NCBI GenBank assembly: GCA_035280345.1
Contig: DATEGA010000252.1
Coordinates: 5,836 to 69,835, forward strand
Reading direction: 5' to 3'
DNA length: 64,000 nucleotides
Source of the DNA: a bacterium
GTDB taxonomy: Bacteria > Sysuimicrobiota > Sysuimicrobiia > Sysuimicrobiales > Segetimicrobiaceae
The notes beneath the pieces are model-generated. The model was not told where the DNA came from. It worked only from the letters and a program-made list of their open reading frames with translations, and searched no databases. The translations under genes were made by a program, and so were the position numbers. Positions 1 to 64,000 of the stretch are shown here, piece by piece. How positions within the stretch are numbered: the stretch's first letter is position 1; every line of letters begins with the position of its first letter.

Positions 1-258
1 TCGGTCCTCACTGCGCACGAGCTGGAGGTTCTCGCCGGTGTCGTGCAAGGCCTCAGCGACAAACGCATCGCTGCGAACCTGTTCGTATCAGAGGCAACGG
101 TGAAAACGCGTCTTCGCAGCATATACCAAAAGCTTGGGGTGCGTAACCGCGCGCACGCCGCGGTATATGCGGTCGAACGCGGGCTTGTGGCGTTCCCCTG
201 TCTTCTTGCCATCTTGGCCACACTGCTGGCGCAATTTCACATGCCCCCCTGGGCTTGA
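1..258 (+). CDS. LuxR/GerE-family HTH domain; C-terminal fragment of a regulator whose 5' end lies upstream of the window
   Basis: Frame-1 translation from nt 1 (SVLTAHELEVLAGVVQGLSDKRIAANLFVSEATVKTRLRSIYQKLGV) matches the LuxR-type helix-turn-helix signature. No start codon in the window. Confidence 0.6.
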   Translation, partial: SVLTAHELEVLAGVVQGLSDKRIAANLFVSEATVKTRLRSIYQKLGVRNRAHAAVYAVERGLVAFPCLLAILATLLAQFHMPPWA

Positions 259-354
259 ATGTCACCACTGTTCGGTTCTTCGTCCTCCCACCGATAGAGT
301 TATTCAATAGACGCAGCCGTCTTCGTCGAAGGAATGGACAGAGACTAACTGCTT

Positions 355-957
355 GTGCGTAGGAGATTGAGCCTCGCTCGCTCTACATCCCGTGCAGGTG
401 AGCGCCCCAGACACGGTGGGTCGCCGAGCACGTCACGTCTGAGTCGTGGCGGGGTTTGCACGATGGTGGATGGAAGCGGCGATCTGATAGCTGTGCCGGT
501 CCAGACCGATGACGTTGATTCTCCCGATGTGGCCGGCCTTCTCGCTGAAGGATCCGGTGTTGCCCAAGCGGCCGAAAGACGGCTTCTGCATCTCGTCCGA
601 GACGCGGCGTCAGGCAAGGTCCCAGCCGCTGAGCTCACGGTCGAATTGTCCGCGCTGGCCGGGGACCTGCAGGCGTCGTTCCGGAAGCTTGTGGACGCTC
701 AAGACCGGCGGGATCTCGGTTTTCGCACGATGGCGACGCTTGAGCAACTGACGGCACGCCACGTGTGGCTGTACAGGAAAATTCAACTCGAGGAGGCGTT
801 CTATACCAAGTTGGAACTGGAGACCCTGCTGCGGTCTCTGATTTCCGCGGACGGATACGAAGTCTATCAGAAGCTGCTGTCCGTGGAAGATATGGAACGC
901 GGCCTCCTCGCCCTCTCTGACGCGGACCTGAGGCGCGCACTCCTCGCCTCCTCGTAG
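355..957 (+). CDS. hypothetical protein (start uncertain; may begin at the internal Met near nt 463)
   Basis: 200-aa ORF in a GC-rich frame with no recognisable motif. Lies between the LuxR fragment and the NusG paralog. Confidence 0.3.
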   Translation: MRRRLSLARSTSRAGERPRHGGSPSTSRLSRGGVCTMVDGSGDLIAVPVQTDDVDSPDVAGLLAEGSGVAQAAERRLLHLVRDAASGKVPAAELTVELSALAGDLQASFRKLVDAQDRRDLGFRTMATLEQLTARHVWLYRKIQLEEAFYTKLELETLLRSLISADGYEVYQKLLSVEDMERGLLALSDADLRRALLASS

Positions 958-1163
958 CGCTGTCTGCCTGATTCTGGGCCGCCGCACCCCGCGGACCGTC
1001 AAATGTCGTTGCGAGCGCCGGTTGGCGGCCCTAGCCTCTTTCGGGCGATGCCTTTGATGCCCCCCTAATGTCCGTTGGAGGGAAGGTATATGGGTCCCGG
1101 AAAGAGGACTGACTGAGGGCAACGGGCGTTTCTCCGGTTCGAACGCCCTGCTACGGACGTTCT
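958..1163. promoter_or_regulatory. 5' leader/promoter region of the glycan locus with a perfect 7-bp stem hairpin (GGGCGTT 1124-1130 / AACGCCC 1142-1148)
   Basis: 206-bp non-coding gap immediately upstream of the NusG-paralog gene. The inverted repeat was read directly from the sequence. Confidence 0.3.
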
Positions 1164-1673
1164 ATGGACACGGCCTGGTATACGGTGCAATCAAAACCGC
1201 ATAACGAAACGCGGGTCGTGCGCCACTTGGCCGGCCGGGACGTTCCGACGTTCCTGCCGTTCCTTGAGGTCGTCCAGCGTCGCACCGGCACATGCCGCAC
1301 GTCTCTCGAACCTCTGTTCCCCGGATACCTGTTTGTCAGGCTTGGGCCGGTGGACCACCAGCCCGAGACATGGAGCACGGTCCGATGGAGTCCGGGTGTC
1401 CGCAGCATCCTCGGCGCCGCCGGACAGCCGGTGCCGGTCCCGGAAGACGCGATCGAAGCCATTCGGGATCGCATGGGCACTCTCGGCTTTGTCCGGCCGG
1501 GCAGGCGGTTTGAACCCGGCGATCGCGTGCGTTTTCGAACGGGTCCGATGGTTGGACTCGAAGCGATTCTGGACCGCCAGGCGTCCAAGGCCGGCAGGGT
1601 GCATGTGCTGTTGTCGCTACTGACGGGTGGAGTTCGGATCGAGACCGACGAACTAGATCTTGAGTCGGCTTGA
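1164..1673 (+). CDS. NusG/RfaH/UpxY/LoaP-family specialised transcription antiterminator (NGN + KOW domains)
   Basis: The N-terminus MDTAWYTVQSKPHNETRVVRHL...PLFPGYLFVRL is the NGN-domain signature (WY.V...G.E, FPGY.FV). The C-terminal FEPGDRVRFRTGPMVGLEAIL is a KOW motif. It sits at the head of a polysaccharide locus, as UpxY/RfaH-type paralogs do. Confidence 0.8.
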   Translation: MDTAWYTVQSKPHNETRVVRHLAGRDVPTFLPFLEVVQRRTGTCRTSLEPLFPGYLFVRLGPVDHQPETWSTVRWSPGVRSILGAAGQPVPVPEDAIEAIRDRMGTLGFVRPGRRFEPGDRVRFRTGPMVGLEAILDRQASKAGRVHVLLSLLTGGVRIETDELDLESA

Positions 1674-1718
1674 GCTGCCGAAAACGAAGAACACGCGTGT
1701 GGCGACGGACGCGCTTGG

Positions 1719-2966
1719 TTGGGATTCAGGCGCAGTCAACGGCGGAGCCACAGGCGAGCGGCGGCCACCGACAGCCGGATACAAGGGAGTGACAGATTGG
1801 TGAACAAAACACAGCGGCGCGCCGGCGCACGGTCGCTCAGGGTGGGCGTGGCACTGTCCCTGATCGCGCTGCTGGTCGTGGTTTTCGCGATCCCGGGCAG
1901 CGACGCTTCAGCGGCGCCGAAGGAGTACGTCCTTGGGCCTGGCGACGCCGTTGATGTCGTCGTCTATGGGCAGGCTGATCTTTCCGAGATCGTTACCGTG
2001 AAGCCGGACGGCATGATCGCGCTGCCATTGGTTGGACAGGTGAAGGCGGCCGGCCGGACGACGGCACAGTTAGAACAAGACCTCGTCGCGGCGTATCGCA
2101 AGTACCTAAAGGCACCGACCGTTTCTGTGAAGGTCAACCAGTTCCGAACGAATCGGATCTACGTCCTCGGGCAGGTCTTCCACCCTGGTCAATACGAGCT
2201 CAAACCGAGCGCCGGCATCCTGGAGCTGTTGGCGGCCGCCGGCGGTCCCACCACGCGGGCCGACTTGGCCAAAGCGGTGTTGATTCGCGACAAAACCGAT
2301 ACGACACAACTTGACCTGGTCACCGCGATCAAGCAGAGCAAAGACCCCGCGGTCGCGCTGGAACCCGAGGATGTTGTCTACATCCCGGAAACGGACGCGC
2401 GCATCATCGTCCTTGGACAGGTGAACAAACCCGGCGCGTACGACCTGCTGGAGGGGCAGCGCGTCACCGATCTGATCGCGGGTGCCGGGGGGCCCACCGC
2501 CAAGGCCGCGCTGGCGCAGGCCTTCGTCGTCCGCGGTGAGCAGCAGATCCCCGTAGACCTGAAGAAGGCGCTCGCGGGTGATCCCGGCGCCGATATCGTG
2601 CTGCAGCCGCGCGACATGATGGTGGTGCCCGAATCACGCGAGCGTATCGCCGTGCTGGGCGCCGTGAACAAGCCGGGCCCGCAGGACTTCAAGCCGGACA
2701 TGAAGCTGGTGGATGCCATTGCCCTTGCAGGCGGCCAAACCAACAACGCGGATCTCCGCAAGGTGCAGATCATTCGAATCGAGAACGGGCAGGGAAAGAC
2801 GATAAACGTCGACTTCAACAAAGTGCTCCGGGCTCAGGATCCGTCGCAAAACGTTCAGTTGCAGAATGGGGATATTGTCTACGTGTCGCAAAAGGGGTTC
2901 ACGTTGGCTCTGCTCGGCGGGATCGTGAACATTTACTACCTGCTGCGGACCGCGGCGGGGTTCTAG
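1719..2966 (+). CDS. Wza-like outer-membrane polysaccharide export protein (Poly_export + SLBB repeats); true start probably around 1790-1800
   Basis: Signal-like segment LSLIALLVVVFAIPGSDASA, then YVLGPGDAVDVVVYG...DGMIALPLVGQVKAAGRT (Poly_export motif). This is followed by three repeated units of the form VLGQVNKPG / VLGAVNKPG (SLBB-like). Confidence 0.75.
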   Translation: MGFRRSQRRSHRRAAATDSRIQGSDRLVNKTQRRAGARSLRVGVALSLIALLVVVFAIPGSDASAAPKEYVLGPGDAVDVVVYGQADLSEIVTVKPDGMIALPLVGQVKAAGRTTAQLEQDLVAAYRKYLKAPTVSVKVNQFRTNRIYVLGQVFHPGQYELKPSAGILELLAAAGGPTTRADLAKAVLIRDKTDTTQLDLVTAIKQSKDPAVALEPEDVVYIPETDARIIVLGQVNKPGAYDLLEGQRVTDLIAGAGGPTAKAALAQAFVVRGEQQIPVDLKKALAGDPGADIVLQPRDMMVVPESRERIAVLGAVNKPGPQDFKPDMKLVDAIALAGGQTNNADLRKVQIIRIENGQGKTINVDFNKVLRAQDPSQNVQLQNGDIVYVSQKGFTLALLGGIVNIYYLLRTAAGF

Positions 2967-2990
2967 CCATGGACGGAGGAGGGAGATAAC

Positions 2991-4607
2991 ATGGAAGGCC
3001 GGTCGGAGCTCCGTCAGTATTACGAGATTCTGCGACGGCACGTCACGATCATTGCGCTCGTCGTCGCGCTCGCAATCGGCGGTGTGGGTCTGCAGCTCGC
3101 CATCCAGGGGCGGCAGTATCAGGCGGACGTGAGCGTGCTCGTGACGCCTCAGGCCTTCAATGGGGGTCTCGACACGAACCCGAACTTCGCCGCATTTCAG
3201 ACGCAGTACCGCAATCTCGTGATGAACGATATTCTCTACCTCGCCAAGAGCAGCGAGGTGCTCAGGCGGGTGGGGCAGCGGGTTCCGCAAGTTAGTCCGG
3301 CTGCTCTGTACCGTGAGATCAAAGTCACGAACCTTCCCAACACCGACATCGTGGTCGTGAGCGCTCGGGATGGGGTGCGGGACCGCGCCGTCCTCATCGC
3401 CACGGCTACGACCCAGGAACTCGTAGCCTACTACGCGGAGTTGAACCAGGCCGCGGCGGCCGGCACGCGGCAGTTCATCGGGCAGCAGGTCGCCGTCACG
3501 AAGCAGAAGTTGGAAGCCGCGGAGGATAGTCTCCGGGCGTTCAAGACCCAGGCCAACATTGCGGGTCTCCCCGAGACGACCTCACGTATGATCCAGCGAT
3601 CCTTTGAGCTGCAGGCGATGTACAACGCCGCCATGTTAGACGTGCGGGCCGCACAGATGCGCGCCGGTTCCCTGCAGCAGCGGCTCCGATCGGAGAGCGG
3701 CGGTCAGCTTGCGTCGGTCGAGATCGGCACCAACCCCGTGGTCGCCCAGCTGCGCGACCGTCTTATGGCCGCGGAGGCCGACCTCGCGAGTTTGCGTCAA
3801 GTGTACACCGACCAGCATCCCAAAGTGCAGCAGGCGCTCGGTAACGTCGCCGACCTGCGGGCTCGGCTGCGCCAGGAAGCGGCCCAAGCCGCCAGCGATC
3901 GGTCGATCGGCGTGAGCCCGATTCGGGAACAGCTTGTAGCGCAGCTGCTGAACGCTCAAGTCGACGGGGAAGTGGCACAGGCGCGGGCGGAAGCCATCAC
4001 GCCCTTGCTGGGACAGCTTCAGTCGAGTATGAGCCAGCTGCCGACGAACGAATTGACGTTTGCACGGCTCCAGCGGGACGCAAAAGTGAACGAGGATCTG
4101 TATATGCGGCTGTCTGCGCTCTATCAGGACGCCAAGATTGCCGAGCAGAAGGCCGGCGTGTCCGGGCAGGCCGCGCTCGCCACCGTCGATCAGACTGACC
4201 CCAGCCCGGTGTCGTCGCAGTTCCCGCTCAAGGCGGGTCTCGGCGGATTGCTCGGACTGGTCATGGGCTGTGTGCTCGCGCTGCTGGTCGACAACTTGGA
4301 CAATCGCGTCCGGACGCCCGGCGACGCCGAGGGCACCTTCGGCGTTCCTGTCCTTGCGTCCGTTCCCACGATGAACCCTCAAAACCATCGTGCACTCATG
4401 GGTGAGTCAGGCGGTGTGGCGGGCACAGTGGGGATGATCTTGCCGATTGTCATGCCGTTCGTGCTGCCGTTCCTCTTCGTCATGCTTGGAGGGCTTGCCG
4501 TCGGGCTGCTGGTCAGTAAAGCCGGCCCGGTGGTCGGATCTGTCGCGGGACAGGCCGGGATCGCCGTCACCCAGATGCTGCACCACCTGACAGCACTTCT
4601 TGGTTGA
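2991..4607 (+). CDS. polysaccharide co-polymerase / chain-length determinant (Wzz/GumC/ExoP-like) with an unusual extra hydrophobic C-terminal tail
   Basis: RBS ggaggagggag upstream. N-terminal TM (IIALVVALAIGGVGL), a long periplasmic coiled-coil region, a second TM (LLGLVMGCVLALLV) and about 100 aa of extra G/V/L-rich hydrophobic tail. Confidence 0.7.
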   Translation: MEGRSELRQYYEILRRHVTIIALVVALAIGGVGLQLAIQGRQYQADVSVLVTPQAFNGGLDTNPNFAAFQTQYRNLVMNDILYLAKSSEVLRRVGQRVPQVSPAALYREIKVTNLPNTDIVVVSARDGVRDRAVLIATATTQELVAYYAELNQAAAAGTRQFIGQQVAVTKQKLEAAEDSLRAFKTQANIAGLPETTSRMIQRSFELQAMYNAAMLDVRAAQMRAGSLQQRLRSESGGQLASVEIGTNPVVAQLRDRLMAAEADLASLRQVYTDQHPKVQQALGNVADLRARLRQEAAQAASDRSIGVSPIREQLVAQLLNAQVDGEVAQARAEAITPLLGQLQSSMSQLPTNELTFARLQRDAKVNEDLYMRLSALYQDAKIAEQKAGVSGQAALATVDQTDPSPVSSQFPLKAGLGGLLGLVMGCVLALLVDNLDNRVRTPGDAEGTFGVPVLASVPTMNPQNHRALMGESGGVAGTVGMILPIVMPFVLPFLFVMLGGLAVGLLVSKAGPVVGSVAGQAGIAVTQMLHHLTALLG

Positions 4608-5328
4608 GATGTCGGCAGTGGAGCCAGTAGAGCCGCAGCATACGGACACCGCGGGGAGTCCCGGCACGCCACTCTTCACGGCGTACGGCGACAACTCGCC
4701 GTTTGCGGAGGCGTATCGGTCTCTTCGGGTAAGCCTCTTCAGCGGCAACGGCGCCTCGCCGCGGCTGCTTGGCATGACCGGAGCGGCGCCGCGGCACGGG
4801 AGCTCAACCACGGCCGCCAATTTCGGGCTGATTATGGGAGAAACCGGGACACAGGTCGTGCTCGTCGATGCGGATCTCTATAGGCCTTCGCTGCACCGGT
4901 TCTTCAATCTCCCAAACACTGTCGGCCTGTCTTCAGTCTTGGCGGGGGACGTACGTCTGTCCGATGCGCTGCAGCCTATTACACCGCCGTCGCGGCTGAA
5001 GCTTCTGGCAGGCGGCCCCGCAACGCAAAATCCAGCGGCGCTCATGCGGCCGGAGCGGATGAAGAGCATTTTCGATGAGCTGCGCAGCCAAGCCGAGCTT
5101 GTGGTGGTGGATCTTCCGTCAGTGAGCTCTGTAGCGTACACTTCGCAGTTGGCGACTATGCTCGATGGGATCGTTCTCGTGCTGCTGGCCGGCGCCGAAC
5201 CGTCGGACGTGGACCGATTGGTGCGCCGGCGCTTGAAAGGCTCACAACTGGTCGGGATCGTCCTGAATCGGGTTCCGCTGCGGGGGAGCGACGCAACACC
5301 GTACCGGCATTATGCTGATCTGAAATAA
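4600..5328 (+). CDS. BY-kinase (CpsD/CapB/Wzc C-terminal domain) homolog with a degenerate Walker A (likely pseudokinase)
   Basis: LLGMTGAAPRHGSSTTAANFG aligns to the canonical PGEGKSTT P-loop, but the Lys is Ser. Walker A' (VVLVDADLYRP) and Walker B (LVVVDLPSV) are present. The C-terminal Tyr cluster is poor (PYRHYADLK). Confidence 0.7.
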   Translation: MVEMSAVEPVEPQHTDTAGSPGTPLFTAYGDNSPFAEAYRSLRVSLFSGNGASPRLLGMTGAAPRHGSSTTAANFGLIMGETGTQVVLVDADLYRPSLHRFFNLPNTVGLSSVLAGDVRLSDALQPITPPSRLKLLAGGPATQNPAALMRPERMKSIFDELRSQAELVVVDLPSVSSVAYTSQLATMLDGIVLVLLAGAEPSDVDRLVRRRLKGSQLVGIVLNRVPLRGSDATPYRHYADLK

Positions 5329-5336
5329 GGGGAGCG

Positions 5337-5382
5337 AAAGGGGCTGCGCTGCCGTCGCGCGTTGAGCGAGCGCAGCCCCTTT
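5337..5382 (+). terminator. strong stem-loop (perfect 14-bp stem AAAGGGGCTGCGCT / AGCGCAGCCCCTTT, 18-nt loop); putative intrinsic terminator or attenuator with no U-tract
   Basis: Read directly from the sequence in the gap between the BY-kinase homolog and the GHMP kinase gene. Confidence 0.45.
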
Positions 5383-5431
5383 CGTCGAATCTGCAATCGT
5401 TCGCAGCTGAGGAGACGGAGAGGCTAGCGTC

Positions 5432-6499
5432 ATGCTGATTGTCCGTGCACCGGTGCGGATTAGCTTCGCGGGCGGCGGCACCGATTTGGAGAGTTACTAT
5501 CGGCCGTTTGGCGGACTGGTCGTCAGCGCCGCGATCGACAAGTATTTCTACGTCTTTGTGACCGTCAATAAAGGCGAAAGTATCCAGATCATGTCGTCCG
5601 ATTTCCGCACGTTTTACCGGCAGGATGCAGATCAGGAGATGTTGTGGGACGGTGACTTGGCGCTCCCTCGCGCCATCCTCAACTACTTCAACGTCCACGA
5701 GGGGCTCTCGATGTTCCTGGCGTCGCAGGTGCCGCCAGGCACCGGTCTCGGTTCTTCCAGCACCGTCGCGGTCGCCGTGATCAAGGCCCTCACGAGCCTG
5801 CAGGGTCTCGCGTTATCGAAGCAGGAGATCGCCGAGTTGGCCTGTTCGATCGAAATCGAGAAACTCGGCATGCCAATCGGCAAACAAGATCAGTATGCGG
5901 CGGCGTTTGGGGGCATCAACGGGATCGCCTTTGAACACGACGGTGTCTCGGTCCATCCTCTCAGGCTTTCGCCCGATGTCCTGGAGCGACTCGAGCGCAA
6001 TGTGCTCCTATTCTATACCGGCGTGGCCCGGGATGCCGCGAAGGTACTCACCGAACAAAATCAGGCAACGCTCAACCGTTCCGCCGGGGTGATCGAGTCC
6101 TTGCACGCGATCAAGGGAATGGCGATGGAGGTCGGTCAGTGCTTTGAGCGGGGGGACCTCCGAAAGCTCGGTGAACTGCTGCACACATCGTGGGAGTACA
6201 AGAAAAAGCTCTCGGCCGGGATCACCAATGCGTGGATCGACGAGTGCTACGAGACGGCGCGCTGTCACGGGGCAATCGGCGGCAAGATAACCGGGGCCGG
6301 AGGTGGCGGCTTCCTCATGCTCTACTGCGAAGAGCGAGGAGCGCCCGCGGTGACCGAGGCTCTGGGCCGGCTCGGCCTCAAGCGAATGGACTTCTCCGTG
6401 GACTTCGATGGCGCGAAGATCCTGGTGAACAACGGCATTCCGTTTCAAATGCTGGGGCAGGGAAGGCGCGCCGGCGAGGTCGCCGTTGTGAACGGGTGA
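5432..6499 (+). CDS. GHMP-family sugar kinase, HddA-like (D-glycero-D-manno-heptose 7-phosphate kinase-like)
   Basis: MLIVRAPVRISFAGGGTDL N-terminus and the PPGTGLGSSSTVAVAV GHMP ATP-binding motif. RBS ggagacggagagg upstream. Confidence 0.6.
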   Translation: MLIVRAPVRISFAGGGTDLESYYRPFGGLVVSAAIDKYFYVFVTVNKGESIQIMSSDFRTFYRQDADQEMLWDGDLALPRAILNYFNVHEGLSMFLASQVPPGTGLGSSSTVAVAVIKALTSLQGLALSKQEIAELACSIEIEKLGMPIGKQDQYAAAFGGINGIAFEHDGVSVHPLRLSPDVLERLERNVLLFYTGVARDAAKVLTEQNQATLNRSAGVIESLHAIKGMAMEVGQCFERGDLRKLGELLHTSWEYKKKLSAGITNAWIDECYETARCHGAIGGKITGAGGGGFLMLYCEERGAPAVTEALGRLGLKRMDFSVDFDGAKILVNNGIPFQMLGQGRRAGEVAVVNG

Positions 6500-7875
6500 T
6501 GCCCAGGGCCGATCGGCACGTCATGATCTTGGGGTTGATCGGGGTCGACGTGCTGGCGCTGACGATCGCCGGGGCTCTGACCTCAAAGCTTCTGCCGTTC
6601 GATATCCTGGCAGCGGGCCGGGGAGCGTCCCAGTTTCTGCTGGTGGCGGCGCTTCCGGTGGCCATCGGTTTGTTTGCAGCCAATCGCCTCTATGTCCTCG
6701 ACGAGCTTCTGGAGGGGCCCATCGAGTACGGGCGGATCGTCTATGCCTGTACGCTCACGACGTTCGGGCTGAGCGTAATCGGGTTCTGGTGGCGTGATGT
6801 GGATGCGCTCGCCCCGTCGCGCCGGCTCGTGACGGCTCTCTGGTTTCTCTCGATTCTGGCCGCGGTGACGGGGCGGTTCATCGTGCGCCGCGTCGTGCGG
6901 GCGCTGCGCCGCCGAGGGTTGCTGACGACGCGCACGCTGATCGTCGGCCTCGGCGCCCAGGGGTTGTCGTTGTGCCGGCACTTTCGCGAGCTCCGGCACG
7001 CGGGGGTTGAGGTCGTCGGGTTCATCGACGACTTCCTCCCGGCAGGGACGCCCGTGGTCGACGGACTCAAGGTACTTGGCCCTCCGAGCGCTCTGCCGGC
7101 GGTCTTGCGTGAGACCGGCGCCGGCGACGTGATCGTGGTGCCGACGGCTATGGCCTGGGAGAGTTTCCACGACCTCATTCGTGATACCGCCACGTTGAAT
7201 GGGCACACCGTGCGCCTCACGCCGGGATTCCGCGATATCCTGGCCGCGAACATAAAAGTGCATCATTTCGGATCGATGCCGTTGCTGACGATCGAGCGGG
7301 CGCGTATTACAGGGCTCGAGGCCGTCCTGAAACGGCTCGTGGACTACACGCTTGCCGCCGTGCTGCTGCTATTCAGCCTGCCGATCCTTGCTACCGTGGC
7401 GATAGTGCTTCGCGCCAAGGGAGTGCGGGTATTTTCTCGCGTCGCCACGATTGGACGTGGCGGGCGAACCTTTCAGGCCGTGGTGTTCAACGCATCGGAC
7501 CCCGACAATGGCTTCCAGCGCGCAGCGGTGCGGCTCGGGCTCGACAAGGTCGTACAGCTCTGGAACGTGCTGTGCGGCCGGATGAGCATCGTCGGTCCTC
7601 GCCCCGTCCCTGTTCATCGGCGCCGTGAATATGAGCGCTGGGTGCCGAACCTGTTGACCGTCAAGCCGGGTGTCACCGGACCGTGGGCGCTGACCGGCGT
7701 CCGTCTCCCTTTGGACGACGAGATGCAGGCGACCCTGTTCTACATCCGCAACTACACCATTTGGCTGGATCTCGAAATTGTCGTTCGATCTATCCTCCGG
7801 GTGCTCCGCGGTCGCGCGGTCCCCGACCACACGAGTGAGCCGGTCCGCCGTGACGCCGTCACAGTACATCAGTAG
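6499..7875 (+). CDS. undecaprenyl-phosphate sugar phosphotransferase, WbaP/WcaJ-like (large polytopic priming PGT with CoA-binding-like domain)
   Basis: TGATG overlap with the upstream gene. N-terminal TM helices, a Rossmann-like LIVGLGAQG segment, and a C-terminal bacterial sugar-transferase motif IVGPRPVPVHRRREYERWVPNLLTVKPGVTGPWAL. Confidence 0.75.
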   Translation: MPRADRHVMILGLIGVDVLALTIAGALTSKLLPFDILAAGRGASQFLLVAALPVAIGLFAANRLYVLDELLEGPIEYGRIVYACTLTTFGLSVIGFWWRDVDALAPSRRLVTALWFLSILAAVTGRFIVRRVVRALRRRGLLTTRTLIVGLGAQGLSLCRHFRELRHAGVEVVGFIDDFLPAGTPVVDGLKVLGPPSALPAVLRETGAGDVIVVPTAMAWESFHDLIRDTATLNGHTVRLTPGFRDILAANIKVHHFGSMPLLTIERARITGLEAVLKRLVDYTLAAVLLLFSLPILATVAIVLRAKGVRVFSRVATIGRGGRTFQAVVFNASDPDNGFQRAAVRLGLDKVVQLWNVLCGRMSIVGPRPVPVHRRREYERWVPNLLTVKPGVTGPWALTGVRLPLDDEMQATLFYIRNYTIWLDLEIVVRSILRVLRGRAVPDHTSEPVRRDAVTVHQ

Positions 7876-8464
7876 CCTGCGCGAGGCGCTCGCCAAGGTG
7901 TCGGTTTCGGACCTTCGCGAGATCGAAGACGTGCTCTTCGACGCGTGGCGCCACGGGCGCACGATCTTCATCGCCGGGAACGGTGGCAGCTCGTCAACCG
8001 CCTCGCATTGGACCAACGACCTCAACAAGGGAGCGATTACCGCGGGGGGACGTCGATTTCGCGCGATGGCGCTCACCGACAACGTGCCGCTGATTACCGC
8101 GTGGGGCAATGACACCGCGTACGAGCGGATCTTCGTCGAGCAAATGACGAACTTCATCCAGCCTCACGATGTGTTCGTCGCCATCAGCGGCAGCGGAAAC
8201 TCGCCCAATATCCTTGCGGCCGTGCAATGCGCGCGGAGCGCGGGCGCCGTCACGGTCGGCCTGACCGGCCGCGACGGTGGCCAACTGCGGGTCCTCGCCG
8301 ACCACGCAGTGGTGGTCCCGGCACACTACATGGAGATCATCGAAGACGTCCATTTGGCGCTCTCGCACCTGCTCTGCACGGCGCTGCGGGCGAGGATTGC
8401 CGCACCGATGCCCGCGGGCGAGGCGATCCCCGTCACGCAAACGATGTCCCGACCGGAGGCGTGA
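7835..8464 (+). CDS. SIS-domain phosphoheptose isomerase, GmhA-like (GTG start at 7835 or 7850)
   Basis: TIFIAGNGGSSSTASHWTNDL ... VFVAISGSGNSPNIL ... VGLTGRDGG match the GmhA SIS motifs. Confidence 0.65.
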   Translation: MSRSAVTPSQYISSLREALAKVSVSDLREIEDVLFDAWRHGRTIFIAGNGGSSSTASHWTNDLNKGAITAGGRRFRAMALTDNVPLITAWGNDTAYERIFVEQMTNFIQPHDVFVAISGSGNSPNILAAVQCARSAGAVTVGLTGRDGGQLRVLADHAVVVPAHYMEIIEDVHLALSHLLCTALRARIAAPMPAGEAIPVTQTMSRPEA

Positions 8465-8466
8465 TC

Positions 8467-9225
8467 ATGAAAGCCATCCCAGACCCTGTCATCAACAGCA
8501 GCGAGCCCGATTCGAGCTTGGGGCACATGCCGGACGGCCGGTGGGCGTTTGACGCCAACGTGACGCAGGTGTTCGACGATATGCTCCGGCGATCGATCCC
8601 GCAATACGATGTCATGCGCCAGGCCGTGTACGATGTCGGATGCAAGTTCATCAAGCGCGATACGGATATCGTCGATCTGGGGTGCGCCAGGGGCGAGGCG
8701 CTGGCCCCATTCGTCGACCGATTCGGCGCGCAGAACCGCTACCTGGGTGTCGAGGTGAGTGAGCCGATGCTCGCCGCGACACGGCAGCGCTACGCCGGCC
8801 TTATCAACACCGGTGTCATGCGGGTGCAAAACAGCGATCTCCGGTACACGTATCCGCTCGCCAAGGCGAGTCTCACCCTGTCCATCTTCACCGTCCAGTT
8901 CGTGCCGATCGAGTACCGGCCGCGGCTGCTCGCCGACGTGTTCGCGTCGACCGTTCCCGGCGGTGCGATTGTCCTGGCGGAAAAGATCATCGGATCCACC
9001 GGCGCTAACGATCGCCTCTTTGTCGATCTCTACTACGATATGAAGCGCCGCAACGGCTACAGCCAGGACGAAATAGACCGCAAGCGGTTCTCGCTGGAGG
9101 GCGTGCTCGTGCCCGTCACCGCGAAGTGGAACGAAGATCTCCTTCGTGAAGCGGGTTTTTCGCGGGTTGAGAATTTCTGGCGGTGGATGAATTTTGGCGC
9201 GTGGCTGGGCGTCAAGCCTGCGTGA
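8467..9225 (+). CDS. CmoA-family SAM-dependent enzyme (carboxy-S-adenosyl-L-methionine synthase homolog)
   Basis: ATGA overlap with gmhA-like stop. Colinear similarity to E. coli CmoA across the whole length: WAFDANVTQVFDDMLRRSIPQYD, DLGCARGEA, FTVQF...RPRLL, PGGAIVLAEK, MKRRNGYSQDEIDRKRFSLE, AGFSRVENFWRWMNFGAWLGVK. Confidence 0.6.
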   Translation: MKAIPDPVINSSEPDSSLGHMPDGRWAFDANVTQVFDDMLRRSIPQYDVMRQAVYDVGCKFIKRDTDIVDLGCARGEALAPFVDRFGAQNRYLGVEVSEPMLAATRQRYAGLINTGVMRVQNSDLRYTYPLAKASLTLSIFTVQFVPIEYRPRLLADVFASTVPGGAIVLAEKIIGSTGANDRLFVDLYYDMKRRNGYSQDEIDRKRFSLEGVLVPVTAKWNEDLLREAGFSRVENFWRWMNFGAWLGVKPA

Positions 9226-9241
9226 GCGTTGCGTACCGGGC

Positions 9242-10141
9242 GTGAGCAACAGGAGCGCGACGGTCATCGAACAGCCTGGGTGGCAGCCCGCAGTCGCTTC
9301 AACAGGATCGCGGGCCGAAGAAGTACCCGCGATCCGGGTCGAGCCGTCGAAGGGGTGGGCTGCGCTCCAGCTCCGCGAGGCGTGGAAGTCTCGAGAGCTC
9401 TTGTATTTTCTCGTTTGGCGGGATGTCACAGTCCGCTACAAGCAGACGGTGTTTGGGGTGCTGTGGGCGGTTTTCCAGCCGTTGTTTGGGACAGTGGTCT
9501 TCACCCTGTTTTTCGGCCGGTTGGCCAAGATGCCCTCGGACGGCGTGCCGTACCCGTTGTTCGCTTATGCCGCATTGGTGCCGTGGACGTTTTTTGCCAA
9601 CGGCTTGAACCAGATTTCCAACAGCCTCGTACGCGATGCCAATCTCATCACGAAAGTGTACGTACCGCGGCTTCTGATCCCGTTCGCGGCCGCCGTCGCT
9701 GGGTTGGTCGATTTTCTCGTGGCATTTGTTATTCTGCTCGGCATGATGGTCCTCTACCGAACGCCGCCGACGGCGAACATTATCTTCCTACCGTTCCTTG
9801 CCCTGCTGGCGCTGGCGACGTCGATCAGTGTGGGTCTCTGGTTGTCGGCGCTGAACGTGCAGTTCCGCGATGTGCGATACGTCCTGCCGTTCGTGGTGCA
9901 GGCATGGCTCTTCGCCACACCGATCGTATATCCGAGCAGTCTACTGCCGGCGCGGTGGCGCCTGGTGTACGGGCTGAATCCGATGGTCGGCGTAGTAGAA
10001 GGCTTTCGATGGGCCCTCTTGGGGACGCATACCCGTCCCGGCGGCATGATTATCGTTTCAGCGCTCACGGTAGTTGGCCTGTTGATCGGCGGGATGATCT
10101 ACTTCCGGCGGACGGAAAGTAAGTTCGCCGACGTGGTCTAG
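9242..10141 (+). CDS. ABC-2 type polysaccharide exporter permease (Wzm/KpsM-like)
   Basis: LREAWKSRELLYFLVWRDVTVRYKQTVFGVLWAVFQPLF is the ABC-2 N-terminal signature, followed by six hydrophobic segments. The start (GTG near 9242) is uncertain. Confidence 0.75.
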   Translation: MSNRSATVIEQPGWQPAVASTGSRAEEVPAIRVEPSKGWAALQLREAWKSRELLYFLVWRDVTVRYKQTVFGVLWAVFQPLFGTVVFTLFFGRLAKMPSDGVPYPLFAYAALVPWTFFANGLNQISNSLVRDANLITKVYVPRLLIPFAAAVAGLVDFLVAFVILLGMMVLYRTPPTANIIFLPFLALLALATSISVGLWLSALNVQFRDVRYVLPFVVQAWLFATPIVYPSSLLPARWRLVYGLNPMVGVVEGFRWALLGTHTRPGGMIIVSALTVVGLLIGGMIYFRRTESKFADVV

Positions 10142-10159
10142 GGAGGGCCGAAGGGTCCT

Positions 10160-11470
10160 GTGAGCGGTCGCGCAGTCCGGGTCGAAAATCTCTCGAAACA
10201 ATACGTGCTGGGGCAGTGGCGGGCTCACGACACGCTCCGCGATCACCTGACTCGCACGTTCTCAGTGTTCTCGCGTGCGCCGCGCGAGCGGCAACAGCCG
10301 GAGACGATTTGGGCGCTTCGGGATGTGTCATTCGACGTCCAGCGCGGCGAAGTCGTTGGGATTATCGGAAACAACGGCGCGGGGAAGAGCACCCTTCTCA
10401 AAATTCTCTCCCGCATTACCGAGCCTACGGGCGGCTACGCGGAGATCCACGGGCGCGTGGGCTCTTTGCTGGAGGTTGGGGCTGGGTTTTTCCATGCGGA
10501 GCTCACGGGACGGGAAAATATCTATCTCAGCGGCGCGATCCTCGGAATGAAGAAGAGCGAGATAGACCGGAAGCGAGACGACATCATAGAGTTCGCCGGC
10601 ATCGAGCGGTTCATCGACACGCCCGTGAAACGCTATTCCACCGGGATGAACATGCGACTAGCGTTTTCGGTTGCCGCGCATCTCGATCAAGAGATCCTGT
10701 TCGTCGACGAAGTGCTCGCGGTCGGCGATGCGGAATTCCAACGAAAGTGCCTCGGGCGGATGGGGGAGGTATCCCGCGCGGGACGAACGGTGCTGTTCGT
10801 GAGCCACAACATGGCTGCGATCACCCATCTGTGTCCGCGCACACTGTGGCTGAAAGGCGGCCGGGTACATGCCGATGGCGCGTCGACAGATGTCGTATCG
10901 GCATACTTATCGGCTGGCCAGGGCGCCGGATCAGCGTGGCGCAATCCTTCCTCCAATCGCCCCTCCATGGACGGCGCATTCCGGGTGGGGGCGGCGCGTG
11001 TGCTCGCTGAAGACAACCGTCCTGCGAGCGTCATGGAGTTCCGGCGACCGTTTAAATTCGAGATAGAGTATGAGATCCTGCGACCGTTGAAGGATGTCGC
11101 GGTTGTTGTGAGGGTGATTAATTCGATCGGCGAGCACCTCTGGACGTCGTGGGACACCGATCCGGATCGCTGGGATAGCGGCTTGGTGAGAATGCCGGGA
11201 CGCTATGTCTCCGTGTGCAGAGTCCCGCCGCACTTCCTGAAGCCCGGACCGTACCGCGTCGACGTCGGTGCGCGCAGCGCGACGCCGCCGTACGAACTGC
11301 ACGAAAGTGTTCTGGCGTTTGAAATATCCGAGGTCGGATACGCGCTCCATCCCGACCGCGTAGGCGTGATCGCCCCGTTACTCGGCTGGGACGTGACGCG
11401 TGTCGACGAGGCGCACGGTCGCCTCTCCGAGTCAAGTTCTGAGCCTATAAGTGTTGAGGCAGCCCGATGA
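10160..11470 (+). CDS. ABC exporter ATP-binding protein Wzt-like with an extended C-terminal (putative glycan-terminus-binding) domain
   Basis: Walker A GIIGNNGAGKST, ABC signature YSTGMNMRLAFSVA, Walker B ILFVDEVLAVGD, plus about 180 extra C-terminal residues. Confidence 0.75.
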   Translation: MSGRAVRVENLSKQYVLGQWRAHDTLRDHLTRTFSVFSRAPRERQQPETIWALRDVSFDVQRGEVVGIIGNNGAGKSTLLKILSRITEPTGGYAEIHGRVGSLLEVGAGFFHAELTGRENIYLSGAILGMKKSEIDRKRDDIIEFAGIERFIDTPVKRYSTGMNMRLAFSVAAHLDQEILFVDEVLAVGDAEFQRKCLGRMGEVSRAGRTVLFVSHNMAAITHLCPRTLWLKGGRVHADGASTDVVSAYLSAGQGAGSAWRNPSSNRPSMDGAFRVGAARVLAEDNRPASVMEFRRPFKFEIEYEILRPLKDVAVVVRVINSIGEHLWTSWDTDPDRWDSGLVRMPGRYVSVCRVPPHFLKPGPYRVDVGARSATPPYELHESVLAFEISEVGYALHPDRVGVIAPLLGWDVTRVDEAHGRLSESSSEPISVEAAR

Positions 11471-11558
11471 AGATGCCGGCAACTCTCGCAAACCGCCCCA
11501 CGGCCGACTGCAAGGGCCGCGGGGCCGCGATCAGCTGACGTTCGGATCGGGCGCATCG

Positions 11559-12800
11559 ATGGCAGAGAGAGTCGTTGTGATCGAGCCGATGGGTGTCGGC
11601 GGGATCAGCCACTACACCTACTGCTTGTGTCAGGCACTACAAGCGGAGGGTCTAAACGTCTCGCTCATCACTACGGGCAACTATGAACTGATAGGGCAGC
11701 CGAGAGCGTTTCGGGTCTATCCGGTCCTTCGCGAATGGTTTCGACCCGATGATCCGTCCACCATATCTCGAGGTGTTCCACGTCCTTCCCCAATCGCAGT
11801 GGCGTGTCGCCGGCTGAGAGTCGCGCGCGAGATGTTCCAGGTCTTGTTCATTGTCTTGAGGGAGCGCGCATCTATCGTACATCTCCAGTGGCCGGTTGGC
11901 CCGCACGACTGGCTATACCTGGCGGCGCTCCGGTTGTTGAGACGCCGAATCGTTTATACGGCTCACGATGTGCTCCCTCATGAGCACACGTCGGATGACG
12001 CCGTCCGTCTTCAGCGCCTCGTGCGGTATGTCGACCGCGTGATTCTCCATTCACATGAGAATGGTAGAGCCTTTCGCCGCACGTTCGGCGATGCAGCGAG
12101 GTCCTTGTACATCGTGCCGCACGGGAACTATTTCTTCTTCCCAGGGGCGGTTAGGTCGGGGAACGGGGATGCGCGCACTGCCGTGGGCGTGCCGCGCGAA
12201 TCGCGCATCATACTGTTCTTTGGCGCCATTCGGCCTTATAAGGGGTTAGGTGATCTGGTTGCGGCGTTTAGCTTGGTCCGCCAGCAGGTCCCGGCGGCAC
12301 GGCTTCTGATTGCGGGATATCCTTTCGAAGATTTTGGCCCGTACCGCGAGGCGATCGCCGGCGAAGACCTCGAGGATTGCGTGACGACCCACTTGGGCTA
12401 CCATCCCATGTCCGAGGTGGCGAAATTCTTCGAGGCCGCTGATGTAGCCGTTCTTCCGTATCGAACCGCATCGCAGAGCGGCATTGCACAGCTCGCGTTC
12501 GCGTTCGGCGTGCCTATTGTCGCAACTCGCACGGGCGGTCTTCCCGAAGTGATCGAAAACGGGCGTACTGGCCTGCTCGTCGATCCCGGCGATCAACGCG
12601 GATTGGCCGAGGCGATCACGCGGCTTCTCGAGGATCCATCGCTGTGCCGCGCGATGAGCGAGCGTGCGAAGCAACGGGCCGCAACGCAGTATTCGTGGAG
12701 CCGCGTGGCCCGGCTGACACGAGCAATCTATGATGGCGACACGTCGGTCCAGGGGCCGGCCTCTTTGCAGCGCACTGGTACGGAGAGTGAAGTGCCATGA
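11559..12800 (+). CDS. GT4 (GT-B fold) glycosyltransferase
   Basis: C-terminal GT4 motif: LPYRTASQSGIAQLAFAFGVPIVATRTGGLPEVI...GLLVDPGD. Confidence 0.7.
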   Translation: MAERVVVIEPMGVGGISHYTYCLCQALQAEGLNVSLITTGNYELIGQPRAFRVYPVLREWFRPDDPSTISRGVPRPSPIAVACRRLRVAREMFQVLFIVLRERASIVHLQWPVGPHDWLYLAALRLLRRRIVYTAHDVLPHEHTSDDAVRLQRLVRYVDRVILHSHENGRAFRRTFGDAARSLYIVPHGNYFFFPGAVRSGNGDARTAVGVPRESRIILFFGAIRPYKGLGDLVAAFSLVRQQVPAARLLIAGYPFEDFGPYREAIAGEDLEDCVTTHLGYHPMSEVAKFFEAADVAVLPYRTASQSGIAQLAFAFGVPIVATRTGGLPEVIENGRTGLLVDPGDQRGLAEAITRLLEDPSLCRAMSERAKQRAATQYSWSRVARLTRAIYDGDTSVQGPASLQRTGTESEVP

Positions 12801-14095
12801 TGGCCACAGATACGGCAACATGGCGCATCACCGGCAACGAAGCAACCGGCGTCCCCACGCTGGACCTGCTCTCGGGTCAAAACATTGTGTGTCTCGCTCA
12901 CGAGCCGTGGCACGGGCCCTGGAAAACGTATCAGCAGATCATGTCCCTACTGGCAAAGAAGAATCGGGTATTGTACGTGGGTCCGCCAGCTTCGCTGCGC
13001 GAGGGCGTCACGGGCTTGGTGAGGCGTGCGCAACGTCGTCCCTTGCTTGAATGTGTTACTCCCACATTGTTCGTCTATCACGAACCACGGCTCTTGGGTC
13101 GCGCCAACAATCGCCGGCCGATCGCTCGACATCTGAACGGAATCACAGCGCGGCTCCGCTTGTCTCAGGCACGGTGGCTCGCACGCTGTTGCGGATTTGC
13201 GGCGCCGATCCTCTGGGTGTTTGACCCGATGATGTCGCGAGCAGTTGGCACGTTTGGCGAGAGGCTCGTCGTGTATCATGTTTTGGACAACTACGCTGAG
13301 TTCATCGATCCGAGAGCGACCGCGTTGCGCGCGGCGATGAGCAAAAACGAAGGATGGATGCTGAAGCGGGCCGACGTCGTGGTGGCGGTTTCGGACAGCC
13401 TGCGCCAGCGGTGTCTGGAGCATAACCCCAACTCGTTCCTCGTTCCCAACGGCGTCAACACGGAGATGTTCCGGGCCCGCGCGATGGCGAGAGTCGTTCC
13501 AGCGGATATGCGACACCTCGCGCGGCCGATCATTGGCTATGTCGGCGCGATCCAGCCAATTGTAGATTATTCGCTCTTGCACCGAATTTCGATGGAGCGT
13601 CCCGAATGGTCACTGGTCCTCGCCGGCCCACGCGACCTCGATGGGGCTGCGCAGGCGGCATTTGACACGCTGTGTTCGCGACCCAACGTGCACTATCTGG
13701 GGTGCAAGCAAGTTGGGGAGGTGCCGGTCTACATCAGCGCCTGTGATGTGTGTCTCATGCCCTATCACCCCAGGAAATCGACAGTGCCCGATAGTGATAG
13801 CATCAAACTTTACGAGTATTTAGCATGCGGGCGTCCGGTGGTATCGGTCGACGTCTCTTCGGCCGCGCGGTTCAGCCCACTCGTGCGGATTGCACGCGAT
13901 GAGGAAGAATTCGTCAAAGGCGTCGAGGAGAGCCTCGCGGAAGGTTCGCGTTTCGTTGAAGCGAGGGAACTAGTCGCGAGCGAGCACAGTTGGCAGCAGC
14001 GTGTCGCCACGCTGAGTCAAATTCTAACGCCGCTGTTGGCTCCGGGAGCTTCGACGGACCGTTCTTCAGCGACATCAAGGATGGCGCGTCGATGA
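12797..14095 (+). CDS. GT-B fold glycosyltransferase (GT4-like)
   Basis: Glycos_transf_1-like C-terminal half (LYEYLACGRPVVS...). ATGA overlap with the upstream gene. Confidence 0.55.
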   Translation: MMATDTATWRITGNEATGVPTLDLLSGQNIVCLAHEPWHGPWKTYQQIMSLLAKKNRVLYVGPPASLREGVTGLVRRAQRRPLLECVTPTLFVYHEPRLLGRANNRRPIARHLNGITARLRLSQARWLARCCGFAAPILWVFDPMMSRAVGTFGERLVVYHVLDNYAEFIDPRATALRAAMSKNEGWMLKRADVVVAVSDSLRQRCLEHNPNSFLVPNGVNTEMFRARAMARVVPADMRHLARPIIGYVGAIQPIVDYSLLHRISMERPEWSLVLAGPRDLDGAAQAAFDTLCSRPNVHYLGCKQVGEVPVYISACDVCLMPYHPRKSTVPDSDSIKLYEYLACGRPVVSVDVSSAARFSPLVRIARDEEEFVKGVEESLAEGSRFVEARELVASEHSWQQRVATLSQILTPLLAPGASTDRSSATSRMARR

Positions 14096-14760
14096 GTTCG
14101 GTCAACAGTCCATATCTTGCTGCCAAGACGCCGAAGGCCGCAATGAGGCGGTCCCGTCCAGTCCGCTGGCAGATGGCGGGGAAACGTCTACTTGACGTTC
14201 TCGTCGCAGCCGGTGTGTTGACAATTCTGTGCCCGTTTTTTCCAGTTATTGCGCTTGCGATAAAGCTGACGTCGCGCGGTCCGGTTCTCTATGTGTGGCC
14301 CGTCGTGGGTCAGTGGGGCCGTCCGCTAAAAGCGTACAAGTTCCGTACGATGGTTTCCGGCGCCGATGCAATGAAATCGGAACTGTTGGGTCACAACGAG
14401 TCGACCGGCCCCGTGTTCAAAATGAGGAAGGATCCTCGCGTGACGCCAATGGGCCGGATCCTCAGGAAGTTTAGTCTAGATGAGTTGCCGCAACTGTGGA
14501 ATGTGTTGAAGGGTGACCTTAGTCTCGTCGGACCTAGGCCGGTGCTAGCGGACGAGTGGGCGAGATTTGACGAATGGCACCGCCGTAAGTTGGAAGTGAA
14601 GCCCGGTATGATATGTCTTTGGCACATTCACGGCCAGCCGCGAGATTTTGATGAGTGGGTGCGCATGGATATTGAGTACGTCGATAATTGGTCCTTATGG
14701 CTCGATATCAGGGTGCTCGCCAGGGGAGCCATTTACCTCGCGGCCGGGAAAAACTATTGA
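14092..14760 (+). CDS. small monotopic sugar phosphotransferase (PglC/WecA-C-terminal-like bacterial sugar transferase); second priming PGT in the locus
   Basis: ATGA overlap with the upstream gene. Single N-terminal TM (LLDVLVAAGVLTILCPFFPVIALAI), then KFRTM...DELPQLWNVLKGDLSLVGPRPV ... KPGMICLWHI (sugar-transferase motifs). Confidence 0.75.
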   Translation: MSSVNSPYLAAKTPKAAMRRSRPVRWQMAGKRLLDVLVAAGVLTILCPFFPVIALAIKLTSRGPVLYVWPVVGQWGRPLKAYKFRTMVSGADAMKSELLGHNESTGPVFKMRKDPRVTPMGRILRKFSLDELPQLWNVLKGDLSLVGPRPVLADEWARFDEWHRRKLEVKPGMICLWHIHGQPRDFDEWVRMDIEYVDNWSLWLDIRVLARGAIYLAAGKNY

Positions 14761-14797
14761 CTCTTAAGGCGGCTAGAAAGCGGAGGACCGAATAGCG

Positions 14798-15988
14798 ATG
14801 CGCGTGCTTGTGACTGGTGGTGCGGGATTCATCGGGTCACATACCGTCGATGCGCTGCTCCAAAAGGGGTATCAAGTGCGAATCCTTGACGCACTGCTGC
14901 CACCCGTACACAGTGGCGCCATTCCAAACTACATTCCGAGGGACGAAGTGGACATCGTGGTGGGGGATGTGAGCCAACGGTGCTCCTGGGAGAAGGCGCT
15001 GGAGGGAGTGGATGTCGTTTTCCATTTGGCCGCGCATCAGGGCTACTTACCAAATTTCTCGGCATTCTTCCAAACGAACACGATTTCGACGGCGCATCTC
15101 TACGAAGTTATTGTTGACAAACGACTGGACATTCGCAAAATTGTCATCGCCTCGTCCCAGGCCGTTTATGGTGAGGGCCGCTACTCGTGTGAGCAGCCGC
15201 ATTCCGCTGATTCCCATCCGGTTCTAAGGGAAGAGAGCCAGTTACGCAGAGGACTCTGGGAAATCCTATGTCCCAAGTGTGGGACGCCCATGCTACCACA
15301 GTGGATCGACGAGACAATCGTTAATCCCCATAATCAGTACGCTGTGAGCAAGAATACGCAGGAACTGATCGGACTGACGCTGGGACGTAGATACGGTATT
15401 CCCACCGTTTGCCTTCGCTATTCGATCGTTCATGGTCCGCGTCAATCGTTTCGAAATGCCTATTCCGGCGTTCTGCGGATCTTCACACAGCGTGTGCTTA
15501 ATGGGAAGCCTCCTGTTTGCTACGAAGACGGAAGACAGCTTCGCGATTACGTGTCGGTCCACGATGTCGTTCGGGCTAATTTGTTGGTGCTCGACGATCC
15601 TCGCGCTGATTTCGAAGCGTTCAACGTCGGAGGGAACTGCAGGGTTTCGGTACTTGATTATGCTCATCTAATCGCGCGGCGCGTTGGGAAGTGCATTGAA
15701 CCATCGGTCCCCGGAACATACCGGTTTGGTGACGTGCGCCACATACTATCCGATGTTGCAAAGCTTAGTGCCCTGGGTTGGCACCCTCAGGTTTCTCTCG
15801 AAAGCATCGTCGACGAATACACTGCCTGGGCAACGGAGCAACCCGATTTTCGAGATTACTATGAAGAGGCCGAGGCGCGGATGGCGGCTGTTGGAACGAT
15901 CCGCAAGGCAGTCTCTTTTCAAAGTCGTATGGAGCCGAAAAGTGCTGATTCGACGGATGATATGATATCCGTTGCGGCGCTGCCGTGA
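14798..15988 (+). CDS. NAD-dependent sugar epimerase/dehydratase (extended SDR) with a Cys-containing insertion
   Basis: MRVLVTGGAGFIGSH Rossmann motif and YAVSK catalytic motif. An internal insertion of about 45 aa carries ...SCEQPH...CPKCG.... RBS ggagga upstream. Confidence 0.75.
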   Translation: MRVLVTGGAGFIGSHTVDALLQKGYQVRILDALLPPVHSGAIPNYIPRDEVDIVVGDVSQRCSWEKALEGVDVVFHLAAHQGYLPNFSAFFQTNTISTAHLYEVIVDKRLDIRKIVIASSQAVYGEGRYSCEQPHSADSHPVLREESQLRRGLWEILCPKCGTPMLPQWIDETIVNPHNQYAVSKNTQELIGLTLGRRYGIPTVCLRYSIVHGPRQSFRNAYSGVLRIFTQRVLNGKPPVCYEDGRQLRDYVSVHDVVRANLLVLDDPRADFEAFNVGGNCRVSVLDYAHLIARRVGKCIEPSVPGTYRFGDVRHILSDVAKLSALGWHPQVSLESIVDEYTAWATEQPDFRDYYEEAEARMAAVGTIRKAVSFQSRMEPKSADSTDDMISVAALP

Positions 15989-17481
15989 GCACTGGAGAGC
16001 TTTCGAGATCCCAACGTCCGAGCGGGCTGCTCCTATTAGTGCCGGCCGTATGTGTGGTGGCACTTGGTTGGCTAGTTGCGGCCGCACCGCCCGTTTGGGC
16101 TTTTGCCGCCATTGCGGGGGTATTGTTTCTGATAGTCTTCTTGCAGCGGCCAGACGTTGGCCTACTCGTTGCGTTGGTCGTCCGGTCGTTCACCGATCTC
16201 AGTATTAGCCACATTCGAGCATCAGCGCCCGGCGAAGTGTACTCTTCCCCACTTAACATCGGGTTGATTCTCATCGTGATCGTCGCGGGCGGTATCTTCC
16301 TGTTGAGTCGCGGTACGCCGCTCTTTCGGCTTCCTGGAGGAACGTCTTACGTAGTTTTGGCACTGATCGGACTTGTCGGTTTCGTCCGCGCCGTTGAGGT
16401 TGCCCACACTGAGGGCTTTCTGTACGGAATGGAACACTGGCTGCGTATCGTGAGCGTTTTGATAGTGTACGCCCTGGCGGCAGAGGTTTTTAACAGTGCG
16501 CAGCATGTGCCGGCGGTAATCAAGGCTCTGGCAATGGCATTCCTGATTCCTGCCCTCTTCGGCTTCTACCAGATCGCGAGTGCCCATGGGGGTTTAGGTA
16601 GAGAAGTACAACCTATTACCGGGACATTCGCGGTTCAAGGCAACTTCGCTGTTTTTCTTGTATTCATGCTGGGCGTATTCTTGTGCTACGGTCTGGCTCA
16701 CTCCGGCTTGCGCCGCGCCTGGGCATTGGGTATTGTCGGGGCCTCTGTGGTGTTATTGGTCGCGACTTATGCTCGTACCGCGTGGGTCGGAGTCATGATT
16801 TTCTTGCTTGTAATTGGAGTACTAAAAAAGCGTGTCTTTCTGGTGCTGGCGCCCCTCGTGGCAGTCATCGCGGTCATTGCCCTGCCGTCCGTGTCCTCTC
16901 GTCTCGAAGGCTCATTCAGTTCCTCCGAAGGAAGCTTCGCAGATCGACTAGGCATTTGGCGAACCACGGGCCCGGCATGGCTGGAGTACACCAGCGATTC
17001 GGCGGGTCCGGTCTCGACTGCAGTGAATCGCCTTATTGGCACCGGCCCAGGGTCGAGCCAGTTTCTTGTTTCCTCCGCCTACGGTATGGTGAATGCCGAG
17101 CACAATGATTTTCTTACGGCACTGTTTGAGTACGGCATCATCGGGTTGACCGCTTATCTGGCTTTGTATCTCGCCATTTGGTCTTCTGCGTATCGGACGT
17201 GGCGGCGGTGCACCGATGAGGAGACCGCTTCGTTGCCTCTGGCATTCCTTGCCCTTATTCCGAGTTTCATGGTCATGAGCCTCACGGATGTTGTGTTTGG
17301 CCAGACTCAGAACCAGATCTATTTCTGGACGTTGGCTGGCTTGACCGTGGCCATAAGTCGGCGAATCCGTGACGGCGAACGGACTTCACCGAAGGGCCTC
17401 GACGTCGGCCCGACACGGGCGCACACGGATCTAGCTGGAATCTATCCCTCCCGGATCTCATCTCGCGCGGGCGCTGGCTGA
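15985..17481 (+). CDS. Wzy/WaaL-family (O-antigen ligase / polymerase-like, Wzy_C domain) polytopic membrane protein
   Basis: Ten or more hydrophobic helices and a periplasmic loop. The motif NAEHNDFLTALFEYGIIGLTAYLALY matches the Wzy_C signature (H-N-[DY]-[FY]L-x-L-x-E-x-G-[IL]-[IL]-G). Confidence 0.65.
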   Translation: MSTGELSRSQRPSGLLLLVPAVCVVALGWLVAAAPPVWAFAAIAGVLFLIVFLQRPDVGLLVALVVRSFTDLSISHIRASAPGEVYSSPLNIGLILIVIVAGGIFLLSRGTPLFRLPGGTSYVVLALIGLVGFVRAVEVAHTEGFLYGMEHWLRIVSVLIVYALAAEVFNSAQHVPAVIKALAMAFLIPALFGFYQIASAHGGLGREVQPITGTFAVQGNFAVFLVFMLGVFLCYGLAHSGLRRAWALGIVGASVVLLVATYARTAWVGVMIFLLVIGVLKKRVFLVLAPLVAVIAVIALPSVSSRLEGSFSSSEGSFADRLGIWRTTGPAWLEYTSDSAGPVSTAVNRLIGTGPGSSQFLVSSAYGMVNAEHNDFLTALFEYGIIGLTAYLALYLAIWSSAYRTWRRCTDEETASLPLAFLALIPSFMVMSLTDVVFGQTQNQIYFWTLAGLTVAISRRIRDGERTSPKGLDVGPTRAHTDLAGIYPSRISSRAGAG

Positions 17482-17504
17482 CCGCGTCCGGAGCCGGTTT
17501 CTTA

Positions 17505-18299
17505 GTGCCCGAACATCAGATGACTAAACGGGTCAATATCTTGGGTATCGGGATAGATCCCCTCGGAATGGGCGGGGCCATCGCCAAGTTTGAGCAACTT
17601 ATCAACGCTCGTCGACCGGCTCTCGCTTGCAGTCTCAATGTTCACCTGTGCATGCTTGCAACCCGCGATACCGAGTTAGCCATCGTTTACCGGGATGCAG
17701 ACGTCGTCCTGGTCGATGGGACGCCGATGATGTGGGCCGCCACTTTTCTTGGTACGCCGCTGCCCGGTCGGGTGTCGGGTTCGGACTTGGTTCCAAACTT
17801 CTGCCGTGTCGCCGCTAGAGAGGGGTTTCGGATCTTTCTGCTCGGGGGACCACCCGGCGTCGCGGAGCGCGCGGGAAGTCTGCTAGCGACGCGCAACCCT
17901 GGCTTGAACGTAGTGGGCGCGTGTGCTCCTCCGATGGGGTTCGAACGGATCGAATCAGAGAATGCCCGTGTAGTGGATCAAATCCGGCAGGCAAATCCTG
18001 ACGTGCTTTTTGCGGCGCTGGGTCCGGGCAAACAGGAGAAGTGGCTCTCTAGGTATCGCCATGATTTAGGCGTTCCTGTGTCCATGGGGATTGGATCGGC
18101 GTTCGACTATCTCGCCGGGCGTTTCAACAGGGCGCCGGTATGGATGCAACGGGCCGGCCTGGAATGGACATGCCGGCTGGCACAGGAGCCGAGGCGATTG
18201 TGGCATCGGTATCTAATCGAAGATCCCCCATTCTTTTTTTATCTGATAAAGCAGCGCTTCTACAATGCGCTAACCCGTAACGGAGAATCGCCTCCATGA
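17505..18299 (+). CDS. GT26 glycosyltransferase (WecG/TagA/CpsF family)
   Basis: NILGIGID...LNVHLCMLA...VDGTPMMWAA...GVPVSMGIGSAFDYLAGRFNRAPVWMQRAGLEW is the WecB/TagA/CpsF signature. Confidence 0.7.
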   Translation: MPEHQMTKRVNILGIGIDPLGMGGAIAKFEQLINARRPALACSLNVHLCMLATRDTELAIVYRDADVVLVDGTPMMWAATFLGTPLPGRVSGSDLVPNFCRVAAREGFRIFLLGGPPGVAERAGSLLATRNPGLNVVGACAPPMGFERIESENARVVDQIRQANPDVLFAALGPGKQEKWLSRYRHDLGVPVSMGIGSAFDYLAGRFNRAPVWMQRAGLEWTCRLAQEPRRLWHRYLIEDPPFFFYLIKQRFYNALTRNGESPP

Positions 18300-19525
18300 A
18301 CCAAACGTACACCTTTCTCAACCGGAGTCATAGAGGCGGTTCTAACAAGAACGGTGACAGAGTATCACGCGTACTGATGGTTACGGGCCAAAGCGGCGGT
18401 GGTATCTGGCACTATGCATGTGCCTTGTCAAAGGCCCTGACCGATGAGGGTGTAGACGTGGCCTTGGCTGCACCGTATCCATTCGAGTCGGATGTCGTTG
18501 ATGGTCTGCCCGTGTGGCCACTTGGGAGCCAAAACTCGGACGGGACAAGGTCGCCATCTCTTCGCTGGCACCGTGCTGCGGGTCACCTCCAGAAGCTACG
18601 GCAGCTCAGGCAGCTGCTGCTTGATTTCCACCCAGACATAGTGCACTTTCATGATCGCTTTGGCCTCTTTGACTTTCTCTATCTTGACCTCCTGAAAAGG
18701 CTGGGCCCGCGCATCGTTTATACCGCGCACGATGTCAGATCGTTGTTCGGGAAGACTACCTGGTTCGACCGCGCGCGCTATCGTGCAGCCGATGCGATAT
18801 TCGTGCATTCGTCTAACGGCGTGGCCGATCTTCTGGAGGGCGGCATCGACCAGTCGAGGATCGTACGTGTCCCACACGCAAATTACTATCATTTGCGCGA
18901 TCGTTCCGCGACTCAATGCCGCCGCGACTATCCCGACCTTGGGATCCCATCTGGTGCGCGTCCAATTTTATTCTTCGGCTCGATCGCGCCGTACAAAGGT
19001 CTGTCGCTCCTTATCGAGGCGTTCTCGCTGCTGCTGAGAGACGATCCGAGCGTGTACCTGGTTATCGCCGGGAGGCCGAAGGACGACTTCGAGGTCTATA
19101 ACCGGCAAATTCACAGGTTGAAGTTGGAGGAACATGTCGTCGCCGACCTGCGGTACATTCCTTTTGAGGAGTTTGGGAGATTTTTCCTGGCGGCTAATGT
19201 GGTTGTTCTGCCGTATCAACGAATCTATCAGAGTGGGATACTTCAACTTGCTTATGCCTTCGGCAGGCCGGTGGTTGTGACAAATGTAGGAGGACTTGGC
19301 GAGATGGTCGCTGAGGACCGTACCGGTCTCGTGGCTGAGACGAACGACACCGTAGGCTTAGCATCGGCGATTCGCCACCTGCTCACCGAGCACGCAAATG
19401 CGGAAGAGATGGGGAATCGCGCCCGACGACTCGCCACGACAAAGTATTCGTGGGCGGCGGTGGCGCGAAAGGTTGCAGAGATATATCAGGCGCTTCAGGC
19501 TGAGCGGCGACACGCGTCATGTTAG
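18296..19525 (+). CDS. GT4 glycosyltransferase
   Basis: VVVLPYQRIYQSGILQLAYAFGRPVVVTNVGGLGEMV...GLVAE (GT4 C-terminal motif). ATGA overlap with the upstream gene. Confidence 0.7.
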   Translation: MNQTYTFLNRSHRGGSNKNGDRVSRVLMVTGQSGGGIWHYACALSKALTDEGVDVALAAPYPFESDVVDGLPVWPLGSQNSDGTRSPSLRWHRAAGHLQKLRQLRQLLLDFHPDIVHFHDRFGLFDFLYLDLLKRLGPRIVYTAHDVRSLFGKTTWFDRARYRAADAIFVHSSNGVADLLEGGIDQSRIVRVPHANYYHLRDRSATQCRRDYPDLGIPSGARPILFFGSIAPYKGLSLLIEAFSLLLRDDPSVYLVIAGRPKDDFEVYNRQIHRLKLEEHVVADLRYIPFEEFGRFFLAANVVVLPYQRIYQSGILQLAYAFGRPVVVTNVGGLGEMVAEDRTGLVAETNDTVGLASAIRHLLTEHANAEEMGNRARRLATTKYSWAAVARKVAEIYQALQAERRHASC

Positions 19526-19562
19526 TCGACGATCCGGTTAAGGTCCGCCCGGTCCAATTGCG

Positions 19563-20948
19563 ATGATGCGACAGGGTACATCACGAACAGTCCTGATGAT
19601 CGATTACTATTTCCCTCCTCTGGGGAGTGCAGGCGCACGGACGCTCGGGTACGTCCGGTATCTCAAGCAGTTTGGGTGGGAGCCGATTGTTCTTACGGTG
19701 CGCTCCGGGCAAGCAACTTTCCAGGACACCACGCTCCTGAAGAGCATTCCAGAGTCGATAGACGTGCAGAGGACTTATTCATTCGAGCCACTTAAAGTCG
19801 CCAAGAAACTGTTCACGCGAGCGTATCCAGAGAACCGTCGGTACGCCGGCAACGCCCGCTCTTCCTCGAGCGTGGTTGAGCGCGGCATCCGGCGAGTACG
19901 CAGACTCGAACACTGGCTTTTCTTCCCGGATCGTAACGTCGGTTGGGCCCCGTTCGCAATCGGACGGGCGCTCCACATTCACCGTGCACAACCCATCGAC
20001 ATCGTCTACTCTACTTCGACAGCAGTCACCAGTCATCTGGTGGCGCATGTCGTTAAGACGATCCTGGCAAAACCATGGGTCGCAGATTTTCAGGATGCGT
20101 GGGCCGATCATCCGGTAACGGCAGCGATATCGTTCCCAACGCCGCTCCATGCGTACCTAGCGCGCAGTCTCGAGGCCAACATCGTCGGGAGTGCAGATCA
20201 CGTTGTCGTGACGGCGGACCCGCTCAAGGCGGCGTTCCAACGACGAAGGCAGAGGCGCCGGTCCGAAGACATCAGCGTCATACCGATGGGGTATGAACCG
20301 GCGGTATTTGATCGCATTCGGCCCACCCCTCGGGCCAAATTCACAATCACGCACTTCGGTAGTTTCTACGCCTCGAGGTCGCCGGGCCCGTTTCTCGAGG
20401 CTCTCGGTAAGTGCGTGCTTCAGCATCCCGAGCTATCTGCCGAGCTTGAGGTCTTGTTTTTGGGCAGTTTCGATGCGGGGATTCACGCCGTCGCGCGGAG
20501 GGTCGTCGATAGGTGGAAGCTAGGCGACATAGTGCGGTTCATGGGGCCAGTTTCCTACGAGGACGGTGTGGGTCTCTTGGTCAGTTCTCACGTCCTGCTC
20601 ATCGTCGGCGACGCTGGGGACTGGCACCGCACCGCGATTCCCACGAAATTGTACGACTACTTGGCTGCGAGGAGGCCTATTTTGGCGCTTCTGCCAGAGG
20701 GTCCGGCCGCTGGAATCGTCCGCGCGTTGGGTGCGGGTACCGTCATTTCTCCTGATCGGATAGATCTAATTCAGGAGGCGATCTGGCATCTGTATCAGGC
20801 TAGTGTTGGCGGCTCCTTGACGTTTTCAACAGATACGAACATGATTTCAAAGTACGGATGGCATGCACTTGCCGGGCAACTTGCGTCAGTTTTTGATCGT
20901 ACCCTGTTGGCTTGTTCTCGGCCGCAGTTCGGCAGCGATCGAGCCTGA
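19563..20948 (+). CDS. GT-B fold glycosyltransferase (GT4-like; Glyco_trans_4_4-type N-terminus)
   Basis: IDYYFPPLGSAGARTLGYVRYL N-terminal motif. The C-terminal half has a GT-B-like architecture. Confidence 0.45.
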   Translation: MMRQGTSRTVLMIDYYFPPLGSAGARTLGYVRYLKQFGWEPIVLTVRSGQATFQDTTLLKSIPESIDVQRTYSFEPLKVAKKLFTRAYPENRRYAGNARSSSSVVERGIRRVRRLEHWLFFPDRNVGWAPFAIGRALHIHRAQPIDIVYSTSTAVTSHLVAHVVKTILAKPWVADFQDAWADHPVTAAISFPTPLHAYLARSLEANIVGSADHVVVTADPLKAAFQRRRQRRRSEDISVIPMGYEPAVFDRIRPTPRAKFTITHFGSFYASRSPGPFLEALGKCVLQHPELSAELEVLFLGSFDAGIHAVARRVVDRWKLGDIVRFMGPVSYEDGVGLLVSSHVLLIVGDAGDWHRTAIPTKLYDYLAARRPILALLPEGPAAGIVRALGAGTVISPDRIDLIQEAIWHLYQASVGGSLTFSTDTNMISKYGWHALAGQLASVFDRTLLACSRPQFGSDRA

Positions 20949-21072
20949 GCAATCCGACAAGGTGCTACGGAGGCGGATCGATGATTACAGCGGCACCCGT
21001 ATCGTTTGACGAACGCACATATTGCGATGAATCCAACTGCTTCGGGCAACGAGATCGTCCATAACACTGCGG

Positions 21073-22329
21073 ATGTTATCGTCTTCGTACCACGCGACGA
21101 TCGACGATCTACACTCGCCCGGCTCCGACGGCAGCGTGTGGCAGGCGTCCGAACCTACTACGCTTCGGATCGCCGTCGTGTACGCGAGCAACTATGGTGA
21201 AACATCACCCGGTGGTATCACGATCGGTGTGTGGCGAATTGTCCTCGGTCTCCGCGAAGACATTCGCACTCTTTTGGTCTGCGTCGCCGACAAAGGGGAA
21301 CTTATTACACTTCGCAATCGCTTCGGCGACAGAAACATTACGGTATTGCCTGTGCTTCCAGCATCGCGACGTGCCCGCCGCGTACCGCTGAATATCGTCT
21401 TTACCATCGCGCTTATTCTAAAACGGCGAAGGATTCTGCGGGAGTCCGACGTCATTCACGCGCATAGAATGGAGTCTGCTCTCCCTTTTGTCGTCCGCAA
21501 GTCAAAGCCGGTTGTCCTCACCGTACACGGCTCGTCAAGGGATCATTCATTCTGCAGAACCGGGATGTTGCGGTGGCGGCTTATTCGGCGGGCTTATGAT
21601 ATTGTCGAGGGGTTTGTTTTTTCGAGGGTAGACCAGGTCACGCTGGTGAGCCGGGAGGCATTTGAATACTATACGAATCGCTATTCGAGGTTACGGGCCA
21701 AGTTCGCGTTGATCCCGCCCGTTCTCGATCCCACAGCATTTGACACCGTTGATCGCAGCGCCGCGAGGTCATATTTCGGACTTCGCGACGACGACCTGGC
21801 GGTGGTTTTTGTCGGGCGACTTAGCGAGCAGAAACGTGTCGATCTGGTGATCGCAGCGAGTGCGAGATTGGCTAAACAACGGGCGTCGACGCACCTCTTC
21901 ATAGCCGGCGTGGGACCCGAGGAAGGTCGGCTCCGTCTCCAGGCTGTTGAGTGTGGGCTTAAGAATGTCCGATTCCTTGGATTGCTATCTCCGACTGAAG
22001 TCCGAAGGTTGTTGTGTTGCGCGGACGCTGTGGCGCTCCCGTCGCTTTGGGAAGGGCTTCCGATGGTCGTTTTGGAGGCACTGGCCTGTGGTATTCCCGT
22101 CGCGGCCTCGAATGTGGGCGGAATACGTGAAGTGCTGACCGGTGAACTGGAAGAGTTCATTCTGTCTTCGGACGACCCCGAGGAACTTAAGAGCAAAATC
22201 GTGGCTGCCGCGAGCAGACGCGAGGCGGTCCGAGATCTCTGTATTGCGACGGCCCGACGATACGCTGCCTCTCGAATCCTAGCGCAACTTGAACATATCT
22301 ACGACCATTTGGCGCACCCGACCGCTTGA
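21073..22329 (+). CDS. GT4 glycosyltransferase (true start possibly GTG near 21136)
   Basis: LPSLWEGLPMVVLEALACGIPVAASNVGGIREVL (the E-x7-E GT4 motif). Confidence 0.7.
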   Translation: MLSSSYHATIDDLHSPGSDGSVWQASEPTTLRIAVVYASNYGETSPGGITIGVWRIVLGLREDIRTLLVCVADKGELITLRNRFGDRNITVLPVLPASRRARRVPLNIVFTIALILKRRRILRESDVIHAHRMESALPFVVRKSKPVVLTVHGSSRDHSFCRTGMLRWRLIRRAYDIVEGFVFSRVDQVTLVSREAFEYYTNRYSRLRAKFALIPPVLDPTAFDTVDRSAARSYFGLRDDDLAVVFVGRLSEQKRVDLVIAASARLAKQRASTHLFIAGVGPEEGRLRLQAVECGLKNVRFLGLLSPTEVRRLLCCADAVALPSLWEGLPMVVLEALACGIPVAASNVGGIREVLTGELEEFILSSDDPEELKSKIVAAASRREAVRDLCIATARRYAASRILAQLEHIYDHLAHPTA

Positions 22330-22413
22330 GAACGATGCCGGGCGGACACTTCAAACATTGACCGCTAGCGAGCAGCGTGGCGCGAACGTCCTGACTTTCT
22401 CATCCAACATACG

Positions 22414-23574
22414 ATCGTGCGAATAGGCATCGATTGCACGGTTGTTGGCAGGCCTCAGACCGGGTTCGAGGCCTACACGCTGTCGCTCGTGACCTCGTTG
22501 CTTCAACTCGACAGCGATATCGACTTTGTGTTATTCACGCCCAAATCGATCCCACGAGCGCTAGCCGACTTGAGCCACCGGGCGTCGATCGTCAGCGGTC
22601 CGTTTGATACGGGCGTCCTCGCCAGCCAGGCATGGTTGGGACCGGCAGTTGCGCTATCTCATCTTGATCTGATGCACTATCCGGCCTTTCCTCCATTGTT
22701 GCCGTCCTCCGGATTCGTCTTGACGCTGCACGATGCGACTCCGTGGGCGTTCAGGCAAACGATGCCCCGCGGGGCGAATCTTTATTTCCGTACAACAGTG
22801 CGTCTTTGGGGGAAGCGGTCCCGAGTCATTATCACGCCGTCTGAAGCTTCCAAGACACAGATCGTTCGGCATGTGGGCGTACCTGCCGGTCGGATTCGAG
22901 TGATCAAACTAGGAGTTCGAAATTTTTCGCAAGGAACGAGTGTGGCCGGTGATGAACGGGGACTCCGTCGATTCAGTCTGGCTCCCGGCTACATTTTGTT
23001 CGTCGGCACGGTGGAGCCTAGGAAAAATCTGGCGCTCGTCATTCGCGCGCTTGCTCTGCTTCGAGCAAATGGTGTTCGCCGTCAGTTCGTGGTCGCGGGG
23101 CGACTCGCCTGGGGCACGGTGGAGCTGAATAAGCTCCTCGATGAGGAACAGCTGCGCGATGCCGTCGTGTTTACAGATCATGTCTCTGATGGAGAGCTTG
23201 CGACCTTCTATAGACAGGCAGCCTTTCTCGTTCAGCCGAGCATTCACGAGGGCTTCGGCCTTCCTGTCGTGGAAGCTATGGCGCTGGGGTGTCCCGTACT
23301 CGCTTCCGATATTCCAGCACATCGCGAAGTGCTCGGTGATGCCGGAGTGTACTTTTCTACGAAGGATGCTTCGGCACTGGCGAAGGCAATGGCGCGGTTG
23401 CTGGCGGACGACCCGGCTAGAGGGGCAATGAGGCTGCGGGCGCTCGTGCGCTCTGAGGAGTTTACCTGGGTAGAGACCGCTCGGCACACCCTCGCTGCCT
23501 ACCGTGACGCCATTGCTCAACGGGTCCGCGGGCGCGGGGCTACTTCGCGGCGATCTGACATCGGATCCAACTAG
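22414..23574 (+). CDS. GT4 glycosyltransferase
   Basis: VQPSIHEGFGLPVVEAMALGCPVLASDIPAHREVLGDAGVYF. Confidence 0.7.
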   Translation: MVRIGIDCTVVGRPQTGFEAYTLSLVTSLLQLDSDIDFVLFTPKSIPRALADLSHRASIVSGPFDTGVLASQAWLGPAVALSHLDLMHYPAFPPLLPSSGFVLTLHDATPWAFRQTMPRGANLYFRTTVRLWGKRSRVIITPSEASKTQIVRHVGVPAGRIRVIKLGVRNFSQGTSVAGDERGLRRFSLAPGYILFVGTVEPRKNLALVIRALALLRANGVRRQFVVAGRLAWGTVELNKLLDEEQLRDAVVFTDHVSDGELATFYRQAAFLVQPSIHEGFGLPVVEAMALGCPVLASDIPAHREVLGDAGVYFSTKDASALAKAMARLLADDPARGAMRLRALVRSEEFTWVETARHTLAAYRDAIAQRVRGRGATSRRSDIGSN

Positions 23575-23635
23575 TTTGGAACCTCCCGCTACCAAGAGAT
23601 AGACTCTGCAAACAGCAGGAAGCCAGCGGTGGATC

Positions 23636-24511
23636 TCAGGGAAACTTAGTACGAAGGGCATTGCCGTTGAAAACGGCCTTGAGCATGACTTGACGTTGTT
23701 GTTCGCCTACTCGGTCTACCCTTGTTGCGAATCCAGCTCTCTCGAGGCGTGACTGAACCCCTCTCAAAGACGCCTCGGAGTGGTGCCACTCCACCGCTAT
23801 GGCCCGGATGCGTCGCAGCAGATCAATTGGACTCTCGAGGAGAAAATTCAATTCTTCACCCTCGATGTCCATCTTTAGAAAGTCACAAATGTCTACGCCG
23901 GTGAGGGAAAAGACTTTGGCGAGGTCTGCACATTCAACTTTCTCAAACCGGTCAACGCTGCGGTCAAGCGCATACCCGCCTGAGTGCGCTGCCAGGGATA
24001 GTCGGCGCGGCCCTGGCAAAGTAGAAATTGCCATGCGATAGGCTCGTGCCGGTACCTGGTTTGCAACCAGATTCTGCTCTAACATCGCGAAATTTGCTGT
24101 TGAGGGCTCAAAGCAGCTGATGGAGGCGGCCGGTGCGCGGGCCCCGATGTAAAGGGCAAAGACCCCCATATTGGCGCCAAAGTCAAATACGTGGCGGCAA
24201 GACCTGAAATGGACTCCCGGGATATCGTAGACTCTGTGGAGGTAGATTTCGTTCAGCGTTGTCCGCACGGAGGCCCTTAGTACAACTGTCTGCTTGTTCC
24301 GCAGACGAAACCTGAGGAGTGTCTCGCCTGTATCACGCACAAAGTGCGCTCTCATATAGCGCAACCAATCTCGATTGTATCGGACAGTTCCGCAAGTCGT
24401 TGCTATTATTCGTGGGACCATTGTCAAGGCCATCTGGAACACCGGCGCATAATTGTGTCCCCCGTCTCTTCCAGTGCTTTCTGGTCCTTTCCCCCCAATA
24501 TCAGCACACAT
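23636..24511 (-). CDS. FkbM-family SAM-dependent methyltransferase (start may be an internal Met near 24433)
   Basis: VFDFGANMGVFALYIGARAPAASISCFEPS...FLKMDIEGEE is the Methyltransf_21/FkbM signature. It lies antisense to the surrounding GT genes. Confidence 0.65.
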   Translation of the reverse strand: MCADIGGKGPESTGRDGGHNYAPVFQMALTMVPRIIATTCGTVRYNRDWLRYMRAHFVRDTGETLLRFRLRNKQTVVLRASVRTTLNEIYLHRVYDIPGVHFRSCRHVFDFGANMGVFALYIGARAPAASISCFEPSTANFAMLEQNLVANQVPARAYRMAISTLPGPRRLSLAAHSGGYALDRSVDRFEKVECADLAKVFSLTGVDICDFLKMDIEGEELNFLLESPIDLLRRIRAIAVEWHHSEASLRGVQSRLERAGFATRVDRVGEQQRQVMLKAVFNGNALRTKFP

Positions 24512-24980
24512 CCTTAACGCCCGTCGCGCGCGAGTAGATGCTTCGTCCGTTATTCTAATAGACTGCTGGGCGCCCTTGCGACGTCAATATCGGTACTAGG
24601 TGGTGATACCAGCGTGCTTTTTCATGACGAGGTCGTCGAGGAACGGATTAGCCAGCTCCCGGACGATTCACCAGGGATAAGCCGGTAGGTCAACCAGGGA
24701 AGGACGTGGACCACCCGGTTTCACTTGCGTCATATAGGCTCGACATGGTGGCACCGTTCACCCACGCGGTGATCGGCGCGGATCGCGACTTCAACTTGCT
24801 CCTATAGGTGGCGGTTGTTTGGCAAAGGCCGAAACGCTCGGAAGGATCTACCCTCCCCGAGGTCTGCCCGGGCCGACACAACAACGCAAGGCCGTTTGGA
24901 CGGCACCTTTCACATCCTAGCCGTTTTCAGGCCGCGGGCAAGCCGCCGCAATGGAAGTCAAACTGATCGCGGTCGCTCAG

Positions 24981-26822
24981 TTAGAACAACCCTTGAGTGA
25001 TCCATGCCCAAATGCTGCGCGGGAACCGAGGAATATAATAGGACGACCTCCCATTTCCACCACCCCACGTTGAGCCAAACATTGGCGCCAGCGGCGCTAG
25101 TAAGGTGCCGTCTCCGCCGTCGAGTTTATAACCACCCTGCGGAGCGCCACCATTGTGGTTGCTGTTTGTAATGACTTGGAGTTGGCGGGCAATGATAGTG
25201 AGATCGTTACTAAACGCGCTACTGGTAGGTAACTCGTTCCGCGCAGTATAGTCCATATACAGCACTATACCGTTAGCGTTGCCAACATCTCGGACATATC
25301 CACCGTACCACTGAAATGCCTTCGCAATATTCATGCCTTGAGATGTTTGGAGTCCGAGACTGCCCAAGTTGACTGACGCGGGAATGGCAAGGAGGGAACC
25401 CATCGTAAAGTTTCCTCCGGACCCACGATTCACGGTGCTGGTGCTCGAATCAGGCCAGACGAAGCCGGGGGAGAGGTAAAGAGAGTTCGTCGCCATCGCT
25501 AGTGCATGACGAATGCCCGCCGCGAGTTCTCCTGACCGAATCAGGCCCCCGAGGTGTGGCATCCCTCCTTCCGTCGTCACGCCGTCAGGATTGAGTGTGC
25601 TTCCGGAGACGTTGTTCGGGGCTTTGGGGGCGGGCGTGGCTTCGACGCCGGAATTTACCCAAATTGATGGAGCCGTCTGCCCGATTCCCGGTCCCTTAAG
25701 ATCGTAGTTGTCGGCCCCTGCATAGGCATTGTATGTGCTTCCACTATAAGACGAGACATGGAAATCCATGCTCGTTAGGTGGTCCGGGGTGACGACACTC
25801 ATCGCCGCGTCCGAGTCCGGCGATGGTACGGCCCCAGAAGGGATGTTCCGGGGAAACACATTAGTCCCATAGTAGTTCGTTGGACCTCCCACGGAGGTTC
25901 GGTCGCCCCGAATGATTGAACCCAGAGGATCGCTGGTCTGCGCAACGTAGACCGGGAATGTCCACGCGCCCGCGTTGATGTTGATGCTCCCAAAGCCGGT
26001 CCCGCCGTCGCCTCGCAGAACGGTCGCGTACCTCGCGTTAGAGCCTATAGGGTAGTTCCAGGGTGAGTATGTGGAGAAGGGCCAGTACCCGGGATCGCGC
26101 GACGTTGTCGTTGCAGTACTGGTCGGGGCAGCTGCAGTGTTTGTCGTTACCGCCACCGTAGCGGGGGATGAGACACTTGCCACAGAGTTTTGCGCGGTGA
26201 GGGTGTAGGTGGTCGTCGCCTGAGGAAGTACAGTCAGTGTGCCACTTGCCGGAACGCTTGTGCCATTGAGCGTGACGGTAGTCGCGTTTGAAGTTGTCCA
26301 GGATAGTGTGCTCGACTGGCCGGACAAGATGGCCGTAGGGGATGCTGAGAGGGCTGCCGTCGGCACCAGCGTCGTTGCGGTGTTGGTGGTAGTTGTTGTC
26401 GTGCTTGTAGGGATTGTGGTCGAGGGCGCGGACACCGCCACGTTGGCAGACACAACGACTGTTCCGTTGTCGTTGGCAGCCGTAAGAACATAGCTCGTGG
26501 TTTGTGCCGGCTTAACCTGTCGCGAACCCTGCTTCGAGACCGATACGCCGTTGAGAGTAACTGAGTTCGCGCGCCAGGTGGTCCAGTAAAGCGTCGACGT
26601 TCCTCCCTGGCTGATGCTTCCCGGGGAAGCTGAAACACGCGCATATGGCAAAGGATGCTGGACGTCATCGGCCTGGGCGTCCCGGAAGCGCGACGGCCCT
26701 GGCGACAGAAACAGCATGACAAAGGCGAGTATAAGACCGATCGCTCGCGTTCGCGGGAACCATCTCCGCCGCCGCTTGGACGAAAGGGCGGGGGTGATGT
26801 GGTCAACAAAAGGCCGACACAT
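24981..26822 (-). CDS. secreted/anchored protein with two tandem Ig-like (about 90 aa) repeats, Thr-rich linkers and an uncharacterised C-terminal domain of about 370 aa; candidate glycan-active enzyme
   Basis: N-terminal hydrophobic anchor (AIGLILAFVMLFLSP). The repeats are SASPGSISQGGTSTLYWTTWRANSVTLNGVSV... and SASPTAILSGQSSTLSWTTSNATTVTLNGTSV.... Linkers such as TSTTTTTTNTATT. The C-terminal domain is G/S/N-rich with no recognisable motif. Confidence 0.5.
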   Translation of the reverse strand: MCRPFVDHITPALSSKRRRRWFPRTRAIGLILAFVMLFLSPGPSRFRDAQADDVQHPLPYARVSASPGSISQGGTSTLYWTTWRANSVTLNGVSVSKQGSRQVKPAQTTSYVLTAANDNGTVVVSANVAVSAPSTTIPTSTTTTTTNTATTLVPTAALSASPTAILSGQSSTLSWTTSNATTVTLNGTSVPASGTLTVLPQATTTYTLTAQNSVASVSSPATVAVTTNTAAAPTSTATTTSRDPGYWPFSTYSPWNYPIGSNARYATVLRGDGGTGFGSININAGAWTFPVYVAQTSDPLGSIIRGDRTSVGGPTNYYGTNVFPRNIPSGAVPSPDSDAAMSVVTPDHLTSMDFHVSSYSGSTYNAYAGADNYDLKGPGIGQTAPSIWVNSGVEATPAPKAPNNVSGSTLNPDGVTTEGGMPHLGGLIRSGELAAGIRHALAMATNSLYLSPGFVWPDSSTSTVNRGSGGNFTMGSLLAIPASVNLGSLGLQTSQGMNIAKAFQWYGGYVRDVGNANGIVLYMDYTARNELPTSSAFSNDLTIIARQLQVITNSNHNGGAPQGGYKLDGGDGTLLAPLAPMFGSTWGGGNGRSSYYIPRFPRSIWAWITQGLF

Positions 26823-27126
26823 TCGCGCCTCCCCTGAGCGATCGATAACTGAGCTTATCCGGGTGAACGATTGATGCCCAATAGCGGCTGTCCTTAGCCT
26901 GAAGCCGCGGGGTCTGCGGCGTGACAGCGCGTGGATCTTCTGAATGTTTTCCCCGGTGACACCTCATGCGGATTGTTCGGTCCGAGGTCTATCTGAGCGA
27001 CCGTTCCGCTGACAACCGTTCCGCTAACGACCGGCCCGCGAGTCCAGGAGATTGATCACGGCGAGAACGGGCTGCGACGACATCCCACTTCGGAGACAGA
27101 CCCCGAGGCCCTGGTAAAGAAGAGAG
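26823..27126. promoter_or_regulatory. divergent intergenic region (putative promoters for the 24981-26822 minus gene and the 27127 plus gene)
   Basis: 304-bp non-coding gap between divergently oriented genes. Confidence 0.25.
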
Positions 27127-28122
27127 GTGTGTCAGGAATTCGTACCGAAGCGCAGTCAATACGAAACCGGCCCTCTGCACGGTGTCCGAGTGGAAGTTAT
27201 GAAGAGTGACGAAGCGACAAAGGGCGTCTATCCGGTAGCCGTTCGGACGCTACGAAATGCATGCCGCACCGTAGTGCCAAAGCGTCTGCGGTACGAGCTC
27301 AAATGGCACCGCAGCTATGTGGCCATCCGTCCACCCAAGACGAAGACCTCTCCCTGGCAGGGCACAGCGGACGCAGACTGCGCAATCATCATGGGATTGC
27401 GGAAGCGCGGTGTCAACATGATTGACTACACGATAGACGTTACCCACTACAAGGAGTGGGCGAGGCGGGCCGGATATCAACAGTTCCCCGGCTACTACGA
27501 AGGTGGACGAGGGCCAAACGCCGTTGAGAAAACACTGGAACACTATTTGGCCGCGACTTTCCTAGACCTTAGGGAAAGTGACATCTACATTGATATAGCC
27601 AATGACAATTCGCCCGCTCCTGACATCTATCGCATGCTGTACGGCTGCACGGTCTACAGGCAAGATCTCGAGTTTCCGGCCGGCGTTGCCGGCAACGTTA
27701 TTGGTGGTGACGCTTCGAGTCTGCCTCTGAAAGACGGTTTTGCAACGAAGATGGCATTGCACTGTTCGTTTGAGCACTTCGAGCACGATTCTGACATGAG
27801 ATTTATCAAGGAGGCCAGTCGGGTCCTTGAGTTCGGCGGTAAACTCTGTATCGTGCCTCTCTATCTGAGCGGCCGGTATGTGATTATGACGGACCCGGGT
27901 GTGTTGCCATGGCAGGGCATAAGGTTCGACCGTGACGCAACGGTATACTGCCGAAGGGATTATCATGTACGTCACAGTCGCCTCTACGACGTTCCTCACT
28001 TCGTCTCGAGAGTGTGCGACAACCTGGATGGCCTAAGTTTGATCATTTACGTCATTCGCAATGAAAAGGACGTTGATCCAACGTGTTACGCGAAGTTTGC
28101 CGCAGTGTTCGAGAAGCGCTGA
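27127..28122 (+). CDS. putative class I SAM-dependent methyltransferase-like protein (start perhaps at Met 27205)
   Basis: IGGDASSLPLKDGFATKMALHCSFEHFE...FIKEASRVLEFGGKLCI resembles Methyltransf_11 motifs II/III. The gene has lower GC than the flanks. Confidence 0.4.
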   Translation: MCQEFVPKRSQYETGPLHGVRVEVMKSDEATKGVYPVAVRTLRNACRTVVPKRLRYELKWHRSYVAIRPPKTKTSPWQGTADADCAIIMGLRKRGVNMIDYTIDVTHYKEWARRAGYQQFPGYYEGGRGPNAVEKTLEHYLAATFLDLRESDIYIDIANDNSPAPDIYRMLYGCTVYRQDLEFPAGVAGNVIGGDASSLPLKDGFATKMALHCSFEHFEHDSDMRFIKEASRVLEFGGKLCIVPLYLSGRYVIMTDPGVLPWQGIRFDRDATVYCRRDYHVRHSRLYDVPHFVSRVCDNLDGLSLIIYVIRNEKDVDPTCYAKFAAVFEKR

Positions 28123-28436
28123 CTTCCCCGAAAATGCGGTGAAACTCCCTCCAAACCGTTGAAGGCACTGAGCCCCAACACCGTGTTTCAATTGTTCGTT
28201 GGGCGTTGGGGAGGGTTCGAACGAATCGAGACCTCGGGCTCCGCCGATAGAAAGATTTGTCCGAACGGACGGGAGGGAGGCGGCGAGAAGGACTTGAACC
28301 GCAATCCGATTGAGCTGTCGATTTTGAGCGGAGGTACGACGCGCATCCCCGCCCTTACTGTCTGGGCGACCCGCTCGTGGGGACCGAGGCAACAACACAC
28401 TTCGGACTTTTTGGGTAGAGGGTGAGTTAGCAAACG

Positions 28437-29579
28437 ATGGCTACCGTTCGGCAGAGGGGAAGCGCTTCGGTTACGGCGCAGATTCCGCTGGTGGACCTAA
28501 AGGCCCAGTATCGCAGCATCAGGCCCGAGATCGATGCCGCGATCCAGCGGGTCGTGGGTGATGCGAGGTTCATTCTTGGCGGGGAAGTGGATGCGTTTGA
28601 AGAGATGTTCGCGCGTTATGTCGGCGCGAAAGGCGCCGTCGGGTTGGCCTCGGGCACCGCGGCTTTGCACCTAGCGTTCATAGCCTGCGGCGTGCGGCCC
28701 GGCGACGAAATTATCACGTCAGCCCACACGTTCATCGCGGCCGCGGAAGCCATTTCGCACGCCGGCGCCCGCCCTGTGTTCGTGGATATCGACCCTCGTA
28801 CGTATACGATGGATCCTCAGCAGGTTGAAGAAGCCATCACACCCCGTACGAAGGCAATTGTTCCGGTCCACCTGTATGGGCAACCGGCAGAGATGGACCC
28901 TCTCGTGCAGATCGCGCGGGCCCGCGGCGTGTTCCTGATCGAGGACGCCGCTCAGGCTCACGGGGCGGAATACCGCGGTCGACGATGCGGTGGCATCGGG
29001 CACTTGGCGTGTTTCAGTTTCTATCCGGGGAAGAATCTCGGTGCCTACGGCGACGCCGGTGCCGTGACCGGCAATGACGAGACGCTGCTGAACAGAGTGC
29101 GAAAGTTGCGGGATCACGGTCGCGTGGACAAGTACGAGCATGACGAGATAGGGTACGGCGAGCGGATGGATGCACTTCAGGGTGCCGTACTGGCGGCCAA
29201 ACTACCGCGATTGGACGCCTGGACAGAAGCACGGCGGGCCCACGCGGGCCTCTACAACACGCTGCTCGCCGAATCCGCGGCGGTGATGCCCTTCGAGTCC
29301 CCCGACGCGCGTCACGTGTATCACTTGTACGTGATCCGGGTGCGCAACCGCGACGCCGTTTTGGCCGAGCTCCGACGCAGAGGCATCGGCGCAGGAATCC
29401 ACTATCCGATCCCGGTGCACCGACAGCCCGCCTACATGAAGCTTGGATACGATACCGTGTCTCTCCCGAATACCGAAAACGCGGCGAGCGAGGTTCTGTC
29501 GCTGCCGATGTATCCGGAACTTGTTCCCGACCAAATCTCGTTCGTCGCGCAGGCCGTAAAGGAACTGGCCGCGCGGTGA
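28437..29579 (+). CDS. DegT/DnrJ/EryC1/StrS-family PLP-dependent sugar aminotransferase
   Basis: IPLVDLKAQYRSIRPEIDAAIQRV...FEEMFARYVGAKGAVGLASGTAALHLA...FSFYPGKNLGAYGDAG is typical of WbpE/ArnB-type enzymes. Confidence 0.8.
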   Translation: MATVRQRGSASVTAQIPLVDLKAQYRSIRPEIDAAIQRVVGDARFILGGEVDAFEEMFARYVGAKGAVGLASGTAALHLAFIACGVRPGDEIITSAHTFIAAAEAISHAGARPVFVDIDPRTYTMDPQQVEEAITPRTKAIVPVHLYGQPAEMDPLVQIARARGVFLIEDAAQAHGAEYRGRRCGGIGHLACFSFYPGKNLGAYGDAGAVTGNDETLLNRVRKLRDHGRVDKYEHDEIGYGERMDALQGAVLAAKLPRLDAWTEARRAHAGLYNTLLAESAAVMPFESPDARHVYHLYVIRVRNRDAVLAELRRRGIGAGIHYPIPVHRQPAYMKLGYDTVSLPNTENAASEVLSLPMYPELVPDQISFVAQAVKELAAR

Positions 29580-30691
29580 TCAACGTCGCCGTGGTGGGAC
29601 TGGGATATTGGGGACCAAATCTGGTCCGGAACCTCGCGTCTCTCGGCGAGGTGAACATCTCGGCTCTGTGCGACATGTACGCCGCCCGTGCGGAGACCGT
29701 TGCGGCGCGCTATTGTCCTCGGGCCACGATCGTCAAGGATCATGCGGATCTCTTGGATCACAAAGAGATTGACGCGGTCATCGTGGCGACACCGATTCAA
29801 ACGCATTATGCGGTCGCCAGTGCGTTTCTCGGTGCCGGCAAGCACGTATTTGTCGAGAAGCCCCTGGCGCGCACGGGGTCGGAGTGCCGTACGCTCATCA
29901 ATTTGGCCGAGCGATATCGTCGCGTGCTCATGGTGGACCATGTGTTCGAGTACAGCGCCGCCGTTCAACGGATAAAAGCCTACCTCGATCAGCGGGAACT
30001 GGGCAAGCTCTTGCACGTCTATTCGCAGCGCCTCAACCTCGGCCGGATTCAGACCGAAACCAGCGCATTGTGGAGTTTTGGCCCCCATGATCTCTCCATC
30101 CTGAACTACTGGTTGGGGCACGAGCCGCTGGCGATTGCAGCACGTGGATTCGCATATATCACCACCGGCGCCGAGGATGTGGTGTTTCTCTCGCTCGAAT
30201 ACCCCGGCGGGATCAACGCGCATCTCCATCTCGGCTGGCTCGACCCGCGAAAGGTCCGTCTGATGACACTGGTAGGGACCAAGAAAATGCTGGTGTATGA
30301 TGACGTGAATGAGGATGCGAGGATTCAATTGTACGACAAGGGGGTCGTGCAGTTGGACGATTACCTCGAGGCGCCTGAGTCGTTCCCTGAGTTTTTGCCA
30401 CGTCTCCGGGTGGGAGACGTTCTGATCCCGGCGGTGTCATCTTCCGAGCCGCTCCAGGCGGCCTGCCGCCACTTCGTCGACTGCGTGCGTGCCGGGCAAC
30501 GGCCGCGCACCGACGGCGCCTCCGGACTTCGCGTGGTGCGCGTGTTGGAGGCGGCGGAGGAATCACTGCGACAAGGGGGGCGAACCATCGCCCTGCACCC
30601 CGAAGCAGAAATCACCGGCTCCGCAAAGGGGTCTGACGGCTTGGATCAGACGCTGCACACTGCCGACACCGCGCGAGGCGGCGCCAGTTAG
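29576..30691 (+). CDS. Gfo/Idh/MocA-family NAD(P)-dependent sugar oxidoreductase (WbpB-like partner of the aminotransferase)
   Basis: MINVAVVGLGYWGPNLVRNL Rossmann N-terminus and a Gfo/Idh/MocA C-terminal domain. ATGA-type overlap with degT. Confidence 0.7.
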   Translation: MINVAVVGLGYWGPNLVRNLASLGEVNISALCDMYAARAETVAARYCPRATIVKDHADLLDHKEIDAVIVATPIQTHYAVASAFLGAGKHVFVEKPLARTGSECRTLINLAERYRRVLMVDHVFEYSAAVQRIKAYLDQRELGKLLHVYSQRLNLGRIQTETSALWSFGPHDLSILNYWLGHEPLAIAARGFAYITTGAEDVVFLSLEYPGGINAHLHLGWLDPRKVRLMTLVGTKKMLVYDDVNEDARIQLYDKGVVQLDDYLEAPESFPEFLPRLRVGDVLIPAVSSSEPLQAACRHFVDCVRAGQRPRTDGASGLRVVRVLEAAEESLRQGGRTIALHPEAEITGSAKGSDGLDQTLHTADTARGGAS

Positions 30692-30726
30692 TTTGGCGCC
30701 GTAGGGCCGGACGGTAGTCGACGGCG

Positions 30727-32031
30727 ATGGCATATCCCGGCTGCGACTCGGTCACAAACGGCGCGCCCGCGAGGCCACTCGTGAGTGTTATTATTCCAAC
30801 GCGCAACCGCGCGGAGTCTCTGCGACGCGCGCTCGAGTCGATTCGTGCGCAGCAGGGTCGCGGGGACATTTTCGATCTCGAGATTATCGTGGTCGATGAT
30901 GCATCTTCAGACGATACTCCACTAATTGTGCGATCCCAAGGGGATGTCCACTATATCCGGCTGCCGGAGCGACGCGGTGTTGCCGCGGCCACGAATGAGG
31001 CATTGCGGAACAGTCATGGATGCTACCTCACCTTTCTCGATGACGACGACGAGTGGCTGCCACATAAGCTCTCTGTTCAGGTCCCGGCGCTAAACGGGCA
31101 CCCCGAGGCCGAAATCGTGTACGGCCAGAGCCTTATACGGAGCGAAGGCCGGGAAGGGGTGTACCCGGACGCCGAGACTGCGCCGTCCGGTTGGGTATTT
31201 CTTGAGATGCTCATGCGAAATTTTGCCGGTCACCATGCGTCCCTCCTGGCGCGGCGCAGCGCGTTCGAAAAGGCCGGATATTTCGATGAAACCCTGATGT
31301 CAAACATCGATTACGAGATGTCACTCCGGCTCGCGTTTCACGTCCGTTTCCTCTTCGTGCCGGGCGCGGTCGATATCTACAATCTCTCGCCACGTGGACT
31401 GTGGCTGACCCGCGCAGCTAGTGGCATGGGGCGGGCAGACTTGGCGCGCGTGATTGAAAGCGCACTCCGATTGCTGCCGGACTCCGCGCAGTACGATGAG
31501 GTGAAACGTACCGCAAGGGCACGGGCGGTGCTGAACGCGGTGTACTCGTTGCTTTCCGCCGGCGAGTCCGCGCAGGCTCGGACGACGCTGGTCACGGCGC
31601 TGCAATCTCACCCCTGGGCTCTTCGCACCAACTGGGCCAGGGACACCCTGGCTCATGCGGCCGGCAGGCTCGCGGTTGGGTCCACGTCGCCGGTATCGAC
31701 CACGGCTCAACTCTGTGCTGAACTTCGATCCAAGATCCCTGTACGAACACTCCGGGGATGGTGGGAGCTACGACGTGCGTTCGGTTTGATATGGGCCAGT
31801 GTGGCCTTGTCTTTGAGTGACGGAGGCCGCTCCCAGGACAAACAGTCGGCTTACGCGGCCGTGGTGGCCGTGGGGATGACGCCGTCGCTCCTTGGGCGCC
31901 CAGGACTGCTACGGTTGATCGTGCGAGGTGTCCTCGGCCGCCGAGCCGACGCCGCGTGCGCGGGCCTGTACGCGCGGTTCCGGAAATTCAGGACGACACG
32001 CGTCTTCGACGGCATACGGGGTCAGGTATGA
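30727..32031 (+). CDS. GT2 glycosyltransferase with C-terminal extension
   Basis: LVSVIIPTRNRAESLRRALESIRAQ...VVDDASSDDT...FLDDDDEWLPHKL (GT-A DxD). Confidence 0.7.
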   Translation: MAYPGCDSVTNGAPARPLVSVIIPTRNRAESLRRALESIRAQQGRGDIFDLEIIVVDDASSDDTPLIVRSQGDVHYIRLPERRGVAAATNEALRNSHGCYLTFLDDDDEWLPHKLSVQVPALNGHPEAEIVYGQSLIRSEGREGVYPDAETAPSGWVFLEMLMRNFAGHHASLLARRSAFEKAGYFDETLMSNIDYEMSLRLAFHVRFLFVPGAVDIYNLSPRGLWLTRAASGMGRADLARVIESALRLLPDSAQYDEVKRTARARAVLNAVYSLLSAGESAQARTTLVTALQSHPWALRTNWARDTLAHAAGRLAVGSTSPVSTTAQLCAELRSKIPVRTLRGWWELRRAFGLIWASVALSLSDGGRSQDKQSAYAAVVAVGMTPSLLGRPGLLRLIVRGVLGRRADAACAGLYARFRKFRTTRVFDGIRGQV

Positions 32032-32909
32032 CCGGAGCAGCCTACCCCGCTGGGCAGCGTGTCCGTCGGGCGTCAGGTGGACGCCTCCTTCGCGACGGCA
32101 TTGAACGGTTTCTTCGCCGAGTGGCGACTCGAATTGGACGCTCGGCACCGATGGACGTCTACTGTCACTATGCGCCTGGTGGATGGGTTGTCGAGAGCCC
32201 GTCCGGGAGCGCGTGGAACGAAGACGGGGTTGTTTCCGCCCAATCGGCGCACTGGCCGGCCATCGTGCGGAACCTCGAGGGTACAGGTCCGTTGGGCGTC
32301 GCTCACTTGCCAGACCGGCTGACGCGCGAACATTTCGGCGACCATAACGTGATGATGTCGTACGGGTACGTCCTAGCCCGGGCTGCCCGAAACAAGGAAC
32401 GGCTCAGTGTTCTGGATTGGGGCGGGAGCCTTGGTCACTACTTTTTGTACAGCCAGGTGCTTCTACCGGAGGTAACGTTTGATTACCACTGCTACGAGGT
32501 GCCCTCGTTGAGTCGCGCCGGAAGACAACTGCAACCGGAGGTTCATTTCCACGAAGGCGCCGACACGCTCGACGGAGCGATCTTTGATTTGGTCGTCTGT
32601 AGTGGGACGTTGTATTATCTCGAGCGCTGGCAGGAGGTAGCAGGCCTGCTGGCGCGACGCGCGGGCGAATATCTTTACATCACGAGGGTCATGACGGTGG
32701 AGCACGTGCCCTCCTTTGTGGTCTTGCAGCGCAGCAGGCACTACGGGACGCAATTTCCTTCTTGGTCGCTGAACCGCCGAGAGTTGATCGGGTGTGTCGA
32801 AGGACAGGGTATGGAGCTTCTCCGTGAATTCGTGTTCGACGAAACGCGATTTGTAGATCATGCCCCCGAGCAAAGCGCATGTCGGGGTTTCCTGTTCCGC
32901 CGCGCATGA
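32028..32909 (+). CDS. putative SAM-dependent methyltransferase (LIC12133/TIGR04325-like)
   Basis: ATGA overlap with the GT2 stop. VLDWGGSLGHYF ... FDLVVCSGTLYYLERWQE are MTase-fold motifs I and post-II. Confidence 0.45.
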   Translation: MTGAAYPAGQRVRRASGGRLLRDGIERFLRRVATRIGRSAPMDVYCHYAPGGWVVESPSGSAWNEDGVVSAQSAHWPAIVRNLEGTGPLGVAHLPDRLTREHFGDHNVMMSYGYVLARAARNKERLSVLDWGGSLGHYFLYSQVLLPEVTFDYHCYEVPSLSRAGRQLQPEVHFHEGADTLDGAIFDLVVCSGTLYYLERWQEVAGLLARRAGEYLYITRVMTVEHVPSFVVLQRSRHYGTQFPSWSLNRRELIGCVEGQGMELLREFVFDETRFVDHAPEQSACRGFLFRRA

Positions 32910-33823
32910 ATCAAGTCAGGGCGTCGACTATTAATGCGGGTGAGTTGATGATGGAGGACGGATCAGCGCGCCGCGAGGTTACGCGGCTCATTCGGCACCA
33001 TTGGAACTATCGGGCGGCTCGGTTCGACGAGGATCCCGAGCACGGGCTGCACAGCGAAGCCCAGCGGGCGGCATGGCTGCAGCTCCTGTCACGGCTGGCC
33101 GGTGACACGCCGCGGCGTGTTTTGGATGCCGGCTGCGGGACTGGGGTGTTGGCGACCCTCTTCGCGGAATTGGGACACACGGTCACCGGCGTCGATCTTG
33201 CTCCTCTGATGATCGAGCGTGCGCGACAAAAGGCTAAGGATGCCGGAGTAGTGGTTCAGTACCGTTTGGAGAATGTTGACAAACTCAGCGATCTCGACGG
33301 CAGCTACGATCTCGTCGTGGCCCGTCACGTCGTGTGGACGCTTCCTGATCCAGCGGGGACCGTGAAGGAGTGGCTGCGAGTACTGCGACCGGGTGGCTGT
33401 CTGGCGATCATCGAAGGCCAGTGGGCGGCGAATCGGCCGGCCGCGGTCATTCCGCTGCCGCGTAGAGTCCTGGCGAGGTTTCGGCGCCTTCCAGACAGAC
33501 TCTTGTATTATGCAATGCGGCCTTCCCAGTGGAGTCATCTTCTCGATCGATTCCGCGCCTCATTGCGGCGCGGCGTCGGAGGCATCGTAGCATGTGCTGC
33601 ACAGCCGGCCGAGTGGAAAGCGGCCTTGAGCCGTTACCGAGAGCGCAAGTACGCCGAGACACACACTCAGTTGCCACTATACGGTGGGCCGTTGGCGGAC
33701 CAGATCACTGCGCTGCTTGCGGCCCAGGGACTCAGAGATGTGAGGATCGAGCCCCTCATGGATGCCGCGCTGTGGGGTGAGGCGGAGATGTTTCAGCGCT
33801 ATCTGGCCACGGGAAAGCGCTAA
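32906..33823 (+). CDS. class I SAM-dependent methyltransferase
   Basis: ATGA overlap. VLDAGCGTGVLATLFAELGHTVTGVDLAPLMIERAR (motif I) and YDLVVARHVVWTLPD...LRVLRPGGCLAI (motifs II/III). Confidence 0.7.
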   Translation: MNQVRASTINAGELMMEDGSARREVTRLIRHHWNYRAARFDEDPEHGLHSEAQRAAWLQLLSRLAGDTPRRVLDAGCGTGVLATLFAELGHTVTGVDLAPLMIERARQKAKDAGVVVQYRLENVDKLSDLDGSYDLVVARHVVWTLPDPAGTVKEWLRVLRPGGCLAIIEGQWAANRPAAVIPLPRRVLARFRRLPDRLLYYAMRPSQWSHLLDRFRASLRRGVGGIVACAAQPAEWKAALSRYRERKYAETHTQLPLYGGPLADQITALLAAQGLRDVRIEPLMDAALWGEAEMFQRYLATGKR

Positions 33824-33851
33824 ACCTCGAGAATCGCGGGCATTTCTGAGG

Positions 33852-34658
33852 ATGTTGGGTTCCCGCGCCGTCCCTCCGACGCCCGGTTGGTGGCGCGACG
33901 GCCTAAGGCTTTATTGGTTGTCGTCGGCGTTCGGAGCGAGGGCGAGAATCCTCCCGCGGTATGACTTTTACCGGTTTGTCGAGCATGGACTGATCTACGG
34001 ACAAATCGTGCGGGACGCGCAAGAGGGCAGCCGTATCCTCGACGTTGGCACCGAGCGCTCCTTGTTGCCGCTCGCCCTCGCCCTCCGCCGGCGATATGTG
34101 ATATACATTACCGACATTCTGCCCCGCATGCTGGCCTACCACCGGGCGAAGATCCAGAAGGTCGGGCTCCAAGACGATGCCCGCGAGGCGAGGATCATCG
34201 TCGACTGTCAGGACGCCTGCCGAATGTCCTTTGTCGATGGATCCTTCGATTGGGTGACCTGCGTCTCCATGGTCAACGGGCTGCGCGACACGGGGGATCG
34301 CGACGCGATGGGAGAAATCGGCCGCGTGCTGCGTCCCGGCGGGCGAGCGATCGTCACCGTGCCGTACGGGCCGTACGCAGAGCGAGAGCCTCCGTTGAGG
34401 CCGTATTTTACGCGCGCGTACGACGACGCAGCGATCGACCGCCGGCTGCTCGAGCCGAGCGGGCTTCGCGAGGAGGCCCGCTGGTATTTCGGAGACCAAG
34501 GCACATGGTCACGGATGTATTGGGGCGACATGCCGCGGCCGGTGCGAGAGTTTGCCTGGGTCACGACACCGTTGTGGACGCGTTTGTCGGTTAGGGTCGA
34601 CAGGACGCCGTTCCCTAACTCCGGGGGCGTCATTCTGGTCGCTCGGAAGCCCGGCTGA
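33852..34658 (+). CDS. class I SAM-dependent methyltransferase
   Basis: ILDVGTERSLLPLALA ... FVDGSFDWVTCVSMVNGL ... GRVLRPGGRAIVTVPYG. Confidence 0.6.
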   Translation: MLGSRAVPPTPGWWRDGLRLYWLSSAFGARARILPRYDFYRFVEHGLIYGQIVRDAQEGSRILDVGTERSLLPLALALRRRYVIYITDILPRMLAYHRAKIQKVGLQDDAREARIIVDCQDACRMSFVDGSFDWVTCVSMVNGLRDTGDRDAMGEIGRVLRPGGRAIVTVPYGPYAEREPPLRPYFTRAYDDAAIDRRLLEPSGLREEARWYFGDQGTWSRMYWGDMPRPVREFAWVTTPLWTRLSVRVDRTPFPNSGGVILVARKPG

Positions 34659-34659
34659 A

Positions 34660-34700
34660 TACTGCGCGCACGACCGGGCGTCCGCTGTTTTTTCTTTCGG
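34660..34700 (+). terminator. possible weak terminator (GC-rich segment followed by a T7 run) after the methyltransferase gene
   Basis: ccgggcgtccgcTGTTTTTTc immediately after the stop at 34658. Only a short stem is possible. Confidence 0.25.
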
Positions 34701-34806
34701 GAGTCAATCTCCTCAAGAGATCATCGCACCCTATCCGAACGATGATAGGAGACATCTCTGCCTCCAAACAACCAAAAAGGTTACAGTTCTTTAGGGTTTT
34801 GCGGAG

Positions 34807-36030
34807 ATGGACCTGATCGAGCCTATGGCACCGAAGAAGGTACTGCAGTTTGTCGACGGCTCGCCGTTTGGCGGCGTTGAGCAAAGCGCACTGTCTTTGT
34901 TGGCCGGCCTGGACCGCCGTCATTGGCAACCCGTTTTGCTGCACTATTCGTGGCCCGACGCGGCGCTGCTACTCCAGAGGGCGAAAGACCTGGATACAGG
35001 AGTGCGTGGGGTACGGCGGGCGCGCGTCCACGATCCGCTCTCGACCGTCGCTGAAGTCCCGGCCTTCTTACGTGCATTGCGAAGGGAGAGACCGGCGGTC
35101 TTGCACGTGCACGTCAATTGGCCCTTGTCGTCGCTGGCCGGACTCATTGCCGGGCATTTGGCCGGTGTGCCCGCCGTTGTCGCGACCGTGCATCTCTTCC
35201 CAGCCGTTTCACTGATGCCGCCGGATGGCAGTATCCCAACGCTGCCAGGGTGTCCCCGGTTTGAGTGGGGGTTGCAGCGTTGGGCGTCCTCCTACGCTAA
35301 TTGCTTCGTCGCCGTATCATCCGAGATCGCGGAGCGTCTTCATCAAGACTTTCGCGTGCCCAGGGACAAAATCCACATCGTGCCCAATGGTATTTCTCCC
35401 TCCCATTTCGACGTGCCGCCCGACGCGGCGCTGCGTGCGATACTGAACGGAGGGACGCATCGGGCGGTGGTTTTGACGACCGCCCGTCTCGCTAGGGAGA
35501 AGGGGCATCGGTATCTCTTGGAAGCGGCGGCACGAGTTCCGGACGCAATGTTTGTTCTTGTCGGCGACGGACCCGAGCGAACGGCGCTCGAGTCGCAGGC
35601 GCGGCAACTCGGGTTGAGTGAACGTGTAACCTTCCTCGGTTTTCGGCGAGACGTTCCGAGTTTGCTGGCCTGTTCTGATCTCGTGGTCCTTCCGTCTTTA
35701 TTCGAGGGCTTATCTGTCTCACTTTTGGAGGCCATGGCGGCCGGTAGAGCGGTCATCGCATCCGCCATAGCCGGCGTCACTGAGGTGGTGGTCCATGGAG
35801 AAACCGGCTTAGTCGTCCCGCCAAAAGACTCATCCGCGTTGGCCGCCGCCATACGAACGTTGTTGGCGGACCCGACTCTGGCCACACGCCTCGGGGCGGC
35901 CGGGAAGACTCGTGCCGCCAAACTGTTCTCCGCCACCGCGATGTCGGAGTCCGTGATGCAGATTTACGAACGAGCGCTGCGTGCCCGCAACGGAGCATCT
36001 AGTCGACCAGGGTCTTATGCAGGAAGATAG
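34807..36030 (+). CDS. GT4 glycosyltransferase
   Basis: VVLPSLFEGLSVSLLEAMAAGRAVIASAIAGVTEVVVHGETGLVV. Confidence 0.7.
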   Translation: MDLIEPMAPKKVLQFVDGSPFGGVEQSALSLLAGLDRRHWQPVLLHYSWPDAALLLQRAKDLDTGVRGVRRARVHDPLSTVAEVPAFLRALRRERPAVLHVHVNWPLSSLAGLIAGHLAGVPAVVATVHLFPAVSLMPPDGSIPTLPGCPRFEWGLQRWASSYANCFVAVSSEIAERLHQDFRVPRDKIHIVPNGISPSHFDVPPDAALRAILNGGTHRAVVLTTARLAREKGHRYLLEAAARVPDAMFVLVGDGPERTALESQARQLGLSERVTFLGFRRDVPSLLACSDLVVLPSLFEGLSVSLLEAMAAGRAVIASAIAGVTEVVVHGETGLVVPPKDSSALAAAIRTLLADPTLATRLGAAGKTRAAKLFSATAMSESVMQIYERALRARNGASSRPGSYAGR

Positions 36031-37657
36031 CCGTAACGCACTGCTGCGCAGGGCCGATTGGCGATTCCTGCTGCCGGATCCCCGGCCGTCCAAGACCACG
36101 TGCTTCGCCGATGGTCCGTTGCGGAGCGCGACCGAGCTAATTTCGCAGTCGGTCGTCGATGCGCCGCCGGTCCCGCGGGGCGATTCTGATCTGGCCGTCG
36201 CGGTCGACGCGGACGACAGGACGCTCCGCGCCGCCTTCGCCAGTCTTCGTCCCGGCGGTTCGTGCTTCACGGAGTGGTACTCCCCATTAACCGGCGGTGC
36301 GAAGCGCATTCGGCGGCGGCTGCGAGCGGCCGGCTTTCAGGATGTCACCTGCTACTGGTGCTGGCCGTCGCCCGCCCGCTCGCGCCCTCAGTACTGGCTT
36401 CAACTCTCGGCGCCGGGGGCGTCCCGCTACTTTCTGCGCAGCCGATCCCCGGGCGGCGGCGCGATTCGCCGGTTCGTCCGGGCGGTCGTAAAGTACATCT
36501 GGCTCGTGTGTCAGCGGGTGGGGTTTCTCTTTCCCGTGTGCGCCGTCGCCCGCAAACCGGTACCGGTGCCGTCACGTGGCGGACCGGGCCCCGGTGTCTC
36601 GTCGCTGTCCGAACGTCGCGCGCCAATATGCGCATCACCCTTCATGGATGACCTTCGTGAGTTGACTCAGGCCGAATCTCAGACGCCGGACCGCGGTGCT
36701 TCGCCGCCCGTCTTCTCCCAGCTTGTTCTCACGATGGGACCCCGCAGTATTTCGAAAATTGTCACGCTGGTCTTCAGAGAACCCGACGATCGCCCGTGGC
36801 TGGCCGTCAAGATGCCGCGAGTGCCGGAGTCCGGCCCCGGGCTCATAAGAGAGGCGGCGACTCTTCAAGCTATTCGGGCGGAGTACGGGGATGGGCTGTC
36901 GTGGGCGCCGCGTGTGATATTCTGCCGCGAACGCTTCGGAACCGTCATCGTCGGCGAAACCGCCCTGGTTGGCCGGCTTCTGTCTACAATGCTCAGTCGC
37001 CGTAACTTTCGGGATTTCGCGCTACAGGTGACGGACTTGCTGGCTGAATTGGTGGCGTCATCGCAGCCCAAGGCGCGCACCGCCTGGTGGGATCGTTTGA
37101 TTGAGCCGGTCCTAAGCGATTTCAGCGAGTCGTTTTCGCAGGTCATAGACCCGGCCATGCTTCGCGACACGCGGGACGCTCTGACGACCTTGGACGCCCT
37201 TCCGCTGGTGTGTGAACAACGAGATCTCGCGCCCTGGAACATCCTCGTGACCCGAGACCGGCAGGTCGCGGCGCTTGATTGGGAGTCGGCGGAGTTGCGG
37301 GGGCTTCCGATCCTGGACCTCGTCTATTTTCTCACGTTCCTGAGTTTCTCGCTGAACCGCGCCATGTGCGGCGAGCGTCTGCGCACCTTCTACCGGACCA
37401 TTTGGGATCCGTCGACCTTCGCCGGTGGGGTGGTCCAGGAGTGCATGGTTCGCTACCTCGGCCGGGCGCGTCTTGATCGCGCCGCAATTGCCCCACTGCG
37501 GCTCTTAGTCTGGCTCATCCATTCGCGCTCCGAGTATCAACGCTTCGCGGCCGACGTTGCGGGGAAGCCCGGCCCGGAACTCCTGCGGCGCAGCATGTTC
37601 GTCGGCCTGTGGCAGGAAGAGTTACGGCGCGCGCCGCACCGTTCCGTCCCGTGTTGA
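36017..37657 (+). CDS. kinase-fold phosphotransferase (APH/choline-kinase-like) with a 200-aa N-terminal domain of unknown function; start uncertain
   Basis: QRDLAPWNILVTRDRQVAALDWESAEL resembles the Brenner catalytic-loop and D[FW]E metal-binding motifs of APH/ChoK-like kinases. Confidence 0.5.
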   Translation: MQEDSRNALLRRADWRFLLPDPRPSKTTCFADGPLRSATELISQSVVDAPPVPRGDSDLAVAVDADDRTLRAAFASLRPGGSCFTEWYSPLTGGAKRIRRRLRAAGFQDVTCYWCWPSPARSRPQYWLQLSAPGASRYFLRSRSPGGGAIRRFVRAVVKYIWLVCQRVGFLFPVCAVARKPVPVPSRGGPGPGVSSLSERRAPICASPFMDDLRELTQAESQTPDRGASPPVFSQLVLTMGPRSISKIVTLVFREPDDRPWLAVKMPRVPESGPGLIREAATLQAIRAEYGDGLSWAPRVIFCRERFGTVIVGETALVGRLLSTMLSRRNFRDFALQVTDLLAELVASSQPKARTAWWDRLIEPVLSDFSESFSQVIDPAMLRDTRDALTTLDALPLVCEQRDLAPWNILVTRDRQVAALDWESAELRGLPILDLVYFLTFLSFSLNRAMCGERLRTFYRTIWDPSTFAGGVVQECMVRYLGRARLDRAAIAPLRLLVWLIHSRSEYQRFAADVAGKPGPELLRRSMFVGLWQEELRRAPHRSVPC

Positions 37658-37685
37658 TGCGCACGACCTCCGTGCCGCCGATCGC

Positions 37686-38750
37686 ATGACGCCGCCGTAC
37701 GCGATCAGCGTCATCGTCCCGACACGGCAGCGCCGCGAGGCCGTGCGACGGTTGTTGGCGGCGCTTGGAAGGCAAACGCTTGCCGCGGACCGCTTCGAGG
37801 TCATCGTGTCCGTTGACGGCTCCAACGACGGCACCTCGGAGATGCTGGACCAACTGCCCACTTCGTACGCGCTGCGTCGCGTGTTCCAGCCGCACGGCGG
37901 CCGGGCGGCGGCGTGTAACGCGGGCGTTCGGGCCGCGCAGGGTGAGACCGTCGTGCTGCTCGACGACGATATGGCCCCGGTTCCAGAATGCCTGTCCGCA
38001 CATCTTTGCGCCCATGCGGCGCACCCCCGTACGGGCGTGCTGGGTGCGGTGCCGGTCGAGATCGGGGAATCGGTGCCGCCGGTGGCCGCGTACATCGCGG
38101 ACCGATTCGGCCGGCACCTCGCAAAAATCTCGGCACCCGGCTACAGTTTTCAGGTCCGAGATTTCTACTCTGGCAACTTTTCCATCCGGCGTGACCTCCT
38201 CGTTGATGTAGGGCTCTTTGATGAAGCCTTCACCATTTACGGCAACGAAGACATCGACTTGTGGCTGCGTCTCGCCCGTGCCGGAGTGGGGCTGCGTTAC
38301 AGCGCCGCGGCGATCGCGTACCAGTGCTATTCCAAGACATTCGCGGACCTTGCCCGCGATACCATTGCCAAGGGCCGTACGTCGGTGCTGCTCGCCACCA
38401 AGCACCCGCAGGCCTTCAGTGGTCTTAGACTCGCGACCCTGCACTCGGCGTCGCCACGATGGCGCGTCGCACGCGGTGCCCTGGTGAGCCTCAGCCTGTG
38501 GTGTCCCGCGGTGCCCGTGGGCGTCATGAGGGTTGTGACCGTAGCCGAGCGGCGCCGCCCGCGGCACCTGAGGCGGATCTACGATTTTGCGCTCGATTAT
38601 TTTTACTGGCTCGGTGCGTATCAGGCCCTGCACGAAGGCGGTCTACGGCAGCTGCTCGGTAGCATCCAGCAGACTCCTCGGGGTCGTCGTGCGAGCACGG
38701 CTTCCTTCGGCCCATCGAAGAGTGCACGAGGTCGTAGCGGCGGTGGCTGA
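37686..38750 (+). CDS. GT2 glycosyltransferase
   Basis: ISVIVPTRQRREAVRRLLAALGRQT...VIVSVDGSNDGT...VVLLDDDMAP. Confidence 0.7.
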   Translation: MTPPYAISVIVPTRQRREAVRRLLAALGRQTLAADRFEVIVSVDGSNDGTSEMLDQLPTSYALRRVFQPHGGRAAACNAGVRAAQGETVVLLDDDMAPVPECLSAHLCAHAAHPRTGVLGAVPVEIGESVPPVAAYIADRFGRHLAKISAPGYSFQVRDFYSGNFSIRRDLLVDVGLFDEAFTIYGNEDIDLWLRLARAGVGLRYSAAAIAYQCYSKTFADLARDTIAKGRTSVLLATKHPQAFSGLRLATLHSASPRWRVARGALVSLSLWCPAVPVGVMRVVTVAERRRPRHLRRIYDFALDYFYWLGAYQALHEGGLRQLLGSIQQTPRGRRASTASFGPSKSARGRSGGG

Positions 38751-40209
38751 TGCCGCGCCTGTCCCGACACGCCGCGCCGCGCCGGTTGGCGCAGCGTACG
38801 GAGGCGGCGACGACGCTGGCCGGCCGGCTGTGGCGTTCTTGCCGTGGGGCAATGTCATCGAGGACTTCACCGACACCATCGGCGTCTCGCTGGAGTCGTT
38901 TTGCGATTGGTTCACGGGCAGTTACATGTTTCGCTATGTCGAGGCCTTGCAACGCGCGGGCGTGCGCACCGTGCTGATCTGCATGACCACCCGCGTGACC
39001 CGAGCGATGCGGGTTACACACCGTCCCAGCAACGCGACCGTCTACTTCCTGCCGGCGCCGAAAATTTACCGGTTTCTTCAGCGCATCATGGGCGGTCCGT
39101 CGGGGCCCTACCGGCGGTCGGTACGGGAGGCGTTCGGGGAAATCCGAGGGATTCGGCTGCTGCTCATGCCCGTTTTGACGGTGCTGAAGGAACTGGCACT
39201 CTACCTGACGACGCCGCCGCTGACGCTTGCGGGTGTCCTGCGCCGTGAACGCTGCGCCGCCGTCCTCTGTCAGGAGTACGAATACCCGCGCTTCGATGTG
39301 TGTGTCGCCCTCGGCCGGGTGATGCGGGTGCCGGTGTTCGCCACCTTCCAGGGTGGTGATTATCAGAGGAGCCGGATCGAGCGCGTAGTCCGTCCTTTCT
39401 CCATGCGCGCGTGCGCGGGCCTGATCGTTGCCCCGCGGGCGGAGATTCGGCGTGTTCAAGACCGCTACCACGTTCCCGAACGCAAACTCGCGCGGATTTT
39501 CACGCCGATCGATCGCGATATCTGGTGCGCCGAGGATCGCCGCGACGCGCGCGCCGCCTTGGGCCTCCCGCTCAGCGCCGGCGTCGTCGTGTGGCACGGC
39601 CGCATCTCAATATGGCCGAAAGGCCTGGATCTTTTGCTCGACGCGTGGACGCAAGTCTGCCGTACACGTCCCGGACGGGCGTTGCGGCTGATCCTCGTCG
39701 GTACAGGGCAAGATGCGGCGGAGTTCCGGCGCCGCGCGGCGACCGCCGTCGAGGGGACCGTCTGGTGGATCAACGAGTTCGTACACGATCGGCGGGTCAT
39801 CCGACGGTATCTCAGCGCGGCCGATGTCTACGCGTTTCCATCGCGCCACGAGGGGTTTCCGGTCGCTCCGCTCGAGGCTATGAGCTGCGGCTTGCCGATC
39901 GTCGCGGCCAAAGTGAAAGGGATTCCAGACATCCTCGAGGGCGGTGAGGCAGCGGGGGGCCTCGTTGTGCCACCGGGCGACCCCCAACAACTGGCGGCGG
40001 CAATCGGCCGTTTGCTTGACGACGAAGGGGCACGCCGCGAACTTGGACAGCGTGCGAGGCGCCGCATCGAGGCCGCGTTCTCGCTGAACACCGTAGGCCT
40101 GGCCCTGCGCGCCTTTCTCATTGAGGGTCGCCACCCCGGTGAGGCCGCTGAGTCCGGCGACGTGGGCGCTGATGGGTGCAACGGGAAGGCGCGCGATGGC
40201 GGAGCGTGA
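38740..40209 (+). CDS. GT4 glycosyltransferase (N-terminal boundary uncertain)
   Basis: FPSRHEGFPVAPLEAMSCGLPIVAAKVKGIPDIL...GLVVPPGD. Confidence 0.6.
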   Translation, partial: AVADAAPVPTRRAAPVGAAYGGGDDAGRPAVAFLPWGNVIEDFTDTIGVSLESFCDWFTGSYMFRYVEALQRAGVRTVLICMTTRVTRAMRVTHRPSNATVYFLPAPKIYRFLQRIMGGPSGPYRRSVREAFGEIRGIRLLLMPVLTVLKELALYLTTPPLTLAGVLRRERCAAVLCQEYEYPRFDVCVALGRVMRVPVFATFQGGDYQRSRIERVVRPFSMRACAGLIVAPRAEIRRVQDRYHVPERKLARIFTPIDRDIWCAEDRRDARAALGLPLSAGVVVWHGRISIWPKGLDLLLDAWTQVCRTRPGRALRLILVGTGQDAAEFRRRAATAVEGTVWWINEFVHDRRVIRRYLSAADVYAFPSRHEGFPVAPLEAMSCGLPIVAAKVKGIPDILEGGEAAGGLVVPPGDPQQLAAAIGRLLDDEGARRELGQRARRRIEAAFSLNTVGLALRAFLIEGRHPGEAAESGDVGADGCNGKARDGGA

Positions 40210-41440
40210 GATGCGGCCAATGCGCATTGTGTTTTCGTATCCGTGGCGGCTCGACGATCTTGGTGGCTCCCAGATCTCCGTCCCGCTGCTCGCGGAAGCA
40301 CTGGTCCGGCGTGGCCACCAGGTCGGCATCGTCGAGATGACGTCCGCGCCCTCGAGTAAGGTCGCGAAGGTCTTCAGCGGGCAGTTATGGACTGCGCCGA
40401 AGGTCTCTCCATCCAGCCACCCATGGCGGGGTGTGCGTTGCAGCGTCACGCAGGTTCGACAGACCCTGCGGAGCCTTAAGGCAGGCATCTGGGCGTGGCG
40501 AGGTGTACTTCACAGCATCGCCCATTTTCAGCAAGTGCTCCGGAGCTTTCAGGCGGACATCGTTTCCGTCCAATGCCCCTGGCGCCAGGCGCCGTCCGCG
40601 GTCGGGACACACCTCTTTCCGCATCACTGGCGGCTTGTGGTGACTGTGCGCGCGTCCGGTGACGTCCGCGCCAGTGCCGACGCGGACGCGTGGCTGCGAG
40701 TCTGGCAGCGGCACCTGTATGCGAGGGCCGACGCCGTGACACTGGTCAGCGACGCCCTTCGCCGGGAACTCGTCGCGCTCTACCCGTTTGCCGAGCGGCG
40801 CAGCCGCGTGATTTGCAACGGCCTTGATCCCTCCTGGTTCGCGCGGCCGGCCGGGTTGCTCCGGACGGCCGCGACGCGCTATGCGCTCTTCGTCGGCCGG
40901 TTAGACCAGAGTAAGGGCGTCGATGTGTTGCTGCATGCCTGGCAGCAAGTGCGCGCGCGCGCCGGCGGGGTCGCGCTGTGGCTCGCGGGTGATGGGCCGG
41001 AGGCAGGCAAGCTGAGCGAGCTATCTCAGCGATTGAACCTCGCGCCCGATGTGAAATTTTTGGGGCGCATCGCCCCCGATAGTCTACGCGCGCTGTATCG
41101 TGACGCCGAGCTGGTCGTCATCCCATCGCGAACCGAAGGGTCCTCGCGAGTGGCCCTCGAAGCCGGCGCGAGTGGTGCCCTCTGCGTGGCGACGTCCGTA
41201 GGAGGGATACCGGAGATCGTGGACCACACGGTGACCGGGTTCCTCGTGGACCCTGACTCGTCAAACGCGCTGGCGGCCGCCATTCTTCGAGCGCTCGAAC
41301 TGCCGGCGGCAGAGCGCGTCGCCATGAAGGCGGCTGCCCGCGGCAAAATTGCCGGACAATTTTCCCACGACCGCACCGCGGACGCGTTTGAGGAACTGTT
41401 TTGGGCGCTGCTCGCCGCGCCGAAAGGGCCGAGGCCGTGA
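40196..41440 (+). CDS. GT4 glycosyltransferase
   Basis: VIPSRTEGSSRVALEAGASGALCVATSVGGIPEIVDHTVTGFLVDPD. Confidence 0.7.
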   Translation: MAEREMRPMRIVFSYPWRLDDLGGSQISVPLLAEALVRRGHQVGIVEMTSAPSSKVAKVFSGQLWTAPKVSPSSHPWRGVRCSVTQVRQTLRSLKAGIWAWRGVLHSIAHFQQVLRSFQADIVSVQCPWRQAPSAVGTHLFPHHWRLVVTVRASGDVRASADADAWLRVWQRHLYARADAVTLVSDALRRELVALYPFAERRSRVICNGLDPSWFARPAGLLRTAATRYALFVGRLDQSKGVDVLLHAWQQVRARAGGVALWLAGDGPEAGKLSELSQRLNLAPDVKFLGRIAPDSLRALYRDAELVVIPSRTEGSSRVALEAGASGALCVATSVGGIPEIVDHTVTGFLVDPDSSNALAAAILRALELPAAERVAMKAAARGKIAGQFSHDRTADAFEELFWALLAAPKGPRP

Positions 41441-42207
41441 ACGGCGGCACCGCTGCGCGGTCGACTCCCGTGATCGACTTCACAAGACAGGCACTGAGAC
41501 GCGTGCGACGCGCGGCAGCCGGCCGCTTGGCGCGCGCGATTACGCACGTCTCGACGACGGAGCCCGTGGCCGCGCTGACATTTGACGACGGCCCGGACCC
41601 TGTGCACACGTCCCGGCTGCTGGATCTGCTCGAGAAGTACCGGGTCCGCGCGACCTTCTTCATGATTGGTCAAGCCGCCCTGAAGCATCCCGACATCGTG
41701 CGCCGCGTTGCCGACGGCGGACACAGCATCGGCAACCACACGTGGAGCCACCGGTCCTTTCCGTCGATTTCCACTCACGAGCGGTGCGCAGAGATTCGGG
41801 CGTGCGAACGCGCGCTTGCTCCCTATAGCCTCAGACTCTTCCGTCCGCCGTACGGCGATCAAAGTGTCGGGTCGTGGCTTGACGCGACACGACTGCGCTA
41901 TGCCGTCGTGACCTGGAATGCGACTGGGCACGACTGGCACGGCCGCGATGCGGCTTGGATCGTGGAGCAGGTCATGAGCCGGTTCCGTCCGGGCAGCATC
42001 ATCGGACTCCACGACGGGTTGTTTGACGCCAGCAGCGAGGACTGCCTGGACCGTGGGCCGACGCTGAGTGCGGTGGAGATCCTGCTCGCCCGCTTGGGCG
42101 GCGCGTTTCGTTTCGTCACCGTCCCCGAACTCCTCCGGCATGGCCGGCCCGTGCGTGCAGCCTGGCTTCAGGATGGCACATCAGGGCGGCGAGACGGTCC
42201 GGAATGA
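41437..42207 (+). CDS. polysaccharide deacetylase (CE4 / NodB homology domain)
   Basis: ALTFDDGPDPVHTSRLLDLLEKYRVRATFFMIGQ...GHSIGNHTWSHRSF...LFRPPYG matches NodB motifs 1-3. Confidence 0.75.
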   Translation: MNGGTAARSTPVIDFTRQALRRVRRAAAGRLARAITHVSTTEPVAALTFDDGPDPVHTSRLLDLLEKYRVRATFFMIGQAALKHPDIVRRVADGGHSIGNHTWSHRSFPSISTHERCAEIRACERALAPYSLRLFRPPYGDQSVGSWLDATRLRYAVVTWNATGHDWHGRDAAWIVEQVMSRFRPGSIIGLHDGLFDASSEDCLDRGPTLSAVEILLARLGGAFRFVTVPELLRHGRPVRAAWLQDGTSGRRDGPE

Positions 42208-43763
42208 CGTCCTCCGGGGCCGATTCACGCGGAAGGTCCCGCGGTACTGACGTTGCAGATGACCCCGCAGAGACCCTGAGTGGAGCCACGCCGGAGGTTT
42301 CGGGCGGGCCCCCCGTGGCGCCCCCGATACTTCTCGGCGGGATTCTCGCACTTGGCGCGGTTCTTGCCGTGTTCCGATCGGGTGTCCGAAGCTTTTGGCA
42401 GGATGAAGCCACCAGTGTCGCGCTGGCGCATCTCAAGTGGACGTCCCTGGCCAAAGTCTTGTGGCACGGCGAGAACAACATGGCCCTCTACTACGGCGTT
42501 CTCCACGTGTGGATCGGGGCAGTGGGTGACAGGGAGTCTGCCGTCAGGATGTTCTCTGCACTCGCGGCCGTCGGCGCCGTTGGTGCGCTGTACCTCCTCG
42601 GGGCGCGCATGTTCGATCGACGCGTGGGGTTCATCGCCGCGCTGCTGCTGTCGGTGAATGCGTATCAGATCAGATACGGGCAGGAAGCCCGCAGCTACAG
42701 CCTTCTCGTCCTTCTCGTCACTCTATCCTCGTGGGCCTATTGTCGCGTGCTCGAACGGCCGCACCGTGCCAACATGGTTTTATATTGCACCGCGAGCATT
42801 CTTGCAGTGTACGCGCATTTCTTTGCGGCGCTCGTCTTGGCGGCGCAGTGGCTGTCTTTGGTGTTTGTTGGACGGCGCGCACCAGCGCTGAAGGCCGCGT
42901 TGGCGAGCGCGGGAATCATCTGTCTATTGCTCGTTCCACTGGCCGTCCTGGCGGCGAGGAACCCGCACCAAGTCGATTGGATTCCAACCCCGGGCCCAAA
43001 GGCGATCCTCTTTCTATTCTATGCGCTGACCGGGGCCGCTCCGACCGGGGCGAAGGCCCTCCTGCTGGCATATTTCGGTGCGTGTGCGGCTGCATTCGGT
43101 GTTGGAGTCAAACAATTTGCCGCGGGTCGGTTTTCGCGGGCAACGTGGACGTACGGCTTTCTCGTGATGTGGCTGGCCGTCCCACTCGTGGTCACGCTTG
43201 CCATCTCAGTCGTGAAGCCGATTTTCATGATGTATTACCTCATCATTTTGTTGCCGCCGCTTGTCCTGTTGGCCGCGGCGGGGATCTCCAAGATTCCAAC
43301 GACCGCGGGCATCGCTGCCGCGGTGGTGCTCATCGTGGCGATGGCCCTCTACGAAGACGCGCGCTATCTGTGGAGCGCCGCCGACGAGGATTGGAGAGGC
43401 GCCGTGGCCTATGCGGCGTCGCAGCTGCAACCCGACGACGGCTTTGTGTTTGACCCGACATACGTAGAGACCCCCTTCGTCTATTATCGTCCCCGCCTCT
43501 TTGCCGCCGGGGAACCGCCGCCCGCGGCGTTCCCGTGGGATTGGAGCTGGGAGAGAATTGCCGACGGGCAGCCGAGAATAACCCGGATTCCCGGGGAGGT
43601 GGTGCGTACGCTCCCCTCCCGGTATTCGAGAATCTGGCTCTTTTCCAGGCGGGGAGAGACGGAGCCGCGGCTTACGGCGGTGCTGGCGGCAGGTTGCGCT
43701 CGAGGAACTCAGAGGGACTTCGGCGCCGTGACCCTCACGCTCTACGGCCGATGCAAACCGTAG
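42204..43763 (+). CDS. GT-C fold membrane glycosyltransferase (ArnT/PMT_2, GT39/GT83-like)
   Basis: ATGA overlap. Eleven or more TM segments. The first periplasmic loop FWQDEATSVALAHLKW...NMALYYGVLHVW carries the DE motif typical of ArnT/PMT enzymes. Confidence 0.6.
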   Translation: MTSSGADSRGRSRGTDVADDPAETLSGATPEVSGGPPVAPPILLGGILALGAVLAVFRSGVRSFWQDEATSVALAHLKWTSLAKVLWHGENNMALYYGVLHVWIGAVGDRESAVRMFSALAAVGAVGALYLLGARMFDRRVGFIAALLLSVNAYQIRYGQEARSYSLLVLLVTLSSWAYCRVLERPHRANMVLYCTASILAVYAHFFAALVLAAQWLSLVFVGRRAPALKAALASAGIICLLLVPLAVLAARNPHQVDWIPTPGPKAILFLFYALTGAAPTGAKALLLAYFGACAAAFGVGVKQFAAGRFSRATWTYGFLVMWLAVPLVVTLAISVVKPIFMMYYLIILLPPLVLLAAAGISKIPTTAGIAAAVVLIVAMALYEDARYLWSAADEDWRGAVAYAASQLQPDDGFVFDPTYVETPFVYYRPRLFAAGEPPPAAFPWDWSWERIADGQPRITRIPGEVVRTLPSRYSRIWLFSRRGETEPRLTAVLAAGCARGTQRDFGAVTLTLYGRCKP

Positions 43764-45499
43764 AGAACCGCCGGCGGGCTATCGGAATCTACTCCGGCGC
43801 GGTTCTGGCCTGCGTGGTTCTCCTCGCCGGGGTGCTCCAGCTGTGGCACATGGATGTTCGCGTTCCGTTGAGATCCCTAGGCGATGATACCTTGTTCCAT
43901 ACGATGCTCGTCAAAGGGCTCGTCGAGAACGGCTGGCCGCTGCGCAATCCGCTCTTGGGGGCCCCCGGGACATCGGAGTTGTACGATTTCCCGGAGGCGA
44001 GCAACCTCGACCTCGGCCTCATGAAGCTCGTTGCGCTCGCTTCGAAAGATTATGCCACGGTTCTGAACACGTTCTTTCTCCTGACGTTCCCGTTGACGGT
44101 GGTGACGTCCCTTTACGCGCTTCGACAGCTTCGCATTTCTTACCCCAGCGCGATTGTGGGCAGTCTCCTCTACTCGTTCCTTCCATATCATTTCCTCCGG
44201 GGCGAGTCCCACCTCTTTCTCGCCGCGTACTACGTCGCTCCCCTTATCGTGGTGGTCGCCGTATGGATTCTGCGTCCCGACGGCGGTCCGAAGCATGAGC
44301 GGTTCGGATGGCCTGCCGCCAAAGTGGCCGCGGGGATCGGCATCGCTCTAGCCGTGGCATCCAGTTTCATCTACTATGCGGTGTTCGGCGCCTTCATCAT
44401 CGCGATCGCCGGCCTGCTGGCGGTTCGTCTGCAGGACCGGCGGGTACGCCGCGCACGAATGACCCTGGCCGCGTGTCTTGCCGGCCTCATCGCCTTCACG
44501 TACCTGCTCAATGTGTCTCCGTCGTTGCTCTATATCGTACAGCACGGGAGGAATCGCGTGATGAGTGTCCGCGATCCCGCCGAAGCACAAATCTACGGTT
44601 TGAAGATCGCGACGCTCTTCTTGCCGATCGCGCACCACCGGGTGCATCTGCTGGCCTCGATCCGGGCCCGGTATGATGAGGGGGCCCCGCTTACGAACGA
44701 GAACGGGATGGCATCGCTGGGAGCGGTGGGAGCGATCGGGTTTCTCCTATTGCTGACAAATCTTACCCTCGGTATCCCGGAGGGGCAGGACAAAGCCATG
44801 CTCCACAATCTTGCCTCGCTGAACCTCGCGTGCGTACTCCTCGGTACGCTCGGCGGTCTGGGGACACTGGCATCGCACGTCCTGCCGTTGTTGAGGTCCT
44901 ATAACCGGATCAGCATTTTCATCGGATTTTTCTCCCTGGCGGCCGTGATGATGGTGCTCGATCGGCTGAGTGCCTGGTTACGCGAGCGGCGCGGCGGGTG
45001 GGTCGTCTATCCGGTCCTGGCCACCCTGGTGCTCGCGGGAGTGTGGGACCAAACGAGTCCATCGTATGTGCCCGACTACGCGGCGTTGCGCGCCGTCGAT
45101 GCAAGCGATGCCGCCTTTGTGGGACGACTCGAGGCGTCCTCGCCCTTGCACGCGATGATCTTTCAACTCCCGTACATGCAGTTTCCCGAACCGCTGGGAG
45201 ATTTTCCGCCCACACTGGAGACGTACACGCATCTGCGAGGGTACCTGCACTCTCGGACTTTGCGATGGAGCTACGGCGCGATGAAGGGAAGGGCGGTTGA
45301 TGCATGGCAGAAGACTGTCGCGTCGCAGCCGATGGGAGAGCTCGTCGCCGCGGTCCGCGCGGCCGGGTTTTCAGGCATCTATGTTGACCGGAACGGGTAC
45401 GCAGACGGGGGTCGGACAGTGATGGCGGCGCTTTCGGAAGCGCTTCGCACGACGCCGCTAGTCAGTCCCAATGGGCGGCTTGTGTACTTTCCGTTATAG
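43751..45499 (+). CDS. polytopic membrane protein with large C-terminal periplasmic domain; possible GT-C-like glycosyltransferase (family unassigned)
   Basis: The N-terminal half has ten or more hydrophobic helices. A soluble C-terminal domain of about 150 aa follows. No diagnostic motif was recognised. Confidence 0.35.
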   Translation: MQTVENRRRAIGIYSGAVLACVVLLAGVLQLWHMDVRVPLRSLGDDTLFHTMLVKGLVENGWPLRNPLLGAPGTSELYDFPEASNLDLGLMKLVALASKDYATVLNTFFLLTFPLTVVTSLYALRQLRISYPSAIVGSLLYSFLPYHFLRGESHLFLAAYYVAPLIVVVAVWILRPDGGPKHERFGWPAAKVAAGIGIALAVASSFIYYAVFGAFIIAIAGLLAVRLQDRRVRRARMTLAACLAGLIAFTYLLNVSPSLLYIVQHGRNRVMSVRDPAEAQIYGLKIATLFLPIAHHRVHLLASIRARYDEGAPLTNENGMASLGAVGAIGFLLLLTNLTLGIPEGQDKAMLHNLASLNLACVLLGTLGGLGTLASHVLPLLRSYNRISIFIGFFSLAAVMMVLDRLSAWLRERRGGWVVYPVLATLVLAGVWDQTSPSYVPDYAALRAVDASDAAFVGRLEASSPLHAMIFQLPYMQFPEPLGDFPPTLETYTHLRGYLHSRTLRWSYGAMKGRAVDAWQKTVASQPMGELVAAVRAAGFSGIYVDRNGYADGGRTVMAALSEALRTTPLVSPNGRLVYFPL

Positions 45500-45539
45500 C
45501 GGCCCCCTCGGCCCGGTCCTCAGTCCGACGTACCGAACA

Positions 45540-46238
45540 TCACGGCGCGCGCCATATGCCGAGCACGGACTTGCCGATTCGATAGCCCAGCGCCCTATCG
45601 GCCCAGCGTGAGCAGGGAACCAGCATTCGGTCCCACACCTTGACTTGGGCAGCGGTTGGCATGCTGCTTCGCAGCATCAAGCGATTGCCGAGAGAGGCAA
45701 GCAGGCCGACGCAGTCGAGGTAGCAGAGGCGCTCCCGCTGCAGGTGCGGAGGGACGATCCGGGCGAGGCTGGCTGCGGTGTACCGCCGGCAGTGCCCCAC
45801 CGCCGCATCGAACGGGGTGTAGAGCCAGGGGTGTGCCGGGGCCAACAGCATGAGGACCCCTTGCGGCCGGAGGTGTTGTGCGACCAGCGCGAGTTCTCCG
45901 CGATCATCGGGGATATGCTCGAGCACGTCCACGTAGAGGACCGCGTCAAACAGTTGATCTGGTTCTAGCGTCGCGAGCGTGCCCTGCACGACTGTCCGGC
46001 GATCGAGCGTCCCCGCGCCGGCGCGCAGGCGGTCCACGAGGACCGAGTCGGGCTCGACACAGACCCATCGTGAGCAGGGAACATCGGCGAAAAGCCGTGT
46101 GGTCGCGCCGATCCCCGCCCCGACCTCGAGCACGTCGCCGTGAAGATACGTTTCGACCAACCCGCGGAAATATTGCTTCCAATTCCGAGCGGCCTCGAAC
46201 AAGGGCAGCTCGGTTCCCACATATCGGTAGTCAGCCAT
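45540..46238 (-). CDS. class I SAM-dependent methyltransferase (last gene of minus-strand GT-C module)
   Basis: VLEVGAGIGATTRLFADV (motif I), FDAVLYVDVLEHIPDD, LRPQGVLMLLAP. Overlaps the upstream GT2 by 8 nt. Confidence 0.65.
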   Translation of the reverse strand: MADYRYVGTELPLFEAARNWKQYFRGLVETYLHGDVLEVGAGIGATTRLFADVPCSRWVCVEPDSVLVDRLRAGAGTLDRRTVVQGTLATLEPDQLFDAVLYVDVLEHIPDDRGELALVAQHLRPQGVLMLLAPAHPWLYTPFDAAVGHCRRYTAASLARIVPPHLQRERLCYLDCVGLLASLGNRLMLRSSMPTAAQVKVWDRMLVPCSRWADRALGYRIGKSVLGIWRAP

Positions 46239-47262
46239 CAGCGGGGAATACCTTATCGACGCCGTGGACGAACACCGGCGCATCGCGCAGCGGAATGACG
46301 GTGGTATTGGATCTCGCGCTGATGATGACGAAGCAGAGGAACAGTGAGATGAGCACCACCTGCGAGAAGAGGATGAGGAGAATGCCCAACGCCGATGTCG
46401 CCCAGCCCGGGATGGCGAGGCGTGTGCTCCATCGAAGGACCACGACCGCGACCATAAGCAGAAGCAACAGAACGGCGGACCCGGATGTGACGGCGAGGAG
46501 CCTGACGGCGACGACATCGCCAAAGACCGATATCGCGCTGAGCCCGTGTCCTACCAAGCCGATGAAGTTGAGCCTGGACTTCCCGGCCAGTCGCCGCCCG
46601 CGGCTGAGGGGGATTGCCCGGCAGGGCAGCCGTGCCCGAAACACCGCCGCTGCGTAGTGATTCCATAGCTCCGAAACGATGACCAGACGCGCAAGAATCG
46701 CGGTCGGGATGACGCTGAAGTTGCCGACCTGGACTTTGGTACCCGTCAGCAGCCAGTGAAGGAGCTGGTACCCACGATAGAAAAACTGAAACGCCACCGT
46801 CTCCATTCGTCTGGCGCGCGCCGCGAAAATAATGCTGCTCCGATTCTCCCGCACGCTCTCGCGCAGAAGAACCGCCACATCTTCGGGGCGGTCTTCCCCG
46901 TCCGCATCCATCACGACCACGAACTCGGCAGGGACGTGCTGATAGACGTACACAAGGGCCACGGCGATGGCGCGCTGATGGCCGAGGTTGCGCCGGAGTC
47001 GCAGGATGTCGACTTGTTCGATGCGTTGGAAGTTCCATTCACCGAACCGTGCCGGGAGCGGGGTCGTGGATCCGTCGTCGATGAGCAGAATACGAAGAGG
47101 GGCGGCGAGATCGGCGAGTGCGTTGTCGATGTTGGGCAGCAAGAGACTCGCGGCCGCCCAGTCGTTGAAGACCGGGAGCACGATGGTCACGCTGCCGCGT
47201 ACTGCTCTGGATTCGGAGGGAGCCGGTGCGGCCGCCGATGCCGCCGGAAGCGTGAAACTCAT
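46231..47262 (-). CDS. GT2 polyprenyl-phosphate sugar synthase (GtrB/ArnC/DPM1-like) with C-terminal TM helices
   Basis: VTIVLPVFNDWAAASLLLPNIDNAL...LLIDDGS...VVMDADGEDRPED, plus two C-terminal hydrophobic helices (LLLLMVAVVVL; ILLILFSQVVLISLFLCFVII), as in GtrB/ArnC. Confidence 0.65.
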   Translation of the reverse strand: MSFTLPAASAAAPAPSESRAVRGSVTIVLPVFNDWAAASLLLPNIDNALADLAAPLRILLIDDGSTTPLPARFGEWNFQRIEQVDILRLRRNLGHQRAIAVALVYVYQHVPAEFVVVMDADGEDRPEDVAVLLRESVRENRSSIIFAARARRMETVAFQFFYRGYQLLHWLLTGTKVQVGNFSVIPTAILARLVIVSELWNHYAAAVFRARLPCRAIPLSRGRRLAGKSRLNFIGLVGHGLSAISVFGDVVAVRLLAVTSGSAVLLLLLMVAVVVLRWSTRLAIPGWATSALGILLILFSQVVLISLFLCFVIISARSNTTVIPLRDAPVFVHGVDKVFPADG

Positions 47263-47379
47263 GAGGGGAAGGTGATCCCATTAGCGCGGAGATGACTCCT
47301 CCCGCCGTTCGATCCGTGTGGCGAATCTTTCGAGCGGCGTCCATCCATCCGCGCGGCCACGTTCGCCCGCCATGAGCGT

Positions 47380-48891
47380 TCAGCGCAGCGAATAGACTTC
47401 GATGCCCCCGGCTGCGTATAGCGGCTTTTGACGCGGCACTTCATGTCCCAAAAGCTCGCCGAGGCGCGGCCATTCCTCCTTGTCCCGGACGCTCGTCAGC
47501 AAGAGCGCCGGGCGCTGGTGCCGCAAGAAGTCTGGCAACGTGGTCGATGTTCTCAGCGAACAGGATCTCCGGCCAATACATCCGCGCAGCGCTCCAAACG
47601 CATACTGTATCTCCGGATCCACCGCAAAGTGAGGCCCAATCTCGGGAAAGTAAGTGAAAAGGTATGTTGATCGATACTCCATGTTCGTGAGCAGGACGGC
47701 GTCGGTCCGATAGGGGCCCCGGCGGAGCCACTGCGCGAGCTGCGCGATGTCGGTAGGACGCTGTTGTGTCACGAAGACAGGCGAAAAGGGCGTCTCCGAA
47801 GACACCCGTGTTGCGGCGACCCCACAGGCGACCATCGAGCCGACGGCGACGCAAAACACGGCGGTCGTCGCGGCCCACCGCGGCTTGGCGCGAAGCACCA
47901 ACGGCCAGAAGACAAAAGGCAACGCCAGAGCAAGACTGGCGAGATACAGTCGATCCCACATCCGCGGGCCTCGGAGCAGCGTCAAACCGGCGTCTTCGGC
48001 CCATAGGACGCTCAAGATCGCGAGATAGAGGCCGCGTTCCGGAGTAACATCCCTCCGTGCAATTCGAGACAGTTCCCAAATGACGCCCACGCCGATAAAC
48101 GCCGGTAGCACTCGCTGTATTTGGGTCACGGCGACGTGCCAAATCACCTTGATAGCGGTGGACGACCCCACGGCAGACGATCGAAAGCCGCCCTGGATCG
48201 CGCGTCCGAAACGAAACACGGCGCCCGTAGACACAATGTTCCCCGCGAGCCAGAAGAGGGGAAACGCCAAGAGGATCCCCACGATCGACACCGTCGCCGG
48301 CCAGTGCCGCGTCTTGATGAAGTAGTAGGCCGCAAAGAGGGGGGTCAACGCCCAGACTTCGTACCGGGTCATCTCAGCCAAACATATCAGCGGAAGCGCC
48401 GAAGCGAGATACCACCCTCGCCGCTCGGTGACATCCGCGGCTCTGACCAGCAAGTACGTGCCCGCTGTCAGCTCAAAGAGCGCGCTTGCCTCCGACAGTG
48501 AACTGCTGCTGAGTCCAATGTGTAACGGGAGAGCCGCAAGGATGGAGGTGCTGAGCAGCGCGGTGAGCCTGCCAAAGGTTCGCCTCGTGAGCAGGTAAAA
48601 CGCGAACACCGTTAGCGTTCCCAGCACGAGGTTGAGAATTCTGGTCGAAATCAGGGGATCGCGCACGACGTAGGAGAAGGCGCCGGCTAAGTAAAGAAAG
48701 CCGGGTGGCCAGGTGCCCTCGGTCGCGAAGTACGGCGACCGCGACCACCAGTACGCGAGAAACGCACGGACCGGACCATCCCCCGGCGCGTCACTCCACC
48801 TCACGAGCACGACCAGGCGGACGGCGAACGCAACGGCGACGAGACCGGTTATCGCGAGCCACTCGTATCCGGCCACCCGGGCACGGTGCAC
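47380..48891 (-). CDS. GT-C fold membrane glycosyltransferase (ArnT/PMT_2-like)
   Basis: Polytopic. The N-terminal loop ...WSDAPGDGPVRAFLAYWW... has the same architecture as ArnT/PMT_2. It heads a three-gene minus-strand module. Confidence 0.6.
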   Translation of the reverse strand: MHRARVAGYEWLAITGLVAVAFAVRLVVLVRWSDAPGDGPVRAFLAYWWSRSPYFATEGTWPPGFLYLAGAFSYVVRDPLISTRILNLVLGTLTVFAFYLLTRRTFGRLTALLSTSILAALPLHIGLSSSSLSEASALFELTAGTYLLVRAADVTERRGWYLASALPLICLAEMTRYEVWALTPLFAAYYFIKTRHWPATVSIVGILLAFPLFWLAGNIVSTGAVFRFGRAIQGGFRSSAVGSSTAIKVIWHVAVTQIQRVLPAFIGVGVIWELSRIARRDVTPERGLYLAILSVLWAEDAGLTLLRGPRMWDRLYLASLALALPFVFWPLVLRAKPRWAATTAVFCVAVGSMVACGVAATRVSSETPFSPVFVTQQRPTDIAQLAQWLRRGPYRTDAVLLTNMEYRSTYLFTYFPEIGPHFAVDPEIQYAFGALRGCIGRRSCSLRTSTTLPDFLRHQRPALLLTSVRDKEEWPRLGELLGHEVPRQKPLYAAGGIEVYSLR

Positions 48892-49064
48892 TCGCGCCGC
48901 GGTGGCCGATCCGGCTACCGAACGCGCGGCGATGTCCGTATTTGTCGAAGGCCTGACAGACTTGACGGCTCGCGACCACCAGTGCTTCGACTTCAGGCAC
49001 GCCCAAATATTTCCCCGCCTCCTACGCCGAAAGCACGACGCGGACCTTCAGGCGGCCTCTCCCG
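48892..49064. promoter_or_regulatory. divergent intergenic region between the minus-strand GT-C module and the GH26-like gene
   Basis: 173-bp gap between divergently oriented genes. Confidence 0.25.
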
Positions 49065-50681
49065 TTGCGGAGGCGAGTCGGTGCGCGTTACACTAGCATC
49101 AAGATCTGCGGGTTTCACACTGGCGGTGCCGGCGCAGTGTTCTCTTCTCGCAATCGCGGCAACAACCGTTCTGTTTCCGTCGCCGGTTCCATCCTCGTTG
49201 TCTTGATTGCCCTTGTCGCCTTGCGTTCCCCAGCAGGTCTTTCGCGGCCGGCGCCAACTCACACCATACCTGCGGACGCGTTCCTGGCGCAATTCTACGA
49301 CGACATCACGTTGACGCGGTTGGTTCATACCGAGATCGATCCATACATCTACTTTCCGGATCCTGGGAATTTCATGCCCTGGGGCGCGAATTCCACCCGC
49401 ACTGCCCGTGAGTACTCCGCCAGATGGGAGGGCAATTGGAACTTTCCCACCACGGGTACGTACACGTTTGGCGTTTCCACGAGTAAGGGCATGCGTGTGT
49501 GGATCGACCGGCGTCTTGTTATCGATGAATGGCGCGATCAGCAGGCAACATACAGCGTCGACGTTCACGTCAACGCCGGAAGACACTACATCAAAGTCGA
49601 ATACTACTTCGAGGGCGGCGGTCACGCATATGCGGAGGCCGGATGGGGACTTAAGATCCCGCCTGCTCCTGCAAGAGGTCCGAATCCGGCCGGTACCGCC
49701 GCAACCAAGGCTGCGATTATCGCGTATCTCAACTCTCTACCCCACAGGTCGTCCCAGAAATTGATATCCGGACAACTCGATGACCTCGATTTACCGGGTC
49801 AGGTGACGACGATTTTTCGCAGGACTGGGAAATGGGTCGGCATCGAAAATTTGACGCTCGAGGGAATCCGCAGCTGGTGGAATCTGAGCACGGTGCAACA
49901 ATATGCCACCGATTACTGGGACAGGGGCGGCCTCGTGATGCTCACCGATATGGCTCCCAATCCTGTCCAGGTGCTCGCAGGGAAATGCGGCAGCTCCAAT
50001 CGCTGGGATTGTGGCGGCGGCAGTCTCTCTCCTTACTCTTGGAACGATCTCGTAACGCCGGGCACCGCGATAAATCGTCAGTGGCTCACCGATCTAGACC
50101 GATTTGTCCCTATGCTCACGCAGTTTAAGCGGCATGGCATCGTCGTCTTCTATAGCCTGATGCCGGAGATGACCAGCGGGTGCTGGCAATGGTACAACTG
50201 CAGAGTCTCCGGTGCGCAATTCGTGAATCTGTGGCGGCAAACCTATCAGTATTTGGTCGGTGTCAAAGGCCTCGACAACATCATCTGGGTATGGTCGCCC
50301 AACATGGGTAACTATGATGTGTCGTTCTACCCCGGATCGAATTATGTGGATGTGATGGCCAGCGACGAGTACGCTCGTCCGGCGACGCGCTACATACCGA
50401 ACGATCCCGTCAACTATTCCGCGGAAGCGGCCTTAGGAAAGCCGTATGCGATTGCGAGCAGCGGTCCAGACACCGGCAGCGGTGCCGCGCCGTGCGGGAC
50501 GTACGACTACGCGAAGTGGCTTGCCGGGATGAAATCAAACTTCCCGGAAGCCACGATGTGGCTGCCGTGGGGCGGATGTTACGGCATGCAGGCACAACAA
50601 GGTGTGTCCACAGTTCTCAACGATGCTTGGGTTGTAAACAGGGACGCATTACCCGATTTTACCGGCACAGGTAGGCGGTAA
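49065..50681 (+). CDS. secreted PA14-domain + clan GH-A glycoside hydrolase (GH26 mannanase-like)
   Basis: Signal-like ILVVLIALVALRSPAG. PA14-like YSARWEGNWNFPTTGTYTFGVSTSKGMRVWIDRRLVIDEW...YIKVEYYF. GH26-like FYSLMPEMTSGCWQWY (resembles RP-HEMNG-WFWWG) and IWVWSPN. Confidence 0.5.
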   Translation: MRRRVGARYTSIKICGFHTGGAGAVFSSRNRGNNRSVSVAGSILVVLIALVALRSPAGLSRPAPTHTIPADAFLAQFYDDITLTRLVHTEIDPYIYFPDPGNFMPWGANSTRTAREYSARWEGNWNFPTTGTYTFGVSTSKGMRVWIDRRLVIDEWRDQQATYSVDVHVNAGRHYIKVEYYFEGGGHAYAEAGWGLKIPPAPARGPNPAGTAATKAAIIAYLNSLPHRSSQKLISGQLDDLDLPGQVTTIFRRTGKWVGIENLTLEGIRSWWNLSTVQQYATDYWDRGGLVMLTDMAPNPVQVLAGKCGSSNRWDCGGGSLSPYSWNDLVTPGTAINRQWLTDLDRFVPMLTQFKRHGIVVFYSLMPEMTSGCWQWYNCRVSGAQFVNLWRQTYQYLVGVKGLDNIIWVWSPNMGNYDVSFYPGSNYVDVMASDEYARPATRYIPNDPVNYSAEAALGKPYAIASSGPDTGSGAAPCGTYDYAKWLAGMKSNFPEATMWLPWGGCYGMQAQQGVSTVLNDAWVVNRDALPDFTGTGRR

Positions 50682-51038
50682 ACGGGAGACGGTCTTGCCG
50701 TCCAGCCGAAAGATCCATTCCATCCCTCTTTTGGTGACAGGGCGTGAAGATGTCCCCGGGCAAGCATGTTCGACGATGGACCAAGCGCCGCGTTGGGATA
50801 CTGTGGAGGGGGGCACCGCAGGCGGTTCGGGCGCCTCGCGGGAACGTACCGTCCGGCGGGTGGGCACCCTCGTCGTGATGTTGCGGTCCGTAGATGTGCC
50901 GGGCTACGGTGTCTACCGAGCGTATGAAATGGCGCGTTTGGAACACGGCGTGGCGCAGACTCTTATTAACGACGGCGTGGCGCGGAAGTACCGGGAAGGA
51001 CTGAAGCTGGGTGAAAATGGTAAGGCATAGCGAACCGA

Positions 51039-51340
51039 CATGACCCGGTTGAAAGGGCCTACAACAGACGCATAGTCGCGAGATATCCGCGGGGCGCAGG
51101 TACCATCTCCAAGGGCGCCGGCCTGGGCAAGTCGCTTTTCCTCTGGCTCCTCGTGCTGCTGATCGCAGCGTCGGCCTTCTGGCCTCGAGGGAGTGGGAGT
51201 TTGTACGATTGGGATGAGGCCATCTATGCCCAGGTGGCGAAGGCGATGAACGCCACGGGGGATTGGCTCCGGTCCCAATACGAATACCAAGTGTGGATCG
51301 ACAAACCTCCGCTGCTGATGTGGTCCGCGGCACGCTTGCC
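51039..51340 (+). pseudogene. truncated remnant of an ArnT/PMT_2-like GT-C gene (first TM helix and DE loop only)
   Basis: In-frame translation MTRLREAYNRR...LFLWLLVLLIAASAFWP...LYDWDEAIYAQVAKAMNATGDWL...KPPLLMW reproduces the ArnT N-terminal signature. It then decays into non-hydrophobic sequence and stops. No continuation is found in any frame. Confidence 0.5.
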
Positions 51341-51482
51341 GACAACAGTCAAACGTCTCGTGGTCGTCGGCAACGAACGGGACGGCGGAAATTCAACCCA
51401 GTGCACGTGCCCAGCAGGTCGTCGATCGACGGGCATGCTTACAGTGAAACCGGCAGATCGCCGACGAGAGGAGGCTCGACAA

Positions 51483-52399
51483 TGAAGGAAGAATCGGGCC
51501 GCCTCGGCGCTAAGGCTTACGTGACGGTGTTGAGCACCGATAATTATTTGGAGGGCGTTCTTGTCCTGAACGAGTCGTTGCGCTTGTGCAAATCAAAATA
51601 TGGACTTTATGTTGTGATGGGTAGCAAGGTGCGCAAGTCCGTTCGCGATACGCTGGCCAAGGCAGGCGTGCGAATGATCAACTCGCAGCCTCTCAATATA
51701 CCGGAGCAAATCCGGCTCGCAAACCTAAGTAGTGACCACCATCGTCATTGGGCTGGGGTATTCGAGAAGCTGATTGTCTTTTCGCTGTGTCAATTTCGGA
51801 AGATCGTGTATCTTGACAGTGATCTCCTTGTCATCAAGAACATAGATGAGTTGTTTGACAAGCCCCACATGTCCGCAGTGATAGCCGACATCTATCCCGG
51901 CAATCACAAGTGCGTCTACCTGAACGCAGGCCTCATGGTGATTGAACCCGAGTCGGACCTCACGGACCGGCTCATCGAGCTTCTTCCGAACGCATTTGAA
52001 TCCGAGAAACAGTGGAGGACGGCCGCCGGGCGTCCGGTTAGTATAGGCGTCCAAAGCGTTATTAACATGTTCTGGAGCGAGTGGATTTCAAGAAACGCGT
52101 TGCATCTTGACCACAAGTACAATGTCATGGCCGATCAGGTCGACTACTATCGGAGAGAGCTCGACTGCAAGTGGCGCGGTCCCGACGGTATACACGTCCT
52201 CCACTTTATTGGAGAGGTGAAGCCGTGGATGAGGACCGGGACAGATTTCTTGCGCTCCGCTGGTGGGCTCGTTCTCGATCGCCGGATCGGGGAACTGGCT
52301 GCCCTTATGGCGTATAAGGCGGTGTTGAGAAGCGCACAGCTACGGATCAGATATGTCCATCAGAGGGAGCACAGAGGCTTGAACGTTTTTGAGATCTAG
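51483..52399 (+). CDS. GT8-family glycosyltransferase (glycogenin/LgtC-like), low-GC gene
   Basis: YVTVLSTDNYLEGVLVLNESL (GT8 N-terminal motif), DxD at YLDSDLLV, and HF.G..KPW near the C-terminus. GC about 50% versus about 70% for the flanks. Confidence 0.65.
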
Positions 52400-54063
52400 T
52401 GCCCACCCTCACGCCGGTGTCCAGGTTTCACCGCTCGCATCGTGATCAGGACTTCGTAGTCGGGATCACGGTAGTCCAGGTCCCTCCCGCCGAGTTCCTC
52501 GCTTGCCATTCCGTGGAGGAACGCGACCGCCGCAAGGACATTGCCACAGGCGTGAACGTCGATACTTGCCGGCGGAAACACCTCCTCGAGTAGCCGCCGG
52601 GCCGACCAGGTCGTGAAGCTCCAGTAGTGGCCCCACCGATCCGCGTCCCACCGGCTGATCTGGCTGATTCCTCCAACCGTCCCGAGCAGCACTCCCCCGG
52701 GCTTCAAGATACGGTAAACGGTCCGGAGCGCCGCGCGCGTGTCGTAGATGAATTGCAACGTTTGGGTCAGGATAATGCAGTCGTACGCGTCGGCGGGGAT
52801 GTCGTCGCCGCGGGTCAAGTCCGCCACGATTGTTGCCTTTGGATTATCTGTGCGGATATCGAGTACGTCAGCTACCGCAACGTGGGTTCGTCCGAACTTT
52901 CGCGTGTAGGAGTCGCTGCCGACCTCCAGAACACGCCCGTGGATGTCGGCTTCCCGAGCGGCCAGAAAGCGGTCGATATAGTACCGGTCAATCGGCAGGC
53001 CCCGATCCTTGCCGAAAGCGCGGCTCAGCGGCGTCACCCGCCGCAGGCTTCCGAGACGGACCCAGCCCGCCGGCGGAGTATATTCCTGTCTCTTCCGCCG
53101 GGCCGCCAACCAGTGGTAGGCCGGGGCAGGCAGCGTCCATTGCGCGATGCGTCTTGTCAACCGCCGCATCTCGCCCGGGAGATGCCGTTTGAGCGCGGGG
53201 AACGCGGCGAAGGGATCGGCGAGAACCCCACGCCAAAAGCGGCCGCTTCTCCAGGGCCGCCCGTCGGTGTCCCAGCCCGCTCTCAGTACGTCCAACATCG
53301 CCTGAATCCGGCGGTCCAGTCGCGTTCCCCGTGCCTCAGGATGGCGATCGAGATACCCGCGGACCACCTGCTGCGTCCCTTCCCAGACGGCCGCCATGTT
53401 GCTGGAATTTGAGGCGGCATGCCGGCGATAATATAATGCGACCTCGTCTTCGCCACGCACCCTTCCATGTTCCAGCGCACGTAGCGTAAAGTCCCAGTCC
53501 TGGCAGACCGCAATGGCTGGGTTCCAGTCGCCCGTAGCTTCGACGACCTTCCGCGGAAACAGCAGCGCCTGGATTCTTACGTCGAACCCACCCAGCAAAC
53601 ATGCCATCGTCGCCGACCCGCTGAGCCGGCAGCTCCGTTTGTGCTGCGGACGCAAATCCGAATCGCAGAACATCGTGGCGCCATACGCGATCACGTCGTC
53701 GGTGTTCATAAGGCGCAACAAGCGCGCCGTGCTGTCCTGGTCGAGTACGTCGTCACCGTCGATGAAACGGAGCCGGCTCCCCGTCGACGCGGCAATGCCC
53801 GCATTGCGAGCTCGAGAAAGGCCCCCGTGTTCGATGCGGACGATCCGCAACCGCTCGTCCGTGACTGATCTCAACAGATCCGCCACGGGCTCGGGAGAGC
53901 CATCGTCTACTACGACGAGCTCAACGCGGCAACCGCGTTGCCCGAGGGCGCTTTCGACCGCCTGCCTGAGCCACTCCGGCCGCGGCCGCCAGACGCACAT
54001 GATGAGGCTCACGAGCGAATCCTGACGGCTCTTCGTCTCCAGGACCTTCCGTTGGGCCATCAT
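52396..54063 (-). CDS. bifunctional GT2 glycosyltransferase (N-terminal) - SAM-dependent methyltransferase (C-terminal) fusion
   Basis: N-terminal LVSLIMCVWRPRPEWLRQAVESALGQ...VVVDDGS...FIDGDDVL. C-terminal RVLEVGSDSYTRKFG...YDCIILTQTLQFIYD...LKPGGVLLGTV. Confidence 0.65.
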   Translation of the reverse strand: MMAQRKVLETKSRQDSLVSLIMCVWRPRPEWLRQAVESALGQRGCRVELVVVDDGSPEPVADLLRSVTDERLRIVRIEHGGLSRARNAGIAASTGSRLRFIDGDDVLDQDSTARLLRLMNTDDVIAYGATMFCDSDLRPQHKRSCRLSGSATMACLLGGFDVRIQALLFPRKVVEATGDWNPAIAVCQDWDFTLRALEHGRVRGEDEVALYYRRHAASNSSNMAAVWEGTQQVVRGYLDRHPEARGTRLDRRIQAMLDVLRAGWDTDGRPWRSGRFWRGVLADPFAAFPALKRHLPGEMRRLTRRIAQWTLPAPAYHWLAARRKRQEYTPPAGWVRLGSLRRVTPLSRAFGKDRGLPIDRYYIDRFLAAREADIHGRVLEVGSDSYTRKFGRTHVAVADVLDIRTDNPKATIVADLTRGDDIPADAYDCIILTQTLQFIYDTRAALRTVYRILKPGGVLLGTVGGISQISRWDADRWGHYWSFTTWSARRLLEEVFPPASIDVHACGNVLAAVAFLHGMASEELGGRDLDYRDPDYEVLITMRAVKPGHRREGGH

Positions 54064-54094
54064 CGGAGCCTTCTCGCGCGGCGACTTCTTTATA

Positions 54095-55051
54095 TTAGTT
54101 TCGCGTCAGGAAGTCCCGCAGCGAAACCGCGTACCGCTCCGCGCGTCGTCGTACACGATGAAGGAACGGTTGCCGGTACGGCGATAGCGCCCGTCGAAGC
54201 GCCGCTCGGATCTCGGGGTCGTCGACGCCCTGGTCCGACAAGTAACGTTCAAGCCAGGTCAAGAAGAACAGCCGCGCGGAGTGTTGTTGCCCCGCTTTCT
54301 TCACCCGGGCAACACAGGAGTCCGCGTGCAGCCGGTACCGGTCCCAGCACTCGCCGGCGACGAAGACGGATTCCCGAAGATAGACTTTGGCTAAGAACGC
54401 TCGATCCTCGTAGAGTTGGTAGACGCCTCGAAACGACTCTTCGAATCCCCCGACCCGCTCGATCATGCCCCGACGGCACAACAGGTCCGAAGGGCAGGGG
54501 GTAATCGCCGCGCCCAGCGGCGCGGTGAGTTTCAGGAGGGCGGGCGGTCTCATCAGCACTTCGGTTTGGACGCCAAGCTCCGGTACGTCATCCCGGTGGA
54601 AGTTCTGGGGCTCTCCCGACCAACTGCGCCAGTATTGCGTCGCGCCGTACACCATCGCGGCCTCGCGGTGACGGCCGAGTATCGCCACTTGCTGTGTCAA
54701 CTTCTGCGGCAGCCAGACGTCGTCGGCGTCCAGCAGTGCAATATAGGCCCCCCGGGCGTGACGCACGGCCAGATTGCGGGAGGCGCAGACGCCTCGGTTC
54801 TGCCGGCCGGCGTGCGTAAGGTAGCGGACCCTGCCGGGGTCACGTTCCGCGAATCGTTGCGCCATCTCCGGCGAGGCGTCCGTCGAGCCGTCGTCGACCA
54901 GAAGCAACTCCCAGGTGTCATAGGTTTGGCCGCGTACGCTTTCGACGGCTTCTGCGAGGAACGCTTCGGCATTGAAGAACGGCACGATGACGGAGACAAC
55001 CGGCCGGCTGCCGGCTATTCCACGTTCTGTCTCAGGGCCTACACCCAGCAT
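54095..55051 (-). CDS. GT2 glycosyltransferase
   Basis: VVSVIVPFFNAEAFLAEAVESVRGQTYDTWELLLVDDGSTD...LLDADDVWLPQKL. Confidence 0.7.
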   Translation of the reverse strand: MLGVGPETERGIAGSRPVVSVIVPFFNAEAFLAEAVESVRGQTYDTWELLLVDDGSTDASPEMAQRFAERDPGRVRYLTHAGRQNRGVCASRNLAVRHARGAYIALLDADDVWLPQKLTQQVAILGRHREAAMVYGATQYWRSWSGEPQNFHRDDVPELGVQTEVLMRPPALLKLTAPLGAAITPCPSDLLCRRGMIERVGGFEESFRGVYQLYEDRAFLAKVYLRESVFVAGECWDRYRLHADSCVARVKKAGQQHSARLFFLTWLERYLSDQGVDDPEIRAALRRALSPYRQPFLHRVRRRAERYAVSLRDFLTRN

Positions 55052-55132
55052 CGTGGAACTCCGGTTTCCTCCGACCTCGTCCGGCGCAGCGGTTGTTTCG
55101 TTATCCGACTAAATCCTCTCCTGCGCATGGCG

Positions 55133-56485
55133 TCACGCGCTTGTGTCGCTGCGACTTCCGGATTCTCCTCCGAGGACCGCCCCGAGCCGGCGGTTGAGTG
55201 CATTGAGGATTGCTTTGGGTACCGCTTGCACGACGTCGGTCGCCCAACAGATGCCGACAAGCCGCTGCTTCTCTCCGGTCGCCGCGGACAGCACGACAAC
55301 GGCCAGCTTCTCCGTCGCGGTCGGAACGATGCTCAGTTCTTCAACGACGTAGGCAGTCGTCTCGCCGGTTGTGCGCCGCAACGCTTCCAACGTCGCCTGG
55401 GCGGCAAGAAAGGACAGTCCATGGCCGTGGAGCGGCCCGACCGCTTCTGCAGAGCCTTCGCGCGAGCCATAGCGGAGCCGGACCACCGCCTTGCCGCCGG
55501 CTTGGTCGGTTTGCGCGGCGACCTCGACAATTTGGACTCGGCCGCCGGTATGCGGCGGAGTGATCGGCCGGCCGCGGGCGCCGATGAATCGGTGAGTCGC
55601 GTCGAGGGTACTGCGATCCGACCCCCCTGCGCCGGCGCGCTTGGCCTCCTTGAGTAATGTTGAGGCGCGGCTCGCAAGTGTCAAAAGATCATCCACCGTC
55701 GCAGCGACGTGTGTCCGCTCCCGGTTCTCGGCTCGACGGCCGCCGGCCAATCCGATGCTCGCGGTGACGATCAGGGTACTGTCGGCAACGGCCACGGGCA
55801 AGGCGATCGCGGTCTGAAGGTGGTCCCTCAGCCGTCCGGCGGCCGCCGCATCTCGCGTGGTCGCCACGACAAACTCATCACCGCCGTACCGGCTCAAGAG
55901 GTCGGTCCGGTTATCGACCAGAGAAGCTGCCAGCCGCGCGACCGCTCGGAGAAGGTCGTCTCCCGTGACGTGCCCCAACAACTTATTGACGGCGCCGAAG
56001 TTGTCGAGGTCGATGAACAGCATGCTGATTTCGTGGCCATGGTCTAACGCCGCCATCGCCCACGCACGAAGCGCGGTCGAGGCCGGAAGGCCGGTGAGGG
56101 GATCGTTCTGCTGACCCTGCTTGCGCAATACCGCCGTCGCCGCGACATAGCCGACGGCCGTGCCCTCGCGGACCACCGGCAGGGCGTCGGTCTGCTGCTG
56201 CATCATCGCCGCGTACGCCTGAACGAGCGGCAGGTCCGGCGTCACCGGTTTGATTCCCGGTGTCATCACATCTGCGACCGGGCGGTACGCCGGCGCGGCG
56301 AGAAGTTGCATCGCAGTAATCAGCCCGACGACGCGGCCGCTCTCCATGACCGGCAGGACGTCCACGCTGTGGCCTGTCATGATCTTTGCCGCCGTCGCAA
56401 CCGTGTCCCGCGGCGTCACGTAGTCGGGCGACGGCGTCATCGCGTCCGCGACGGTAAACTCCACGGTGCCGGCGTCTTCGGTCAT
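55133..56485 (-). CDS. diguanylate cyclase: tandem CBS domains + GGDEF domain + uncharacterised C-terminal domain
   Basis: CBS-like TPRDTVATAAKIMTGHSVDVLPVM. GGDEF ISMLFIDLDNFGAVNKLLGHVTGDDLL...RYGGDEFVV with an intact GGDEF. A C-terminal region of about 140 aa is unknown. Confidence 0.75.
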   Translation of the reverse strand: MTEDAGTVEFTVADAMTPSPDYVTPRDTVATAAKIMTGHSVDVLPVMESGRVVGLITAMQLLAAPAYRPVADVMTPGIKPVTPDLPLVQAYAAMMQQQTDALPVVREGTAVGYVAATAVLRKQGQQNDPLTGLPASTALRAWAMAALDHGHEISMLFIDLDNFGAVNKLLGHVTGDDLLRAVARLAASLVDNRTDLLSRYGGDEFVVATTRDAAAAGRLRDHLQTAIALPVAVADSTLIVTASIGLAGGRRAENRERTHVAATVDDLLTLASRASTLLKEAKRAGAGGSDRSTLDATHRFIGARGRPITPPHTGGRVQIVEVAAQTDQAGGKAVVRLRYGSREGSAEAVGPLHGHGLSFLAAQATLEALRRTTGETTAYVVEELSIVPTATEKLAVVVLSAATGEKQRLVGICWATDVVQAVPKAILNALNRRLGAVLGGESGSRSDTSA

Positions 56486-56491
56486 CCGGCC

Positions 56492-57211
56492 TCAGCCGGC
56501 GAAGAGCTCAGTGATTGCAAGGCCGAACCCTCCCGCAGTCGCGACGCCGATTCCCACACGCCGAAACACCGGCGAGAGCATATTCGCGGTGTGCGCCGCA
56601 CTGGCGAGGAAGGCGTCATGCGCCTGCGACGGCCGCTCCGCAAACGCCACATTTTCGCCGACGGCCGTGCCGGCGGCCAGGACCCCGCTGAGCCGTTCGG
56701 CAAAGGATTCGCCGGTCGGAGAGTCGTGGCCGACGAACCCTCGCAACGCCATGCTGCGGGAGTGCGCCCGTGCGATATTGCGCAGCGCCGCGTCCGGCTT
56801 CAACAGCGCGATGCCGCGGGACAGGCGGACTGAGTTGAGCAGGGATAGCAGGATGTTTTCCGAGGCCGGTGAGAATGCGCTGTTCGGCGCACGACCGGCC
56901 AGCCAGACAAAGCTCTGGTTCCGAGGGAGCGTCGAGTCGTCCGCGGGCCACCGCGACTGCCCACTCGCCGCGCCGGTTGCAGTGCTTGCGACGGCAATGA
57001 CCAAACCGCGGCAGCTCCCGAGGATCTGCCTTCGGGTTGTTTTTTGACGGAAGGGCCGTGACACCGGCGCTGCTCCTTCAACGCGACTTGGTCCATCGTC
57101 GTGCCCGCCTAGTGGCCTGCGATTTGGGGAAGACTTAGACCTCCAACTCCGGCACTTCAATGCTGGCGACCTATGTGTAGATGAACACTTAGCATCCCTA
57201 TTTCGGATCAT
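56492..57211 (-). CDS. secreted CAP-domain (SCP/PR-1/YkwD-like) protein
   Basis: N-terminal signal-like region, then LNSVRLSRGIALLKPDAALRNIARAHSRSMALRGFVGHDSP...GENVAF (CAP motifs). Confidence 0.55.
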   Translation of the reverse strand: MIRNRDAKCSSTHRSPALKCRSWRSKSSPNRRPLGGHDDGPSRVEGAAPVSRPFRQKTTRRQILGSCRGLVIAVASTATGAASGQSRWPADDSTLPRNQSFVWLAGRAPNSAFSPASENILLSLLNSVRLSRGIALLKPDAALRNIARAHSRSMALRGFVGHDSPTGESFAERLSGVLAAGTAVGENVAFAERPSQAHDAFLASAAHTANMLSPVFRRVGIGVATAGGFGLAITELFAG

Positions 57212-57564
57212 TCGTCTGAGGGATCTAGACCGTACAGGTGTTCGGTAAATTGTCCCGGTAGGTGACGGTAGTCCAGCGTGGAGCGTGGACTGCGGCCGGC
57301 ACCGCTGCGCCGGGGGCAGGGGTTATTTGAGTGGTACCAATTCATGCCCGCTTTTGATGCGGTGCGTCAGGCAGGCAATGTCTCGGCCGGGGCTGTCGCC
57401 ATCTCGGTCACCCAAAGGGATACCGCGTGGGCCATGACGAAGTGAGGTGCGCCGGGCCGCACGGCGAGTCTTCGCCCGGGGATGGCGTCCGGCCCGCACC
57501 ATACCCTCAGTGTTGATTGGGAGCCCGGGTCCTATCACACGATGTGCATGAAACGCGCGGATAG
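57212..57564. promoter_or_regulatory. divergent intergenic region between the CAP/DGC/GT2 minus operon and the REC-LuxR regulator gene
   Basis: 353-bp non-coding gap containing a locally AT-richer stretch (about 57150-57250). Confidence 0.25.
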
Positions 57565-58851
57565 ATGACTGCGCCCGGTTTGCCAGTGGAAGGCTCGCGG
57601 CAGCTGGCTGCCGATTTCCCTGTCCTTCCCGACACCACCGGTACTCCGTCTCGCGAGGCCGACGAAAGGGCCCCGGAGCCCGAGGGCGAGGAGTCCCCGG
57701 CGCGGATTCCAGTTGTCATCGTCGACGAAGAGGATCTGCGCCGCGCCTTGCTGGCAGCGGCGCTGGCGGACACCGAGAAGATCGACGTCGTCGGCGCGTT
57801 CGCGGATGCCGAGACCGCCATCGACGAGGTGCGCCGGGCGCGCCCCAGGGTCGTGGTACTGGAGATCGAACTGCGCGGCGCGCTTGACGGGATTCAGGCA
57901 GGGCTGTTGCTTAGGAGGGAATTTCCCGACATCGGGATTGTGTGGCTCTCGGCCCGCAGGCGGCCGTATATTCCGGTGTCGTTCCAGCAGACCACCGGAT
58001 GGGCGTATCTCCTCAAGACATCGGGAACCGACGTGCGAAACGTGGCCGTGGCAATCGACGGTGTCGCAAACGGCTTCGTGGTGCTTGACCCCGAAATCGC
58101 GGCCGCCATGAACCGGCTTCGTCAGGCGTGGATTCCTCGCCTGACTACCTTGGGATATGATGTACTTGCGCTCATGGCGCAGGGCTTGAACAATATCGGG
58201 ATCGCGCAGGCCCTGGGTCTGTCCCAACAGGTCGTGACGAGACAGATCAACGAAATCTACGGGCAGCTCGGACTCGGCGAGCGGGGCGCAACCGATCGGC
58301 ACCGGCGTGTCCAGGCCGTCCTCACGTTTCTACGCGCCGGCGACGCACCGGCGCTCGCCGCCGAGCCGCAGTCGCAACCAACCGACACGCTCGTCGAGTT
58401 TCAGCGGAGGCCTGAACAGGTCGCGAACATGCCGCAACATCCGGTCTTAGACCACCCCACGTTCATGGATAGGGTGGACGCAGAGATCGCCCGGTGCCTG
58501 CGCACCCGGCGCCATCTCAGCATGGTCCTGCTGAGCGCCCCCGCGCCCGATGCGGCCGCACGGCAGGAACCGGTCCCCGATTCGGATGCCGTCCGGCGCA
58601 TGGCCGAGGAGCTGGCCCGCCACGTGCGCCGCTATGATCTGGTCGCGATCTCCGCGGATGTCGAGGTCGCGCTGATGTTTCCCGAAGCGACACGTGAGAA
58701 CGCCGGGATCATTCTCGGCCGCCTGCGTGCGGCCGTCGGAGCCGCGCCCGGAACAATGGCGCCGCTGTGGGGCCTCGCGACGTGGCCGGCCGATGGCAAC
58801 GATCCCGGCGCCCTCCTGGACACCGCCCGGCACCGGCTTTCTGGGGCCTGA
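57565..58851 (+). CDS. atypical response regulator: receiver domain (Glu at the phospho-acceptor position) + LuxR HTH + degenerate GGDEF-like C-terminal domain
   Basis: The receiver IPVVIVDEED...RVVVLEIELRGALDG has E where the conserved Asp sits. LuxR HTH VLALMAQGLNNIGIAQALGLSQQVVTRQINEIY. The C-terminus resembles a GGDEF domain, but the signature is YDLVAISADVEV instead of RYGGDEF. Confidence 0.6.
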   Translation: MTAPGLPVEGSRQLAADFPVLPDTTGTPSREADERAPEPEGEESPARIPVVIVDEEDLRRALLAAALADTEKIDVVGAFADAETAIDEVRRARPRVVVLEIELRGALDGIQAGLLLRREFPDIGIVWLSARRRPYIPVSFQQTTGWAYLLKTSGTDVRNVAVAIDGVANGFVVLDPEIAAAMNRLRQAWIPRLTTLGYDVLALMAQGLNNIGIAQALGLSQQVVTRQINEIYGQLGLGERGATDRHRRVQAVLTFLRAGDAPALAAEPQSQPTDTLVEFQRRPEQVANMPQHPVLDHPTFMDRVDAEIARCLRTRRHLSMVLLSAPAPDAAARQEPVPDSDAVRRMAEELARHVRRYDLVAISADVEVALMFPEATRENAGIILGRLRAAVGAAPGTMAPLWGLATWPADGNDPGALLDTARHRLSGA

Positions 58852-58938
58852 TCGGAATGCATGCTGTTTCCGCGTCCGGGTGTTCCGTGTATAATATCGA
58901 TGTCGTTACCGAGTGAACGGAGCGCTGGGGGTGGACTG

Positions 58939-59109
58939 GTGACTGAGGTACGCATCGGGAAGGACGAGACGCTGGACAGCGCGCTCAGGCGGTTCAAGCG
59001 CCAGGTCAAACGGTCCGGCATCCTGACCGACGCGAAACGGCACGAGCATTACGAGAAGCCGAGCCAGAAGCGTCGCCGCCGCGCCGCCAGGCGCAACAAG
59101 CGCCACTAG
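58939..59109 (+). CDS. rpsU: 30S ribosomal protein S21
   Basis: [56 protein letters not shown] matches the S21 consensus. GTG start inferred. Confidence 0.8.
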
Positions 59110-59181
59110 CCTGTTCCCGACGTTCTGCCATCGCCGCCGCCGTCGTCGCGGCTAACGGCGTGTGCGCGCGCGGAGAGGATC

Positions 59182-59670
59182 ATGGCGCGAGACCCGAACC
59201 GCAAAATGAAGCGTGCCCGCAGCGCCGGCGGCGTGGTGTTCTCTCCGGCCGCCGATACGCGTATCCTTCTGCTCCAGCACGAAACCGGGAAATGGATGCT
59301 CCCGAAGGGCACGATCGAACGCGGCGAGACGCCGGACGGCGTCGCGTTGCGGGAAGTCGCCGAGGAGACCGGTCTCCGGAACGTCCGCATCGTCGCGGAC
59401 CTCGGGGAAGAGCACTACATGTTCTTTTGGAAGGCCGAAGATACGTACTACGATAAGACGGTGCACTACTATTTAATGGAGTTCCTCGGGGGGGAAGAGG
59501 CGCGTCCGCAACGCGAGGAGGGGTTCGTGCGCTGCGAATGGGTCACGATCGCCGAGGCGCTCGACCGCATCAAGTACAAGGAGACACGGCAGGTCGTCCA
59601 GCGGGCGCGCACCGCGTTGGCGCAGGTCGGGGACGTGCCGGCGGCCACCCACGATGCCGGAGCGCGCTGA
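59182..59670 (+). CDS. NUDIX hydrolase
   Basis: Nudix box LPKGTIERGETPDGVALREVAEETGL (G-x5-E-x7-REVxEExG). Confidence 0.75.
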   Translation: MARDPNRKMKRARSAGGVVFSPAADTRILLLQHETGKWMLPKGTIERGETPDGVALREVAEETGLRNVRIVADLGEEHYMFFWKAEDTYYDKTVHYYLMEFLGGEEARPQREEGFVRCEWVTIAEALDRIKYKETRQVVQRARTALAQVGDVPAATHDAGAR

Positions 59671-61033
59671 GTCTGTCGATGATGGCCGGCGCCGCGCCCC
59701 GATAGACCCGGCAGGGCGCGGACACGGGCTGCCGCCCGGTGACGCGCGTGACCGCCTCGTACGGGACACCCTCGAGCGTTATCAGCGCTACCTCAATCCC
59801 GGGCTTGCCAGACTCTACCGATTCGGTGGCGCCGACACGGTGGAGTGGGAGGCCGAAGGCTGTTTCGTCTGGGACGCACACGGCCGGGCCTACATCGACT
59901 GCGCGTGCGGCCCCGCCATTTTCAACGTCGGCCACCGGCATCCGCGCGTGCTCGCCGCTGTGCGGGAGCAGCTCGACCGTATTCCGATGTCCGTTCGTAC
60001 CATGCCGAGTGCGCCGCAGGCGGAACTTGCCGAACGCCTGGCCGCCGTGTCGCCGGGCGATCTGCAGTACTCGTTCTTCTGCAACAGCGGCGCGGAGGCG
60101 GTGGAGGGAGCGCTCAAACTCGCTCGCCTCGCCACCGGGAAGCCCGGCTTTGTCGCGATGCGCGACGCCTTCCACGGCAAGACCTTCGGCGCGTTGTCCG
60201 CGACGGGACGGGAGCACTACCGCCGTCCGTTCGCGCCGCTCGTTCCGGGGTTCACGCACGTGCCGTTCGGCGATACAGACGCGATCGACCGCGCGATCGG
60301 GTCCGACACCGCCGCCGTGATCGTCGAGCCGGTTCAAGGCGAAGCCGGCGTGATCGTGCCGCCGGCGGGCTACCTTCGGGCGGTGCGCGAGCTGTGCGAC
60401 CGGCGCGGCGTGTTGCTGATCGCCGACGAGATTCAGACCGGCCTCGGCCGGACGGGACGGCTGTTTTACGTGGAGCATGAGGGCGTCACGCCGGACATCA
60501 TGACGGTCGCGAAGGCCCTCGGCGGCGGGGTCATTCCGATCGGCGCCTTCATCGCCCGCCCGCGTCTCTGGGAGGAGTTCCGGCAGGATCCGTATCTGCA
60601 CTCGTCGACCTTCGGCGGTAATCCGCTCGCCTGCCGGGCCGCGATCGCGACGCTCGAGGTGCTGGTTGAAGAGCGGTTGGCGGACCGCGCCGAGGCCCTC
60701 GGCGCCCGGTTCATCGACCGCCTCCGGGCCGTGCAGGCCCGCCATCCCGCGATCGTTCGCGACGTCCGCGGGCGGGGCCTCATGATCGGCGTCGAGTTTA
60801 CGCACAGCGACTACGCGCTGCTGGTCTCGGCGGAAGCCGGACACCGCGGGGTGATCACGTTTTACACCCTCAACAAGCCGGAGGTGATCCGGATCGAACC
60901 GCCGCTCGTGATCACCGCCGATTTGATCGATCGGGCGGTGGAGGGAATCGAGGGGGCCGTCGCCGAGGCCGAGCGCCTCCTCGCAGGATCTGATGAGGCG
61001 GCGGCCGCCACAGAGGCCGACCGGCGCTCGTGA
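59654..61033 (+). CDS. class-III PLP-dependent aminotransferase (acetylornithine/ornithine/putrescine aminotransferase-like)
   Basis: FFCNSGAEAVEGALKLAR, LIADEIQTGLGRTGRLF, TVAKALGGG (PLP-Lys region). Confidence 0.7.
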   Translation: MPERAESVDDGRRRAPIDPAGRGHGLPPGDARDRLVRDTLERYQRYLNPGLARLYRFGGADTVEWEAEGCFVWDAHGRAYIDCACGPAIFNVGHRHPRVLAAVREQLDRIPMSVRTMPSAPQAELAERLAAVSPGDLQYSFFCNSGAEAVEGALKLARLATGKPGFVAMRDAFHGKTFGALSATGREHYRRPFAPLVPGFTHVPFGDTDAIDRAIGSDTAAVIVEPVQGEAGVIVPPAGYLRAVRELCDRRGVLLIADEIQTGLGRTGRLFYVEHEGVTPDIMTVAKALGGGVIPIGAFIARPRLWEEFRQDPYLHSSTFGGNPLACRAAIATLEVLVEERLADRAEALGARFIDRLRAVQARHPAIVRDVRGRGLMIGVEFTHSDYALLVSAEAGHRGVITFYTLNKPEVIRIEPPLVITADLIDRAVEGIEGAVAEAERLLAGSDEAAAATEADRRS

Positions 61034-63774
61034 CCGGGGCCGAGATCCGCGAGGCGTTCCTCCGGTACTTCGAGGAACGCGGCCACACCCGGGTTCCGAG
61101 CGCCTCGCTCGTGCCGGCGGGCGACCCGACCCTCCTGTTCGTCAACGCCGGGATGGTGCCGTTCAAGGACGTGTTCCTCGGGCTCGAGACGCGCCCGTAT
61201 CGGCGGGCGACCTCGGTGCAGAAGTGCATGCGCGTGAGCGGCAAGCACAACGATCTCGACAACGTCGGCCCGTCGCCGCGGCACCACACGTTCTTCGAGA
61301 TGCTCGGAAACTTCAGCTTCGGGGAGTATTTCAAGCGGGACGCGATCCGGTACGCGTGGGAGTTCGTGACCGGCCCGCTCGCGCTGCCGCCGGACCGGCT
61401 CGTGTTCACCGTGTTCACCGACGACGACGAGGCGGCCGCGGCGTGGGCGGGGCTCGGGATTCCAGAGGGGCGCGTCCTCCGGATGGGTGAGAAGACCAAC
61501 TTCTGGATGATGGGCGACGTCGGACCGTGCGGGCCGACAAGCGAGCTCCACTACGATTGGGGTCCGGCCTCGTGCACGTGCGGGCGCCCGGACTGCAGCG
61601 TCCGCCTCGACAACGACTGCGGCCGGTGGCTCGAGATCTGGAACCTGGTCTTCATGCAGTACACCCAGGCGCCGGACGGCAGCCGCACGCCGCTGCCGCG
61701 GCCCGGCGTCGATACCGGGATGGGTCTCGAGCGAATCGCCTCGGTGGTCGAGCATGTCGCGACGAACTACGAGACGGACCTCTTCGTGCCGGTCCTCGAT
61801 CGGATCCAGCACATTCTCGGCCATCGTTCCGAACAGCGCGCCGCGCACGCGATCGCATATCGCGTGCTCGCCGATCACGGCAGGGCGATGACGTTTCTGA
61901 TCGCAGACGGCGTCGTCCCGGGCAACGAGGGGCGCGCGTACGTGCTGCGCATGATCATCCGCCGCGCGGTCCGGTTCGCCCGCCAGGCAGGCGCTCGGGG
62001 GACGGTGCTCGGCGCCCTCGCGGACGCGGTGACCGCCGTGATGGGCGGAGCGTACCCTGAACTCGCCGCCCAGCGGGCGTTCGTGCAGAACGTGCTGAGC
62101 GCCGAGGAACACCGATTCGACCAGACGCTCGAGGCCGGACTCACCCGGCTCGACGACGTGATCGCGGAGATGAGACGATCCGGGCGGCGTGTCATACCGG
62201 GCGCCGACGTGTTCCGGCTCTACGACACCTACGGCTTTCCGCCCGACCTGACGCGGGACGTGGCCCGCGAGCACGGACTCGAGATCGACGAGGCAGGCTT
62301 CGCGGCGGAGATGGCGGGGCAGAAGGCACGGTCGAGGGCCGCGGAGAGTTTCACGGACGAACACGCCCTGCGCGCACACTACGAACGGGCGCGAGCGTTC
62401 GCCGGGCCCACGGTGTTTGTCGGGTACGACACGCTGGTGTCCGAGGGCAGCGTGGCGGCCATCTCCCGCGGCGGCGCCTGGGTTGAGGAAGCCTCTCCGG
62501 GGGACGCTGTGGAGGTGGTCACCGACCGGACGCCGTTCTATGCAGAGTCGGGAGGGCAGGTGGGGGATACCGGTCAAATCCGCGCGCTTGCCGCCGGGGG
62601 TGCGGTGGTCGCGATAGACGACACCCGCCGCCCGATCCCGGGCCTCACGGTGCACTACGGACGCGTGGTGTCCGGCTCCCTCCGCAGAAACGATCGGGTC
62701 CAATTGTCCGTCGATGCCGCGCGCCGGCAGGACATCATGCGTAATCACACCGCGACGCACCTGCTCCACACGGCACTGCGCGAAGTGCTCGGGGCGCATG
62801 CGCGTCAGGCGGGATCGCTGGTCGCCCCCGACCGGCTGCGGTTCGACTTCGTCAACCCGAGACCGTTGACGCCCGACGAGCGGTCCCGCATCGAGGCGCG
62901 GGTCAACGCACAGATCCGTGCCGCGCTGCCCGTGACGACGGAAATCAAGCCGTATCGCGAGGCGCTCGCATCGGGTGCTGTGGCGCTGTTCGGAGAGAAA
63001 TACGGTGATGAAGTTCGCGTCGTTAGTATCGACGGCTATAGTCGGGAATTGTGTGGCGGGACGCACGTCCGGATGACCGCCGAGATCGGCAGGTTCGTCC
63101 TCAGTCATGAAGGATCCGTGGGATCCGGTATCCGCCGCATCGAGGCCGTGACCGGCCGCGCCGCGGAGCAGCAGATGCACCAGCATGCCCGGCCGATCGT
63201 AGTGCACGCCCACGGCAAGGTGCTTCGGGATGCGCAGCCCGGACAGCGCGCCCGGAAATTTGGCTCGGCCAACTCCGAATTTCTGGTGGAAAGCGGCGGC
63301 CGCAGGCATGTTGTTGACGCGGACTACGCGCTTCAGCCCGGCGATACGCTGACCGTGACCGCGCGCGGCGTGGCCGGCGCGGGCCTGCCGGATCTAGAGC
63401 AGGTGCTCGGCGGCGCCGTCGATGTGGACGGTGTCAAGGTGGTCGGCGTCGCCTTGTCGGCCGTGGACTCCGGGGCGCTTCGCGCATTTGGCGATCGGCT
63501 GCGGTCTCGTCTCGACCCCGGCGTCGTGGTCGCCGCGTCGGCCGGCAACGGCCGGATGGACGTGATCGTGATGGCCACGCCGGCTGCGGTTGCGCGCGGC
63601 GCCGAGGCGCGGCGCGTCATGCAGGTGTTGAACCGCCGGTTGGGGACGCGTGGTGGAGGACGCGCCGAACTCGCCCAGGGCGGGGGCGGCGACCCCGCGC
63701 GCTTGGCCGAGGTGCTCGCCGATCTCAGCGGCGTCGTCCGCGAGGCGCTCGGACAGGCTGCCGACCGCGACTGA
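61030..63774 (+). CDS. alaS: alanine--tRNA ligase
   Basis: 914 aa. N-terminus MTGAEIREAFLRYFEERGHTRVPSASLVPAGDPTLLFVNAGMVPFK, FFEMLGNFSFGEYFK, and an editing-domain HxxxH (HTATHLLH). Typical AlaS length. Confidence 0.9.
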   Translation: MTGAEIREAFLRYFEERGHTRVPSASLVPAGDPTLLFVNAGMVPFKDVFLGLETRPYRRATSVQKCMRVSGKHNDLDNVGPSPRHHTFFEMLGNFSFGEYFKRDAIRYAWEFVTGPLALPPDRLVFTVFTDDDEAAAAWAGLGIPEGRVLRMGEKTNFWMMGDVGPCGPTSELHYDWGPASCTCGRPDCSVRLDNDCGRWLEIWNLVFMQYTQAPDGSRTPLPRPGVDTGMGLERIASVVEHVATNYETDLFVPVLDRIQHILGHRSEQRAAHAIAYRVLADHGRAMTFLIADGVVPGNEGRAYVLRMIIRRAVRFARQAGARGTVLGALADAVTAVMGGAYPELAAQRAFVQNVLSAEEHRFDQTLEAGLTRLDDVIAEMRRSGRRVIPGADVFRLYDTYGFPPDLTRDVAREHGLEIDEAGFAAEMAGQKARSRAAESFTDEHALRAHYERARAFAGPTVFVGYDTLVSEGSVAAISRGGAWVEEASPGDAVEVVTDRTPFYAESGGQVGDTGQIRALAAGGAVVAIDDTRRPIPGLTVHYGRVVSGSLRRNDRVQLSVDAARRQDIMRNHTATHLLHTALREVLGAHARQAGSLVAPDRLRFDFVNPRPLTPDERSRIEARVNAQIRAALPVTTEIKPYREALASGAVALFGEKYGDEVRVVSIDGYSRELCGGTHVRMTAEIGRFVLSHEGSVGSGIRRIEAVTGRAAEQQMHQHARPIVVHAHGKVLRDAQPGQRARKFGSANSEFLVESGGRRHVVDADYALQPGDTLTVTARGVAGAGLPDLEQVLGGAVDVDGVKVVGVALSAVDSGALRAFGDRLRSRLDPGVVVAASAGNGRMDVIVMATPAAVARGAEARRVMQVLNRRLGTRGGGRAELAQGGGGDPARLAEVLADLSGVVREALGQAADRD

Positions 63775-63782
63775 CGGGCGCC

Positions 63783-64000
63783 GTGGGACGCGTCCTCGCA
63801 ATCGATCTCGGGACCAAGCGAATCGGCATCGCCCTCAGCGATCCGACTGCCACTGTTGCGTCTCCGCTCGAAACGCTTCCGGCGACGGGACCGCGCCGCG
63901 CGGCCGACCAAGTGTCCGACCTGTGCCGCCGGCACGAGGTCGAGACCGTCGTCGTCGGCTGGCCGCGCAACATGGACGGCTCGCGCGGCCCCGCCGCGCG
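63783..64000 (+). CDS. ruvX: Holliday-junction resolvase-like YqgF/RuvX (5' part; continues beyond the window)
   Basis: GTG start, then RVLAIDLGTKRIGIALSDPTATVASPLETL (YqgF signature). Conserved alaS-ruvX adjacency. Confidence 0.7.
   Translation, partial: MGRVLAIDLGTKRIGIALSDPTATVASPLETLPATGPRRAADQVSDLCRRHEVETVVVGWPRNMDGSRGPAA

Follow-up and report, generated by a model that had tools for sequence, protein, structure and literature searches.

A gene encoding a homolog of CmoA, the synthase of carboxy-S-adenosylmethionine (Cx-SAM), lies in an ABC-transporter-type polysaccharide locus within the window, the 64,000-nucleotide stretch of bacterial DNA analyzed here. CmoA converts SAM and prephenate to Cx-SAM and phenylpyruvate. 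The evidence tips somewhat in favor of a functional Cx-SAM synthase that was recruited to the polysaccharide locus and feeds one of its methyltransferase-fold enzymes, most likely a TIGR04325-like protein, for carboxymethylation of a sugar. This reading builds on homology, retained cofactor contacts, purifying selection, the lack of a nearby cmoB and a recurrent gene association, and from these sequence comparisons we infer synthase activity as well as which enzyme is the transferase and what it acts on. The CmoA gene and its immediate surroundings comprise the following features.

5432-6499, + strand: GHMP kinase, HddA-like (D-glycero-D-manno-heptose 7-phosphate kinase-like), below the cut-off
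6500-7875, + strand: polyprenyl-phosphate sugar transferase (CoA_binding_3 and Bac_transf domains), start approximate
7778-8464, + strand: SIS-domain GmhA-like sugar-phosphate isomerase, directly upstream of the CmoA gene (TIGR00441, 115 bits; cut-off 209)
8455-8459, + strand: GGAGG ribosome-binding site read off the sequence, inside the end of the SIS gene and 7 nt before the CmoA ATG
8467-9225, + strand: homolog of CmoA-type carboxy-SAM synthase, by sequence and fold matches (252 amino acids; HKX19302.1)
9242-10141, + strand: Wzm ABC-2 permease, conserved frame 9194-10141, GTG start at 9242 probable
10160-11470, + strand: Wzt ABC ATPase with a C-terminal Wzt_C carbohydrate-binding domain

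The TGA stop of the SIS gene occupies 8462-8464 and is separated by a 2-nt spacer from the CmoA ATG at 8467, and the probable GTG of wzm lies about 16 nt past the CmoA stop. An earlier sequence-only reading had placed the gene between a gmhA-like gene and wzm, as is the case, with wzt following; the ATGA translational coupling it described at the CmoA gene is absent, and the true ATGA overlaps of the window are at 32028-32031 and 32906-32909. The CmoA gene is still tightly packed within a co-directional operon. The ORF at 9229 was considered as wzm and rejected, the conserved frame being 9194-10141; the Wzm product is 73-76% identical to the products of ABC2_membrane genes in two related loci (L001 and L146). 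The GHMP kinase gene keeps its synteny with the CmoA gene in three loci (L001, L002 and L145). For the polyprenyl-phosphate sugar transferase gene, the mechanical ORF spans 6190-7875 and the ortholog is 457 amino acids long.

The NCBI annotation of HKX19302.1 is "methyltransferase domain-containing protein" only. The protein aligns over residues 24-250 with the CmoA structures from Haemophilus influenzae (YecO/CmoA; 1im8, E 7.9e-37) and Escherichia coli (4gek, E 1.8e-29), at 30-33% identity, and the full-length colinearity with E. coli CmoA claimed from the sequence alone is borne out. Both C-terminal segments quoted in that reading are found, as KRRNGYSQDEIDRKR and NFGAWLGVK, the latter with a G where the quoted pattern gives A. 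The top NCBIfam match is the CmoA family TIGR00740, at 161.3 bits and below its cut-off of 193.3, and the score against NF011995 (109.2 bits; cut-off 285) is likewise below threshold, so the protein is a member of the CmoA superfamily that falls outside the curated tRNA-type equivalog. When its AlphaFold2 model was compared with known structures using Foldseek, the top six matches were all CmoA chains (entries 1im8, 4iwn and 4gek), with target-normalized TM scores of 0.79-0.82.

The next-best structural matches were CysG and BelI, and true methyltransferases with the CmoA fold do exist. It is accordingly conceivable, if quite unlikely, that the protein is an ordinary SAM-dependent methyltransferase acting on a sugar or another substrate; the score under the equivalog threshold is consistent with this, as are differences from E. 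coli CmoA at several cofactor-contact residues (Ser66Ala, Asp89Glu, Asn90Val and Asn132Ile). Identity to CysG and BelI is 19-21% (E about 1e-5), against 30-33% to CmoA at E values of 1e-29 to 1e-37. Arg199, the sole side chain that touches the carboxylate of Cx-SAM in CmoA, where it forms a salt bridge (PMC3663124; PMC4482062), is kept within the segment DRKRFSLEG next to an invariant Lys198, which also argues against an ordinary methyltransferase. The alignment further showed retention of Glu164, Tyr39, Asp62, Gly64, Asp117 and Phe137. The sequence-only reading had named loss of the prephenate/Cx-SAM-binding residues as evidence against its proposal; the carboxylate-binding Arg199 and the majority of the cofactor contacts are kept. 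As for the replaced positions, the experimentally active phage enzyme SpCmoA likewise lacks Asn90 and Asn132, and Asn132 is also not kept in a second, E. coli-like CmoA lineage.

Outside its own clade, the protein finds its closest relatives (52-65% identity) mainly among phage and prophage genes. Neighbor clustering covered 83 related loci, whose identities range over 47-87% and mostly fall within 52-62%, and a scan of genome contigs for relatives yielded 80. Twelve of the 83 loci carry an adjacent C5-methyltransferase 36-46% identical to SpCmoX, the transferase of the Synechococcus phage S-B43 system that makes 5-carboxymethylcytosine (PMC12783734). Judged by the CmoX signature described there (SPPC and Arg350), the arginine motif (GRAVPP) is present in all 12 of these C5-methyltransferases, and SPPC in all nine for which the N-terminal portion was available. 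The CmoA relatives paired with them are 58-65% identical to the window protein, a pairing with carboxymethyltransferases that again speaks against an ordinary methyltransferase, as does the consistency with which the family is paired with a second methyltransferase-fold gene, for which a plain methyltransferase would offer no reason. Nonphage members adjoin genes for Methyltransf_2 (six loci), PEMT/ICMT (three), class I (two) and Methyltransf_23 (one) methyltransferases. SpCmoA itself was set aside as direct validation of the window protein because the two are only 26% identical; the link therefore runs through the metagenomic phage copies beside CmoX-signature genes.

Given nearest relatives of this kind, the gene might be a phage-derived passenger with no role in the locus, a reading we regard as highly improbable. 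The ORF is real and under strong purifying selection (dN/dS 0.08-0.14 against five orthologs), and it is conserved at 75-92% identity in at least eight contigs and in two glycan-locus arrangements. No phage genes were seen beside it among the annotated genes, and the window contains no SpCmoX homolog and no C5-methyltransferase, ParB or terminase genes. The best candidate user of Cx-SAM in the window is the TIGR04325-like protein encoded at 32028-32909, judging from its recurrent association with CmoA genes. It belongs to a second group of genes.

28437-29579, + strand: DegT/DnrJ/EryC1 sugar aminotransferase, part of the module travelling with the CmoA gene
29576-30691, + strand: Gfo/Idh/MocA oxidoreductase, best match UDP-GlcNAc 3-dehydrogenase, below the cut-off
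30727-32031, + strand: GT2 glycosyltransferase, its TGA stop overlapping the next ATG (ATGA, 32028-32031)
32028-32909, + strand: TIGR04325-like class I methyltransferase-fold protein (293-amino-acid form), proposed as a Cx-SAM-dependent carboxymethyltransferase
32906-33823, + strand: Methyltransf_11 methyltransferase, ATGA-coupled to the TIGR04325-like gene (32906-32909)
33762-34658, + strand: second Methyltransf_11 methyltransferase, same operon
35981-37657, + strand: 558-amino-acid protein with a weak APH-type kinase domain, 85% identical to its L165 ortholog

Against such a partnership, the CmoA gene and the TIGR04325-like gene are 22.8 kb apart in the window. Homologs of the latter accompany the CmoA gene here and in L093, L166, L030, L110, L111 and the 77-kb contig of L001/L163. 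The association also holds in the other direction, with a CmoA homolog on seven of the eight contigs that were retrieved via the TIGR04325-like methyltransferase rather than via CmoA. In L167-L171 the two genes directly adjoin, with gaps of 16-43 bp, and the CmoA homologs there belong to the different, E. coli-like lineage (35-38% identical to the window protein). The surrounding genes recur as well: the aminotransferase gene adjoins the CmoA gene in three loci (L093, L094 and L166) and also occurs in L030, L110, L111 and L169; the Gfo/Idh/MocA gene is syntenic in L093 and L166; a GT2 gene adjoins the CmoA/methyltransferase pair in L030/L110, L093, L166, L168, L169 and L170; and the Methyltransf_11 and TIGR04325-like genes remain neighbors in L165 and L163 (84% and 52% identity, respectively). 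The TIGR04325-like protein (HKX19321.1) was called by NCBI from 32151. Its AlphaFold2 model (pLDDT 92.8) has a generic class I methyltransferase fold with no Cx-SAM-specific feature demonstrated, and the family alignment contains invariant Arg59, Arg179, Arg225, Arg245 and His96. The literature searched held nothing relevant on TIGR04325.

The sequence-only reading had stated that the window holds no cmoB-like partner, and tblastn with E. coli CmoB (L092:3443-4414; E < 1e-3) agreed, detecting no such gene in the window or across roughly 150 related loci; the idea that the window conceals a cmoB was thus rejected. That reading had also proposed looking among the locus methyltransferases for CmoB-like features, and NCBIfam scans of the window methyltransferases produced no CmoB match. 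These searches bear on the view that the gene is a housekeeping tRNA cmoA merely sited in a glycan operon, with cmoB or an analogue elsewhere, or, in a variant, that CmoA and the TIGR04325-like protein form a CmoB-independent cmo5U system. The retained Cx-SAM-binding residues are compatible with such a role; a family member lies beside hisS and purA in L049, L063 and L067; and the CmoA/TIGR04325-like pair in L167 and L171 has no sugar genes nearby, so its acceptor need not be a glycan everywhere. Even so, a tRNA function is unlikely here. The protein scores under the CmoA equivalog cut-off, its lineage is otherwise phage-borne, and no cmoB is found in the loci searched, though cmoA and cmoB are normally adjacent (PMC4482062). 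Further, the operon position of the CmoA gene is conserved across two different glycan arrangements, and the TIGR04325-like gene is ATGA-coupled to the GT2 gene and flanked by sugar-modifying genes.

A synthase that supplies Cx-SAM to the locus could also feed other methyltransferase-fold proteins: the C-terminal domain of a fusion protein, the remaining locus methyltransferases, or several of these. The fusion is the second candidate Cx-SAM user.

52396-54063, - strand: GT2-methyltransferase fusion

The C-terminal domain of this fusion (residues about 282-547) has stand-alone counterparts, 49-51% identical, whose genes directly follow CmoA-family genes in the unrelated MAGs L023 and L046. The orthologous loci L001, L146 and L166 have, immediately downstream of cmoA, a gene for a 14-TM protein with a domain resembling spermidine synthase, whose fold accommodates SAM derivatives; the product is 836-842 amino acids long in orthologous loci. 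This membrane protein was rejected as an obligate partner, its gene being missing from the window and decayed in L093. These pairings indicate that the CmoA lineage evidently pairs with several transferases. For the window, a consumer other than the TIGR04325-like protein is fairly unlikely, since the fusion domain is supported by two loci, versus more than 10 for the TIGR04325-like gene, and the fusion gene lies 43 kb from the CmoA gene on the opposite strand.

In the favored explanation, a CmoA lineage that circulates chiefly on phages would have been recruited into the polysaccharide locus, where the product of 8467-9225 would form Cx-SAM from SAM and prephenate. The consumer would be a methyltransferase-fold enzyme of the locus other than CmoB, most likely the TIGR04325-like protein, and it would place the carboxymethyl group on a sugar that the neighboring aminotransferase, 3-dehydrogenase-like and GT2 genes produce. 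A probable acceptor is an amine or hydroxyl of a 3-amino sugar, either on a nucleotide- or lipid-linked intermediate or in the finished glycan. The earlier proposal of a Cx-SAM synthase feeding a locus methyltransferase gains comparative support from Arg199, the CmoX-paired relatives and the recurrence of the TIGR04325-like gene with two CmoA lineages; the O-carboxymethyl ether it had put forward becomes just one option, because the adjacent aminotransferase and 3-dehydrogenase genes point to an amino sugar, making N-carboxymethylation at least as plausible. The more specific idea of a two-gene CmoA and TIGR04325-family cassette, widespread in uncultured soil and sediment bacteria and carboxymethylating (N- or O-) an amino sugar, probably a UDP-GlcNAc3N-type intermediate, comes close to an even prospect.

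The product might then be modified further. The ATGA-coupled Methyltransf_11 enzyme (32906-33823) may act on it, speculatively as a second step such as a CmoM-like esterification, in which case the carboxylate may be derivatized to a methyl ester. An adjacent adenylation-thiolation-thioesterase enzyme found in other genomes could ligate the carboxylate, by analogy with the phage CmoY, which uses the 5cxmC handle.

Known synthase/transferase pairs are CmoA/CmoB, TglE/TglF, MccS/MccB-CTD and CmoA/CmoX (PMC10491745; PMC12783734). With the E. coli CmoA/CmoB system of tRNA cmo5U (4gek, 4iwn, 1im8), the window protein shares the fold, full-length colinearity, the Arg199 clamp and most SAM contacts, together with the presumed SAM and prephenate chemistry and the logic of a synthase with a separate transferase. 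It differs in being about 30-33% identical, under the equivalog cut-off, and located in a polysaccharide operon with no cmoB nearby; the presumed transferase, a TIGR04325-like methyltransferase, is not among the top structural relatives of CmoB. MccB-CTD illustrates that a transferase need not resemble CmoB (PMC10491745). The phage CmoA/CmoX/CmoY system offers a precedent for a CmoA homolog outside tRNA modification and a repurposed methyltransferase, and the closest nonorthologous relatives of the window protein (58-65%) adjoin SPPC/Arg350 C5-methyltransferases; the context here is glycan, not DNA, and SpCmoA is distant in sequence. In the TglE/TglF (3-thiaglutamate) and MccS/MccB-CTD (microcin C-like) systems (PMC10491745), compared by description, a CmoA homolog likewise feeds a dedicated transferase within a gene cluster, whereas those systems act on a peptide thiol and a nucleotide antibiotic, and the genes here are for nucleotide-sugar, glycosyltransferase and ABC-exporter functions.

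The literature examined describes four settings for carboxy-SAM: tRNA cmo5U, 3-thiaglutamate, a microcin C-like antibiotic and phage DNA 5-carboxymethylcytosine. In the literature searched, we encountered no case of Cx-SAM being used on glycans; it also held nothing relevant on O- or N-carboxymethylated sugars as natural constituents of O-antigens or capsules. If the proposal is right, the cassette would extend Cx-SAM use to glycans as a fifth class of substrate, giving carboxy-SAM its first role in glycobiology and the uncharacterized TIGR04325 family a function. It would also provide a natural orthogonal carboxymethyltransferase for bio-alkylation engineering, which has so far been based on mutated methyltransferases (PMC7496830). 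For bacterial surface polysaccharides, it would mean a new natural acidic substituent that bears on charge, on phage and immune recognition, and on chain-end signalling to Wzt.

The last of these has a parallel in the E. coli O8 and O9a O-antigens, where WbdD-type chain terminators operate with Wzt carbohydrate-binding domains. The window locus resembles these systems in its ABC-transporter pathway, the Wzt_C domain on Wzt, and the presence of methyltransferase and kinase-like genes, and differs in that no WbdD ortholog was demonstrated in it. By this analogy, carboxymethylation might, as a conjecture, serve as a terminal signal for Wzt, and the product of 35981-37657 could be a putative WbdD-like chain-end modifying enzyme.

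The CmoA homolog is embedded in a predicted large polysaccharide locus, ordered as follows.

5' of the cmoA homolog: Wza, a Wzc-like gene, an HddA-like GHMP kinase, Bac_transf and a GmhA-like SIS gene
8467-9225 (+): cmoA homolog, 252-aa translation, HKX19302.1
3': Wzm, then Wzt with a Wzt_C domain
Farther 3': many GT4 and GT2 genes, a DegT aminotransferase, a Gfo/Idh/MocA oxidoreductase, several methyltransferases, a polysaccharide deacetylase and PMT_2 (GT-C) proteins

The sequence-only reading coupled the gene to both neighbors through ATGA overlaps, and neither overlap held. The SIS stop TGA (8462-8464) and the ATG at 8467 stand two bases apart, with GGAGG at 8455-8459, and wzm occupies the conserved frame 9194..10141, probably starting at GTG 9242, rather than the ORF at 9229. 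Long ORFs overlap across wzm in two frames, 9194-10141 and 9229-10122; only the first is conserved among relatives (73-76% identity vs 37-39%), and gene calling by length alone would choose the wrong frame.

Solved CmoA structures aligned to residues 24-250 of the protein in a sequence search (H. influenzae YecO 1im8, E 7.9e-37; E. coli CmoA 4gek, E 1.8e-29, and 4iwn, E 4.5e-27), and the top NCBIfam match was the CmoA equivalog TIGR00740, bearing out the proposed homology. Because its TIGR00740 score (161.3 bits) falls below the curated cut-off (193.3), the protein is classified by sequence as a CmoA superfamily member outside the tRNA-type equivalog. Pfam returned generic methyltransferase domains only. 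With the AlphaFold2 model (pLDDT 81.5), Foldseek ranked six CmoA chains first (target-normalised TM 0.79-0.82), followed by CysG and BelI, true methyltransferases with the CmoA fold, which share only 19-21% identity. Pairwise dN/dS of 0.08-0.14 against five orthologous metagenomic copies shows purifying selection on the gene.

CmoA makes carboxy-S-adenosyl-methionine (Cx-SAM) from SAM and prephenate, and its Arg199 is the sole holder of the Cx-SAM carboxylate (PMC3663124; PMC4482062). Conservation of the Cx-SAM site, on which the sequence-only reading had made synthase activity depend, proved partial: the alignment retained Arg199 and the invariant Lys198, together with Glu164, Tyr39, Asp62, Gly64, Asp117 and Phe137, but Ser66, Asp89, Asn90 and Asn132 were replaced by Ala, Glu, Val and Ile, respectively. 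These substitutions appear compatible with activity.

The protein database held 2,794 relatives at E<=1e-10, including a dense group at ~60% identity; genomic contexts of 83 loci were fetched and their neighbor genes clustered. Approximately two thirds were phage or prophage, with a terminase-like, portal-like and ParB-like set, and directly 5' of their CmoA gene, 37 loci had a ParB_N-methyltransferase-like fusion and 12 had a C5 DNA methyltransferase. Every one of the 12 C5 enzymes was a homolog of SpCmoX, the Synechococcus phage example of the CmoX class, with near full-length copies 36-46% identical. Each carried the diagnostic Arg (GRAVPP), and SPPC was present in all nine with the N-terminal part recovered; together these are the criteria defining natural DNA carboxymethyltransferases (PMC12783734). 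In the non-phage loci, a differing methyltransferase-fold gene directly adjoined each CmoA gene.

Methyltransf_2 small-molecule O-methyltransferase homolog: 6 loci (L022, L025, L037, L038, L083, L085; e.g. L025:10722-11831)
PEMT/ICMT membrane methyltransferase: 3 loci (L004, L077, L087; e.g. L087:3035-3799)
268-aa class I enzyme: 2 loci
Methyltransf_23 protein: 1 locus

The first two pairings suggest more undescribed carboxymethylation targets, e.g. small molecules and lipids. In a distance tree, the clade of HKX19302.1 fell inside this CmoA family, beside a phage copy associated with a CmoX-type gene. Read most simply, the HKX19302.1 lineage is a portable Cx-SAM supply module, teaming with whichever transferase needs Cx-SAM. 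An ordinary methyltransferase is disfavoured by the retained Arg199, by a similarity to CmoA far exceeding that to methyltransferases of the same fold, and by the pairing of the family with CmoX-signature enzymes. A housekeeping tRNA cmoA is likewise disfavoured, given a CmoA score below threshold, a conserved place in the operon, an ancestry of phage type and the lack of a homolog of CmoB, the tRNA cmo5U enzyme that uses Cx-SAM, in any of ~150 related loci; a search of the window with E. coli CmoB also gave no match, in agreement with the sequence-only reading. In three Granulosicoccaceae MAGs (L049, L063, L067), a family member follows hisS and purA in a housekeeping-like setting, and the sequence examined there shows no obvious partner methyltransferase; these MAGs give the best hint that a core role, e.g. 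tRNA modification, may fall to some family members.

The ParB_N fusion (L015, L035, L051, L062 and 33 other loci; e.g. L035:8015-9529) is ~505 aa long, with ParB_N at the N-terminus and a methyltransferase-like region read from a motif-I-like sequence, without a Pfam match. Alongside the fusion, the same 37 loci hold another ParB-like gene and one of 156 aa without a Pfam match. The ParB_N fusion may represent a second class of DNA-modifying enzyme dependent on Cx-SAM; ParBc proteins of unassigned role are described in such contigs (PMC12783734).

Orthologs of the cmoA homolog (75-92% identity) come in two arrangements. Arrangement A is kinase, Bac_transf, SIS, cmoA, wzm, wzt (the window and contigs L001, L002, L095, L145, L146); in arrangement B (L093, L094, L166), cmoA diverges from the DegT, Gfo and GT2 genes, past which lies a convergent TIGR04325-like methyltransferase. 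The window also contains the arrangement B block, and two candidate Cx-SAM users.

28437-32909: DegT/Gfo/GT2/methyltransferase block
32028-32909 (+): TIGR04325-like methyltransferase, HKX19321.1, the proposed partner
52396-54063 (-): GT2-methyltransferase fusion

HKX19321.1 scored 79.8 bits against a cut-off of 80 and is named TIGR04325 family by NCBI. Its start was set at ATG 32028 by a conserved N-terminal extension and a 293-aa gene call; this ATG overlaps the GT2 stop as ATGA, and the stop overlaps the next Methyltransf_11 start as a second ATGA (32906-32909). A CmoA-family gene 58% identical to the window's, found in a Gemmatimonadales MAG and two metagenome contigs, is directly followed by GT2, a partner homolog (39% identity, E 1.6e-57), an epimerase and DegT. 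On the 77-kb contig L001, a partner homolog (56% identity) lies ~35 kb from cmoA.

The association was also tested in reverse, by searching with the partner methyltransferase and examining eight contigs, picked by their length, for CmoA. Five (L167-L171) had a CmoA homolog directly adjacent, at gaps of 16-43 bp, to a methyltransferase 53-60% identical to that of the window; these CmoA proteins belong to a different, E. coli-like lineage only 35-38% identical to HKX19302.1. A CmoA of the window's type lay 4 kb from the partner homolog in L166 and ~35 kb away in L163, which is on the same 77-kb contig as L001; L165 is a 6-kb fragment with the partner gene at the contig edge and hence uninformative. 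One methyltransferase clade keeps company with two unrelated CmoA lineages, the strongest available evidence that the partner would need Cx-SAM. Adjoining the pair in L168 (6349-9051, -) and L169 (3310-5874, +) is an adenylation, thiolation and thioesterase protein of 854-900 aa, which could activate the new carboxylate toward an amide or ester, like phage CmoY on 5cxmC.

The fusion at 52396-54063 may be a second Cx-SAM consumer; its C-terminal domain is 49-51% identical to genes directly following CmoA-family genes in two MAGs. Immediately following cmoA in orthologous loci is a gene for an 836-842-aa protein (L001:10834-13362, L166:8728-11238, L146:310-2700), which has ~14 hydrophobic segments and, at its center, a spermidine-synthase-like domain (PF01564, E 1.4e-4; PDB 1uir, E 5.6e-5); that fold binds a derivative of SAM and transfers an alkyl group other than methyl. 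The window lacks this gene, and in L093 it has decayed (remnants L093:5223-5626).

In most contigs GT2 adjoins the CmoA/methyltransferase pair, and in six settings (window, L093, L094, L166, L030/L110/L111 and L169) the pair is joined by a DegT aminotransferase, together with an oxidoreductase resembling UDP-GlcNAc 3-dehydrogenase or, in L169, an FdtA-like isomerase. Dehydrogenase/aminotransferase routes lead to 3-amino sugars, and this gene company suggests an amino sugar acceptor. Because no acyltransferase was seen in the DegT/Gfo/GT2/methyltransferase block, a free amine is a plausible nucleophile for carboxymethyl transfer; O-carboxymethylation is equally possible. The Methyltransf_11 gene coupled to the partner keeps this adjacency in L165 and L163. 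CmoM acts on cmo5U, and the Methyltransf_11 protein would, speculatively, work on the carboxymethylated product in the same way.

In the literature covered, the uses reported for Cx-SAM comprise tRNA cmo5U, 3-thiaglutamate, a microcin C-like compound and phage 5-carboxymethylcytosine; full-text literature searches found neither a glycan use nor a functional study of TIGR04325. The logic of a synthase with a dedicated transferase is already known; the transferase family, substrate class and recurrent cassette appear new. All functional statements here are inferred from sequence, structure prediction and gene association.

Elsewhere in the locus, the ORF at 1164-1673 (169 aa), 5' of wza, has an L001 ortholog with a NusG domain and may act on this long locus as an operon-specific, RfaH/LoaP-type antiterminator. 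The 558-aa protein at 35981-37657 has only a weak APH-type kinase match, and its ortholog in L165 (85% identity) sits between GT4 and GT2; it could serve the Wzm/Wzt pathway as a kinase that modifies chain ends, like WbdD. At 41401-43763, the polysaccharide deacetylase gene overlaps a PMT_2 (GT-C, ArnT-like) gene by 4 bp, and a second PMT/PMT_2 gene lies nearby at 47380-48891 (-). The Arn pathway assembles an amino sugar on a lipid carrier, and its transfer takes place outside the cytoplasm; the deacetylase and PMT_2 genes, with the aminotransferase and GT2, resemble that logic.

Follow-up and report, generated by a model that had tools for sequence, protein, structure and literature searches.

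A surface-polysaccharide gene island of 54 kb (positions ~1.2-55 kb) from an uncultured bacterium encodes eight proteins with a methyltransferase (MTase) fold, here called M1-M8 (Table 1); the window, i.e. the whole stretch of DNA that was analysed, is 64,000 nucleotides long. Our explanation as a whole, to which we lean by a little more than doubt, is that of a composite island that makes and exports surface glycans, in which M2-M8 would methylate lipid-linked sugars, partly as a capping reaction, and M1 would provide carboxy-SAM. Seven sugar-methyltransferase-like genes (M2-M8) in one island are unusual, with precedents.

Table 1. Positions of the MTase-fold genes and of other features of the island in the window, with the supporting profile matches.
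Feature	Position	Strand	Content or profile match
Conserved scaffold block	1164-8464	+	RfaH-like NusG paralog, Wza, chain-length determinant, tyrosine autokinase, HddA-like GHMP kinase, large polyprenyl-phosphate sugar transferase, GmhA-like SIS isomerase
M1, CmoA family	8467-9225	+	Methyltransf_25 37.9 bits (cutoff 27)
Wzm (ABC-2 permease) and Wzt (ATPase)	9229-11470	+	ABC2_membrane 1.2e-18 (Wzm); ABC_tran and Wzt_C (Wzt)
M2, FkbM family	23636-24511	-	PF05050 3.5e-8, 34.2 bits (cutoff 22.7); TIGR01444 65.8 bits (cutoff 37.7)
M3, divergent class-I MTase fold	27127/27199-28122	+	Methyltransf_11 24.2 bits (cutoff 21.2)
DegT aminotransferase and GFO/IDH/MocA oxidoreductase	28437-30691	+	PF01041 8.4e-121; PF01408 7.1e-27
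GT2	30781-32031	+	Glycos_transf_2 2.7e-31; translationally coupled to M4
M4, TIGR04325 (LIC12133-type)	32028-32909	+	TIGR04325 1.7e-22, 79.8 bits (cutoff 80)
M5, canonical class-I SAM MTase	32906-33823	+	Methyltransf_11 2.6e-25, 89.3 bits
M6, class-I MTase	33852-34658	+	Methyltransf_11 1.2e-11, 45.5 bits
Kinase-like two-domain protein	36017-37657	+	PF01636 APH 2.7e-4
M7, canonical class-I MTase	45540-46238	-	Methyltransf_23 7.2e-13, 49 bits
GT2 and PMT_2 (GT-C) pair	46231-48891	-	transcribed ahead of M7
M8, GT2::MTase fusion	52396-54063	-	GT2 1.2e-21, 77.8 bits; Methyltransf_23 9.3e-9, 35.7 bits

The eight ORFs that the first-pass annotation had listed are present at the positions given there and all match MTase profiles. 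An independent iterative HMM search that covered every window ORF of 120 aa or more returned exactly the same eight, and Pfam scans found no further MTase in the ~40 other window ORFs. Five of the eight lie within 11 kb (23.6-34.7 kb), and the set is split among five or more transcription units that run in both directions. M2 (motif I DFGANMG) is convergent with the upstream GT4 operon, M3 is the first gene of a plus-strand operon at 27-45 kb, and M7 (motif I LEVGAGIG) is the final gene of a minus-strand PMT_2 (GT-C)-GT2-MTase operon. M4 (motif I LDWGGSLG) falls 0.2 bits short of the curated TIGR04325 cutoff and reaches 21.1 bits with Methyltransf_23, under the cutoff of 27. M5 has the motif I LDAGCGTG and an acidic Asp in VTGVDLAP, and in the PDB it is related, among others, to UbiG and to the sugar O-MTase AtmM (6uv6). 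M8 has an N-terminal GT2 and a C-terminal class-I MTase-fold domain, M8c (~aa 300-555, nt 52396-53163).

The comparison set for this number of genes consisted of 80 glycan loci centred on M3 homologs, with a background of 0.48 additional MTase ORFs per 10 kb. At this rate 2.6 MTase ORFs are expected in the island (53.9 kb in this calculation); the observed number is 8 (P=0.005), or 7 when M3 is left out of the count (P=0.016). The peak number of MTase ORFs per 11.1-kb span is 1 in 28 of the 59 comparator loci, 2 in 19, 3 in seven, 4 in three and 5 in two, these counts being lower bounds obtained with HMMs seeded from the window's own genes. The peak of the window is also 5, equalled by the last two loci (L081 and L082), where Pfam confirmed 10 out of 10 MTases. 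The density is above chance and high, but it is neither unique nor "exceptional", the word used in the first-pass annotation, which was too strong.

The island contains Wza/Wzc/Wzy_C and Wzm/Wzt proteins, two GT-C/GT2 pairs and ~18 further glycosyltransferases (GTs), with two export routes and two phosphoglycosyl transferases (polyprenyl-phosphate sugar transferases). Wza is above the TIGR03027 cutoff (196.4 bits vs 180), and the GC content is lower at 14-28 kb. No Wzx flippase was recognised in the island, and the assignment of genes to pathways is uncertain for this reason. In one relative (L004) the scaffold block is collinear and 70-81% identical, and an ortholog of M1 (86.5% identical) occupies the same position; in another (L171) the scaffold block is present too, and an M8 ortholog (75%) adjoins the GT4/kinase-like pair. 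Among relatives built on this scaffold the number of MTase-fold genes is 3, 2 and 0; most of these genes differ from those of the window, with which only M1 or only M8 is shared. We suggest that variable, serotype-like cassettes were added to a conserved scaffold that comprises the RfaH-like antiterminator, Wza/Wzc, the Wzm/Wzt ABC transporter, two polyprenyl-phosphate sugar transferases, the Wzy_C protein and a module of GT4, kinase-like, GT2 and deacetylase genes. Upstream of M4-M6, the DegT aminotransferase and the oxidoreductase, which resembles UDP-GlcNAc 3-dehydrogenase (NF040723 4.4e-44, under its cutoff), are predicted to form an amino-sugar branch.

The MTase genes are closely linked to GT genes, and their glycan context, as described earlier, is supported by gene overlaps, by the GT2::MTase fusion M8 and by GT-rich homolog loci. 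ATGA overlaps of 4 bp join the GT2 gene to M4 and M4 to M5, and M7 overlaps its GT2 (GT2c) by 8 bp. Between M5 and M6 there is a gap of 28 nt, i.e. the translational coupling that had been claimed for three consecutive MTases holds for M4/M5 but not for M5/M6. M3 and M8 homologs in other genomes are also found among GT4/GT2/Wzt genes; of the 80 GTDB loci around M3 homologs, up to 32 contain GT4 relatives, up to 33 contain GT2 relatives and 11 contain Wzt relatives. Since the MTases are embedded in GT operons, here and elsewhere, their substrates are most likely glycans or lipid-linked glycans, with several methylated sugars. The seven class-I MTase-fold enzymes M2-M8 would most likely methylate sugars of lipid-linked intermediates, and as each is tied to a particular glycosyltransferase, it probably decorates the residue added by its partner. 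The expected product would be one glycan, or more than one, bearing a number of different methyl groups, as opposed to a uniformly polymethylated polymer.

Some of this methylation may serve chain termination. Wzt carries a C-terminal Wzt_C carbohydrate-binding domain above the Pfam cutoff (7.9e-8, 32.8 bits vs 30.4), and the best PDB relatives of its ATPase domain are 6amx/6m96/7k2t/8dku and TarH/TagH. The kinase-like gene belongs to the MTase operon and shares 14 bp with the GT4 gene upstream of it. Its product consists of an N-terminal alpha/beta domain and an APH-fold (sugar-kinase-like) domain with intact catalytic RDLAPWN and DWE motifs; it belongs to a family of ~540-aa proteins (45-59% identical, some members being GT4 or GT2 fusions), and the top PDB folds of its AF2 model (pLDDT 86.7) are aminoglycoside and capreomycin phosphotransferases. 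The Wzt_C domain and an APH-fold kinase in the MTase operon suggest, by analogy, that some of the methylation is probably a WbdD-type terminal cap and not dense methylation along the chain. One or more of the methylation steps, perhaps with phosphorylation by the kinase, would cap the non-reducing end; this cap would halt elongation and be recognised by the C-terminal domain of Wzt. Such a cap resembles that of WbdD of E. coli O8/O9a, where kinase and MTase build the cap that is read by the carbohydrate-binding module of Wzt (PMC3482155); in the common polysaccharide antigen of P. aeruginosa, MTases affect chain length (PMC3560663). The kinase-like protein has no match to WbdD in sequence or among its top-50 folds, no MTase is detectable in its N-terminal domain (hhalign 1.9%), and the only MTase-fold neighbour of wzm/wzt is M1, none of M2-M8 being adjacent.

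Three of the proteins deviate at the cofactor-binding motif. Of the two catalytic motifs singled out in the first-pass annotation, GxGxG (motif I) is missing in M3 (IDIANDNSP), M6 (LDVGTERS) and M8c (LEVGSDSYT; non-canonical but family-typical, LEVGSDSYTRKFG), and the acidic beta-2 residue, like the downstream motifs, is retained in all three. Moreover, the Methyltransf_11 match of M3 is restricted to profile positions 45-95, i.e. to the C-terminal half of the domain. It could be argued from this that several of the MTase-fold proteins are non-catalytic pseudo-enzymes or scaffolds, but the variants are conserved family-wide. Members of the M3 family, for which hhalign indicates homology to the M6 family (98.1%), are 48-81% identical in bacteria and archaea and share the consensus IDIAxxxSPAP (mean column identity 58%). 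In the sparse alignment of the M6 family the consensus is LDxGSGxS with only the first Gly invariant, and M6 retains all invariant family residues (G66, D88, D121, D149, R158, G164). The 72 metagenomic relatives of M8c (45-72% identity) share vLEIxdxxYTrrFG, the Asp of 'sDVL' and 'FDCxxxTQTL'. No copy shows a private loss of family-conserved residues, so far as these alignments indicate, and the missing GxGxG is a conserved family trait and not decay of these copies. The AF2 model of M3 has a pLDDT of 88.5, and 50 of its top 50 Foldseek hits in the PDB have the class-I MTase fold. One of these hits, SpnF, works as a cyclase. The strong purifying selection, the retained acidic residue and the confident M3 model speak for enzymes that are active but have an unusual cofactor loop and are predicted to bind SAM, and we find their being non-catalytic very improbable.

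It is also conceivable that all eight proteins act on a single exported polymer, the hyper-methylated glycan of the first-pass annotation, similar to the mycobacterial methylglucose/methylmannose polysaccharides (MGLP/MMP) but secreted. Five MTase-fold genes in 11 kb, three of them consecutive, and a density that only a few percent of comparable loci reach would agree with this, and the many GT4 genes, a GH26 hydrolase (chiefly a mannanase family) and the PMT_2 proteins are compatible with a mannose-rich polymer. We nevertheless consider it unlikely: the genes fall into five or more transcription units on the two strands, export systems, phosphoglycosyl transferases and GT-C/GT2 pairs are each present twice, the scaffold is kept in relatives with 0-3 mostly different MTase-fold genes, and one of the eight, M1, is CmoA-like. 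There is no specific similarity to MGLP, MMP or MftM enzymes (M6 vs MftM, 27.7 bits, cutoff 200), which leaves the mycobacterial analogy without sequence support. Several methylated sugars, suggested by the GT coupling, survive from that proposal, but a single programme for all eight genes does not. Some of the MTases might, on the other hand, be mere neighbours of glycan genes and act on a lipid carrier, a quinone or other small molecule, a protein or nucleic acid. Generic class-I MTases are not assignable to a substrate by sequence alone, the best named relatives of M5 are UbiG, BioC and PmtA-type enzymes (all far under cutoffs), and the family of M1 is best known from tRNA modification. This would be difficult to reconcile with MTase genes that overlap or fuse with GT genes, with the GT-rich neighbourhoods of the homologs, and with an M1 that has no CmoB beside it and shares an operon with SIS and wzm in two organisms; we regard it as quite improbable.

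The role of M1 deserves separate discussion. Its earlier description as a CmoA-like methyltransferase is right about the family (TIGR00740 7.7e-47, 160 bits, cutoff 193.3; full-length PDB matches 1im8 YecO, 7.9e-37, and 4gek E. coli CmoA, 1.8e-29), with scores under both CmoA equivalog cutoffs, but probably not about the reaction, as CmoA makes carboxy-SAM and is not a methylating enzyme. M1 is only distantly related to enzymes of proven activity: it is 30% identical to E. coli CmoA and, among the matches listed, 26-28% identical to the homologs from three Synechococcus phages other than S-B43, whose SpCmoA, the enzyme that was tested, is not one of these matches. It retains the equivalents of Arg199, the carboxy-SAM-binding residue that forms a salt bridge to the carboxylate, and of Glu164, Tyr39, Asp62, Gly64 and Asp117, while two cofactor contacts are replaced clade-wide (Asn90 by Val, Asn132 by Ile). 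The gene lies 2 nt downstream of the GmhA-like SIS gene and 3 nt upstream of wzm; no CmoB is encoded next to it, and no candidate for a carboxy-SAM-using transferase was found. Members of the M1 clade (60-65% identity) are directly downstream of PF00145 C5-DNA MTases on three phage contigs (L088, L173 and L175), which is the published CmoA-CmoX arrangement; others are beside PEMT-like enzymes, in an NRPS/PKS cluster or in a sugar-nucleotide cluster.

One could also regard M1 as an ordinary sugar or cap methyltransferase descended from CmoA, i.e. a chain terminator directly upstream of wzm-wzt. Its adjacency to wzm/wzt mirrors the position of wbdD, and the scores below the equivalog cutoffs and the two changed cofactor contacts would be in line with such a role. 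Yet Arg199, Glu164 and Tyr39 are conserved, the active site of CmoA is shut by a lid (PMC3663124), and the contexts of the clade (phage CmoX-type, PEMT, NRPS/PKS, sugar) fit poorly with a glycan MTase of narrow substrate specificity, so we think this role unlikely, though worth keeping in mind. The range of contexts is best explained by a shared cofactor-supplier role: M1 is probably a carboxy-SAM synthase that would, most likely, convert SAM and prephenate to carboxy-SAM rather than transfer a methyl group. Such a probable carboxy-SAM synthase in the locus hints at a carboxymethylated glycan.

The Pfam and NCBIfam scans, which covered about 50 ORFs, describe the stretch from 1.2 to 55 kb as one large surface-glycan island. 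Its features are collected in the table together with those of related and comparator loci (L-numbers). The DNA of the window, from an uncultured bacterium, is also present on three metagenome contigs, and beyond 55 kb it carries a CBS-GGDEF protein, a CAP-domain protein, a response regulator and housekeeping genes. Within the island no Wzx flippase was recognised among the ORFs scanned, though Wzy_C and Wza/Wzc proteins are present. GH26 is mainly a mannanase family, so the PA14-GH26 hydrolase, which may be a polymer-processing enzyme, would hint at a mannan-type backbone. The branch encoded by the DegT aminotransferase and the dehydrogenase-like oxidoreductase could possibly yield an N-methylated 3-amino sugar; there is no N-acyltransferase near this pair.

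Features of the glycan island in the window and of selected comparator loci (MTase, methyltransferase; GT, glycosyltransferase)
Feature	Locus	Position (strand)	Remarks
NusG paralog	window	1164-1673	First gene of the island in window, L004 and L171; closest to RfaH, UpxY and LoaP, under all their cutoffs; probably a locus-specific antiterminator
Wza	window		TIGR03027 196 bits, cutoff 180
Chain-length determinant, tyrosine autokinase	window
HddA-like GHMP kinase, GmhA-like SIS isomerase	window
Polyprenyl-phosphate sugar transferases	window		Two
Slot after GHMP kinase, PGT and SIS_2	window	7823-9225	CmoA-like
Same slot	L171	18054-19483	NTP_transferase
Same slot	L004		CmoA-like
M1	window	8467-9225 (+)	MTase fold, CmoA-like
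Wzm, Wzt	window		Wzt with C-terminal PF14524 Wzt_C, 32.8 bits, cutoff 30.4
Wzy_C protein, WecG/TagA-family enzyme	window
Glycosyltransferases	window		About eleven GT4, six GT2, one GT8
PMT_2 (GT-C) proteins	window		Two
M2	window	23636-24511 (-)	MTase fold
ORF, 613 aa	window	24981-26822 (-)	No Pfam match
M3	window	27199-28122 (+)	MTase fold
DegT aminotransferase, UDP-GlcNAc-3-dehydrogenase-like oxidoreductase	window	28437-30691	Followed by GT2 and three MTases
M4	window	32028-32909 (+)	MTase fold
M5	window	32906-33823 (+)	MTase fold
M6	window	33852-34658 (+)	MTase fold
Kinase-like protein	window	36017-37657 (+)	APH-like kinase; N-terminal alpha/beta domain
ORF, 654 aa	window	43535-45499 (+)	No Pfam match
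M7	window	45540-46238 (-)	MTase fold
PA14-GH26 hydrolase	window	49065-50681	Inside the island
M8	window	52396-54063 (-)	GT2 fused to C-terminal MTase-fold domain (M8c)
Polysaccharide deacetylase	window
CBS-GGDEF diguanylate cyclase	window	55133-56485	Edge of the island
842-aa protein	L004	10834-13362	Between CmoA-like gene and wzm; sub-cutoff spermine-synthase-like (MTase-fold) match
CmoA-clade gene with PEMT/ICMT-family membrane MTase (PF04191)	L006	8001-9596	Adjacent or overlapping; contig unrelated to L090
Same pair	L090	7001-8532	Adjacent or overlapping; contig unrelated to L006
Sugar gene cluster	L089	1040-14186	GFO, Methyltransf_23, SIS_2, TAL_FSA, HpcH/HpaI aldolase, HAD phosphatase, CmoA-like gene, two SDRs, CTP_transf_3, 2-hydroxyacid dehydrogenase, Methyltransf_23, GT2, GT4
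Giant ORF with M3-type domain	L041	9026-17443
Giant ORF with M3-type domain	L048	6671-12679
Giant ORF with M3-type domain	L051	534-7568
Giant ORF with M3-type domain	L050	7199-10786

The first-pass annotation had counted at least eight MTase-fold proteins in the locus, had called two of them CmoA-like and FkbM, and had put forward TIGR04325 as one of the profiles to expect. All eight ORFs (M1 to M8) are real as judged by curated profile matches, an independent iterative HMM search returned the same eight and no additional ones, and the three labels are right. Seven of the eight score above one or more curated cutoffs. By these thresholds the weakest is M4, with 79.8 bits against TIGR04325 (cutoff 80; model positions 56-233 of 234) and a Pfam score under the cutoff; its homology is not in doubt because the TIGR04325 match has an E-value of 1.7e-22. 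M2 belongs to the FkbM family (TIGR01444 65.8 bits, cutoff 37.7; PF05050 34.2 bits, cutoff 22.7). PDB sequence searches with M2, M3 and M4 gave no match. M4, M5 and M6 had been described as translationally coupled, and ATGA overlaps do join the preceding GT2 gene to M4 and M4 to M5, but M5 and M6 are separated by a 28-nt gap. The N-terminal domain of the kinase-like protein, which carries an 'LRPGG' motif, was considered as a ninth MTase and rejected (no Pfam match; hhalign against the M6 family 1.9%).

Motif I is canonical, or nearly so, or canonical for the family, in M1 (DLGCARG), M2 (DFGANMG), M4 (LDWGGSLG), M5 (LDAGCGTG) and M7 (LEVGAGIG). The GxGxG pattern is absent from M3 (IDIANDNSP), M6 (LDVGTERS) and M8c (LEVGSDSYT), and in each case the substitute motif is conserved in the family. 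On inspection of the sequences, each of the eight proteins has a candidate acidic residue after motif I; this residue, which binds the ribose from the end of strand beta-2 in class-I MTases, is invariant in both the M3 family (D156, alignment A1) and the M6 family (D88, alignment A3), it is conserved in the relatives of M8c ('sDVL'), and M1 has a Glu at the position of Asp89 in CmoA. M3 has 446 homologs, the best 120 of which are 48-81% identical to it, from Omnitrophota, Acidobacteriota, Cyanobacteria, Methanoperedens, Bathyarchaeota and others; the family consensus is IDIAxxxSPAP and the mean column identity is 58%. When the AlphaFold model of M3 (pLDDT 88.5) is compared with the PDB by Foldseek, the top 50 matches are without exception of the class-I MTase fold; among them are two sugar O-MTases, RebM and AtmM, and also SpnF, which functions as a cyclase. 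The M6 family is sparse (4 representatives at E<=1e-30); the first Gly of its consensus LDxGSGxS is the only invariant one, and M6 has all the invariant residues. The M3 and M6 families are homologous to each other (hhalign 98.1%, E=1e-13). M8c has 72 metagenomic relatives (45-72% identity), which have the motifs vLEIxdxxYTrrFG, 'sDVL' and 'FDCxxxTQTL' in common. It had been foreseen that loss of the catalytic motifs might discount several of these proteins, but what we find is not decay, since the atypical motif I is a family trait in M3, M6 and M8c. No copy looks privately degenerate, and M3, M6 and M8c are putative SAM binders.

An M3-type domain is also found inside giant multi-domain ORFs of 1,200-2,800 aa, which match the window's GT2 as well and are located in cyanobacterial, Bacteroidota and other genomes.

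The density of MTase genes had been called exceptional. As comparators we used 80 loci that surround M3 homologs in GTDB species genomes, and counted their MTase ORFs with the same HMMs. These counts are lower bounds, since genes of the FkbM and TIGR04325 types in other loci may have escaped the HMMs. Among the loci, 37 span 18 kb or more and contain, including the index gene, 1 (17 loci), 2 (10), 3 (6), 4 (3) or 5 (1) MTase ORFs, and the equivalent 20.8 kb of the window contains 5. The maximum per 11.1-kb span, again a lower bound for the comparators, is 1 (28 loci), 2 (19), 3 (7), 4 (3) or 5 (2) in 59 loci, and 5 in the window. The equally dense loci come from a Nitrospirae MAG (L082) and from Deltaproteobacteria UBA5799 (L081), and all ten of their MTases are confirmed by Pfam. 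At the background of 0.48 further MTase ORFs per 10 kb, 2.6 would be expected for the island, where 7 are observed in addition to M3 (Poisson P=0.016) and 8 when M3 is included (P=0.005). The locus is genuinely enriched and ranks among the top few percent, but precedents exist, 2 of the 59 loci being equal to it.

A common scaffold is found in three relatives, L004, L171 and L172. L004 is collinear with the window from NusG to Wzy, its proteins are 70-87% identical to those of the window, and M1 (86.5% identity) is the best-conserved gene of the block. The remaining MTase-fold genes of L004, which encode an 842-aa protein and a 257-aa Methyltransf_23 protein, are not those of the window. The 842-aa protein occupies a wbdD-like position and is absent from the window. 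L171 has Wza/Wzc/GHMP/PGT/SIS, with an NTP_transferase in the slot of M1, and an M8 ortholog (75%) that adjoins the GT4/kinase-like pair (57%); with an additional Methyltransf_13/14 enzyme the total is two MTase-fold genes in 21.6 kb. The NTP_transferase would make a GDP-heptose-type pathway complete in L171; no nucleotidyltransferase was found in the window. L172 carries a GT4/kinase-like/GT2/deacetylase module and zero MTases in 13 kb. The GC content of the window is 0.54-0.58 over 14-28 kb as opposed to 0.61-0.67 in the flanks. It is in this low-GC stretch that the window and L004 diverge, as is typical where serotype-variable DNA is exchanged horizontally. Because the relatives differ and the GC content drops, M2 to M7 fall in a variable, cassette-like part of the locus rather than in a conserved hyper-methylation programme.

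M1 aligns over its full length with Haemophilus influenzae YecO (1im8, 7.9e-37, residues 24-250) and with E. coli CmoA (4gek, 1.8e-29), and it scores under both CmoA equivalog cutoffs (TIGR00740, the closest, 160 vs 193.3 bits; NF011995, 107.9 vs 285). CmoA converts SAM and prephenate to carboxy-SAM (PMC12783734, PMC7496830) and binds the carboxylate of this cofactor via Arg199, a residue that is conserved in the family and not in ordinary MTases (PMC3663124). In alignment A4, M1 retains the equivalents of Tyr39, Asp62, Gly64, Asp117, Phe137, Glu164 and Arg199, with Asp89 replaced by Glu. Arg199 and Glu164 are kept in M1 and in six of seven relatives (one has Lys). Of three other cofactor-contacting positions, two are changed throughout the clade, Asn90 to Val/Ile and Asn132 to Ile/Val; at the third, the change of Ser66 to Ala is confined to M1 and its L004 ortholog, five other clade members keeping Ser. 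The enzymes with proven activity are distant, M1 being 30% identical to E. coli CmoA. Homologs from cultured phages are at most 44.6% identical to M1, and three from Synechococcus phages are 26-28% identical (the tested S-B43 is not among the matches listed), so M1 is not close to the biochemically tested phage enzyme. By its sequence M1 is a member of the CmoA family rather than a generic MTase, and a predicted carboxy-SAM synthase.

Nine genomic contexts of the M1 clade (60-87% identity) were sampled. On three phage contigs (L088, L173 and L175) a PF00145 C5-DNA MTase gene overlaps at its end with the CmoA-clade gene, which is followed by a terminase gene; this is the published CmoA-CmoX order, with the CmoA gene directly after the C5-DNA MTase. 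One further phage context is concerned with DNA hypermodification and has an ADDT protein, one is an NRPS/PKS cluster, and the ninth is the L004 ortholog. Two more are the pairs with a PEMT/ICMT-family enzyme in L006 and L090, which may be carboxy-SAM-dependent membrane carboxymethyltransferase pairs. The remaining one, the sugar-nucleotide/glycan cluster of L089, has the look of a pathway for a CMP-activated higher sugar to which a carboxy-SAM synthase homolog has been added, and as a second link between a glycan and CmoA it suggests that the link recurs; its two Methyltransf_23 proteins are not close to any MTase of the window. Since a well-conserved enzyme (59-65% identical to M1) is found beside very different transferases, the M1 clade is most simply understood as a cofactor supplier.

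It is useful to compare M1 with the pairs CmoA/CmoB (cmo5U in tRNA) and phage CmoA/CmoX (5-carboxymethylcytosine in DNA). M1 is a full-length relative of this family with Arg199, but it lies in a glycan export operon and the window has no recognised carboxymethyltransferase. A CmoB (PF08003) or CmoX (PF00145) partner gave no match among the ORFs of the window, no conserved partner MTase for M1 is common to the window and L004, and our literature search returned no paper tying CmoA to polysaccharides. We speculate, tentatively, that the product of the locus is a glycan, a glycan cap or a sugar precursor with a carboxymethyl group derived from carboxy-SAM, M1 being the synthase; we hold this to be possible rather than probable. 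The carboxymethyltransferase would then be one of the seven MTase-fold neighbours or an unrecognised protein.

Small modifications can govern an exported glycan. In E. coli O9a, WbdD adds a phosphate and then a methyl group to the terminal mannose, whereupon growth stops; this cap is needed for recognition by the carbohydrate-binding module of Wzt, while in O8 the methyl group alone suffices (PMC3482155). In the common polysaccharide antigen of Pseudomonas aeruginosa two small MTases alter the polymer structure and, modestly, the chain length (PMC3560663). The kinase-like protein of the window (546 aa) shares an operon with M4 to M6; its C-terminal domain keeps AVKMP, RDLAPWN and DWE, and its model (pLDDT 86.7) has an aminoglycoside-phosphotransferase-type sugar-kinase fold. 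Its family (alignment A2, about 540 aa) is unnamed in the curated families and includes members fused to GT4 or GT2 (P0274, P0315 and P0323), and in each of the window, L171 and L172 a GT4 gene precedes it. Homology to WbdD was considered and rejected: there is no PDB sequence match, and the top 50 folds are mostly aminoglycoside and capreomycin phosphotransferases, with zero WbdD entries. With homology rejected, the parallel between the kinase-like protein and WbdD is confined to function, and it would be by analogy that the protein takes the part of WbdD.

The polymannan O-antigen systems of E. coli O8/O9a (Klebsiella O5/O3), in which a methylated or phospho-methylated chain end halts elongation and clears the polymer for export (PMC3482155), likewise have a Wzt_C ABC transporter and MTase and kinase activities among GT4 genes. 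The window, however, has no WbdD homolog and no coiled-coil ruler, its APH-fold kinase stands apart from the MTases, it has seven MTase-fold genes where those systems have one, and Wza/Wzc/Wzy_C are also present. The P. aeruginosa locus pa5455-pa5459 (two GTs, two MTases, an acetyltransferase and Wzm/Wzt) is, by description, like the window an ABC-dependent glycan locus whose small, free-standing MTases lack membrane and coiled-coil domains, though it has two MTases as opposed to seven. The O-antigen of Rhizobium etli CE3 contains several O-methylated residues and a tri-O-methylfucose cap, is exported by Wzm/Wzt and involves several MTase genes. Compared by description, it offers a precedent for an ABC-exported surface glycan with multiple methylations, although its locus is smaller than the island and serves a single O-antigen. 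WsaE of Geobacillus stearothermophilus, which caps the S-layer glycan, unites an MTase and a rhamnosyltransferase in one protein; M8 is, by description, a similar GT and MTase fusion in the reversed order, with the GT2 domain N-terminal, and it is plausibly an enzyme that adds a sugar and then methylates it. The resemblance to the mycobacterial polysaccharides MGLP and MMP, proposed from the sequence alone, consists in multiple SAM-dependent O-methylations and gained no support from the profile searches: there is no specific profile match, the sole related model being MftM (27.7 bits for M6, cutoff 200). To our knowledge MGLP and MMP are cytoplasmic and not exported, whereas the island is built around export machinery; that it encodes Wza/Wzc and Wzm/Wzt speaks against a glycan kept in the cytoplasm. 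WbdD/Wzt, the common polysaccharide antigen of P. aeruginosa and R. etli CE3 compare best, while MGLP/MMP are a poor match. The locus is of a known kind, a decorated, export-coupled surface-glycan locus with an MTase content at the high end; its departure from the compared systems is the CmoA-clade gene in the export operon, both in the window and in L004.

Each MTase is wired to a glycosyltransferase, in the arrangements GT2-M4-M5(-M6), PMT_2-GT2-M7 and the GT2::M8 fusion, and M3 heads the DegT/dehydrogenase amino-sugar branch. While the composition, order, coupling and conservation of the genes and the comparative counts are shown by the data, we infer the following substrates, positions and cofactor use. 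Lipid-linked intermediates would receive residue-specific O-methylation, and possibly N-methylation as well; in at least one case the modification would serve as a terminal cap that Wzt reads, possibly together with phosphate. M1 would supply carboxy-SAM for a carboxymethyl transfer.

O-methyl and related small decorations shape the recognition of surface glycans by phages, lectins and immune systems, and in ABC-transporter pathways small decorations also set the chain length. The seven GT-tied MTase-fold genes are a compact candidate set for studying how sugar transferases and MTases are paired, and they place for the first time in a genomic setting two little-characterised kinds of MTase family whose cofactor loops are atypical, the mutually homologous M3 and M6 families on the one hand and the M8c family on the other. 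The CmoA-family gene in the export operon carries more weight: if M1 supplies carboxy-SAM to a glycan-modifying enzyme, this would be a new class of glycan modification and an added use for a rare cofactor, and the tentative carboxymethyl reading, if true, would add polysaccharides to tRNA, phage DNA and one peptide natural product as targets of carboxy-SAM chemistry.

Follow-up and report, generated by a model that had tools for sequence, protein, structure and literature searches.

We interpret the five genes at 42204-48891 as a multi-component periplasmic glycosylation system of the Gtr/Arn type, lying within an ABC-transporter-dependent glycan locus, with a probability of roughly 0.7. The window, meaning the whole 64-kb stretch of DNA that was analysed, contains all five ORFs where an earlier, sequence-only reading had placed them. 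That reading had proposed Gtr/Arn-like glycosylation at the periplasmic face and is supported by our analysis; the acidic loop motif of the GT-C transferases and the membrane region of the GT2 were both tested, and neither refuted it. The system is ordinary in kind, since the strategy of moving a lipid-loaded sugar to a glycan outside the cytoplasm is already well known, and its moderate interest lies in an unclassified GT-C family (B) and the link of this family to methyltransferases. The features are as follows.

9194..11470, plus strand: Wzm/Wzt ABC exporter (ABC2_membrane 1.2e-18; ABC_tran 4.6e-20 and Wzt_C 7.9e-8)
41401..42207, plus strand: CE4 polysaccharide deacetylase (Polysacc_deac_1 3e-32)
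42204..43763, plus strand: GT-C transferase A, 519 aa, PMT_2-type (Pfam PMT_2 5.9e-8, above the gathering score)
43751..45499, plus strand: predicted GT-C transferase B, 582 aa, polytopic (AF2 fold and Foldseek; no Pfam or NCBIfam match)
45540..46238, minus strand: class I SAM-dependent methyltransferase, 232 aa (Methyltransf_23 7.2e-13)
46231..47262, minus strand: GT2 polyprenyl-phosphate sugar synthase of the GtrB/ArnC/DPMS type, 343 aa (Glycos_transf_2 2.1e-12)
47380..48891, minus strand: GT-C transferase C, 503 aa, PMT_2/PMT-type (PMT_2 1.1e-9; PMT, PF02366, 6.6e-9)

Setting within the glycan locus

The surface-glycan locus around the five genes spans at least 55 kb and is ABC-transporter-dependent. 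Its Wzt carries a Wzt_C carbohydrate-binding domain, and Wzm/Wzt is presumed to be the route of the acceptor glycan into the periplasm; no Wzx-like ORF was found in the 64-kb window. The locus also includes OPX/PCP proteins and many GT4/GT2 enzymes, with at least 15 cytoplasmic GT4, GT2, GT8 and WecG transferases encoded in the window and eight methyltransferase domains spread through the locus. The presence of a Wza-like OPX protein makes the organism appear diderm. The module had been described as appended to the locus, but it is embedded in it, as glycan genes (a PA14-GH26 protein, a GT8, a GT2::methyltransferase fusion and another GT2) run on downstream to about 55051.

A and B are the penultimate and last genes of a long plus-strand glycosyltransferase operon (34807 to 45499). 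The stop codon of the CE4 deacetylase overlaps the start of A by 4 nt (ATGA), a translationally coupled arrangement, and the A and B genes overlap by 13 nt. The deacetylase is probably cytoplasmic, neither a signal peptide nor a TM helix having been found at its N-terminus; among NCBIfam models it matches NodB (1.6e-36) and PgdA (7e-37), with ArnD at only 0.0088, and its substrate may be the main polymer or a HexNAc donor carried on lipid. The minus-strand operon begins with C and continues through the GT2 to the methyltransferase. The earlier remark that no GtrA-like flippase is seen is borne out across the whole 64 kb, in which neither a GtrA/SMR-like small multi-TM ORF, nor a MOP/MATE-like ORF, nor a gene for a flippase of any known class was found.

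The donor synthase and its methyltransferase

The GT2 at 46231-47262 was correctly recognized as a GtrB/ArnC-like membrane synthase. It aligns full-length, membrane hairpin included, with solved ArnC (9bhc, 7.8e-11, residues 24-299) and GtrB (5ekp, 3.4e-10, residues 25-307), and matches DPMS (5mlz) at 1.2e-3, so the enzyme is not soluble. A DAD is present at residues 119-121, and hydropathy places two TM helices at approximately 254-278 and 286-316; among the five GT2s in the window it is the only one with C-terminal TM helices. Its NCBIfam matches to ArnC (6.5e-11) and PpgS (2e-4) are both below cutoff, far so for ArnC (41.8 versus 529 bits), and therefore its sugar cannot be named.

The adjacent ORF is a methyltransferase, as had been proposed, and has neither a TM helix nor a signal peptide. 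Among solved structures it comes closest to generic small-molecule methyltransferases (DhpI, 2.6e-5). The GT2 stop overlaps the methyltransferase gene by 8 nt (ATGGCTGA), so that the two are translationally coupled, and the pair recurs with the same overlap in loci L005 (92%/91% identity) and L088 (78%/76%). Because the locus holds eight methyltransferase domains, this adjacency could also reflect ordinary cytoplasmic methylation of the polymer.

The GT-C transferases and their conservation

Up to three GT-C enzymes had been suggested, and our data agree with that number: PMT_2 domains are present in A and C, and B and C model as GT-C folds. The assignment of A as ArnT/PMT_2-like stands on its passing PMT_2 match and on the invariant D67-E68 of its WxD67E68 motif (44 sequences) just after TM1, while C combines a passing PMT_2 match with a fold closest to ArnT. 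A has about eight hydrophobic segments by hydropathy, is named 'glycosyltransferase family 39 protein' by NCBI, and matched PMT_2 only, with no PF02366 (PMT) match, in the Pfam search; its closest NCBIfam model, NF052499 (MT1671/Rv1635c-type mannosyltransferase, 2.7e-12), scores 45.9, far below the cutoff of 900. A search found 155 homologues of A, and R163 is invariant along with D67 and E68. One homologue stands alone among housekeeping envelope genes (L089). For C, only 25 homologues were found; D38 of its PGD38GP, just after TM1, is invariant in 23 sequences, and TRYE at 175-178 is conserved. The AF2 model of C (pLDDT 83.7, pTM 0.87) has its best TM-score with ArnT (5ezm/5f15, 0.64/0.60; rmsd 6.2). 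Checked by alignment, the acidic motif expected in the periplasmic loop is invariant in A (D67-E68), B (D46) and C (D38), approximately 10 to 15 residues past TM1 in proteins with positively charged N-termini. No MIR or PMT_4TMC domain was found in any of the three by Pfam search.

B had been left unassigned. It is indeed polytopic and without a match in Pfam, NCBIfam or PDB sequences, but it can be assigned as a GT-C by fold. Its AF2 model (pLDDT 90.6, pTM 0.91) returned GT-C structures for all of the best 23 Foldseek matches in the PDB (STT3/AglB, AftA, DPY19, ArnT, AftD and Pmt4), and at E<=1e-3 the models of both B and C match GT-C structures only. D46, in the loop after TM1, is invariant in 50 sequences. 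On this modelled fold B is a predicted third GT-C, belonging to a large family described in no database, whose 7,064 clusters at the 50% identity level are spread over bacteria and methanogens; the JGI label "phosphoglycerol transferase" is a mislabel. A match to PF19528 (DUF6056/GT_STM0557_N) is sub-threshold both for B (0.87) and for its homologue P0036 (2e-4). A longer B ORF from 43535 finds no support, since the homologues align to 99-100% of the shorter, 582-aa protein.

Genes of the B family form operons with GtrA-like and TM-bearing GT2 genes in three other loci (L009, L033 and L078), and in L008 one is adjoined by a GT2::GtrA fusion. By our own gene-calling heuristic, 21 of 79 B-family loci have a GT2 bearing C-terminal TM helices no more than 10 kb from B, and in 11 of the 79 the distance is at most 3 kb; in the other 58 no GtrB-like GT2 was found within 10 kb. 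GtrA_DPMS_TM was present in 7 of 139 proteins located no more than two genes from B.

The convergent trio of B facing GT2 and methyltransferase recurs in L088, at 65% (B), 78% (methyltransferase) and 76% (GT2) identity to the window, and in L075, from a Blastocatellales MAG. The unit fixed in evolution is thus B, GT2 and methyltransferase, not C, GT2 and methyltransferase, and B is probably the cognate transferase for the donor pair. The GT-C complement differs among close relatives, with A and C acting as exchangeable cassettes. In L005 the GT2 and methyltransferase are 91-92% identical to those of the window, but the homologue of C shares only 64% identity and is rearranged, with two other 10-TM proteins on its flanks, while L006 has flanks that are 86-96% identical but a different GT-C set placed elsewhere. 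The order GT4-GT4-CE4-A is kept in L087 at 85-92% identity. A single GT2 with several polytopic GT-C-like proteins was seen again in L008, L039, L062 and L075. In L003 the C homologue comes directly after a YdjC-family deacetylase and is followed by a GT2 without TM helices.

Mechanism, known counterparts and alternatives

In the mechanism we propose, the membrane-anchored GT2 would use a nucleotide sugar to load a single sugar onto polyprenyl (undecaprenyl) phosphate at the cytoplasmic face, as its full-length homology to ArnC and GtrB suggests. The co-translated methyltransferase probably alters that sugar, on the nucleotide precursor or on the lipid, judging from the conserved gene coupling. 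A flippase encoded beyond the window would then turn the sugar-loaded lipid over, and on the periplasmic side the three enzymes of GT-C(A) fold, all of which have an invariant Asp in the first periplasmic loop, may pass the sugar to acceptors. The most likely acceptor is the Und-PP-linked polymer that Wzm/Wzt exports and that would thereby acquire side-branch residues. The identity of the sugar, the choice of acceptor (polymer or protein) and the methylation of the donor are all inferred. In this reading B is the partner that evolution has kept with the GT2-methyltransferase pair, and A and C are interchangeable cassettes that would attach this donor, or others produced elsewhere, at different positions, so that the surface glycan would be diversified between strains. 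With one donor synthase for three GT-Cs, however, A and C may depend on donors from elsewhere or have no connection with this GT2.

In the GtrA/GtrB/GtrC O-antigen glucosylation of Shigella and Salmonella, and in its galactose-adding Klebsiella equivalent for ABC-transporter-made O-antigens (PMC11127046), a membrane-anchored GT2 likewise makes Und-P-sugar and the periplasmic GT-C, acting on exported Und-PP-linked polymer, is the variable, specificity-determining part. Our locus differs in having no GtrA nearby, three GT-Cs per synthase and a methyltransferase coupled to the synthase, and B resembles described GtrC types in sequence only through the sub-threshold PF19528 match. GT-C side-chain addition to ABC-transporter-made O-antigens proceeds with flippases of differing families, and loci with multiple GT-Cs were also noted in the work on the Citrobacter youngae ORF12-15 pentofuranose system (GT136), whose GT-C(A) enzyme is of a previously unclassified family (PMC11127046). 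That system, too, adds side chains extracytoplasmically after polymerisation of an ABC-transporter-dependent glycan and modifies its lipid-linked donor before use, but by a phosphatase or epimerase rather than a methyltransferase, with a PRPP-dependent phosphoribosyltransferase instead of a nucleotide-sugar GT2, and with a MATE flippase that is absent here. Gram-positive GT-A/GT-C pairs (CsbB/GtcA/YfhO, GtlA/GtlB, GttA/GttB, CsdAB/CD/EF with unlinked CflA, and GacI/J/K/L) include many PMT_2-type GT-Cs and some without a Pfam domain; one GT-A (GttA) can serve two GT-Cs, flippases are often encoded elsewhere, and the polymers of a single cell can be decorated by more than one such system (PMC8035078). 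Here the organism is apparently diderm, the acceptors are not teichoic acids, and B, lacking a Pfam match, is not of the YfhO family.

The lipid A aminoarabinose pathway shares ArnC, the closest solved structure to the GT2, the ArnT-like superposition of C and a nearby CE4-fold enzyme, but the ArnA, ArnB, ArnE and ArnF set is absent, the GT2 is far below the ArnC equivalog cutoff and the context is a polysaccharide locus. In mycobacteria, Rv1635c/MT1671 is the LAM capping mannosyltransferase, and PpgS and Rv3779 add GalN. Several GT-Cs there use a common lipid-linked donor, and A best matches the MT1671 model and the GT2, weakly, PpgS; both matches are far below family cutoffs, and neither the organism nor its polymer is related to the cell-wall glycans of mycobacteria.

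An alternative reading is that A, B and C build the polymer itself, extending or branching an exported lipid-linked primer in the periplasm from polyprenyl-P-sugars as in LAM and arabinogalactan. The translationally coupled position of A and B at the end of a long glycosyltransferase operon, the MT1671/Rv1635c match, the AftA, AftD and Emb fold matches and the clustering of several GT-Cs round one GT2 in other genomes fit this. We consider it unlikely, as at least 15 cytoplasmic transferases are already present in the window together with an exporter whose Wzt_C recognises finished chains, the NF052499 score is far under cutoff, and a GT-C set swapped between relatives with approximately 90% identical flanks fits optional decoration better than core polymerases. 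It is more doubtful still that at least one GT-C, the DE-bearing A above all, is a PMT/GT39-kind O-glycosyl(mannosyl)transferase of secreted proteins. The family 39 name and invariant DE of A, the PF02366 match of C, Pmt4 among the fold matches and the solitary A homologue of L089 point that way, against the PMT_2-only match of A, the lack of MIR and PMT_4TMC domains, and the fusion of A into an operon of polysaccharide glycosyltransferases with order kept in L087; glycopolymer-decorating PMT_2 enzymes (GtlB, GacL, CsdD/F and GtsC) are well documented (PMC8035078).

A slimmer chance is given to C and GT2, possibly with the CE4 deacetylase, placing a (de-N-acetylated) amino sugar on lipid A or LPS core in the manner of ArnC/ArnD/ArnT. 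Francisella FlmF2/NaxD/FlmK is a comparable set. The fit of C to ArnT, the ArnC matches of the GT2 (that to PpgS is weak), the coupling of a cytoplasmic CE4 to A and the deacetylase-C-GT2 order of L003 are weighed against the absence of ArnA, ArnE and ArnF genes, the CE4 matches to NodB/PgdA near 1e-36 with ArnD at 0.0088, the lack of TM helices in the L003 GT2 and the position within a polysaccharide locus. Least probable, and very much so, is that B resembles an oligosaccharyltransferase or ligase moving a complete lipid-linked glycan en bloc to protein or another acceptor. Its best Foldseek E-values are to STT3 and AglB (about 1e-7), its family is also present in methanogenic archaea, and it has an invariant R-W506-S507-Y-G509 motif some 40 residues past the last TM helix, which we take to be reminiscent of the STT3 WWDYG motif. 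However, C, a clear PMT_2 protein, also ranks STT3 first, so this ranking does not discriminate; the best target-length-normalised TM-score of B is with ArnT (0.55), a B-family profile against the PDB returned no STT3, PglB or AglB chain even at E<=10, and the neighbourhoods of the family indicate monosaccharide donors of the GtrB/GtrA type.

Layout of the glycan locus

All five genes under study were found, in an ORF check, where the sequence-only reading had placed them: two membrane proteins (A and B), followed on the opposite strand by a methyltransferase (MT), a putative polyprenyl-phosphate sugar synthase (GT2) and a further membrane protein (C).

The five genes under study
42204-43763, plus strand: A, GT-C transferase ORF
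43751-45499, plus strand: B, GT-C transferase ORF
45540-46238, minus strand: MT, methyltransferase ORF
46231-47262, minus strand: GT2, glycosyltransferase ORF
47380-48891, minus strand: C, GT-C transferase ORF

The window is a single very large glycan locus with a GC content of about 0.62. The five genes had been described as appended to this locus. Since glycan genes flank them on both sides, they are instead embedded in it.

Gene order in the window
Plus strand, part 1: Wza-like OPX protein, Wzz/GNVR protein, P-loop protein
Plus strand, part 2: GHMP kinase, large PGT, methyltransferase
Plus strand, part 3: Wzm, then Wzt with a Wzt_C domain
Plus strand, part 4: GT4s, small PGT, epimerase, Wzy_C protein, WecG
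Plus strand, part 5: four GT4s, DegT aminotransferase, oxidoreductase, GT2
Plus strand, part 6: three methyltransferases, GT4, APH-like protein, GT2, two GT4s, CE4 deacetylase
After CE4: A, B, MT, GT2, C
Beyond these five: PA14-GH26, GT8, GT2::methyltransferase fusion, GT2, CBS-GGDEF protein

The polysaccharide deacetylase gene CE4 overlaps A by 4 nt (ATGA), A overlaps B by 13 nt and GT2 overlaps MT by 8 nt. Together with the gene orientations, these overlaps define two convergent operons, ...GT4-GT4-CE4-A-B and C-GT2-MT, whose stop codons are separated by 40 bp. A promoter and terminator scan of 41000-49300 returned nothing exceeding shuffled expectation, and no terminator was found in the 40-bp gap between B and MT. 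For CE4 (41401-42207), coupled to A, a cytoplasmic location is likely, as the protein lacks a signal peptide. In the homologous locus L003, a YdjC-family deacetylase (7089-7949) lies immediately 5' of the C homologue; both arrangements recall the de-N-acylation of lipid-linked amino sugars by ArnD/NaxD. Comparison with homologues and overlaps also suggests that the public annotation starts several genes too late, namely B (535 aa in NCBI, where homologues back 582 aa), A (482 aa, where the conserved ATGA overlap gives 519 aa) and GT2 (319 aa, with which the first ArnC-aligned beta-strand would be lost).

The membrane transferases and the synthase

A, B and C were all assigned to the GT-C type, A from its PMT_2 match, B from its AF2 model with Foldseek, and C from both kinds of evidence. 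Each has an acidic residue in the first extracytoplasmic loop, and these catalytic-loop residues (D67E68 in A, D46 in B and D38 in C) are invariant in alignments. Both A and C exceed the Pfam PMT_2 gathering score, and C exceeds that of PMT too. A, named GT39 by NCBI, has 155 detectable homologues; WxDE (D67-E68) is invariant about 10 residues past TM1. Its best NCBIfam match is a sub-threshold one to the MT1671/Rv1635c-type mannosyltransferase model (2.7e-12). A has DE in loop 1 but PMT_2 as its sole Pfam match; PF02366, MIR and PMT_4TMC were not found in A by Pfam, nor MIR or PMT_4TMC in any of A, B and C at E<=0.01. Lacking these modules, A is probably not a true PMT.

C matches PF02366 at 6.6e-9 and carries a single loop-1 Asp in PGDGP. 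Only 25 homologues are detectable; PGD38GP past TM1 is invariant and a TRYE motif is conserved. The AF2 model of C (pLDDT 83.7, pTM 0.87) matched GT-C structures only in Foldseek at E<=1e-3, with ArnT the best superposition (TM 0.64/0.60, rmsd 6.2). Residues ~429-450 of C (window 47542-47607) contain a ~17-aa insertion, QYAFGALRGCIGRRSCSL, that is missing from all 22 aligned homologues, including one of 64% identity, and is the sole segment of the model with pLDDT below 50. The insertion could be genuine or a local assembly or frameshift artefact.

B as a single sequence matched nothing in Pfam or NCBIfam, and searches of the PDB by sequence, including one at E<=10 with a profile of 50 sequences, found no relative. 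Its AF2 model is confident (pLDDT 90.6, pTM 0.91). The top 23 Foldseek matches in the PDB are all GT-C structures (STT3/AglB, AftA, DPY19, ArnT, AftD and Pmt4); those after them are unrelated transporters at low probability. In the 50-sequence alignment, D46 is invariant in a GDD/GDx loop past TM1, as are H147, H296, R382 and R386. The model, its GT-C matches and the invariant D46 together mark B as a third GT-C. An invariant RWSYG (residues 505-509), located some 40 residues past the last TM helix in the extracytoplasmic C-terminal domain, recalls the WWDYG of STT3/PglB/AglB. Comparison of the B-family and C-family profiles with hhalign gave no significant similarity (probability 1%, with the GDD/GDG loop alone aligned).

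The B family is large. A word index gave at least 922 matches, and an exhaustive profile search found 7,064, 6,032 and 4,379 clusters at 50% identity (E<=1e-3, 1e-10 and 1e-30, respectively). Relatives number 526 among GTDB species representatives, the closest at 45% identity. Hosts include Bacillota (Pelotomaculum, Paenibacillus, Desulfosporosinus and Heliomicrobium), Acidobacteriota, Planctomycetota, Verrucomicrobiota, Nitrospirota, Chloroflexota, Vulcanimicrobiota and Elusimicrobia, as well as the methanogens Methanothrix, Methanoregula and Methanocella. Many homologues carry the JGI label 'phosphoglycerol transferase'. No Sulfatase Pfam domain was found in B or five homologues, and a B-family profile search of the PDB found no LtaS, EptA or OpgB chains. 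We reject the label, and with it B as an LtaS/OpgB-type enzyme, because the sulfatase domain is missing and the fold is that of a GT-C. A tblastn search of B against phages found nothing and against plasmids one weak hypothetical protein, thus giving no sign of phage-borne seroconversion.

Pfam recognises a GT2 domain in GT2 (2.1e-12), residues 119-121 read DAD, and hydropathy shows two C-terminal TM helices (~254-316). A DxD motif together with a membrane hairpin at the C-terminus characterises the polyprenyl-phosphate glycosyltransferases of the GT-A type. In PDB searches, residues 24-299 align to the ArnC structure 9bhc (7.8e-11) and residues 25-307 to the GtrB homologue sll0501 (5ekp, 3.4e-10), including the juxtamembrane and membrane helices; archaeal DPMS is a weaker structural-database match. 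The possibility that GT2 is soluble, raised earlier, does not agree with the hairpin or with alignments that run through the membrane region. From these alignments the enzyme class is clear at the level of sequence, and the NCBIfam scores, which fall far under the equivalog cutoffs for both ArnC (6.5e-11; 41.8 bits against a cutoff of 529) and PpgS (2e-4), cannot name the donor sugar. The other four GT2s of the window have no C-terminal TM helices.

A scan for ORF size and hydrophobicity agreed with the earlier observation that the window holds no GtrA-like flippase. No flippase of the GtrA/SMR, Wzx or MATE type was found within the 64 kb, nor any ORF of 70-230 aa with at least three hydrophobic segments. 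The polytopic ORFs of the window are those of PGT, the Wzy_C protein, A, B, GT2 and C only.

Neighbourhoods of the B family and variation between loci

Judged by the genes around its members, the B family is tied to lipid-linked monosaccharide donors. In L009, a 4-TM protein of 124 aa is followed by a GT2 with TM helices (GT2+TM) and B; in L033, B precedes a 132-aa multi-TM protein and then GT2+TM; and in L078, B is followed by GT2+TM and a 139-aa multi-TM protein. In Pelotomaculum (L008/L002), the genes after B encode a GT2::GtrA_DPMS_TM fusion and a GT87. For a census of GtrB-like GT2s in 79 loci, we called genes ourselves and searched with an iterated GT2 HMM, filtering for TM helices; phmmer with the lone window GT2 was too insensitive for this purpose. 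Such a gene lies within 10 kb of the B homologue in 21 of the 79 loci and within 3 kb in 11.

Methyltransferases are enriched beside B. Their share is 14.8% among its immediate neighbours and 3.9% among genes lying beyond four positions, and in 20 of 79 loci one occupies position ±1. A Pfam census of 139 proteins within two genes of B (39 loci) gave Methyltransf_11 (22), GT4 (17), DUF4214 (12), DegT (10), GtrA_DPMS_TM (7), epimerase (7) and GT2 (5).

The order of B, MT and GT2 recurs in other loci. In L088, B (65% identity) faces an MT (78%) and a GT2 (76%) on the convergent strand, which also overlap by 8 nt, and no A lies 5' of B. In L075 (Blastocatellales), B likewise faces a convergent pair, MT (1.2e-10 against that of the window) and GT2+TM (1.1e-13), and two more polytopic proteins of about 1,015 aa each flank the trio. 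The close relative L005 has GT2 and MT at 91-92% identity to the window and a C homologue at just 64%, which sits on the opposite strand between two unrelated 10-TM proteins. L006, compared with window 49065-61033, has flanks of 79-96% identity (five of six matched genes at 86-96%, PA14-GH26 at 86%) and, from GH26 to the GT2::MT fusion, a PF19528-type GT-C, a 647-aa PMT-like protein and an A homologue (52%); the window has a GT8 at this position. The order GT4-GT4-CE4-A is kept in L087 at 85-92% identity, GT2+TM and an A homologue form an isolated pair in L007, and in L090 a C homologue lies near a GT2::GtrA fusion. From these comparisons we conclude that B, GT2 and MT constitute the stable module and that A and C are exchangeable cassettes. 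One synthase with several GT-Cs recurs in L008, L039, L062 and L075.

Polytopic proteins with 8-11 TM helices flank GT-C genes in L005 (1881-3695, 6019-7854), L002/L008 (5132-8020) and L075 (6819-9872, 14025-17063). Those of L005 and L002 have no Pfam match and show Asp motifs past TM1, such as DGDTFW and DSDTLWH. These flanking proteins are probably additional unclassified GT-C families.

Proposed pathway and alternatives

The system is of a known kind, a multi-component glycosylation system of the Gtr/Arn type. We infer that it transfers single sugars from polyprenyl-phosphate-sugar donors onto the exported glycan. GT2 would charge Und-P on the cytoplasmic face, and the SAM-dependent MT, also cytoplasmic, would modify the sugar or its precursor. 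A flippase encoded outside the window would then translocate the donor. B would attach single residues to the Und-PP-linked polymer that arrives through the ABC exporter Wzm/Wzt, no Wzx being found in the window, and A and C would add single residues from the same or other donors. Each unusual feature of this arrangement has published precedent: GT-C decoration of O-antigens made by ABC transporters, flippases belonging to different families, lipid-linked donors edited by enzymes and loci bearing several GT-Cs (PMC11127046), as well as one GT-A serving two GT-Cs and flippases unlinked from their systems and encoded elsewhere (PMC8035078).

An unlikely alternative is that the GT-Cs elongate the main chain in the periplasm, as for LAM/arabinogalactan. 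A and B do close the GT operon, but the window has a large cytoplasmic GT set and the GT-C complement varies in the manner of cassettes. Protein O-glycosylation by the GT-Cs is quite improbable, given that the defining PMT modules are missing. Less probable again is the attachment of an amino sugar to lipid A or core. The likeness of C to ArnT in fold, the cytoplasmic CE4 adjoining A and the YdjC deacetylase beside the C homologue of L003 would all suit it, yet the companion Arn genes are missing: the likeness to the Arn pathway (ArnC/ArnT, GT83) is confined to the fold of C, the window has no ArnA or ArnE/F-like genes, CE4 matches ArnD at only 0.0088 and GT2 scores 41.8 bits against 529 for ArnC.

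That B might be an OST-like (GT66) en-bloc transferase is very doubtful. STT3 heads its Foldseek list and RWSYG resembles WWDYG, but C yields the identical STT3-first ranking, so the OST reading of B is not specially supported, and the gene contexts favour monosaccharide donors. The B-family profile found no OST chains in the PDB at E<=10, and there was no NCBIfam STT3 match.

Decoration of an exported glycan by GT-Cs from lipid-linked monosaccharide donors follows textbook logic, so that the finding mainly helps to annotate the locus correctly. A family of about 7,000 clusters (50% identity), whose members have so far been annotated 'hypothetical' or, in error, 'phosphoglycerol transferase', can now be interpreted as GtrC-like GT-Cs, a reassignment that would improve the annotation of glycan loci in many phyla and in methanogens. 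As far as we searched (Pfam/NCBIfam and the literature), neither the GT-C nature of the B family nor its recurrent coupling to methyltransferases and a GtrB-like synthase has been described, and the family may already be classified elsewhere. A literature search for DUF6311 found no papers.

The conserved trio of GT2, MT and B offers a testable route for installing methylated sugars outside the cytoplasm, where SAM is not available. A tentative proposal, which we hold at rather low odds, is that B founds a new and very widespread GT-C family of bacteria and methanogenic archaea whose partners are a GtrB-like synthase and, coupled to it, a SAM methyltransferase; the sugar would be methylated on polyprenyl phosphate or just before loading, flipped pre-methylated and joined to surface glycans on the outer side of the membrane. 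In the literature searched we found no account of O- or N-methylated side-chain sugars being produced via a methylated polyprenyl-linked sugar. The swapping of GT-C cassettes among soil relatives of ~90% identity, analogous to O-antigen seroconversion, suggests that surface glycans diversify in uncultured bacteria.

Several other genes of the locus are of note. Eight methyltransferase domains are present (8227-9225, 23636-24511, 27127-28122, 31956-34658, 45540-46238 and 52396-54063), along with an APH-like kinase-fold protein (35981-37657) and a Wzt with a carbohydrate-binding Wzt_C domain (10160-11470). This combination suggests a heavily methylated glycan and recalls chain termination of the WbdD type. 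A 613-aa protein in mid-locus (24981-26822, minus strand), for which Pfam gave no match, carries a hydrophobic segment resembling a signal at its N-terminus. A PA14 and GH26 (mannanase-family) hydrolase (49065-50681) diverges from the C operon and is 86% conserved in L006 (275-1894); its role may be to trim the polymer or to release it, and its presence is a hint that the backbone resembles mannan or xylan.
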